DNA of 32,000 bases. Source: Zestosphaera tikiterensis. GTDB lineage: Archaea; Thermoproteota; Thermoprotei_A; Sulfolobales; NBVN01. Location: the NCBI GenBank assembly GCA_003056265.1, contig NBVN01000002.1, positions 60,001-92,000 on the forward strand, read 5' to 3'. Each line of letters begins with the position of its first letter. Positions within the stretch are counted from its first letter, which is position 1. Positions 1-32,000 of this stretch are shown one piece after another. The notes under the pieces are model-generated. The model saw only the letters and a program-made list of their open reading frames with translations. It ran no database searches and was not told the origin of the DNA. The translations under genes were made by a program, and so were the position numbers.

Positions 1-541
1 CCCTAGCTGATTTAGCTACTAACTCTGGGTAGACACCCCCTTGAATCGGTAGAACCCACAGCGTGTCACTACCCTGTATGTAGGGGCTTACCTCCCTAGC
101 CCTACGTAAAGTCTCCACAACGCTTTCTAAGGCTTCATCGTATGTTGAGTCGTCTCTAGTCGGTATGTCGGCAATTACCGCTATATCCGAGCCTATCTCC
201 TTCTGATATAGGACTATCTCCACTGGATCTATCTGAATCCTCCCCCTACCGTATATGAGGAGTTGATAAGCGCCGGAATCCGTCATCACAACCCCTTTAA
301 ACCCCGTAACTCCCTTAACGCCTAACTCCTTAGCTTTATCGCCTAAGTTCTGCTTTATTATGAACGCGTTAGTTATTACTTGCTTAAAACCTATCTCAAA
401 TATCTTATCTGGCGGTACCTCCTTAACCTGCTTAAACGGGTTGATCACAGGGAAGAAAGCCGGCGTTTCAACAACGCCTGACTTAGTTCGAAGCTTCCCT
501 ATACGTCCGGCGAGATCCTTATCCTTAATTTCAAAAAACAT
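1..541 (-). CDS. tgtA: archaeosine tRNA-guanine transglycosylase, N-terminal part (gene runs off the left window edge)
   Basis: Absent from the ORF track because the window edge truncates it. The reverse complement from ATG 541..539 reads MFFEIKDKDLAGRIGKLRTKSGVVETPAFFPVINPFKQ...GVVMTDSGAYQLL... and stays open to position 1. This N-terminus and the DSGxxQ segment match my memory of archaeal TGT enzymes. Confidence 0.8.
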   Translation of the reverse strand, partial: MFFEIKDKDLAGRIGKLRTKSGVVETPAFFPVINPFKQVKEVPPDKIFEIGFKQVITNAFIIKQNLGDKAKELGVKGVTGFKGVVMTDSGAYQLLIYGRGRIQIDPVEIVLYQKEIGSDIAVIADIPTRDDSTYDEALESVVETLRRAREVSPYIQGSDTLWVLPIQGGVYPELVAKSAR

Positions 542-562
542 GGTTTGAAATCCCTAAATCGA

Positions 563-1033
563 TTAAGTGGTTATAGGTGCTCCACGCTTCTTAAGGTCTA
601 TATACTCCTGAAGTACGCTGTAAAGCTTGCTTGCTAACGCGCCAGCACCTTCAACGCCGTTTTCAGTTATTTTATACCTATCGTAAACTAAAACCGACTT
701 AGCTTCCTTAATAACTTTAATGGAGTTAAGCGGTATGTTTAACTTACTTGCTACGAACTTAGCGAATTCCTCCGGGTCGAAAGTAGGTCTCTGCTCGAAG
801 ATTATCTCGGATATCCTACCTCCGTTTATAAAGACCTTATAGAGGACCCTACCGTCTTGAGTTCTAGCGTTCTCTAGAACTAGGTGGAGCGATAACCTAT
901 CGCTTAAGTCAATCCCTATAAGCGTCCCAACGTATGTGGTTCCATCAACAAGCTTAACGACGATTTCATTACCTACTAAGCCGTTTAACTCGGTAATCAA
1001 GTTCCTTAAAGCAAACTGCGGCGTTACCCCCAC
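563..1033 (-). CDS. Sm-like (LSm) protein with C-terminal extension, SmAP3-like
   Basis: 156-aa ORF with a GTG start. The N-terminal segment NEIVVKLVDGTTYVGTLIGIDLSDRLSLHLVLENA fits the Sm1/Sm2 pattern. The length and extra C-terminal domain resemble crenarchaeal SmAP3. Confidence 0.65.
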   Translation of the reverse strand: MGVTPQFALRNLITELNGLVGNEIVVKLVDGTTYVGTLIGIDLSDRLSLHLVLENARTQDGRVLYKVFINGGRISEIIFEQRPTFDPEEFAKFVASKLNIPLNSIKVIKEAKSVLVYDRYKITENGVEGAGALASKLYSVLQEYIDLKKRGAPITT

Positions 1034-1143
1034 CTTTCACACCTAAACTTCATATAGCTTTAACATATTTTAAGTGTTTAAAAGAAGTCTTAAGCGATAA
1101 ATACCCATCACCTTATAATCCTTGAAGGGATTATGTAGATTAG

Positions 1144-1713
1144 GTGAGTGTAGTGTCTAGCGACGTAACGTATTGCGAGATGTGCGGTAGGCCGGTTAGA
1201 AGACGTGAAGCTAAGATAGTGTTCGTAGAGGGAGCTAGACTTACTTTATGCGGTAGTTGCTACTCTAAAGTATCTAGAGGTGCTTTAGCTTCTGAGATTA
1301 AGGAAGCCACCGCAAAACCTACGAAGCCTCAAACCGTAAGTAAGCCTGCGGAAACCTCGAAAACCCCTTCCCCACCTAAGAGGATATCCCTTGAGGAGTA
1401 TGAGGTCGTGCCAGACTACGCTGAAAGAATTCGAAAAGCTCGGGAGAAGCTTGGATGGACTCAGAAAGTCTTGGCGGAAGCTGTTAAAGAAAGTGAGAAC
1501 GTGATAAAGAGGGTGGAGGCGGGTAGGTTAACGCCCTCCGTAGACCTAGCTTTAAAGCTGGAGAAAGCCTTAGGGATTAAGTTGTTGGAGCCTATAGCCG
1601 ACGTTGAAGTTACCTCCCAAGACATTACTTCAAAACCTAAGAAAGACCTTACGTTAGGTGACGTTGTGGTTATTAGGAAGAAGGAGGACAGAGGGGGTGG
1701 CGGGGAGGGTTAG
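1144..1713 (+). CDS. mbf1: archaeal multiprotein bridging factor 1 (Zn ribbon + Cro/C1-type HTH)
   Basis: The N-terminus has CEMCG...CGSC (Zn ribbon). The C-terminal segment IRKAREKLGWTQKVLAEAVKESENVIKRVEAGRLTPSVDLALKLEKALGIKL is an XRE-type HTH. This is the architecture typical of aMBF1. GTG start. Confidence 0.8.
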   Translation: MSVVSSDVTYCEMCGRPVRRREAKIVFVEGARLTLCGSCYSKVSRGALASEIKEATAKPTKPQTVSKPAETSKTPSPPKRISLEEYEVVPDYAERIRKAREKLGWTQKVLAEAVKESENVIKRVEAGRLTPSVDLALKLEKALGIKLLEPIADVEVTSQDITSKPKKDLTLGDVVVIRKKEDRGGGGEG

Positions 1714-2830
1714 GAACGGATACCGTAAGAACGTAGTGCTTATTTCTAGGTTGGAAGACTTAAGTGAGGCTAGGGCGTTAGTTGAGACTTTAAACTTTAG
1801 AGTTGTTGATGAAGTTGTTTTAAAGAATTCATTCAAACCAAACGTTAATTACTTCCTGGATCTGGAGAGGTTGAAGGCGCTTAAGGATAGGTTAGACGGC
1901 GATTCGTTAAATTTCGTGAACTCAATCTACATATATGAAGTCCTCCACCCCAGGCAAACGATAAACTTGATTAAGGAGTTTAAGAGGGAGGTTAAGGATA
2001 AGATATCCTTAATTCTTGAGATATTCGCTGAGCACGCGGGCTCTAAAGAAGCTAAGCTGCAGATCGAGATGGCTGAGATACTGCATCAACTACCTATAGT
2101 TAAGGAGTGGATTAGGAAGGCTAAGTTAGGTGAGTTACCCGGTTTCATGGGTCCCGGCGAATACGCTACGGACGTCTACTACAACCACATGAGGCGTAGG
2201 TTGGTTAGGATAAGGAGGGAGTTGAAGGCTTTAAGGGAGAGGAGGCTTAAGGAGAGGGTTTCCAGAACCTCCGCGGGTTTCCCGCAGGTGGCTATTTCAG
2301 GCTACGCAAACGCGGGTAAAACCACGTTATTTAACTTACTGACGGGTTCTAACAAACCCGTGGGTCCGGAGATGTTTACCACAGTATCGCCTAAAGTCTC
2401 AACCGCTGTGATTGAGGATTTGAGGGTGGCTTTCGTGGATACTGTAGGGTTTATTAAGGGGTTACCGCATGAAGTTATTGAGGCTTTCTACGCTACTTTA
2501 GAGGAGATAGCTACTTCAAAACTAACTGTTTTAGTTGTTGACGCTTCTGAAGACTTAAGTAAGGTTAGGGGTAAGGTCCTCTCATCGCTTGACATCCTTT
2601 CTAAGATAGGGTATTTCGGCAAGCCTTTAGTTGTTGCTTTAAATAAGGTGGATTTACTGAATGACGTGTCTGAAGTTAAGAAAGTCGTTGAGGAGGTTTT
2701 AAGCAATCACTACATGTGGAGTTGGCGTGTCGTAAGTATCTCAGCCCTTAAAGGGTTTGGAGTGTCTTCATTGAAGAACGTTATTTACGAGTTGATTAAA
2801 CCTAAAGAGTTAAGCGTGAGTAATGCTTAG
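1697..2830 (+). CDS. hflX: GTPase HflX
   Basis: P-loop [16 protein letters not shown], then DTVGF and NKVD G-motifs, preceded by an HflX-like N-terminal domain. The open frame begins at 1658. I prefer GTG 1697 because AAGGAGGA lies at 1681-1688. The start is uncertain. Confidence 0.8.
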
Positions 2831-3413
2831 AGGGCCTGAAGTGGTTAAGATCTACGTCTTAAGGATAGGCCATAGACCCTCTAGAGATAAGAGAGTAACT
2901 ACGCACGTGGGTCTCGTAGCTAGAGCTTTCGGAGCTTCAGGGTTTATCCTAGGCGACGTACGTGATGAGGCAGTTCTTAAAAGCATATTGAAGGTCTGCT
3001 CGCTATGGGGTGGTTCCTCATTTCATGTGGAGGACGGGGTTAACAGCTTAGACTACGTTAAGAAGTGGAGGGAGTTGGGCGGTTTAGTAATTCACTTAAC
3101 TATGTATGGACTCCACGTAGATGACGTCATTGAAGAGATTAGAAAAAGCGGTAAGGACTTACTAGTAGTTGTTGGGGCTTCTAAAGTTCCTCGGGAGTAC
3201 TACGAGTTAGCTGATTATAACGTAGCCATAGGCCATCAACCACACTCTGAAGTAGCTGCTTTAGCGGTTTTTCTAGATAGGTATTTCAAAGGCGGTGAGT
3301 TACGATTTATTTTCTCCGATGCTAAATTATATGTGGTGCCGTCCCCCAAAGGTAAGTTGGTGGTTAGGAGTGAAGAAAGAAGCGAACCTGAAGGACTTGA
3401 TAAAGTTCATTAA
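2823..3413 (+). CDS. trm56: tRNA (cytidine56-2'-O)-methyltransferase, SPOUT family (aTrm56)
   Basis: [27 protein letters not shown] and the later VVVGASKVP...[19 protein letters not shown] match the aTrm56 pattern as I remember it. The start overlaps the hflX stop by 8 nt. Confidence 0.75.
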
Positions 3414-3909
3414 TGAGTATGTAGGGAATTCCGGAGGCGCCGTATTTGAGGTTCTAGCTCAATCCGATAAGGGGATATTAGACGTAGATATTATGAAGAA
3501 GACAGGGCTTGACGAGCAGGAGGTTAGGAGGGTTTTATATGAGTTGCAGGCTTTAGGCATAGCTTCCTATAGGAGGGATAGGAGCCCGGAGGACGGTAGG
3601 TTCCTATACTATTGGTTTATAGATTCCGGGCGTTTAAATCAAATACTCATTCAAAGGAAGAAAGCGGTGGTTAACAAGCTTAAGGAGAGGCTTGAATACG
3701 AATCTAAAAACACTTTCTTCACATGCCCTAGAGACGGCACTAGATTAACTTTCGATGAAGCTTTAGAAAATGACTTCAAATGCCCGAAATGTGAGGGGGA
3801 GCTCGTAGCAGAAGATAACAGCGGCGTTAAGGAGTTCCTACGCTCTATGATTGCTAAGTTGGAAGAGGAAATAGCTAATGAAGAGAGGAAGATCGCCGCA
3901 CCTAGTTGA
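3370..3909 (+). CDS. tfe: transcription factor E (TFE alpha; winged helix + Zn ribbon)
   Basis: Winged-helix segment ([21 protein letters not shown]) followed by the Zn ribbon [12 protein letters not shown]...[10 protein letters not shown]. The open frame starts at 3295 inside trm56. GTG 3370 is my best guess for the start. Confidence 0.75.
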
Positions 3910-4852
3910 TTTGTTCTCAGGCGCCGGCGGCTTCACAAGAGGCTTCCATGAAGTTGGTTTTACGTCTTTAATAGCTATTGACGTCGATGAAGCCGCGGCT
4001 TCATCATACGTAAGTAACTTCCCAACAGCTTTAGTTTTAGTTGAGGACGTACGTGAGGTTTCATGCGATTTAATAAGGAAGCTTTTAAACGGTGTTGAGG
4101 TTGACGTACTCATAGGTTCCCCACCGTGTGAGCCCTTCACAGGATCTAACCCGAATAGGATGTCAGACCCTCTGGACAGACTTTATAAAGACCCTCAAGG
4201 CCAGTTAGTCCTTGAGTTCATACGTATCCTATCCTGTTTAGAACCTAAGGCCTTCGTTATGGAGAACGTGCCGGCTATAATGGAGGGTGACCTCAGGTCT
4301 GCTCTTAAGGAGGAGTTCGGTAGGGTAGGTTATGAAGTACGTTTCAACGTTTTAAAGGCTGAGGACTACGGAACTCCATCGCGTAGGACTAGAGTATTCA
4401 TATCCAACCTTACTTTAAACCCTAGGAGAAGCGGTGGGAAAGTAGTGGTTTGGGATGTTTTGAAGGACCTACCCCCACCTAGTCATGAGCCGTTACTACC
4501 TAATCATGAACCTCCGCCAAACTTAAGCAAGAGTAAGTTGAAGAGGGCTGTTAGGGTTGGGTGGGGTTCTTCAATGGTTAAGTATGAAGGGGCTGAGGGT
4601 AGGAGGTTACCGAATCTTATTAGGTTACATCCATATAGAGTCGCCCCAACAGTTTTAGGTTCCTCTAGGTTTCTACACCCGTTTGAGGATAGGTTGTTAA
4701 CTGTTAGGGAGCAGGCTAGGCTGATGGGTTTTCCAGACCATCACGTTTTCTTAGGTGGTAAGGAGCAACAGTATAATCAAGTTGGTGAGGCCGTACCACC
4801 AACTTTAGCAAAAGCTATAGCTGAGGAGTTAATTAAATTCTTAGGTGGTTAA
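3878..4852 (+). CDS. C5 cytosine methyltransferase (Dcm/Dnmt superfamily), no adjacent restriction gene
   Basis: Motif I is DLFSGAGGF (3914-3931). Motif IV is GSPPCEPFT, with the catalytic Cys codon at 4127-4129. Motif VI is FVMENVP, motif VIII is YGTPSRRTRVF, and the C-terminal motifs are RLLTVREQARLMGFPD and QVGEAVPP. The start overlaps the tfe stop by 32 nt. Confidence 0.85.
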   Translation: MKRGRSPHLVDLFSGAGGFTRGFHEVGFTSLIAIDVDEAAASSYVSNFPTALVLVEDVREVSCDLIRKLLNGVEVDVLIGSPPCEPFTGSNPNRMSDPLDRLYKDPQGQLVLEFIRILSCLEPKAFVMENVPAIMEGDLRSALKEEFGRVGYEVRFNVLKAEDYGTPSRRTRVFISNLTLNPRRSGGKVVVWDVLKDLPPPSHEPLLPNHEPPPNLSKSKLKRAVRVGWGSSMVKYEGAEGRRLPNLIRLHPYRVAPTVLGSSRFLHPFEDRLLTVREQARLMGFPDHHVFLGGKEQQYNQVGEAVPPTLAKAIAEELIKFLGG

Positions 4853-4854
4853 AA

Positions 4855-5331
4855 ATGGGTGGGGTTGGAAGCGGTTTAGAGTTTCTAGTGGTTTTAAATA
4901 ACGTTAACTCACCTTCAAGGCTCGTGGATTTCGTTAAGGTTGCTTTAAGCAATAATAAAGTTAAGATAGCTGCCGTAGTCGCTTCAAGAGTTTCAGGGAT
5001 GGCCGCACAGACAGGAGTTCCTGAAGCAAGTAAATACGCTATTAAGAAAAACAAAGCGTTTTTCGTACTACCAACACTTCAGGAAGTTATTGAGTTGTTA
5101 AAACCTGATAAAGTCTACATAGTAGTTAACTCTGAAGTAGCTAAGTCCTTAACTGAAGTTAAGGGTGAAATCAACGGTAGGGTAATGCTGGTTTTCAACG
5201 GTGTTGAAGGTTCGTTAAGCAAGAGTGAGTTAGCGTTGGGAGAGCATATAAGGATTGAAGATTATGAGGAAACACCTCCAGCGCCTGTATCGTTAGCTAT
5301 AGTTTTAAGAGAATTAACTAAAACCACTTAA
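4855..5331 (+). CDS. conserved hypothetical protein, possibly a SPOUT-like fold
   Basis: 158-aa ORF starting 3 nt after the methyltransferase stop. The C-terminal segment VMLVFNGVEGSLSKSELALGEHIRI...PVSLAIVLRELTK resembles the LVFG-E-GLS...I-IP...SLN-A-A-I-LYE knot region of SPOUT enzymes. This is a weak match made by eye. Confidence 0.45.
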   Translation: MGGVGSGLEFLVVLNNVNSPSRLVDFVKVALSNNKVKIAAVVASRVSGMAAQTGVPEASKYAIKKNKAFFVLPTLQEVIELLKPDKVYIVVNSEVAKSLTEVKGEINGRVMLVFNGVEGSLSKSELALGEHIRIEDYEETPPAPVSLAIVLRELTKTT

Positions 5332-5351
5332 GAGATGTAGAGGGCGGAAAC

Positions 5352-5358
5352 TTTAAAA
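5352..5358 (+). promoter_or_regulatory. TATA-like box (TTTAAAA) for tRNA-Gln
   Basis: TTTAAAA ends 26 nt upstream of tRNA position 1 (5384). This is the usual archaeal TATA-to-start spacing. Confidence 0.4.
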
Positions 5359-5383
5359 CCACTTAAGTCAAGTAATTTTTGGA

Positions 5384-5474
5384 AGCCGGGTCGTCTAGCG
5401 GCCAAGGATGCGGGGCTTTGGACCTTCAAGGAGGAACCCCCGTGACCGGGGTTCGAATCCCCGCCCGGCTACCA
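5384..5474 (+). tRNA. tRNA-Gln (anticodon UUG) with a ~15-nt intron in or next to the anticodon loop; CCA encoded
   Basis: Folded by hand. Acceptor AGCCGGG (5384-5390) pairs with CCCGGCT (5464-5470), followed by A73 and CCA at 5472-5474. The T arm is CGGGG-TTCGAAT-CCCCG. The anticodon stem CGGGG (5411-5415) pairs with CCCCG (5438-5442). The loop is CUUUGG with UUG at 5418-5420. About 15 extra nt (about 5422/5423 to 5436/5437) interrupt the loop. Confidence 0.85.
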
Positions 5475-5519
5475 CCCCCTTAAAACCGATACACTCTAAA
5501 ACAACGTATAAAACAACGC

Positions 5520-5525
5520 TTTTTT
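5520..5525 (+). terminator. T6 tract, possible archaeal terminator downstream of tRNA-Gln
   Basis: GCTTTTTTAG lies about 45 nt after the tRNA 3' end. Oligo-T tracts serve as archaeal termination signals. Confidence 0.25.
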
Positions 5526-5725
5526 AGATTTCTCCCTCATTAATGTTGTTTACTTCATAGGTATGTAGTTACTAGGGAGGTATGCAGTTATTCCTGTTCT
5601 TATGCATCTGAGATTATGGTTCGCAGGTTAGGTGTCAATGGAGGACGTGAATGGTTCACGACAGTTTTCTAAAGGTTGATGGAGAATTTAATATCTGTGA
5701 TGGGAGGCGGGGTGGGTTTCCTTGT

Positions 5726-6484
5726 TTATACCTTCGTTTTTGCTATTGTCTTTAGAGAAGCTTCAACTAATATCTTCTCAGCTTTTTTCAACTTCTTAGT
5801 TTTGAAGCCTGCTTTCCATTGATCACCGTATAGCTCGTCCGATATTGCTACTGCTACGGCGAGACGTACTCCTCGGTAGGTTGCTACAGTCATTAACGCC
5901 GTAGCCTCCATATCTACGCCTAACGCGCCAAGTCTAGAGTACTCAGCTACTTTATCCTTTGTTTCACGGTATATGGCGTCGGTGCTCCATATACCTCCTC
6001 GAAGAACTCTGATTTTCTTCCTGCCCTTAACTTCCTTTACTTCATTGTATAAAGCTTTAGCTAACTTAACGTCAGGTTTCGGTATGGTGTTGGGAGGCAT
6101 GTAGTGGTAGCTAGTTCCCTCCTCGCGTAGGCCCCACGTAGGTATTAGGATATCTCCTATTCTTAGTTTAGGGCTTAAAGCCCCAGCTTCTCCAACCATA
6201 ATGAATATCTTACCTCCACCGGCTATTAACGTCTCTAAGCCGGCGGTGGCTGCCGGTGCTCCCCAAAAAGGTAGGGTTATGAAGACTTTACTATCGTTGT
6301 AGTAGCCTTCAACAGATTTAAATAACGCTCCGCTAAATCTTACTTCTTTCTTATCCTGCAGTATTTTAGTAGCTTCCTTGAAAAGTCGGGGAGTGAGGAA
6401 TAGAAGTACTTTATCGGATGGCACTCTTTTCTTCACTATTTCGTAGGGGTTAATTACCGGTTTGTCTTCACCGATCTTAAACAC
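5726..6484 (-). CDS. nucleoside phosphorylase, PNP/UDP-1 family (uridine/purine nucleoside phosphorylase-like)
   Basis: 252-aa ORF with a GTG start. GAPAATAGLETLIAGGGKIFIMVGEAGAL, GGIWSTDAIYRET and LGALGVDMEATAL are characteristic of the PNP/UDP phosphorylase fold. Confidence 0.7.
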   Translation of the reverse strand: MFKIGEDKPVINPYEIVKKRVPSDKVLLFLTPRLFKEATKILQDKKEVRFSGALFKSVEGYYNDSKVFITLPFWGAPAATAGLETLIAGGGKIFIMVGEAGALSPKLRIGDILIPTWGLREEGTSYHYMPPNTIPKPDVKLAKALYNEVKEVKGRKKIRVLRGGIWSTDAIYRETKDKVAEYSRLGALGVDMEATALMTVATYRGVRLAVAVAISDELYGDQWKAGFKTKKLKKAEKILVEASLKTIAKTKV

Positions 6485-6687
6485 ATACCATCCCTTCCTG
6501 AAGACTTGACTTCAATTAAGTTTTCATTACTTGTTGTATGCGGTGCTTTAAAAACATTATGGCTGAAGGGGAAAAGCTTACATGCGTTACATAGTTAATG
6601 TCTTTATGATGTAGGTAAACCCTATTTCAGAAGGTGTAGGTAGTTAAGAAATGGTTTAGTTAGGCTCGGTTTTGATTAAGTATGTTT

Positions 6688-7331
6688 TTAGGTTGTGTTT
6701 TGAGTTTTAATGTATAGTGTTTTTAAATACTCTACTACGTTTTGAGGTAGTGTTTCTATTTTGCCTAGGAGTTTAGCGTGTATGTATATTTGAGCTATTT
6801 TCTCAACTAACTCAAGTACTTCAGTTGCTTCCTGTAGGTTCTTACCTACGGCTACGACTCCGTGGTTGGCTATTATTGCTGCTGACCTACCTTCTAATGC
6901 TTTAACTACTTCCTCAGCTAGTTCTTGAGTTCCTAAGGGTGCGTATTTAGTAACTTTAACGTCGCCACCAACGCGTAGGACCATCTCCTCAATTAACGGT
7001 GGTATGGGTTCCCTAACCACGGCTAAGACTGTGGTGTATGGTGCGTGAGCATGTATTACTGCGTTGATTTTACTGAACCTCCTATATATGGTTAAATGCA
7101 TTGGGGTTTCAACTGAGGGCTTGCCTGAACCTTCGATTAAACCGCCGTTTAAATCGATGACTATTAAGTCCTCAGGTTTTAAAGCGGATTTTAAGAAGCC
7201 GCTGGGCGTTATGACGACGTGGTTGGCTTCAGGTATTCTAACGCTTACGTTACCAGCCCTACCGTAGTTTAAACCCTTAACTTCTAAAAACCTTAAAACA
7301 TCAACTATAGACTCCCTAACCTCACGATACA
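6688..7331 (-). CDS. class II aldolase/adducin-family protein (fuculose-1-phosphate aldolase / MTRu-1-P dehydratase-like)
   Basis: Motifs GNVSVRI, ITPSG, ETPMHLTIYRR, AVIHAHAPYTT and IANHGVVAVGKNLQEA. The ORF track starts at TTG 7371. I prefer ATG 7331 (MYREVRESIV...), which gives a typical N-terminus. Confidence 0.75.
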
Positions 7332-7379
7332 TCAACTTAAAACCCACCCCATAAAATCGATTAAACCTCAATTAAATAA

Positions 7380-7402
7380 CTCCATATAAGACATATATGG
7401 AG
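7380..7402. promoter_or_regulatory. perfect 9-bp inverted repeat (CTCCATATA-AGACA-TATATGGAG) in the divergent promoter region
   Basis: Read directly from the sequence. It sits 31 nt upstream of the first Zn-ribbon gene start (7433) and 49 nt from the aldolase ATG (7331). The arms are TATA-like. Confidence 0.35.
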
Positions 7403-7432
7403 ATTCTACGATACAATATTAGGTGTTGTTAA

Positions 7433-7645
7433 ATGGTTAGATGCCCTACATGCGGTAGTGATAAAGTAGAAGCCGTTAAGTCTTGGGATTATAGAATGAA
7501 TAGAGTAGACACTCAATATAGAGTAACCTACTATAGATGCCTAAACTGCGGTCAGAAATTCAACCACTACGTAAGAATTAAAGGAAGTAAAGGAAGAGAG
7601 GAAATATACGTTAAACTACCACCACCTAGGAGGGTTAAGAAATGA
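7433..7645 (+). CDS. zinc-ribbon mini-protein (70 aa), paralog 1
   Basis: CPTCG...(29 aa)...CLNCGQKFNHY plus the basic tail PPPRRVKK. The same pattern occurs in the next ORF. Confidence 0.6.
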   Translation: MVRCPTCGSDKVEAVKSWDYRMNRVDTQYRVTYYRCLNCGQKFNHYVRIKGSKGREEIYVKLPPPRRVKK

Positions 7646-7854
7646 ATCAAAAAATAAAATGCCCATACTGTGGCTACGAAGGAGAAACAAACACATATAA
7701 AGAACTAAGAAAACCATGGAAATTCAGATTCTACGAAGTTAAAAGACTACAATGCCCTAAATGCGGCGGGATATTCCAACACTACATAGGAACAAGCCCA
7801 AAAGGAAAGAAATCAGAATACACCATCAGAATAAAACCAAAACCTAAGAAGTGA
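7642..7854 (+). CDS. zinc-ribbon mini-protein (70 aa), paralog 2
   Basis: CPYCG...(28 aa)...CPKCGGIFQHY plus the basic tail KPKPKK. The start ATG overlaps the stop of paralog 1 (ATGA at 7642-7645). Confidence 0.6.
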   Translation: MNQKIKCPYCGYEGETNTYKELRKPWKFRFYEVKRLQCPKCGGIFQHYIGTSPKGKKSEYTIRIKPKPKK

Positions 7855-7928
7855 GCTGACGTATATCATATTGTGGCATCTTATTTTTAATTTTTAACTA
7901 CTTTAAAGGTGTTATATATGGATCTAAC

Positions 7929-10805
7929 ATGGAAAGGAAGTTTATTGAATCTTCGGAGTTTCCGCTTGATTTAGTTAATCAAGCCTCGACTAAAGAGAAA
8001 GGTTCTGGAAGGCCTGACCATTGGGAAATGGTGTTTTGGTGGACTAGGAAACCGTTAGCAAGTGCTAGAGCCGTTATTGCTGGAGCTCTCTTACCCTATG
8101 GTATCGAAAGGAGTAGATTTAAAACTTGGCTTCGATTGGATTCAGAGAAAAGCCCGCATAGACTTAACCCTACAATACCGCAGGATATATTCGATAAATA
8201 CTTCAAAGATAAGAAAGTTTTAGATCCCTTCGCAGGTTTTGGTTCAATACCTCTTGAAGCATTAAGGTTGGGGGTTAAGGAGGTCGTAGCTGTTGAACTT
8301 CTTCCAACAGCTTATGTATTCCTTAAGGCTGTTCTCGAATACCCTAAATTTGCTGTCGAGCAAGGCCTTGGGAAAGGCTTAATAAAAGACGTTGAGGCTT
8401 GGGGTAATTGGATCCTAAATAAACTTAAGGAAGACCCTGAAATTAAAGAACTTTATGATGAGGACGTCGCAGTATATATAGGTGCGTGGGAGGTTAAATG
8501 TCCCGCTTGTGGTAAGTATTCACCCATGATAGGTAATTGGTGGTTAGCTCGCGTTAAAGATAAAGGAAGATACGCATGGATAGATTGGAACGAAGAACAT
8601 GAAGAAATAATTGTAAAAGATCTCAATAAAGAACTTAAGCAGAAAGCAGTAAAGCCCGAGGAGGTTAGCGAATCAAAAGTGAGAGTCAGGGAAATCACAT
8701 ATAAAATAAAAGAAAAGAATATAGAGCCAAGAAGTGAAACAGCTACATGTCTCCACTGCAAGGTAGAGATAAACCATAGAGTAGTTAATACCGAATTAAT
8801 AAGACCAGGTAAAGGCGATAAAAGCAAGGGGGTATGGTATTTAAAGCACGCCATAAAGGAATGGAATGAAAACCTTGAAAAATATCTAAATGGAGAAATA
8901 AGCCTGCAACAATTACTGAAGAGTGCGGCAAGACCTAAGGTATTCGTTAGAGTCAAATCAGTTAACGAAGACTTGTACTTTGAACCAGCGAAGCAAGAAG
9001 ATAATGAGAAGTTGTGGAAAGCTCTGGAAAAGCTAAAACAAATATGGGGGGACCCAGACATACCGACAGAGCTATTCGCACCTTATCAAATGGGTACAGC
9101 AGGAGCCTTAAGAATAACTCTTTGGGGTTTTGACAAGTTCTACAAGCTCTTCAATCCGCGTCAGCTCCTAACTCTAGTTAAGCTGGTCAAGCTCATACGT
9201 GAGGCAGGTAAGAGGGTTGAGGAGGAGAAGCTGAGGGAGGGCTGGAGCAAGGAAGAAGCATACAGATACGCAGAAGCAGTAACAACATACCTAGCGATAG
9301 CACTAGTTAACTTTTCAGATAATTTCAGCTTAACTACATATTGGGAAAACACATGGCTTATGCTAAAAAGAACCATGGCATTTAGAGGTATTGCAATGAC
9401 GTGGAATTGGTGCGATGCTAATCCTGTGTATAACATAACAGGTTCATGGGTTAGAAGTCTAGATAATGTAAGTGAAGGCTTGTCTTATCTTGTTTCTGCT
9501 GTTTCTGGTAGTCCTAGCAGGGTCAGGGTTCTGCTTGACGATGCTACCGTGCTCAGCAAGCTCAGCGGTGAGAAGTTTGACGTTATTGTTACCGATCCAC
9601 CGTATGCCGATGACGTGCCTTATGCTGAGTTAAGTGATTTCTACTATGTTTGGCTTAAGAGGGCTTTAAGCGATGTTGAGGGAGATAATCTTAGGCCTAG
9701 GTTCTTAAGCGAGGCTTTCTTTGACGAGTTTGGCGTTGAGATTAGAACGCAGTGGGAGGTTTACGCTAAGCGTGAGATTTCGGATAATGAGGGTAGGCGT
9801 GAATACTTTGGTCTTAGCAGGGATTTCAGCGATCTTCTAGCTGAGGCATTTGCTAACGTGCTTCAATACTTAGACTCTAACGGTGTTTTGGTCACTTATT
9901 ATGTAGCTAAGAAAGAGGAAGCTTGGGTTTCACTTATAGATGCTTTATGGAGAAGGCTTGGGTTAGTGATTTCTGCTGCTTACCCAATTCAAACAGAGTT
10001 AGAGGAAAGCGTTATTGCTAGAGGCAAGTCTTCAGTATTAGGTGGGTTTGTTATTGTTTGGCGTAAAACAGAGGGGTCAAGCAGTTATGACGTGGTTGAC
10101 TTAGCTAGTTCTGAGGATAGAGTTAAGCTAGTGAATTTTGTAGCTAATGAGTTTGAGAAGTATAGTCAATTTAGGAAATATTTCTTTATATTTTCATTTA
10201 TAGCTGGTCTTTCAACTCTTCTGAGATTTAGAGAAGTAAGGTATGGAGGGATAACTTTAAGTACCGAAAATGTGGTGATTGCGGCGTCATCTATAGGTTT
10301 TGAAGGTAGCCTTAAGTCTGTAGGTGTAGATGTTAAAGACCCGCATGCCTTAGCTTACTTACTGCTTAAGCTAGCCAGCAAGGATGGGAGTATATCGAGT
10401 GATGAATTGTCATATGTAACTTACGCCACTGGACTTAGTGATAGTGAGATGATAAAAGCAGGTTTAATTACACCAGTCGAGAGCGGAGGCCCTAAAGTAA
10501 GTAAAAGAAGAACTTACGTTGTTATTATGCCGAAAAACACTACAGCTACAGAGTTTGTATCAGCCCTCTCTAAAGTTAGAGGCAAGTCTAGGATTCTAGA
10601 AGCTTTTAGAGAAATTCAGATTGGCGCTTTAACCCCCAGCTTTAAATTTGAGAGTGTTAAGGTTAAGTACGGAGATGTAATTAACGAGGTTTTAACTTTA
10701 TGCATGGCATTAACAGAGTTAGCGAAAAGGGAGGTGTTAAGCATTGAAGACCCGGATGTTAAAACAGCTCAAGCAATCTTGAATGTACGTCTCAAACTTG
10801 TTTAG
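7929..10805 (+). CDS. DUF1156-type (COG1743-like) DNA amino-methyltransferase with inserted Zn ribbon and long C-terminal extension
   Basis: The N-terminus FPLDLVNQASTKEKGSGRPDHWEMVFWWTRKPLASARAVI matches my memory of the DUF1156 signature. The SAM motif I is LDPFAGFGSIPLEALRLG (from 8223). The Zn ribbon is CPACG...CLHC (8499-8759). Motif IV is VTDPPYADDVPYAELSDFYYVWL, with DPPY at 9594-9605. A TTTAAA box lies 26 nt upstream of the ATG. Confidence 0.85.
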   Translation: MERKFIESSEFPLDLVNQASTKEKGSGRPDHWEMVFWWTRKPLASARAVIAGALLPYGIERSRFKTWLRLDSEKSPHRLNPTIPQDIFDKYFKDKKVLDPFAGFGSIPLEALRLGVKEVVAVELLPTAYVFLKAVLEYPKFAVEQGLGKGLIKDVEAWGNWILNKLKEDPEIKELYDEDVAVYIGAWEVKCPACGKYSPMIGNWWLARVKDKGRYAWIDWNEEHEEIIVKDLNKELKQKAVKPEEVSESKVRVREITYKIKEKNIEPRSETATCLHCKVEINHRVVNTELIRPGKGDKSKGVWYLKHAIKEWNENLEKYLNGEISLQQLLKSAARPKVFVRVKSVNEDLYFEPAKQEDNEKLWKALEKLKQIWGDPDIPTELFAPYQMGTAGALRITLWGFDKFYKLFNPRQLLTLVKLVKLIREAGKRVEEEKLREGWSKEEAYRYAEAVTTYLAIALVNFSDNFSLTTYWENTWLMLKRTMAFRGIAMTWNWCDANPVYNITGSWVRSLDNVSEGLSYLVSAVSGSPSRVRVLLDDATVLSKLSGEKFDVIVTDPPYADDVPYAELSDFYYVWLKRALSDVEGDNLRPRFLSEAFFDEFGVEIRTQWEVYAKREISDNEGRREYFGLSRDFSDLLAEAFANVLQYLDSNGVLVTYYVAKKEEAWVSLIDALWRRLGLVISAAYPIQTELEESVIARGKSSVLGGFVIVWRKTEGSSSYDVVDLASSEDRVKLVNFVANEFEKYSQFRKYFFIFSFIAGLSTLLRFREVRYGGITLSTENVVIAASSIGFEGSLKSVGVDVKDPHALAYLLLKLASKDGSISSDELSYVTYATGLSDSEMIKAGLITPVESGGPKVSKRRTYVVIMPKNTTATEFVSALSKVRGKSRILEAFREIQIGALTPSFKFESVKVKYGDVINEVLTLCMALTELAKREVLSIEDPDVKTAQAILNVRLKLV

Positions 10806-10808
10806 GCG

Positions 10809-13800
10809 GTGAGTACCGTGCGCATTCTTAAAGATATTATAAAGAGTTATAAGAGAGTTGAAGAGTTAGCTGAGGGAAGGATATCCCCGCATGTTGACGT
10901 AAAGTATGTTTATGACTACCTCTTTAACTCTGTGAGACCTCCTGTTGATCATGAACATTATTGCAATAGAAGTGAGTTTCTTTCTTTAACTTACCCAACA
11001 CCTCGCATGCTTGAGTGGACTGAAGTAATTATTAGGGTTCTTGCTGGGGTCACTACAGCTAAAAACGTTTTCGTGCTTCCAGCATATTTTGGCGCCGGTA
11101 AGTCTCATTTCCTAGCTTTCCTAATACATTTAATTTCAATTTATAGTGAATGCAATGGTTTAGGAGAATGCGTTTCTAAAGAACTTAAGAAATATGGAAT
11201 CGACATAGAACTTCCTGACCTTCCTGACATTCCTCACGTTTTCTTATATCATGGAGCTCACGCCGAGGCACCTCCTTGGAGCGACGTGAGTCAAGCTTTA
11301 CCAAGTAAAGGTAGGATCCGTGAGTGGATTAGCAGAAGAAAGCCCCTCTTAATAGTTTTTGACGAGACTGGGATGTATGATGATAGATTTGGTAAAGACT
11401 TTGCCGATTATATGCAGATACTATCTGAAGCTATCGTTGAAGCTGGTGTCACACATGTCTTAGTTGTTTCTTACTCGTTGGTTGGTAGTTATATACCTGA
11501 GAGTTATGAGAGGCTTGAACGCATATCACCTATACGAGTAGATTTAGATGTAGTTAAGAACATTGTGGAGGTATTTAAGAGATGGGCTAATGTTCATGAA
11601 GAACCTGACTGTTATGAAGTTGAAGTTTCTCTAACGAGTTCGCTAGAAAAAGATACTATAAATGATTTCTGTAGTAGACTTAAGGAAACTTATCCGTTCA
11701 ACCCATTAACGCTTCGAACACTTCTTATGCTTGCTGAAGAGAGTTTAGCTAAAGCTACAAAGATACAGTTAACTAGGGGTTTGTTGCAACATATGATGAA
11801 GGCTATAAGGAATGCTGTAAAACGTGAAGGTAAACTAGTCATCCACGCAGATTTACCTGAACCACAGGAGGTTCTAATCCCGCCTGTTGAGTTTAGTAAG
11901 TTTTGGACTTCTCTCATTAATCTCTATAAAGAGGATGTTGATAAACTTAAAGTAATTACTAGTAAGCATGAGAGAATGACATTACTGTCTATGTTTAAGC
12001 ACGTATTCTTTACGAGCTTTATAGGTAGATTACTTCCGTCGAAGGAGACTTATCCAGATGAAATAAGGCTTTTACTCGGGAATTATGACCCAGCAATTGA
12101 CATGATTCAGTTGACGAATGCTAAAAGAAGTATTGACGAAGGTCATTATAGAGTGTATAAAACTGGTATAGGCTACCTTTATATGCCGGTAGTAGGGGAC
12201 ATAAACATCGTTGTTAAAAACGTCGTGGACGGATATGCTTCAGAAGATGGTCTTAAGGTAGTGACGAATGAAGTTGAACAAATAGCTAAAAGCGTTCCTA
12301 AGTTTAAATACGTAGTTGTTGCTGGCTGGAGAGACTCAGATTTAAAAGAGGGTAAGTTGATTTCCTTTGCTGACTATCGAGAAGTAGAAAGATTCTTAGC
12401 AGACCATGCAGACGAGCCTATACTTCTAGTGGATTTAAGAGGTTTAAAAATCAAGCCGCGTAGTAACTTAGCTATTGTAAAAACACAAGATGTTGAGCTT
12501 AAAAGACTTGAGGAAGCAGGTGATATATTAGAATTTTTAAGTAGATTTGCTATTACTCCGGAGAAGCTTAGTGAAGCTCTTACCTTATTAGGCAGGATTA
12601 AATGTGCTGTGGATGAAGTTTTAAATGATGTACCTAGATATTTCCCGGATGTTACTATTGTTGAGGAAGACTTTTTAAAACGTATATTAGAGGACTTTAT
12701 TAAAGCTAGGCTTAATAATATTAAAAGTAGCACATTGTCGTACATCAAGAAAGGGGTTGAGATGTGGCTTTCTAGATATTCTATAGGCAATAAAGAATTT
12801 AGTGGAGGTTTAAAACAGCTTCGTAGGTATGTGAATGAAACCTCAGCTGAAGAGATCGTTAAAAAAGTCTTAAACAGTTCCAGGAATTTCGTAAGGTTTG
12901 GAGATCTATGGAGTCAATGGTTAAACAGCGGTGAATTAGGGTACCCACTTAGTTTTCAAGATTTTGTTGATATCGCACTCAATGTATGTAAGGATGAGTG
13001 TCAATGTGTGCTAAGAGAAGGTAATAAGTATCAATGGCTTTCGGATAAGAATATCTGTGAGTATGAGAGTCCTAAGGATCCAAGAAACGCTGAGGTAGCC
13101 TTAGCATTTATAAATAAGAATCCTAATGAAGACGTAATCGAGAAGTATCTAACAGAGCTTCAAGCAGAACATCAGGAAGCTGGCATAAGAGTGTTTATAG
13201 AGTATAGTGATTACGTAACAACACGTAAAGTCCCGTTGGATCAATTCTTAATTAAGAAAACAGAATGGATTTACCTGAGAACCGCCAGAATAGTTAAGGA
13301 GAAAGTCGTCAAGCAGTTTGAAATTTCTGTAAATGGTTTAAATAAGTTGTATGTTGAAGTAAGTCGAGGTGATCCATTAACTATTGAAGTATCTTCCAAC
13401 GAAGTTTTGATGGCAGTAGAAGTTTCATTACTCGATGAGGTTGTTAAGGCTAACTTAAGTGAGAACAGGAAACGAGCGGTTGCAGAGCTTAAAGCGCCTC
13501 AAAATGCCGGTGAATATGAGCTTAAAGTTTCAGTTATCTTTGAAGATAACCACAAGGAGAATAGGTCAATCAAAGTTAAAGTTAGGGGTAGGGTTAAAGA
13601 AGAAAAAGTTAAAACAGTTATTAGTGAGAGCGATGAGGTCGTTAAGATGCGTGTCCTTTCAGCTAAAGATATAGGATATGTGTTATCAAGATTGAAAATC
13701 AATAAGAAACTCTTAGAAAATATTTCAGAGGTTGAACTTACAAGTAGTGTAAGTGGAGAAACAACTGAGCTTAATTTAAGTCTAAGTTGTAAAAGAATCG

Positions 13801-13973
13801 ATGAAAGCATTATGGACAACTTGGCAAGAGTCGTTAAAGCTTTAGAAAGCCTTACAGAAACCGTTGAAATCGAGATATGCTTTAAAACATCTATGAACCT
13901 TGAAAAAAGCTTTATTGACGCTCTCAAAACAAGAAATGTTATGTGGATTGTTTTGGAGGAAAGTGAGATATGA
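10809..13973 (+). CDS. DUF499 / BrxC(PglY)-like P-loop ATPase, 1054 aa
   Basis: The GTG start lies 3 nt after the methylase stop. TYPTPRMLEWTEVIIRVLAG, then Walker A FGAGKSH (11091-11108) and Walker B LLIVFDETG, fit the DUF499 layout as I remember it. I recognise no motif in the C-terminal ~650 aa. Confidence 0.8.
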   Translation: MSTVRILKDIIKSYKRVEELAEGRISPHVDVKYVYDYLFNSVRPPVDHEHYCNRSEFLSLTYPTPRMLEWTEVIIRVLAGVTTAKNVFVLPAYFGAGKSHFLAFLIHLISIYSECNGLGECVSKELKKYGIDIELPDLPDIPHVFLYHGAHAEAPPWSDVSQALPSKGRIREWISRRKPLLIVFDETGMYDDRFGKDFADYMQILSEAIVEAGVTHVLVVSYSLVGSYIPESYERLERISPIRVDLDVVKNIVEVFKRWANVHEEPDCYEVEVSLTSSLEKDTINDFCSRLKETYPFNPLTLRTLLMLAEESLAKATKIQLTRGLLQHMMKAIRNAVKREGKLVIHADLPEPQEVLIPPVEFSKFWTSLINLYKEDVDKLKVITSKHERMTLLSMFKHVFFTSFIGRLLPSKETYPDEIRLLLGNYDPAIDMIQLTNAKRSIDEGHYRVYKTGIGYLYMPVVGDINIVVKNVVDGYASEDGLKVVTNEVEQIAKSVPKFKYVVVAGWRDSDLKEGKLISFADYREVERFLADHADEPILLVDLRGLKIKPRSNLAIVKTQDVELKRLEEAGDILEFLSRFAITPEKLSEALTLLGRIKCAVDEVLNDVPRYFPDVTIVEEDFLKRILEDFIKARLNNIKSSTLSYIKKGVEMWLSRYSIGNKEFSGGLKQLRRYVNETSAEEIVKKVLNSSRNFVRFGDLWSQWLNSGELGYPLSFQDFVDIALNVCKDECQCVLREGNKYQWLSDKNICEYESPKDPRNAEVALAFINKNPNEDVIEKYLTELQAEHQEAGIRVFIEYSDYVTTRKVPLDQFLIKKTEWIYLRTARIVKEKVVKQFEISVNGLNKLYVEVSRGDPLTIEVSSNEVLMAVEVSLLDEVVKANLSENRKRAVAELKAPQNAGEYELKVSVIFEDNHKENRSIKVKVRGRVKEEKVKTVISESDEVVKMRVLSAKDIGYVLSRLKINKKLLENISEVELTSSVSGETTELNLSLSCKRIDESIMDNLARVVKALESLTETVEIEICFKTSMNLEKSFIDALKTRNVMWIVLEESEI

Positions 13974-14365
13974 TGGAAATACGCCCTTTACGTGAGGGTG
14001 TAAGTGTTAAATTAGGTATGATGGTAGTATATAAAAGCAGACGTATAAAGTTGGAGGAATTTTCGCAACTCTTTAACTCTTTTATCTCTTTTGAGGAGGG
14101 GAGAGATTGGGGTTTATATGGCAATATCTTGGCTGTGAAGCATCCGAATCTTGTCGAGGTAGCCCTCATATATACCGCTTTAAGGGCTGGTGGGCAAAGT
14201 CCTGAGGAGGCAAGAAAGATCGTTAATGTTATGAGGGTCTTCGAATTTAGTTCTCTTGCTTTGATATTATTGTATAGGTTATCTATCGATGAGGGTAGGT
14301 ATGGTTATAAAATGCGGAAACTTGGTAAAGCTATAGCGAAGATGTTTGAATTTGCTACTAGGTGA
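13970..14365 (+). CDS. hypothetical protein (131 aa), translationally coupled to the ATPase
   Basis: The ATG overlaps the ATPase stop (ATGA at 13970-13973), and the ORF ends 22 nt before the helicase start. No motif recognised. Confidence 0.6.
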   Translation: MMEIRPLREGVSVKLGMMVVYKSRRIKLEEFSQLFNSFISFEEGRDWGLYGNILAVKHPNLVEVALIYTALRAGGQSPEEARKIVNVMRVFEFSSLALILLYRLSIDEGRYGYKMRKLGKAIAKMFEFATR

Positions 14366-14387
14366 GTATCCATTATAGGTGACTTAA

Positions 14388-16820
14388 GTGGTTATTAGTC
14401 CGCGTGATGTTATTGAAGTGTTTAAAGCAGCTGGTAAAGAACTTTTATATCATCAAATAGACTTAGTTTCGGATTTAATACTTAAGGATAAACCTAAAGT
14501 GCTTATAGCTGATGATGTAGGTTTAGGTAAGACTATACAAGCCTTAGCCTACGTAAAACTGGTCTTAGAAGCTGGAACTGTTAGCAAGGTCTTGATCATA
14601 GTACCTACGTCTGTTTTGGATCAGTGGTTGGATGAGATGCGTTCTTTTGGTATAGATGAAGACTTAATATATGTTGTTGAAACACCGAAGATTCACGCTG
14701 GACGTCACGTATATATTGTAACTATGGATCGTGCTAAAAAGGATGAATATTTGGATGTTCTTGAAAGCATCGATTGGGATTTAATAGTTGTTGATGAGGC
14801 CCATAAAATCAGGTTTAGGACATTACGTGTGAGATTATCTTCATTAATTAACAGAGCTAGGAGATGCCTACTTTTGACTGCAACTCCACATACAGGAGAT
14901 GAGCAAAGCTTTAAATTCCTTAAGTCATTAGTATCCGACATCGTTGTTAGAAGAGAGAAAAAAGATGTTGAAAGTTATGAGGGGCGTAGAATTTTGCCTC
15001 GTCTTAGTTATTGGATAGTTAAGGTTCGTGCGAGCAATGAGGAATCTACGGCGCTTTCAAATGTGCTCAAGAAACTTAAGAACATGGAAGTAGAGCCTAT
15101 AGTTCGTTATACAGTTTTAAGGAGAGCACTTTCAAGTCCATTGTCGTTTTTAGCCACTTTAAACAAAGTTGCTGGCGGTTTCTGTAGTGAAGAAGAGCTT
15201 GATGAAATAGAGTTAGACTCTTGTCTTGCTCAAATAAGTGATAAACTTGAGGATGTAAAGACTGTAGTAAGTGACGATAGAAAGCTTGAAGTTCTTAAGG
15301 GTCTCTTAAACGGTGAGTTGAAAGGTAGGAAGCCAATTATATTTACTGAATATGCAACAACTGCGGAGTATCTTTTTGATAAATTGGTTAAAGCCTTCAG
15401 ATGTTCTGTAATTAGAGAGGGTGAGGGTTTTGGTGTAGCTGAATGTAATGGAAGGGCTTTAATGTATGTAACGGCTAAGGCTAGAAGTAACATTAGGATT
15501 AACGAAGAGGTTAGGCAGTTTTCGCTGAGGGATGGAGCTATTTTAATATCCACTGACGTCTTCTCCGAAGGTGTAAATCTTCAGGCTTTTGATGTTGTAG
15601 TTAATTATGAGGTTGTGTGGAGTCCAACTAAGCATATACAAAGGATAGGTAGGGCTTGGAGGTTTGGTCAAAAAGCTGAAGAGGTTTCAGTTATTGATGT
15701 AGCACTTGATGTAGGGTATAAGGAAAGCGAGTTCGCCATGTATACTAACTACTTAGAAAAGATCTACGAAGTTAGTCTTTATGCCCTAACACCTCATACT
15801 TATGCTGATTATGTTGTTTACAGCTCGTCTGGTAGTGAGTTAAGTAAGCTTTTTGAGCTTAGTGGGGTTCACCTAAGTAGTTTTGAAGTTTTTGAAGCTG
15901 TTTATGAAGGGAAGCTTAATGAGTTAAGGAAAAAACTTGAAAAGCTCATAGAATTGAAGGATAGGGTTAGAAGAGCTAAGGCCTCGAAGGATGTATGGAG
16001 GGATGTATGGCTTAAGTTAGGTTATAGACGAGTTGCGACGGGTAAAGTTTTAGAGCCTGGGAGTAGCTACATACTAGCTAACATAATTGTTAGGCTAGAG
16101 GAGAATAATGTGTTTAGAGAGCAAGTTTTAATCGATCTCCCTCAAGTAAAGGATAGAATAAATAAGGCTGTAGTTTACAGACAGATAGAGTTTGAAGGAG
16201 CTCGTCTTAAAGGATTAAGTGGAGAGATAAGTGCTGATGAAGCAGACGATGTTAGGAAAGTTTTAGCCAAGGAATTTGTTGAAGATTTAAAGCTTTATAT
16301 TCAGAGATTGAATGCTGGACACGTTCGACCGTTTATAGTTATAGAGGATTTACGAGGCGTTTTAGTTGATAAAGTGCTACCTATAGACGATTTTATGTTG
16401 GCTCTAAATAAAGAGCTTGACTTTAGCAATAGGAGAAGAGAGGTCGAGGAAACGGCTGTAAAGTGTATAAAGAATTACTTAATGAGTGAAGGTTTTGAAA
16501 TATATGAAGACTATTACGGAGGTCCACGAGCTTTCGACATGGTTGTTTCTAAAGGGCGTGAATTATATACCGTAGAATGTAAAGGTAGACGCATAAGACC
16601 TGGCGAACAGGTAGCTATAACGCTTACGGTGAATGAAATGGAATGGGGTCTTAGATTTCCTGAGAGACACCTCATTTGTATTGTAGAAACTTCAAGTAAG
16701 GACTTTTGTGATGTCATTGAATGTATGAAGTTTGAAGACTTTCTAAAGAAATGGGAGCTAAGGAGACAGAGGAGTTATTACGACTACATCGTTGAAGCGA
16801 TAAAGAAGCAAAATATCTGA
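14388..16820 (+). CDS. SNF2/DEAH-box superfamily-2 helicase fused to a C-terminal PD-(D/E)xK-like (DUF3883-like) domain
   Basis: Motif I is DDVGLGKT (14511-14534), Ia is IVPTSVLDQW, II is DEAH (14793-14804) and III is LLLTATPHTGD. Motif V is STDVFSEGVNLQ and VI is HIQRIGRAWRFGQ. The C-terminus has AFD(717)MVVSKGRELYTVE(730)CK(732)G...LTVNEMEW...HLICIVE. GTG start. Confidence 0.85.
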   Translation: MVISPRDVIEVFKAAGKELLYHQIDLVSDLILKDKPKVLIADDVGLGKTIQALAYVKLVLEAGTVSKVLIIVPTSVLDQWLDEMRSFGIDEDLIYVVETPKIHAGRHVYIVTMDRAKKDEYLDVLESIDWDLIVVDEAHKIRFRTLRVRLSSLINRARRCLLLTATPHTGDEQSFKFLKSLVSDIVVRREKKDVESYEGRRILPRLSYWIVKVRASNEESTALSNVLKKLKNMEVEPIVRYTVLRRALSSPLSFLATLNKVAGGFCSEEELDEIELDSCLAQISDKLEDVKTVVSDDRKLEVLKGLLNGELKGRKPIIFTEYATTAEYLFDKLVKAFRCSVIREGEGFGVAECNGRALMYVTAKARSNIRINEEVRQFSLRDGAILISTDVFSEGVNLQAFDVVVNYEVVWSPTKHIQRIGRAWRFGQKAEEVSVIDVALDVGYKESEFAMYTNYLEKIYEVSLYALTPHTYADYVVYSSSGSELSKLFELSGVHLSSFEVFEAVYEGKLNELRKKLEKLIELKDRVRRAKASKDVWRDVWLKLGYRRVATGKVLEPGSSYILANIIVRLEENNVFREQVLIDLPQVKDRINKAVVYRQIEFEGARLKGLSGEISADEADDVRKVLAKEFVEDLKLYIQRLNAGHVRPFIVIEDLRGVLVDKVLPIDDFMLALNKELDFSNRRREVEETAVKCIKNYLMSEGFEIYEDYYGGPRAFDMVVSKGRELYTVECKGRRIRPGEQVAITLTVNEMEWGLRFPERHLICIVETSSKDFCDVIECMKFEDFLKKWELRRQRSYYDYIVEAIKKQNI

Positions 16821-16932
16821 AACCGAATGGAAAATCGAATGTGTGTCTGAAGAAGAGAGTAGTTCCGTAGTAGACTCTTAACGTTTTTAACATTTTACTT
16901 AACTCTAAACTCCTTATCAAGTAGCTCAAAGA

Positions 16933-17127
16933 TTAACCCTTATTGACATTATTAATTTCCTCCTCGTCGTAGAATTTCGGGTTTAAACATATTACGTTGT
17001 ATTCCTGCTTAACGTAATTTCTATAAACTACGCAGGATTGATGGCACTTACATATCTTACGGCAGAAAATCGCTACAACACCTAAGTCCTTAAACTCATA
17101 AACGACCCTAACCTTCCTCCTACTCAA
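16933..17127 (-). CDS. possible small Cys-rich protein (64 aa)
   Basis: The ORF has a TTG start and contains CRKICKCHQSC. It is convergent with the helicase gene. No homology recognised, so it may not be expressed. Confidence 0.25.
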   Translation of the reverse strand: MSRRKVRVVYEFKDLGVVAIFCRKICKCHQSCVVYRNYVKQEYNVICLNPKFYDEEEINNVNKG

Positions 17128-17404
17128 AAACGCTCGCCTTTCTTAAGGGGGTTAGGAAGTTGAAAACGTAGATCATGCTTGCATTCAATTACCCGTAGTA
17201 AAAAGTAAGACTTGATAGTTGAATTTTATTGGGTTAAACGGGAGCTTTACCTATTGTTTCAACCTACTGAAAAGCTGATCTCGGAAACTAGGATTTCCCT
17301 ACCCTCCTAACATCCTATCTTATCCTCCTTAACTAACCCCTAACGTAATCTTAGAAAGTCTGCTGACGTTGGTTTAGCTTATGTGAGGTGTTCTTGTTGT
17401 GTCT

Positions 17405-17422
17405 TTTGATAAGCTTATCAAA
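17405..17422. repeat. perfect 18-bp palindrome TTTGATAAGCTTATCAAA
   Basis: Read directly from the sequence. It lies in a 390-bp non-coding stretch just downstream of the 3' end of the minus-strand membrane-protein gene (stop at 17518). Confidence 0.5.
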
Positions 17423-17517
17423 GACTTGAGAGTCTAATGCCTGGCGTGAAGCATAGATTAAAATGTATTGTCTTAAAATAACTTGTTTTTCTTAGCTGTG
17501 TTTTAGTTGCGTTTTGC

Positions 17518-17901
17518 TTATCTTCTTAACGCTCCCCCTACTAACCCTCCTATTGTTGTTAATATGGCGATGGTTATCGTTAAGGCTAACCCTCCCAGGA
17601 ACCCTATTGCTAAACCTATTACAGCACCTAGTAAGCCTTTTAAAACGCCTCCAAGTATTGAAAGCAGTATGCCTAAGGCTATAGCGCCTATAGATCCTGA
17701 AAGAAAACCGGCTACTAACCCTCTAGTAGCACCTCTAGCTATAAGACCGGCTATTAAACCAGATGCGAAAGGCCCTACGATAGGTATCCACCCTAAAACA
17801 AACAACGTTAAAACACCGCATAAAACACCTAAACCAACACTACCCCTACCCAAAAACACCACCCTAAAATACCTTACCTCCGTTAAGATATAACGTTTCA
17901 T
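17518..17901 (-). CDS. Gly/Ala/Leu-rich integral membrane protein (127 aa)
   Basis: ATG start. Repeated GxxxG-type hydrophobic helices (GLIAGLIARG, GAIALGILLSILGG, AVIGLAIGFLGGLALTITIAIL). The opposite strand is also open (17507-17893) but encodes a Pro/Lys/Ala-rich low-complexity product. Confidence 0.55.
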   Translation of the reverse strand: MKRYILTEVRYFRVVFLGRGSVGLGVLCGVLTLFVLGWIPIVGPFASGLIAGLIARGATRGLVAGFLSGSIGAIALGILLSILGGVLKGLLGAVIGLAIGFLGGLALTITIAILTTIGGLVGGALRR

Positions 17902-18276
17902 CTACTAAACCTCTTCAAACATGTGTTTAAGCAGTGTTTGAATTGACGATTAACGTAGACATGGTTAGGGATGGTGAGGCGAGCTACTTATAGCTTTTAT
18001 GTCCTACGTATGGATTACAATTTACTTTTATAGAGTTGCTGAGTTAAGATCTAAAATCTAACGATGTCTTAAAACCGTAAGGGTTTTGTAGCGCTATGTT
18101 TACACGTTTAAAGGGTAGTATATTCTTTGTGAATTTAATTTAAAGATTAATATATTTCAAATGTTAAAATACTTGGTGGTTAATACGTTCTCAAGCCTAA
18201 TTGTGTGGTTGGGAGATCCGCACTTAAGAAGGGGGAGTTCACCCACTTCATCGCTTTCCTATGGAGGTTGATGTAA

Positions 18277-19890
18277 GTGGGCTACACCAACTTAATTAAC
18301 AAGTTTTTAACAGCGGATTTAGTGATCGTGGGTGGTGGGTTAGCTGGTTTATCGAGTGTGTTGTTTACAGACCTATTATTTAACGATGAATTAAAAGAGC
18401 GTACATCAGTGGTTTTAATTTCTAAGTCTTCTTTAGGGTTTGCTACCTCAACTTACTACTCAGAGGGTGTTTTCCGCTGTCCAGTTAACGGTTATTCTCG
18501 CGAGGCTTATTTAAGGGATGTTTTAGAAAGTGGTAGATATGTTAATAGGAGGCCGTTAGTTAATGCTTTAGTGTCTGAGTCTTTAGAAAGTGTTTTATTG
18601 CTTGAGAAGGTGGGGATTAAGTTTAAGTCGTCTAAAGGTTTTTTACGTGTTGTTAGTGATGACCTCATATTCCCTGGTAAGGAGTTGGTTCTAGCGCTTA
18701 GGAGTTATGTATTAAGTAAAAAGAACGTTAAAATCTTAGAAAATACTTACGTTTTAGACGTTATTCTTGGAAGCAACGGTAGTTTTTACGTAATATGCTT
18801 ATCAGGTAATGGCGATTGGATCTTAATCAATAGTAAGGTAGTATTGTTAGCTACCGGCGGTGCTGCTAACGTTTACATAAGAAGTGATAATCCCTCACAA
18901 CACACGTGTGACGGACACGGCATAGCGTTAAGGTTAGGATTACCCTTAATCGATATGGAGTTTATTCAATTCTTCCCGCTAGGTATAGCGGTTGAGGGAA
19001 GACCTAGTTTAATGATAGGCTTCACTAAAGGAAAACTCGTTAATGGAAGAGGAGAGGATTTGATTAAGAAATACGGGCTTGATAGCTTAGGTAGGGCAGT
19101 GGTTTACCATAGGGATAAACTATCTAGGTATATGATGAAGGAAGTTAACGATGGTAACGACGTTAACGGTGCTTTACTGCTTTACCCAGACCTTCAAGAA
19201 GATAGGCTTTCCTCAGGATATGTTTTAATGAGGCGTCTTAACTTAAGCCCTCCTATTAAAGTCTTACCAACGGCTCACTTCTCAATGGGTGGTGTTGAAG
19301 TTGATGAGCACTGCAGAACGGCAATTAAAGGTTTTTACGCTGTAGGTGAGCTTATGGGTGGTGTTCACGGAGCTAATAGACTTGGTGGAAACGCATTAAC
19401 TGCTTGTGTGGTTTTCGCTAAGAAAGCTGTTGAAGATATTAAAAACTACATCGAAAAAGAATTTAAGGATAGCGTAGGACGTCAGGTAGATACTGAGGTT
19501 TTAAGAAACGTTATTGAGAGATATAACGTGAGAGAAGGGCCTTACGACGCCGGCAACTTAAGGAATGAAATCCGCAGTATTATGTGGAGTAAAGTAGGCG
19601 TTATAAGATCAGCGCAAACCATTAGCGAAAGCATTAATGAGCTTTCAAACATTCTTGAAAACCTACATAAGATAAGGATCGTCACCCGCCATGACGTAGT
19701 AAAATATGTGGAAGTGGAGAACACGTTATTAACGTCGTTAGCAATAGCTCACGCGTCGTTAACACGAACTGAAAGTAGGGGAAGCCATTATAGAGTTGAC
19801 TACCCAAACGAAGACCCAAACTGGATTAAAAACATAATAATCAAATACAACAACGGAAGATATACAATCAACGTAGAGCAAGTAAAGTAG
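18277..19890 (+). CDS. FAD-dependent oxidoreductase of the L-aspartate oxidase / succinate dehydrogenase flavoprotein family
   Basis: Dinucleotide fold DLVIVGGGLAGLSS, then HFSMGGVEVDEHCRT-IKGFYAVGE..GGVHGANRLGGNAL and ESRGSHYRVDYP. The size (537 aa) fits NadB-like enzymes. No nadA or nadC lies nearby, so the substrate is uncertain. GTG start. Confidence 0.75.
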   Translation: MGYTNLINKFLTADLVIVGGGLAGLSSVLFTDLLFNDELKERTSVVLISKSSLGFATSTYYSEGVFRCPVNGYSREAYLRDVLESGRYVNRRPLVNALVSESLESVLLLEKVGIKFKSSKGFLRVVSDDLIFPGKELVLALRSYVLSKKNVKILENTYVLDVILGSNGSFYVICLSGNGDWILINSKVVLLATGGAANVYIRSDNPSQHTCDGHGIALRLGLPLIDMEFIQFFPLGIAVEGRPSLMIGFTKGKLVNGRGEDLIKKYGLDSLGRAVVYHRDKLSRYMMKEVNDGNDVNGALLLYPDLQEDRLSSGYVLMRRLNLSPPIKVLPTAHFSMGGVEVDEHCRTAIKGFYAVGELMGGVHGANRLGGNALTACVVFAKKAVEDIKNYIEKEFKDSVGRQVDTEVLRNVIERYNVREGPYDAGNLRNEIRSIMWSKVGVIRSAQTISESINELSNILENLHKIRIVTRHDVVKYVEVENTLLTSLAIAHASLTRTESRGSHYRVDYPNEDPNWIKNIIIKYNNGRYTINVEQVK

Positions 19891-20052
19891 AAGACAGGAT
19901 GTGTGGCTAATTAACTTATCTTAGATTCTTCTATCAACCTAGTTTACATTTAATTAACGACTTACACTACGTAAACACTTTTGGCTCTACTTTAAGCAAT
20001 TCCCTTGCATTATTACTGAGAATCTCATTATTACGTCAAGCGGTGTGGGAGC

Positions 20053-20565
20053 TTAAACAGCTGTAGCGAGGCGGGTGGGGGAAATATTTTGAGGGTTTTC
20101 AGTTTGTTGTTTATTGTTTGTGGTGCTTTCCTTGACTGCGATGATTATGAGTATGGTGCCTATGGTGAGTAGTGCTAGGCCTGCGACGATGTTGGTTGGG
20201 AGTGTTATGTATGTCCATAACTGCCTGAGCAGATCTATTAATGATTTTAGTTTGGAAGTTATTACTAAAGCGCCAACCACTATTAAGGCTATGCCTATAG
20301 ACAGTAAAGCTATTTTAGTAGCTTCTCTAGCTTTTGAAGGTACCTCCTTAACAACCTCGCCTTCACCGCTTTTAACTTCCTCAGGAGCTTCAGGCATTAA
20401 CACGCAAGCAGCTATGTAGAGTAATATAGCCGCTCCAGGATTAACAAGAAATAAAGCCACAACAGCCAACCTAATAAGTACGGGATCCACACGTAAATAC
20501 TCAGCTAAACCACCACAAACACCGCAAAACACCCTCTCCTTCCTACTTCTGAAGAGTCTCCTCAC
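20053..20565 (-). CDS. PspC-domain membrane protein
   Basis: The N-terminus RLFRSRKERVFCGVCGGLAEYLRVDPVLIRLAVVALFL is the classic PspC domain, followed by TM helices. GTG start. Confidence 0.75.
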   Translation of the reverse strand: MRRLFRSRKERVFCGVCGGLAEYLRVDPVLIRLAVVALFLVNPGAAILLYIAACVLMPEAPEEVKSGEGEVVKEVPSKAREATKIALLSIGIALIVVGALVITSKLKSLIDLLRQLWTYITLPTNIVAGLALLTIGTILIIIAVKESTTNNKQQTENPQNISPTRLATAV

Positions 20566-20805
20566 ATAACAGCCCCTCCCGACTTCATTCTATTATCTTA
20601 AATTAACCCTAAGACTTATAAAACTTACGAAGGAGATCCCCTGCCATTACCTGATTTATGACGTGAAACATGCATTGGTTAACTTACTGGCTTCGACTCT
20701 AGGAGTTAAAGTTAACTAACGAAATCGTGGGGAGGTTGGGTGTTAAGGCAGTACTTTCCCAGGGTTTAAGATATTGTTTGGATCTAGAGGTGTGACCCTT
20801 GTGTT

Positions 20806-20932
20806 GGGTCTTCATCCCTCATGTATTCCCCCACCCCCGCCTTTTGGGAGCCTGGCTTCATTGCCTTAGACTCCCGCATCGCTTTACTAGACTCCCTTAG
20901 GCGAATGTGGAGGGGTTTAGGGGTCTTCATCC
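20806..20932 (+). repeat. direct repeats in a 470-bp non-coding region: GGGTCTTCATCC x2 (20806-20817, 20921-20932) enclosing TAGACTCCC x2 (20867-20875, 20888-20896)
   Basis: Read directly from the sequence. The region is relatively GC-rich, has no convincing ORF, and lies immediately upstream of the TnpB-like two-gene unit. Confidence 0.5.
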
Positions 20933-21038
20933 TTATCTCGCAACTGCTCATCGCTCGTCAGAGCCCCTACATCCCGTATTACTTACTTGTAGTAACACTT
21001 ATAAGCTTTTCTGTTGATACTTATATGTAGGTGTGTTG

Positions 21039-21203
21039 ATGGCTAGAATCATGAGTTTTAGGGCTAGGATCACGAGGCATGGAACTGCTAGGGGGAGACC
21101 TAGATACGCGGTCCTGATCCCCATGGAGTTGAGTGAGAAGGTGGAGAAGGAGGGTTGGATTCATAGGGAGGTCGAGGTGATAATTGTTGAGCCAGATGCC
21201 TAG
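21039..21203 (+). CDS. small ORF (54 aa), possibly an AbrB/SpoVT-like DNA binder
   Basis: Too short for the ORF track. It translates as MARIMSFRARITRHGTARGRPRYAVLIPMELSEKVEKEGWIHREVEVIIVEPDA. Its stop (TAG 21201-21203) overlaps the ATG (21196) of the TnpB-like gene. The R-x-Y-V-x-IP-x-EL-x-EKV pattern recalls swapped-hairpin AbrB-type domains, but the match is weak. Confidence 0.4.
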   Translation: MARIMSFRARITRHGTARGRPRYAVLIPMELSEKVEKEGWIHREVEVIIVEPDA

Positions 21204-22278
21204 GATCATAGCTGACAAAGAAACATTGGAGCAATTCCAGTTCGTAACAATAAATGGGAGGCTGATCCCGAAGACTGGCGAAGACTTCATGAAGCTCTGC
21301 TTCCTAGCATACCGATTCAGGGAAAGCGTCAGACACGAATTGAATTTAGTGTTCAGAGATGTTCCACAGAGGGATGCATACAAAGAGCTCGCTAAGATGC
21401 TTCCGAGCAGTATCTATGGAGAGACCGCGTATAAGTATGCTAAGCTCCTAGCCGAGGGAAGTAAGGGGAAGATTAAGGTCAGAAGGATTTGGGTAGCGTC
21501 CAGAGGTGGTGTAACGTGGGGAGGGAATCTGAATATTAGGTTGGCGTCGTCGAACAGAGTCCTTGTGAGATACTACGGCGGTGAATGGATAGAGCTTGAA
21601 TCCAGATTTGGGAAGAAATACATTCCGCTCATAGAGGAGCTCATAAAGCTTGCAAAGGGTAGGAAAGAGAGCTACGGAGTTGTGATAAGCTTTAGAAATG
21701 GAAAGATGTACATACATCTCGAAGTCCCTCTACATCTCTACTTGAAACACTTCTCAGAGCCTAAGCAGAGGGGTTATAACTTGGTTGCTGGGTTCGATGT
21801 TAATAGTGATAGAGTAAATGTTGCAGTACTGGACATCAACGCTAGTATTGTTGCCCTTAGAACGTTCTGGTATTCTGAGGTAACCTCACACGGCTTTCCC
21901 GCAGAGAGGGCTAAGTGGATTAGGCTCAATGCATTATCCAATGCTTTAAAGTGGTGTAGGAGTATAGGTGTAGACTTCGTAGTATTTGAGGATTTAACCA
22001 AGGTTAAGAAGAGGCGTTTTACAGGTAATTCGAATGCGAACCGCAAAATATCTAAATTCGCTAAGAAACAGATAATAAGACACGGAGTACTGAAAGCTCT
22101 GAAGATAGGCTTCACAGTCATCTTAGTAAACCCAGAGAAGACCACGAATAGTTTAACCCATAAACAGATAATGAAGGAGAAAGGACTAGACAGACACATG
22201 GCTAGCGCATACATCACCGCATACAGAGGGATAAAGAAAATCAAAGAGCAGAAAACCGCAACGACACCACCAACATAA
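21196..22278 (+). CDS. TnpB / IS605 OrfB-like RuvC-fold protein lacking the usual zinc finger
   Basis: RuvC I is NLVAGFDVNSDRVNVAV and RuvC II is DFVVFEDL. These are followed by KALKIGFTVILVNPEKTTNS and RuvC III GLDRHMASAYITAY. An upstream WED-like strand reads SYGVVISFRNGKMYIHLEV. No CxxC pairs occur between RuvC II and III. The open frame begins at 21184, and I prefer ATG 21196. Confidence 0.65.
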   Translation: MPRIIADKETLEQFQFVTINGRLIPKTGEDFMKLCFLAYRFRESVRHELNLVFRDVPQRDAYKELAKMLPSSIYGETAYKYAKLLAEGSKGKIKVRRIWVASRGGVTWGGNLNIRLASSNRVLVRYYGGEWIELESRFGKKYIPLIEELIKLAKGRKESYGVVISFRNGKMYIHLEVPLHLYLKHFSEPKQRGYNLVAGFDVNSDRVNVAVLDINASIVALRTFWYSEVTSHGFPAERAKWIRLNALSNALKWCRSIGVDFVVFEDLTKVKKRRFTGNSNANRKISKFAKKQIIRHGVLKALKIGFTVILVNPEKTTNSLTHKQIMKEKGLDRHMASAYITAYRGIKKIKEQKTATTPPT

Positions 22279-22290
22279 AACAATCATTCT

Positions 22291-23664
22291 TTAATGAGAC
22301 GGAGTAGTTTCTAGAACTTTCTTTATTTTTCTTAACGTTTCTATGGCTTCGTTGCTTAAGTTGAGTTTAAGGTATTTCTTCCTAGCTTCACCTACCCCAT
22401 GCTCTCCGGTTGTAACGCCGCCTAACTTAACGGCTATTTGATACATTTCCATCCTTAGTTTTTCATATTGTTCTTTAGTCCATCCCTCCTTTACCGGTAT
22501 GACTGGGTGTAAGTTACCGTCTGCGGCATGCCCGAATAAGGGGATGTATATGTCGTATTTTCTCTCTAGTTTCTCCAGTTCTTCAATAAGCTTTCCTATG
22601 TTGGCTGGAGGTACTGTAATGTCTGGTGAGTCTTCCATATATGGTTTTAACGTCGGGTAGATCTCACTCCTGATTTTCAATATGTTGGTTTGCTCTTCAG
22701 GTGTTTCAGCAAGTAGAGGTTCTAAAGAGCCGTTTTTCCTACATATCGACGCTATCTCCTCAAGTTGAGCGTATAACGTATCTTCATTGAACTCCGCCAA
22801 CATAATCAGTAGGTAGTACTCACCTTCCTTAGAAGGCCATTCCAACCCTAAACGCTTAGCTGTTAACTCAACTTCTTTCTTCTGCACGTATTCAATACCT
22901 AACGGGATTATACCGCTCTGTAGGATTTCAGGAACTGTGTTTAAGCAAGCACGCCTATCGTTGAATGGAACTACCATAGTTGCTGTAGCTTTATACTGCG
23001 GCGACAGTCTAAGAACAGCTTTAGTTATTACGCCGAGTATGCCTTCAGTACCTATGAAGAGATGCATTAACTTACCAGCTCCAGTATTATCCTTCACTAA
23101 CCTCCCACCTAAACGTAGTATCTCCCCCGTGGGGAGCACGACTTCAAGACCTAACACGTAGTTCCTCATAGGGCCTGTCCTCACGGCCCTAGCTCCAACA
23201 GCGTTGCATGCTATAAGCCCTCCTATCTGAGCACCTTCATCTCCTGGGTGGGGCGGGAAGAAAAACCCTTCCTTAGCTGCGGCTTTCAACAACTCCCCGA
23301 GGGTGACGCCAGCCCCCACCACGGCCATTAAGTTTTCCTTATCTATTTCTATTTCCTTCATTCTCTCCATAGATATTACCACACCAGGCTTCGAAGGCAC
23401 ACAACCACACGCAAGTCCCGTACCACCCCCTCTTACGTAAACAGGCACCCCCTCACGATTAGCTAACTTTAAAATCTCAGAAACTTCCTGAGCGTTAACA
23501 GGCTTCACGACAACGACGTCCGTCGCCGGCGCCGGCTCAACCTTCACGCCCGGCTCGGTTTCATCCTCTAAATAACTTTTCACAGCCTCCGGATTGTTAA
23601 CGACCCAATCATCACCTACTATATTCTTTAAGGCTTCAACTATATCTTCCCTCATCCCCCGCAT
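22291..23664 (-). CDS. FAD-linked oxidase (GlcD / D-lactate dehydrogenase family)
   Basis: 457 aa. The PCMH-type FAD-binding region is VYVRGGGTGLACGCVP...GVTLGELL. The C-terminal region is HAADGNLHP...GGVTTGEHGVGEARKKYL. Confidence 0.8.
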   Translation of the reverse strand: MRGMREDIVEALKNIVGDDWVVNNPEAVKSYLEDETEPGVKVEPAPATDVVVVKPVNAQEVSEILKLANREGVPVYVRGGGTGLACGCVPSKPGVVISMERMKEIEIDKENLMAVVGAGVTLGELLKAAAKEGFFFPPHPGDEGAQIGGLIACNAVGARAVRTGPMRNYVLGLEVVLPTGEILRLGGRLVKDNTGAGKLMHLFIGTEGILGVITKAVLRLSPQYKATATMVVPFNDRRACLNTVPEILQSGIIPLGIEYVQKKEVELTAKRLGLEWPSKEGEYYLLIMLAEFNEDTLYAQLEEIASICRKNGSLEPLLAETPEEQTNILKIRSEIYPTLKPYMEDSPDITVPPANIGKLIEELEKLERKYDIYIPLFGHAADGNLHPVIPVKEGWTKEQYEKLRMEMYQIAVKLGGVTTGEHGVGEARKKYLKLNLSNEAIETLRKIKKVLETTPSH

Positions 23665-23678
23665 CCCTCTTTCAACTT

Positions 23679-24647
23679 CTATAACTTCATCTTCCTCAAC
23701 TTTATTTTTTCGATTGGTTTAGGGATGACTTCATATAGATCTCCAACAACGCCGTAATCAGCTACGTTGAATATCGGTGCGGATGGATCTACATTTATCG
23801 CCACGACGATCTCCGAATCCTTCATACCTGCTAGGTGTTGGGGGCTGCCGGAAATACCTACCGCTACGTAAAGCTTTGGTTTAACTATATTACCGCTGAA
23901 CCCAACCTGACGATCTTTTGAGGCCCAACCCTCATCAACTAAAGGCCTGCTAACCCCCACAACACCGCCTAAAAGGCTGGCTAACTCCTCCAACATTTTA
24001 AGGTCGTCCGGCCTCCTCAACCCCCTACCGCCGGCAACGACGACTCCCGCGTCTGAAATGTTAACGGCTTCCCTAGGTATCTTCCCTAAGATCTTCGTCC
24101 CCGTATCTTCCACGACCTTAACCTCCTTCTCTATTATTTCACCTTTTCTCATCGGATCCCTCTCCCTAGCTTTAAACACTTTATACCTAACCGTAGTCAT
24201 TACGGGTTTTGTCTTGGTTTTTATGTAGGCGAGGATGTTACCTGTGAAAGCAGGCCTAACTTGAATTAACTCCCCATCCTCATCTAACTGTAGGTCAATG
24301 CAGTCGGCGGTTAACCCCGTATTTAACGCCGCCGCTATTCTAGGAGCTAAAGACCTCCCTAAATGCGTCGCACCTATTAAGACTATCTCAGGTTTCTCTT
24401 CTCTTATTAAACTCACTATGTTCTGCTTATATAGAATTGAATCAAACTCCTTAAGTGTGGGGTGGTCGAATATGAACACTTTATCAGCTCCGTAGTAGAT
24501 AAGTTCTTTAGCTTCTTCCCTTATTTGATGCCCTAATATAACGCTGGATAGCTCAACCTCTTTCCTATCTGCTAACTCCCTCCCCTTACTTAATAATTCA
24601 AACGTAACTGGGTGGATTTTCCCGTTATGTTGCTCAGCAAATACCAT
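23679..24647 (-). CDS. etfA: electron transfer flavoprotein, alpha subunit
   Basis: VVAGGRGL...LGGVVGVSRPLVDEGW...QVGFSGNIVKPKLYVAVGISGSPQHLAGMKDSEIVVAINVDPSAPIF is the canonical EtfA FAD-binding C-terminal domain. Confidence 0.85.
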   Translation of the reverse strand: MVFAEQHNGKIHPVTFELLSKGRELADRKEVELSSVILGHQIREEAKELIYYGADKVFIFDHPTLKEFDSILYKQNIVSLIREEKPEIVLIGATHLGRSLAPRIAAALNTGLTADCIDLQLDEDGELIQVRPAFTGNILAYIKTKTKPVMTTVRYKVFKARERDPMRKGEIIEKEVKVVEDTGTKILGKIPREAVNISDAGVVVAGGRGLRRPDDLKMLEELASLLGGVVGVSRPLVDEGWASKDRQVGFSGNIVKPKLYVAVGISGSPQHLAGMKDSEIVVAINVDPSAPIFNVADYGVVGDLYEVIPKPIEKIKLRKMKL

Positions 24648-24674
24648 TATACCCTTATATTCACTTATTCTTAA

Positions 24675-25478
24675 TCACCTCAGAAGTCCCTCCATCTCTA
24701 AAGCCTCTATAAGCTTGTCGACTGCGTCTTCCCCTTTGAAGATCTGGCTTCTCCTCTTTTTCATTGGAGGAACTAAAACCTTAACAACTTGAGTTGGCGA
24801 GCCGGAAAACCCAAACCTGCTCACGTCGGCAACGTCCGCAAGGTCGTCAGCGCTCCAAACCTCTACCTTCGCTTTCCTAGCTTTCAACTTATCCTTTAAG
24901 GTCGGCAGTCTAGGTTTGTTAACGTCCTTCGTAACGGTAATTAACCCGGGGAGTTTTAACTCCATTAAGTACGGAGCCCCCAACTCCGACACAACTAGTA
25001 ACTTCTCTTTCGTTACTTCCCTTATTTCCGTGACGTAAGCTATGTGTGGAATGCCTAACATCTCAGCAACTTCAGGGCCGACCTGCCCGGTATCCCCATC
25101 AACCGTCTTCTCCCCGCAGATTATCAAGTTAAACCTCCCTAATTTTCTAATAGCGCTGGCTAAAGCGTAAGACGTTGCTAACGTATCAGCACCGGCGAAC
25201 CTCCTATCCGTAAGTAAGACCGCCCTATCCGCACCCCTAGCTATAGCATCTCTTAAAACGGATTCCGCCGCCGGAGGCGCCATACTAACCGCCGTTACCT
25301 CCCCACCCAACTTCTCTTTTATCTGTACGGCAGCTTCAAGAGCGTTTAAATCAAATGGGTTTATCTCTAAAGGAGCTGAAGACCTATCCACAACACCCTT
25401 CTCAACATCAAACCTTACTTTCTCCATGTCCGGGACTGGCTTAATAAGCACCACTATATGAAATTCGTTATCTGTCAT
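24675..25478 (-). CDS. etfB: electron transfer flavoprotein, beta subunit
   Basis: IVVLIKPVPD...INPFDLNALEAA...LIICGEKTVDGDTGQVGPEVAEMLGIPH is the canonical EtfB pattern. Confidence 0.85.
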   Translation of the reverse strand: MTDNEFHIVVLIKPVPDMEKVRFDVEKGVVDRSSAPLEINPFDLNALEAAVQIKEKLGGEVTAVSMAPPAAESVLRDAIARGADRAVLLTDRRFAGADTLATSYALASAIRKLGRFNLIICGEKTVDGDTGQVGPEVAEMLGIPHIAYVTEIREVTKEKLLVVSELGAPYLMELKLPGLITVTKDVNKPRLPTLKDKLKARKAKVEVWSADDLADVADVSRFGFSGSPTQVVKVLVPPMKKRRSQIFKGEDAVDKLIEALEMEGLLR

Positions 25479-25746
25479 TTTGCGTCCTCATATTCTCCTT
25501 GTACTTTGACTTTTAAAATAAAAGGTAAAAGATATTAAAGACTCCAAGATAAAGATCTAGCAATAACAAGTCTTTGAATTTCTGATGATCCTTTCCCCTA
25601 CTGTCATTATCTTAAAATCTCTATGATATTTCTTAACTAGTAGAATATTTAACTAATATTTCCCTTTTCTTTAAACTTCTTTGAGATATTAAAGAAAGAA
25701 AAAAACTTATTAATTTTGCTGTTAAGCTACATCTGTAGGCGATAAA

Positions 25747-25983
25747 ATGTCTTCTGAAGAGATCCCTTCTAAAGTAATGAAAATGGAAAAGAAAAAAGCT
25801 CCTTTATTAGTCCCTGAGTTTGGTCCATTAAAGGGAATTGTTGTTCCTAAATTCAGTAAAACCCCAGGTAAGGTGTGGAGAGGGTTCCCCGCATTAGGGC
25901 AAGGCACTGAAACTATACTTAAGAAACTATTAGATTACAGCGATGAAGAAATTAAGATGTTCAAAGAAAAGAAAATTATTTGA
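25747..25983 (+). pseudogene. remnant of the C-terminal tail of a family III CoA-transferase (CaiB/BaiF-like)
   Basis: The 78-aa ORF ends in VPKFSKTPGKVWRGFPALGQGTETILKKLLDYSDEEIKMFKEKKII. This matches only the last ~50 aa of ~400-aa family III CoA-transferases (consensus P-LGEHT-E-L-ELGYS-EEI--L---GVI as I remember it). AT-rich non-coding DNA lies upstream. Confidence 0.55.
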
Positions 25984-25994
25984 GGTGAAATGTT

Positions 25995-27143
25995 ATGGAA
26001 GGATATCCATATTTTGAGGAATTTCATAAAGACGTTGTTGATGTTGCTAGAAAAGCCGCAGAAGAATTTGCGCGGACTGCTGCTGAAGCGGATGAAAAAG
26101 AGGATTATACAATAATTGAGAGAAATCTAAAGAGATTAGGGGAGCTTGGATTTCTTGGCATAAGGATACCGACACAATATGAAGGTCAAGGACTAGATGT
26201 AAGGAGTTATGTCCTTGCACTCGAAGAAATTGCTAAGGCTTGCCCTTCTACAGCACTTTCATACGACGCTCACGTTCTCGCTACGGACTGTATCTTGCTA
26301 GCGGGAAATGAAGATCAAAAGAAAAGATACCTTCCTAAACTAGCTAAAACACATATTGGTGCTTTTGCACTTTCAGAACCATATGCCGGCTCAGACGTTG
26401 CTGCGATAAGGACGTTAGCAGAGCTTAGAAACGGTAAATACATATTGAGAGGAGAAAAACACTTCATCACTAACGGAAAAATAGCAGATGTGATAATAGT
26501 ATTTGCGAAAACTGACCCCTCTAAGGGAGCAAAAGGAATTACCGCCTTCATAATTGAAAAGGACGCTCCTGGATTGAAGATAGGAAAGCTCGAATCAAAG
26601 ATGGGTGTAAGAGGTTCCCCTACTACCCAGATATTTTTAGATGGGGTGGAAGTGCCGAAGGAGAACGTGCTTGGTAAGGTAAACGAAGGGTTCAAAATAG
26701 CTATGGAAGCTTTGGATATTGCAAGGATAGCGGTTGCGGCTCAGTCTATTGGAATTTCAAAAGCAGCCTATGAAACGGCATTGAAATACGCTAAGGAAAG
26801 AATTCAGTTTGGCCAACCGATTATCAACTTCCAGACAATTCAGTTTATGCTCGCTGACATGTACGTGAAAATAAAAGCTTCAGAAGGACTAACTTATCAC
26901 GCTGCCTGGCTAGCTGACAGAGGGGAAAAGGTAACCCTCCGGGCATCCGTAGCTAAGCTCTTTGCTAGTGAAGCAGCTTTGGAGATCACCGACAAAGCCA
27001 TACAAATACTCGGAGGAGTAGGTTATACCAGAGATTTCCCTGTTGAAAGGCTTCACAGAGATGCTAAAGCAATGACAATTGGAGAAGGAACATCAGAAAT
27101 ACAGAGACTTATTATAGCGAGGAATATAATTTCAAGCAAATAA
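25995..27143 (+). CDS. acyl-CoA dehydrogenase (short/medium-chain, butyryl-CoA dehydrogenase-like)
   Basis: 382 aa with [34 protein letters not shown] and the C-terminal [22 protein letters not shown], which holds the catalytic Glu region. This is the canonical ACAD pattern. Confidence 0.85.
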
Positions 27144-27610
27144 TAAAGTGTTTTATTGGTGTATTTCTCACTTCATCAATTATCGATGTAAATAAAGGAA
27201 AAGTAGTATTTTGCGTCTTCTAAAATAGTCGTGCTATGAAACCGGTTCCTATTATAAAGAAAGCGAAAATTCAGCGTGAAAAAGGAACTGTTATGGAGTC
27301 TTTTGTGCTTCAAGATCAATTTCTTCGATCTCCACATATAATTGAAATAGTTGTCAGATAAAAATAAGACAGGAAGGTAAGTAACTGTAATGAGCGCGAC
27401 TCTTGCAAGCATGAGAAGCCTTAAGAAAAGCTTTCACAAAGAGAAGTGCGGTAGAGCTGTTTCTTTTTGATAGGAAGTTTATGAAAGCTAATACGGTCAA
27501 TATATTTATCACAGAATTCGTTTGTGATGATTAGGTTTATTTAATTGTCTGAATAGGAGTTTTAATAGAGTTTCGTTAATCAATGAAGCTTTGGCGTTTT
27601 TCATATGTAG

Positions 27611-28394
27611 GAGGGAGTTAAGGATGGTAGGAAATTCACGAAAACTCTAGAATACTATACGTCAAAGAAGCCTCTGGTCGTTATTAAATTAGGACGTACT
27701 TTAAGTGGTGCTAAAGCTGCTGCTTCACATACTGGAGCCATGGCGGGTAAAGATGAACTCTACGATGCTATGTTTAAGAAATACGGCGTTATTCGAGTTT
27801 ATGAGTTCGATGACATGTTTAACATAGCTCTAGCATTTGCTAATCTTCCATTACCTAAAGGGGATAGGGTTGGAGTTATATCGGCTGGTGGAGGATGGTG
27901 TGTAGAAGCCTCTGATGCTCTTGAGAGCTTAGGACTTAAACTACCTCCACTTCCAGAACACGTGATTAAGGAATAAGGAAATGGACATGATCTTACCTCC
28001 CTTTTGGAATAGGAGAAATCCTATGGATCTTGTAGCTAGTGTAGATCCAGAACACTTTAAAATTGCTACTGAACTTTTAATGAAGGAAGATAGTTTTGAT
28101 AGATTAATGCTTCAAGGCTATGGAAATTTTGGTAGAATACCGAACTTACCTTTTATCATACCTAAGGAGGACGCCATAGCTAAGGAGATAGCAGATCTTG
28201 TTAAGAAATATGAAAAACCGCTAATTGTTGTCAACGTATTTGGTGGGGAATTTAGTAATGTTAAGGTCTTTGAGGAAAATGGAGTTCCAGTATATTTATC
28301 CATTCAAAAAGCCGCAAAAGTAGTAAAAGCTTTAGTTGACTACGCACATTACCTAAAATTACTAAAAGAAAAAGTAAGAATAAAAATAGATTAG
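27611..28394 (+). pseudogene. truncated and frameshifted remnant of an ADP-forming acetyl-CoA synthetase (ACD) alpha subunit
   Basis: The frame is open from 27611 and reads EGVKDGRKFTKTLEYYTSKKPLVVIKLGRTLSGAKAAASHTGAMAGKDELYDAMF...GVISAGGGWCVEASDALESLGLKLPPLPEHVIKE, ending at stop 27974-27976. It continues in another frame (open from 27966) as ...ILPPFWNRRNPMDLVAS.... This matches the C-terminal ~55% of archaeal ACD alpha as I remember it. The N-terminal CoA-binding half is missing. Confidence 0.65.
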
Positions 28395-28592
28395 ACGTTT
28401 CTAAATAACATCATAATAACATCTAATGTTCCCCTCTCATAACATCTCTTTAAAGTACTTTGCCTTACCTATAGATAGCGTTAGGTTAGGAAGTTGAAGC
28501 ATGCGCTACGTTGCTTTACGGACCTTCGTTTTTGAAGATATACGCGTTGAAATATATAAGTTTACTTCTCGAGTATAGAGTGATGGTCTACC

Positions 28593-29894
28593 ATGTCCTC
28601 ACAGTCTGAGGTTTTAGTTGATGAATACACTAACGGTGTGTTAGGCCCTCATAGTAGGATGGTCGGGCCTGTAGCGGATGGTGGGAGGATTGTGTTTATA
28701 ACCGCGCCTGGTTGTTGGGGGCCTATGATAACCCCGACTCTCAGAGGTGGTCATGAGGTTACGTTGCCTGTGGCTGTTGAGGGTGCTAGGGTTGGAGACG
28801 CTGTTGTGATTTACGTTGAGTCTGTTAAGGTGTTGTCGAAAGCCTCCTCTTCAGGTGTGGATAGACCTGTTGAGGGTTCTTACGTAGGAGATCCTTACGT
28901 GATGAAGGTATGTCCGAGCTGTAGGGAGCCCTGGCCTGACTTCGAGGTTTTAGGCGTTGGTGAGGAGAGCATTAAGTGTAGGAAGTGTGGGTCGCCAGCG
29001 TCGCCGTTTAGGATGGTTCACGGCTATACTTTAGTTTTCGATGAGGTTAAGCGTTTTGGAGTTACTGTTGATTTAAAGCTAGCGTTGGAGATCGCTAGAG
29101 ACGCTAGGTCTTGGAGTTCATTACCTGCTAAGTCAAAGCAGGTGCCTGTTTTAACTTTAGGTAAGGCTGACTTAGTCGGTGTAGTGTCTAGGTTGAGGCC
29201 TTTCCCAGGTCAACTCGGTACAACACCGGCTGTGGACATACCCGACTCCCACAACGCCGGTGATTTCGGTTACTTCCTTATAGACGCTCCACACCCCTAC
29301 AGAATAACGAGAGAGCAGTATGAAAGGGATTTAACAGACGGTCATTTAGACGTTGACTCGGTTAGGGAGGGTGCGGTAGTTATAGCTCCAGTTAAAGTTG
29401 ATGGGGGTGGTGTGTACGCTGGCGACGTACACGCAATGCAGGGGGATGGGGAGGTAGCTGGCCACACAACAGACGTATCTGCTGAGACGCGCGTTAAGAT
29501 AAACGTAGTTAAGAATCTTAAGCTTGAGGGTCCAATCCTCCTACCGCCGGAGGAAGACCTACCGCCGCTTGCTAGGCCTTGGAGGAAAGATGAGTGGGAT
29601 GAAATCCTTAAAACCGCTAGAAAACTTGGGGTGGAGCCGGAGCCGGTAGCGCCACTACAGATAATAGGGTCTGGACCCAACATAAATGAAGCCGCTAAGA
29701 AAGGCTTTGAACGAGCTGCTAAACTCTTCAACATGAAGTTTGAGGAGGTATTAAATAGAGTTACGATAACTGGAGCGGTTGAAATCGGTAGGTTACCAGG
29801 CATTGTGCAGGTATCCATGCAGGTACCGCTGAAAACCTTAGAAAAACTTGGAATAGATGAAATCGTAGTTAAACACTATAAACTCCCATTCTAG
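28593..29894 (+). CDS. acetamidase/formamidase (FmdA/AmdA) family protein
   Basis: 433 aa. GDVHAMQGDGEVAGHTTDVSAE is the family signature segment. A Cys cluster CPSC...CRKCG is also present. Confidence 0.75.
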   Translation: MSSQSEVLVDEYTNGVLGPHSRMVGPVADGGRIVFITAPGCWGPMITPTLRGGHEVTLPVAVEGARVGDAVVIYVESVKVLSKASSSGVDRPVEGSYVGDPYVMKVCPSCREPWPDFEVLGVGEESIKCRKCGSPASPFRMVHGYTLVFDEVKRFGVTVDLKLALEIARDARSWSSLPAKSKQVPVLTLGKADLVGVVSRLRPFPGQLGTTPAVDIPDSHNAGDFGYFLIDAPHPYRITREQYERDLTDGHLDVDSVREGAVVIAPVKVDGGGVYAGDVHAMQGDGEVAGHTTDVSAETRVKINVVKNLKLEGPILLPPEEDLPPLARPWRKDEWDEILKTARKLGVEPEPVAPLQIIGSGPNINEAAKKGFERAAKLFNMKFEEVLNRVTITGAVEIGRLPGIVQVSMQVPLKTLEKLGIDEIVVKHYKLPF

Positions 29895-29931
29895 GGAGGC
29901 CGATCTTTTACCTTATAAAGCTTTTTTAAGT

Positions 29932-30261
29932 TTAAAACATCATTAGGTAAATTACAAGCAGCATCGTGAATAACACTAAAGCAAGCACGGCGATCAACGT
30001 TTTCGAAAGGTTTAACGGACTACCATACCTTGTTAATTCCTTCCGCGCCTCAGCCATCAACCTACTTTCAAGCTCAGGTAGATTCAAATGATTTTGAGGC
30101 GGAACCACTTCAAGCAAATCCCCCTTCTCACTCACCACATACATCTTTAACTTCATAACTCGAACCCTACTTAAACTTAACGATCTCCACACAAACACAG
30201 CTATAAACACAGCAATTTGAATTAACGCAATCACCAACGCTTCAACAAACCCCACCCACAT
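29932..30261 (-). CDS. hypothetical membrane protein (109 aa)
   Basis: Hydrophobic helices at both ends (VEALVIALIQIAVFIAVFVW and LIAVLALVLFTMLLVIYLMMF). No recognised family. Confidence 0.45.
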   Translation of the reverse strand: MWVGFVEALVIALIQIAVFIAVFVWRSLSLSRVRVMKLKMYVVSEKGDLLEVVPPQNHLNLPELESRLMAEARKELTRYGSPLNLSKTLIAVLALVLFTMLLVIYLMMF

Positions 30262-30693
30262 TACCTAATAACTAAGGCTCATGAAACACGACTTAATCTT
30301 TTAATCGTCAAGTTATATATTAATAGAAAACTTATAAGTTTTCCCTCCCTCTTCAAGTAGTAAGCTAGCTTACCATCTCTTAAAGGGCATCGCACCATCA
30401 AATAAGGAACGATGCCGGAGCTGATAAACCATTCAATGCTTCGATAGATAAAACACCGACGACTTCAATTAAAGCATCATCAGCCGATAAGCACATTAAA
30501 CCCAACACACGGAACATCACATATCTACACAATACATAAATATACTGAATCGTGATTCACTCACATTACTAAAAACTAAACCCGCTGATTCCTCATCCTC
30601 TGGCGCTTGATTAAAATCCCAGAAAATCTAGGTTTTAACGCCGTTAAAGTTAGGTACGCGTGCGTTTTAGCGTGGTTTGATTGGTTTTGTTTT

Positions 30694-32000
30694 TTACTTT
30701 ACGTTATTGAGTGTTTCATGACTTGCCTCATGTGCTGGGGAGTCTTTTCTTGTGGGTACTTGAGATATGTATATCGTATTGTCTTTAGAGATTAAGAAGG
30801 AGGTTGCTATTGCAACCATCGCGTTAGGTAGCATTTGCAGGCCTGAAGTCATTTCGGTAACCATCAGTAAAGTAGCTATTGGGACTCTTCCAGCTGCGGC
30901 AAAGAAGCTTATCATACCTATTATGACGAATGGGGCTATGTTGGGTACGATACTTGGGAAGAGGTGTTTGAAGATAAGGCCTACGTTCGCACCTACATAC
31001 GCGCCTATGAATAGGCCTGGAGCGAAAACGCCTCCACTACCTCCGGATGCTATCGAGAATGAAGTCGCCAGTATTTTCAGGAATGGTAGGAGCGCTATTA
31101 AAAGTAGTGGGGGAAGGATTGGAGAGTATAACGCAGCAAACCTTTCATACTCAATTAAGTTTACCCAACCATAGCCAGGTCCAAGCACTTCCGGAGCTAT
31201 TAAAGCGATTAACCCCGTCACCACCCCACCCACTGCTGGCTTTATATGGTTCGGCATTCTTAACTTTTTGAAGAACGTGTTAACTTTGTAGAATGTCTTA
31301 ATGTATAAGATAGCTACCAAGCCTGTGGCGAGTCCTAAAACCGCGTACATAGGTAGTTTAAGTGGGTTATATACTTCATAGTAAGGCCCGAAAACCGGGG
31401 TGAAGCCAAATACGCTTCCGAAAATCGCGTAACCAATCGCTGAAGCTATAATAGCTGGGTAAATAACCTCAGATTCTATATCTCTTTTGTAGAGTATTTC
31501 AGCCGCTAGGATTGCGCCTCCAATCGGTGCTTTGAAGATCGCTCCCACACCAGCACCGAGTCCGACAGCCAACGCTATCCTTCTATCCTTCGGGCTTAAA
31601 CGAAGTAAGTCAGCGATGACTGAGCCTACACCAGCTGAAAATAATGCTGTAGGTCCTTCCCTACCGGCACTACCTCCAGAACCTATGGTTACTGCGGAAG
31701 CTATGATTTTAACTGGTATTACAGACCACCTTATCTTGCCTTGACGGAAGTGATATGCTTTTATTGCTGCGTCAGTGCCGTGACCTTCAGCCTCGGGGGC
31801 GAAGGTATACACTATAAGACCGGAGATCAACCCACCAACAGTTGTTGAAATCGGTATGAGGAGGTAGTTTCCGGGGTTGAACGTGAAATCTAACGTACCG
31901 CCTTCACCAAGCGGTTTTGGACTGCTCATACCTATGAAGTAAGTTATGAACACCTCTTCAAATAGTTGAAGCAATATATAGAACGTAACTGCCGTTAAAC
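30694..32000 (-). CDS. ClC-family voltage-gated chloride channel / H+-Cl- antiporter (N-terminus beyond the right window edge)
   Basis: Motifs [21 protein letters not shown]-type ([12 protein letters not shown]) and [15 protein letters not shown] (GxFxP). The ORF track starts it at TTG 31974, but the frame stays open to 32000 (...LTAVTFYIL), so it is probably partial. Confidence 0.8.

Follow-up and report, generated by a model that had tools for sequence, protein, structure and literature searches.

A four-gene cassette in Zestosphaera is probably a Thermoproteota version of the Hma defence system

We found that four tightly packed genes on the + strand (7929-16820) of a 32-kb stretch of Zestosphaera tikiterensis DNA (the window) are likely to be a Thermoproteota version of Hma, also known as the Type-1 DUF499-centred BREX-related (BR) system. 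This would be a restriction-modification-like antiviral operon, and we propose how its four proteins might work. The system itself has already been catalogued. What is new is limited to a shortened helicase and a small, conserved fourth gene whose fold has no known match.

An archaeal COG1743->DUF499->SWI2/SNF2-nuclease operon was described by Bell et al. 2020 (PMC7641849). Hma, with its HmaA helicase-nuclease, HmaB methylase and HmaC ATPase, was named by Payne et al. 2021 (PMC8565338) and reclassed as a "DUF499-centred BREX-related system, Type 1" by Rakesh & Krishnan 2026 (PMC12839542). A sequence-only reading of this DNA had placed the locus outside every defined system, a view that these two classifications make out of date. 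The same reading mentioned a helicase-methylase-ATPase label, which is the named system Hma (PMC8565338), and it described BREX-like parts without PglZ; these correspond to the Type-1 class of BREX-related systems already in print (PMC12839542).

The four co-directional genes lie at the coordinates proposed earlier (Table 1), and the junctions were found as described. The gene 1/gene 2 junction reads TAG-GCG-GTG, a 3-nt gap with gene 2 taken from 10809. An ATGA forms the stop/start overlap between genes 2 and 3, and 22 nt separate genes 3 and 4. Gene 2 probably starts at the GTG at 10818 (1051 aa), because GGTGA-N5 precedes that codon, as it does before gene 4, and because the GenBank call PUA33139.1 agrees. 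The gap to gene 1 would thus be 12 nt, not 3.

Table 1. Features of the cassette and its putative expression signals (positions in the window).
Feature	Position	Strand	Basis
Putative archaeal operon promoter, TATA-like, A/T-rich	7884..7928	+	Read from sequence
Gene 1, DUF1156 (COG1743) N6-adenine-type DNA methyltransferase, HmaB-like, 958 aa	7929..10805	+	Pfam, PADLOC, motifs
Gene 2, divergent DUF499-family (HmaC-like, BrxC-like) AAA+/STAND ATPase, 1054 aa	10809..13973	+	Relatives, hhalign, fold
Gene 3, conserved small basic protein, 131 aa (130-131), pI 9.8	13970..14365	+	Conservation, AF2
Shine-Dalgarno-like GGTGA, 5 nt before gene-4 GTG	14378..14382	+	Read from sequence
Gene 4, Swi2/Snf2 (RapA-like) helicase with C-terminal PD-(D/E)xK (NOV_C-like) nuclease, HmaA-like, 810 aa	14388..16820	+	Pfam, PADLOC, motifs
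T5 tract, 64 nt past gene-4 stop codon	16884..16888	+	Read from sequence

We propose that the four genes form one operon, with a TATA-like promoter before gene 1 and with overlaps or Shine-Dalgarno motifs joining the internal genes. Two TATA-like elements, TTTAAAGG at 7902-7909 and TTATATAT at 7912-7919, lie 10-27 nt before the gene-1 ATG, so gene 1 would be leaderless or near-leaderless. The promoter assignment is putative and draws on what is known of crenarchaeal promoters; a bacterial promoter scan of the window is not applicable to an archaeal promoter. The GGTGA-N5-GTG arrangement seen at gene 4 is repeated before gene 2 (10808-10820), and such motifs would be used by the internal genes of the operon. 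The T5 tract is a possible archaeal transcription-termination signal.

The catalytic motifs that had been named in genes 1, 2 and 4 are all present at the residues assigned to them, and those of genes 1 and 4 are conserved in orthologues. Gene 1 contains motif I (FAGFG, 101-105) and motif IV (DPPY, 556-559), followed by a long C-terminal region, and between the two motifs a target-recognition insert with a four-Cys zinc ribbon (CPAC at 191 and CLHC at 274; C191, C194, C274 and C277). The protein matches Pfam DUF1156 (5.9e-11), PADLOC MTase_II PDLC03352 (1.6e-206) and HmaB (1.7e-55); its match to NCBIfam DUF1156_antiphage (3.7e-31) is far under the cut-off of that model. The four cysteines, FxGxG and DPPY are unchanged across four methylases of 52-63% identity. 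The earlier assignment as a DUF1156 amino-methyltransferase with a zinc-ribbon insert is borne out. DUF1156 homologues occur in 186 plasmid records.

Gene 4 appears to encode an HmaA-type helicase-nuclease. Helicase motifs I (GLGKT, 45-49), II (DEAH, 136-139) and VI (QRIGRAWR, 418-425) are present, and the predicted nuclease triad, D717/E730/K732, is unchanged in five helicases of 41-56% identity. Pfam matches were to SNF2-rel_dom (1.2e-20) and Helicase_C (7.2e-17); NOV_C, at residues 687-771 (0.0027), scored under the Pfam threshold (18.2 vs 22.1 bits). The best PADLOC match was HmaA (5e-40); BrxHI/II was also matched (1e-36). These matches and the invariant triad agree with the previous description of an SNF2 helicase ending in a PD-(D/E)xK domain. 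The corresponding NOV_C-like domain of Halomonas HmaA has nicking activity that is required for defence against T4 (PMC11232893). Canonical HmaA and RapA begin with a Tudor domain of ~90-100 aa, which gene 4 lacks, as judged from alignments to the HmaA profile and to RapA, its closest relative of solved structure (7e-19). Residues 16-182 align with HmaA profile positions 102-285, residue 18 aligns with RapA 153, and the motif-I threonine is T49, compared with T136 in Halomonas HmaA, so that such a domain could not be accommodated.

Gene 2 is the divergent member of the set. Walker A (GAGKSH, 95-100) and Walker B (DE, 185-186) are present, and the ATPase catalytic motifs are kept among its homologues, of which there are only 8 among 5.8 billion proteins, scattered patchily in Thermoproteota. 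Direct model searches with gene 2 gave no match in Pfam, PADLOC or NCBIfam. Its membership of the DUF499/HmaC family was established by other routes. Within the clade, four of nine ATPases match Pfam DUF499 (best 1.8e-8) and six of nine match PADLOC HmaC (best 1.2e-6). A gene 2 profile compared by hhalign with a RefSeq DUF499 protein from a Type-1-like locus gave 98.9% probability (E 2.9e-17, 395 columns); the comparison with a Type-2 DUF499 was much weaker (E 8e-5, 124 columns). The AF2 model (pLDDT 82) retrieved BrxC (9zdx_A and 9zll_A; TM 0.44-0.46), ORC and AAA+ proteins in Foldseek, and the UniRef name is "DUF499 domain-containing". The C-terminal part contains an Ig-like beta-sandwich and then an RRM-like domain. 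The "DUF499-like" label given before thus holds through clade relatives, profile comparison and the BrxC fold, but not through a direct HMM match. The view of DUF499 as the hallmark of BrxC has been revised, as BrxC best matches DUF6079, and DUF499 is a sister family (PMC12839542). Because gene 2 is recognised by no curated model, PADLOC-type tools would not call the system.

Gene 3, left as "unknown" before, is the most distinctive part of the locus. Its product has a confidently predicted structure (AF2; pLDDT 86.6, pTM 0.84): the N-terminal residues 2-56 form a beta unit of five strands plus one helix, and residues 59-125 a four-helix bundle. Searches of Pfam, PADLOC, NCBIfam and PHROGs gave no match, nor did a fold search of the PDB and BFVD with the model. 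Together with 13 relatives it matched nothing in Pfam at E<=10, and an exhaustive profile search did not connect it to any larger family. Of 1.84 billion proteins searched, 17 belong to the family, and at 50% identity they form 16 clusters.

We found that gene 3 is tied to the ATPase gene. A homologue of 108-156 aa lies directly 3' of the ATPase gene in 11/11 loci read, and in nine of these it sits between ATPase and helicase. Here its start codon overlaps the stop codon of the ATPase gene, and in related loci the two overlap or lie directly next to each other. Where the helicase is inverted (L006/L007), gene 3 still follows the ATPase. Its divergence tracks that of the ATPase (48/48/19-22/19% vs 47/42/33/30%), and the proteins are basic (pI 9.5-10). 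There are also family members outside this setting: one alone on a globulovirus-like contig (P0031), one beside ribonucleotide reductase/dUTPase genes (P0038) and one tandemly duplicated (P0033). Residues E30, Y68, R72, E92 and R103, conserved in the family, are kept in the virus-borne copy. Small ORFs that are not homologous to gene 3 occupy similar positions in other Hma-type loci (L010, 166 aa).

The order methylase-ATPase-small gene-helicase recurs in Zestosphaera, Thermofilum pendens, two Pyrobaculum MAGs and three metagenome contigs, with ATPase identity as low as 29-33%. The linkage of homologues in the same order elsewhere, which the sequence-only reading had put forward as a check, thus exists among Thermoproteota relatives. 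The related loci differ in their surroundings, and some have toxin-antitoxin or defence genes nearby: a UvrD-like helicase, MazE and AAA_15/DUF3696 at one locus (L001), and PIN and HEPN/NTase genes at another (L002). In the window, the immediate flanks of the cassette are housekeeping genes and not a defence island. The cassette has a GC content of 38.7%, compared with 43-44% in the flanks, and a second copy, 99% identical at the DNA level, lies in a different downstream context. Both of these count in favour of a putative horizontal origin.

Four traits set the small Thermoproteota clade of this cassette apart from the canonical system: the divergent ATPase, the Tudor-less helicase, the small protein of about 130 aa encoded next to the ATPase, and the occurrence of homologues of that small protein on their own. 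Like Hma/Type-1 BR systems, the cassette combines a DUF1156 N6-methylase whose target-recognition insert holds a zinc ribbon, a DUF499 AAA+ ATPase ending in an RRM-like domain, and a Swi2/Snf2 helicase with a C-terminal PD-(D/E)xK/NOV_C nuclease, and it does so without PglZ. The gene order is that of the archaeal operon in PMC7641849, and all three proteins score higher on Type-1/Hma than on Type-2 models. It departs from those systems in several points. Its ATPase has diverged too far to be recognised by the HmaC and DUF499 models; its helicase has 810 aa rather than about 1150 and lacks the Tudor domain; its ATPase has the Ig-like beta-sandwich before the RRM that is reported for Type 2; and a fourth gene, conserved and overlapping, is present, whereas descriptions of Type 1 give it three genes only.

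Type-2 BR systems (DUF499, DUF3780, DUF1156 and an HKD/PLD-helicase) share with the cassette a Tudor-less helicase, a small standalone alpha+beta protein inside the core locus and the beta-sandwich before the RRM. Two of their parts appear in NCBIfam as "anti-phage-associated DUF1156" and "phospholipase D-like anti-phage protein". We rejected this identity since neither the HKD/PLD nuclease nor a standalone DUF3780 was found. The cassette nuclease is a C-terminal PD-(D/E)xK domain; Pfam detected no PLD domain in gene 4, and the PLD_Helicase and phospholipD_antiphage matches cover the helicase core only (277-513). The small protein has no sequence similarity to DUF3780 (0.1% probability in an hhalign sequence comparison with a RefSeq DUF3780 protein; no Pfam match). 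Identity with DISARM (DrmA, DrmB, DrmC/DrmD, DrmMI/II) was likewise rejected. DISARM also pairs an SNF2 helicase with a methylase, and gene 4 matches DrmD models (7e-36), but these matches cover only the SNF2 core (130.7 bits vs an NCBIfam cut-off of 610), and the window has no DUF1998 (DrmB), DrmA or PLD (DrmC) gene.

Type-3 BREX (BrxC, BrxXI methylase, BrxHII helicase and PglZ) and Type-3 BR systems resemble the cassette in the BrxC-like ATPase fold, the RapA/BrxHII-like SNF2 helicase and an amino-methylase with an inserted target-recognition domain. They differ in that the cassette helicase has its own nuclease and the cassette methylase has a DUF1156 N-terminus. Genes for PglZ, BrxA, BrxB/iSTAND, BrxL, PLD, DUF1998 and DrmA were all absent from the 32-kb window, in which the search for PglZ took in every ORF of at least 80 aa. 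In addition, the genes called out to 7-10 kb around the cassettes of six relatives, including the region of the complete T. pendens genome, contained no PglZ, PLD, DUF1998 or BrxL gene. The claimed absence of PglZ, BrxL, PLD and DUF1998 genes therefore extends from the window to the flanks of the six relatives.

Our observations concern homology, anatomy, conserved gene order and conserved catalytic motifs; from knowledge of the family we infer the following working. The DUF1156 methyltransferase would use its zinc-ribbon insert to read a DNA motif and would N6-methylate host adenine, marking self. The DUF499 AAA+ ATPase (BrxC/ORC-like) would assemble on DNA, sense unmodified or invading DNA through its variable beta-sandwich and RRM-like C-terminal domains, and then license the effector. 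The SNF2 motor would translocate on the DNA so sensed, and the C-terminal PD-(D/E)xK domain would nick or cut it. The gene 3 protein would be a fourth subunit, peculiar to this clade and produced together with the ATPase; we propose that it is most likely an adaptor or a DNA-binding "reader" coupling the ATPase to the Tudor-less helicase. The logic in which the methylase marks self, the ATPase senses and the helicase-nuclease restricts has been proposed before (PMC7641849, PMC12839542). It is still a hypothesis for the whole family, because HmaA alone protected E. coli, in an experiment that did not settle what HmaB and HmaC do.

Experiments on the family are limited to the bacterial HmaA helicase-nuclease, which by itself cut T4 propagation about 100-fold in E. 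coli; its authors regard regulation by HmaB and HmaC as unknown and independent action as possible (PMC11232893). That result, and the toxin-antitoxin-like logic discussed for the operon (PMC7641849), would fit a helicase-nuclease that is both sensor and effector, with the methylase and ATPase regulating the nuclease, acting in a toxin/antitoxin-like manner or defending independently. We consider this somewhat unlikely given the strict three-gene linkage across thousands of taxa (PMC12839542) and the conservation of catalytic motifs in all three proteins here; the Type-3 BREX parallel (BrxC, BrxXI, BrxHII) also favours a joint machine. Embedded genes, many with independent functions, occur in 62.7% of 1,485 Hma systems. 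Gene 3 might accordingly be such a passenger and not a subunit: a small regulator, an antitoxin-like protein or a separate defence or anti-defence gene. The solitary and duplicated family members and the non-homologous ORF at L010 are in keeping with this. We think it unlikely, however, since embedded genes are sporadic, whereas gene 3 follows the ATPase in every clade member read, down to about 30% ATPase identity and even beside an inverted helicase; its reading frame overlaps its neighbours, and its divergence parallels theirs.

Two further readings seem very improbable to us. The window is 32 kb of a 644-kb contig, and the ATPase resembles in its fold BrxC, a protein seen bound to BrxB and PglZ in a solved complex (9zll), so the locus might be a split Type-3 BR/BREX system with PglZ (and iSTAND/BrxB) genes elsewhere in the genome. 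Type-3 BR helicases, however, have lost the nuclease and their core locus includes PglZ; gene 4 keeps an invariant PD-(D/E)xK triad, and PglZ was found neither in the window nor near the six relatives' cassettes. It is just as hard to credit a function outside defence, for example a RapA-like transcription or chromatin remodeller that acts in replication or gene regulation, the methylase being epigenetic and the ATPase ORC-like. RapA/chromatin remodellers and ORC/Cdc6 are indeed the closest solved relatives, and the flanks are housekeeping genes. Against this stand the patchy distribution, the low GC, the 99%-identical copy, the toxin-antitoxin and defence neighbours of relatives, the conserved nuclease fused to the helicase and the antiphage activity of a bacterial homologue (PMC11232893).

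No new class of immunity is opened by a Thermoproteota version of Hma, because the system is already catalogued. A whole Thermoproteota branch of Hma/BR systems is nevertheless missed by current Pfam and PADLOC models, as its ATPase is too divergent, and the census of archaeal defence therefore undercounts it. The branch may also hint at how the machine is assembled: Tudor has been lost, and a small basic protein has been fixed as an overlapping neighbour of the ATPase. One way to explain the parallel with Type 2, which has no Tudor and has DUF3780 instead, would be an exchangeable "reader/adaptor" position in the complex.

The gene 3 homologue on a globulovirus-like contig is a lead toward virus-encoded counter-defence in hyperthermophilic archaea, for which, to our knowledge, almost no examples exist. 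A bolder idea, which we hold to be quite unlikely, is that gene 3 encodes an obligatory fourth subunit of new fold that replaces the lost Tudor "reader" and links the DUF499 ATPase with the helicase-nuclease, and that the free-standing homologues on globulovirus-like elements of Thermoproteales are virus-captured decoys that poison the complex. If so, no anti-Hma protein would have been known before them, nor any protein acting against an archaeal restriction-modification-like system. Thermofilum pendens Hrk5, which is in culture and has all four genes, would allow the methylation motif and the subunit composition to be determined directly.

An ORF list reproduced exactly the coordinates, lengths and strand that the sequence-only reading had given to the four genes of the cassette. 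The motifs it had named were each found at the residue it gave: FAGFG at 101, CPAC at 191, CLHC at 274 and DPPY at 556 in gene 1 (methylase); GAGKSH at 95 and DE at 185-186 in gene 2 (ATPase); and GLGKT at 45, DEAH at 136 and D717/E730/K732 in gene 4 (helicase-nuclease). These are not chance strings. In gene 1, all four cysteines, DPPY and motif I were invariant in 4 methylase orthologues (52-63% identity), as were the D/E/K triad of gene 4 in 5 helicase orthologues (41-56% identity), and Walker A and B of gene 2 in 9 ATPases.

Features of the cassette and of gene-3 family members outside cassettes
Feature	Position	Strand	Description
A/T block	10-27 nt before gene-1 ATG		TATA-like; read from sequence
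Gene 1	7929-10805	+	958 aa (ORF list)
Gene 2	10809-13973	+	1054 aa (ORF list)
Gene 3	13970-14365	+	131 aa (ORF list)
Gene 4	14388-16820	+	810 aa (ORF list)
T5 tract	after gene 4		read from sequence
P0031	L015:6344-6775		metagenome contig ERZ27249335 k141_22182
P0031	L016:8001-8432		metagenome contig ERZ27249296 k141_40388
P0038	L012:7985-8446 and L013:7302-7763		distant gene-3 family member, E 1.9e-6
P0033	L014:204-1400		metagenome 3300005800; 398 aa, two tandem gene-3 domains

The gene junctions were, in order, TAG-GCG-GTG, ATGA and a 22-nt spacer, as had been read before, but the start of gene 2 probably needs to be moved. GTG 10818 has an upstream GGTGA-N5, exactly like the GTG of gene 4, and the gene-2 product in GenBank has 1051 aa; for these reasons the true start is most likely GTG 10818. 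From the overlaps, the SD-like motifs, the TATA-like block and the T5 tract we infer a single transcription unit, and the four genes fit one crenarchaeal operon. The sigma-70 promoter and terminator scan models are bacterial and were uninformative for this archaeal window.

Profile-HMM searches supported the DUF1156 and SNF2 assignments made earlier for genes 1 and 4. Gene 1 matched Pfam DUF1156, PADLOC HmaB and a REBASE-type MTase_II model (1.6e-206). Gene 4 contained SNF2, Helicase_C and ResIII domains, and its best defense-model match was HmaA (5e-40). A sub-threshold match to NOV_C lay exactly over the invariant D/E/K triad; nicking by NOV_C is required for T4 defense by Halomonas HmaA (PMC11232893). 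Gene 4 is shorter than HmaA (810 aa vs ~1150 aa) and begins directly at the SNF2 core. Its residue 16 aligns with position 102 of the HmaA profile and residue 18 with RapA residue 153, and the motif-I threonine is T49, compared to T136 in Halomonas HmaA. Based on these offsets, the N-terminal Tudor domain of canonical HmaA and RapA is, by alignment, absent from the gene-4 helicase.

Profile HMMs gave no direct assignment for gene 2. It had no match in Pfam (E<=10), PADLOC or NCBIfam, except chance-level matches of CopC and Glyco_hydro_2 to its beta-sandwich, and a sequence search of the PDB was empty. Only 8 homologues were found among 5.8 billion proteins, and a profile search of the word-indexed database with the ATPase alignment returned the same 8 and no further relatives. 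Nonetheless, four lines of evidence tie gene 2 to DUF499, and the earlier DUF499-like label stands on these rather than on a direct match. Among the clade ATPases, 4/9 matched Pfam DUF499 (best 1.8e-8) and 6/9 matched PADLOC HmaC. The clade profile aligned with a DUF499 protein annotated in RefSeq, encoded at a bacterial locus alongside a helicase and a DUF1156 methylase, over 395 columns (probability 98.9%, E 2.9e-17), spanning the Walker A, Walker B, YPF(N/H)P and Q(L/R)TRG(L/A)L motifs. The gene-2 C-terminus has the RRM-like form reported for proteins of the DUF499 family. Finally, Foldseek matched the N-terminal half to new structures of the BREX ATPase BrxC (9zdx_A, 9zll_A; TM 0.44-0.46), ORC and other AAA+ proteins; it matched the beta-sandwich to Ig-like domains.

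The sequence-only reading had described the locus as BREX-like parts without PglZ. That description is correct and its interpretation was largely right, but the class is already published, named and partly tested. An operon of COG1743, DUF499 and a SWI2/SNF2-nuclease, in that order, was described in diverse archaea (Bell et al. 2020; PMC7641849). The Hma trio was named and found in 26 phyla (Payne et al. 2021; PMC8565338), and HmaA guards E. coli against T4 via helicase motif VI and its nuclease (Liu et al. 2024; PMC11232893). Rakesh & Krishnan 2026 (PMC12839542) renamed these loci "DUF499-centred BREX-related (BR) systems", with three types: a Tudor-Snf2-REase helicase in Type 1, an HKD-helicase and DUF3780 in Type 2, and PglZ and iSTAND with no nuclease in Type 3.

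By sequence comparison, the cassette is closest to BR Type 1, given its nuclease type, the absence of PglZ, HKD and DUF3780 from the cassette, and the model scores. The gene-1 score for HmaB exceeded those for Type-2 methylase models, the gene-4 score for HmaA exceeded that for PLD_Helicase, and the ATPase profile aligned far better with the DUF499 of L009 (the bacterial locus above) than with Type-2 DUF499. The cassette differs from Type 1 in its Tudor-less helicase, a trait listed as defining for Type 2, and it shares with Type 2 a beta-sandwich before the RRM, reported mainly for that type (PMC12839542). It differs from Type 2 in having neither HKD nor DUF3780, and from Type 3 in having no PglZ. 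We consider it highly probable that the cassette belongs to the Hma/BR family.

We found that the 131-aa gene 3 is not a stray ORF, because a homologue directly followed the ATPase gene in 11/11 loci read (the window, L001, L002-L004 from T. pendens, L005, L006/L007, L008, and L018/L019 from Pyrobaculum MAGs). Its start overlapped or abutted the ATPase stop in each. The linkage of the gene set proposed from the sequence was borne out elsewhere (L001-L008, L018/L019). One relative (L006:3893-7144, and L007) has its helicase-nuclease gene inverted and convergent with an ATPase/small-gene pair that has remained together; an extra 149-aa gene, with no assigned function, precedes that helicase gene. 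Gene-3 identities (48, 48, 19-22 and 19%) parallel those of the ATPase (47, 42, 33 and 30%). However, gene 3 could be a conserved passenger rather than a subunit, since embedded genes unrelated to the system are present in 62.7% of Hma loci.

The gene-3 family is small: 17 proteins in the word-indexed search, and only 16 clusters when 1.84 billion representatives were searched exhaustively with an HMMER profile. Every named member is from Thermoproteota, and cassette-borne members are basic (pI 9.5-10). Gene 3 had no Pfam, PHROG or PADLOC match. Its AF2 model was confident (pLDDT 86.6, pTM 0.84). In the model, residues 2-56 form three strands, then a helix, then two more strands, and four helices follow. 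This fold had no significant Foldseek match (best E 0.73 in PDB and 0.09 in BFVD, all TM <0.4). The comparisons spoke neither for nor against the N-terminal beta unit being a barrel of Tudor/SH3-like type that has split off.

Two identities for gene 3 were rejected at an hhalign probability of ~0.1% each: DUF3780, and the small ORF found in a Klebsiella Hma-like locus. An Hma-type locus with embedded genes lies on the Klebsiella pneumoniae conjugative plasmid pKP18-231-2 (L010:1515-14078), in the order DUF499, hypothetical, SIR2, ATP-binding protein, DUF1156, 166-aa hypothetical and SNF2. The 166-aa ORF before the helicase is non-homologous to gene 3. The region recurs on 28 Klebsiella plasmid records.

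More distant gene-3 family members sit outside Hma cassettes. P0031, a free-standing homologue (profile E 6.8e-21) on a contig of ~20 kb, retains the family's invariant residues. The contig also encodes a Dam-type methylase, part of an integrase and many ORFans, and two of its genes have homologues among the conserved genes of Globuloviridae (PSV gp03/TTSV1 gp04 and PSV gp21/TTSV1 gp11). P0031 may be a virus-borne mimic of a defense subunit. No gene-3 homologue was found in the cultured globuloviruses PSV and TTSV1 (HMM search of six-frame ORFs), by tblastn against 50,697 phage records, or in an IMG/VR scan with the virus-like gene-3 subgroup. P0038 sits between dCTP deaminase/dUTPase and ribonucleotide reductase genes, with no defense cassette. 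P0033 has a low-complexity N-terminus ahead of its tandem domains and lies on a short contig with no visible Hma genes.

The products of genes 2, 3 and 4 are identical to GenBank PUA33139-PUA33141 from a MAG of Zestosphaera tikiterensis (Thermoproteota, order Desulfurococcales), where they lie on a 644-kb contig. The flanks in the window are housekeeping genes, with Lsm, an HflX-type GTPase, aTrm56, an MTAP-like phosphorylase and class II aldolase upstream, and a flavoprotein, PspC, ETF and acyl-CoA dehydrogenase downstream. In the closest metagenomic relative (L001:601-21014; ATPase 47% identical), the cassette lies in a defense-island-like stretch. Its neighbors there encode a UvrD/AAA_30 helicase (1228 aa), an unknown protein (905 aa) and an AAA_15/DUF3696 ATPase whose partner has 138 aa; a MazE-like antitoxin gene is directly upstream of the methylase.

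Cassette GC was 38.7%, compared to 43-44% in both flanks. Along the window, GC was 36-40% from 6000 to 20000 and 43-49% elsewhere; the low-GC stretch reaches past the four genes, to ~20000. A metagenome contig, L008, had 98.96% DNA identity to window positions 9550-17900. Past 17900 (L008:8350) all similarity ends: L008 runs on into toxin-antitoxin genes, DUF3368 (PIN-like) and UPF0175, whereas the window goes on with the flavoprotein gene. The junction, a short way past gene 4, marks a breakpoint at strain level. Near-identity followed by unrelated genes points to a recently mobile cassette region, or a variable one. No att-like direct repeats were found around the cassette, and no repeat of the end of tRNA-Gln, the only tRNA found, near it.

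Other features of the window were also observed. A Dcm-type C5-cytosine DNA methylase (324 aa, Pfam 2.4e-52) and, starting 2 nt after its gene, a DUF2122 'RecB-family nuclease' (158 aa, 4.1e-28) occupy 3878-5331, ~2.6 kb upstream of the cassette, and may form another small pair with an R-M-like or repair role. The tRNA-Gln(TTG) directly follows (5384-5474; 91 nt, long enough for an intron). A 364-aa ORF (21184-22278) had no Pfam match and weak PADLOC matches to Cas12f/Cas14 (TnpB-like; 6.5e-4), and may be a remnant of a TnpB-type transposon-associated nuclease.

The components of the cassette and the family they belong to are established, as are their linkage and the conservation of their catalytic motifs. 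Going by the family literature, the methylase would mark the host's DNA at a motif that its zinc-ribbon insert recognizes, and the BrxC-like ATPase would assemble on DNA. The ATPase would detect unmodified or foreign DNA through its variable C-terminal domains and then license the effector, in which the SNF2 motor would translocate and the PD-(D/E)xK domain would nick or cut. We propose the small basic protein as a fourth subunit, present in stoichiometric amounts. It could couple the ATPase to the helicase, or supply the reading of DNA or modification lost with the Tudor domain. Two caveats apply to this scheme. We know of no Hma family member with a known methylation motif, and HmaA alone is enough against T4 in E. 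coli (PMC11232893). We give the scheme as a whole an even chance; family assignment and scheme taken together seem fairly likely to be right.

In the accessible portions of the BR-systems paper and its supplements, we found no mention of Thermofilum, Pyrobaculum or Zestosphaera. Automated tools would miss this system, because its ATPase escapes all curated models. What is new here is a Thermoproteota four-gene variant of an already named, partly tested system, with a Tudor-less helicase, a model-escaping ATPase, and a fourth protein of ORFan fold that has a virus-borne homologue.
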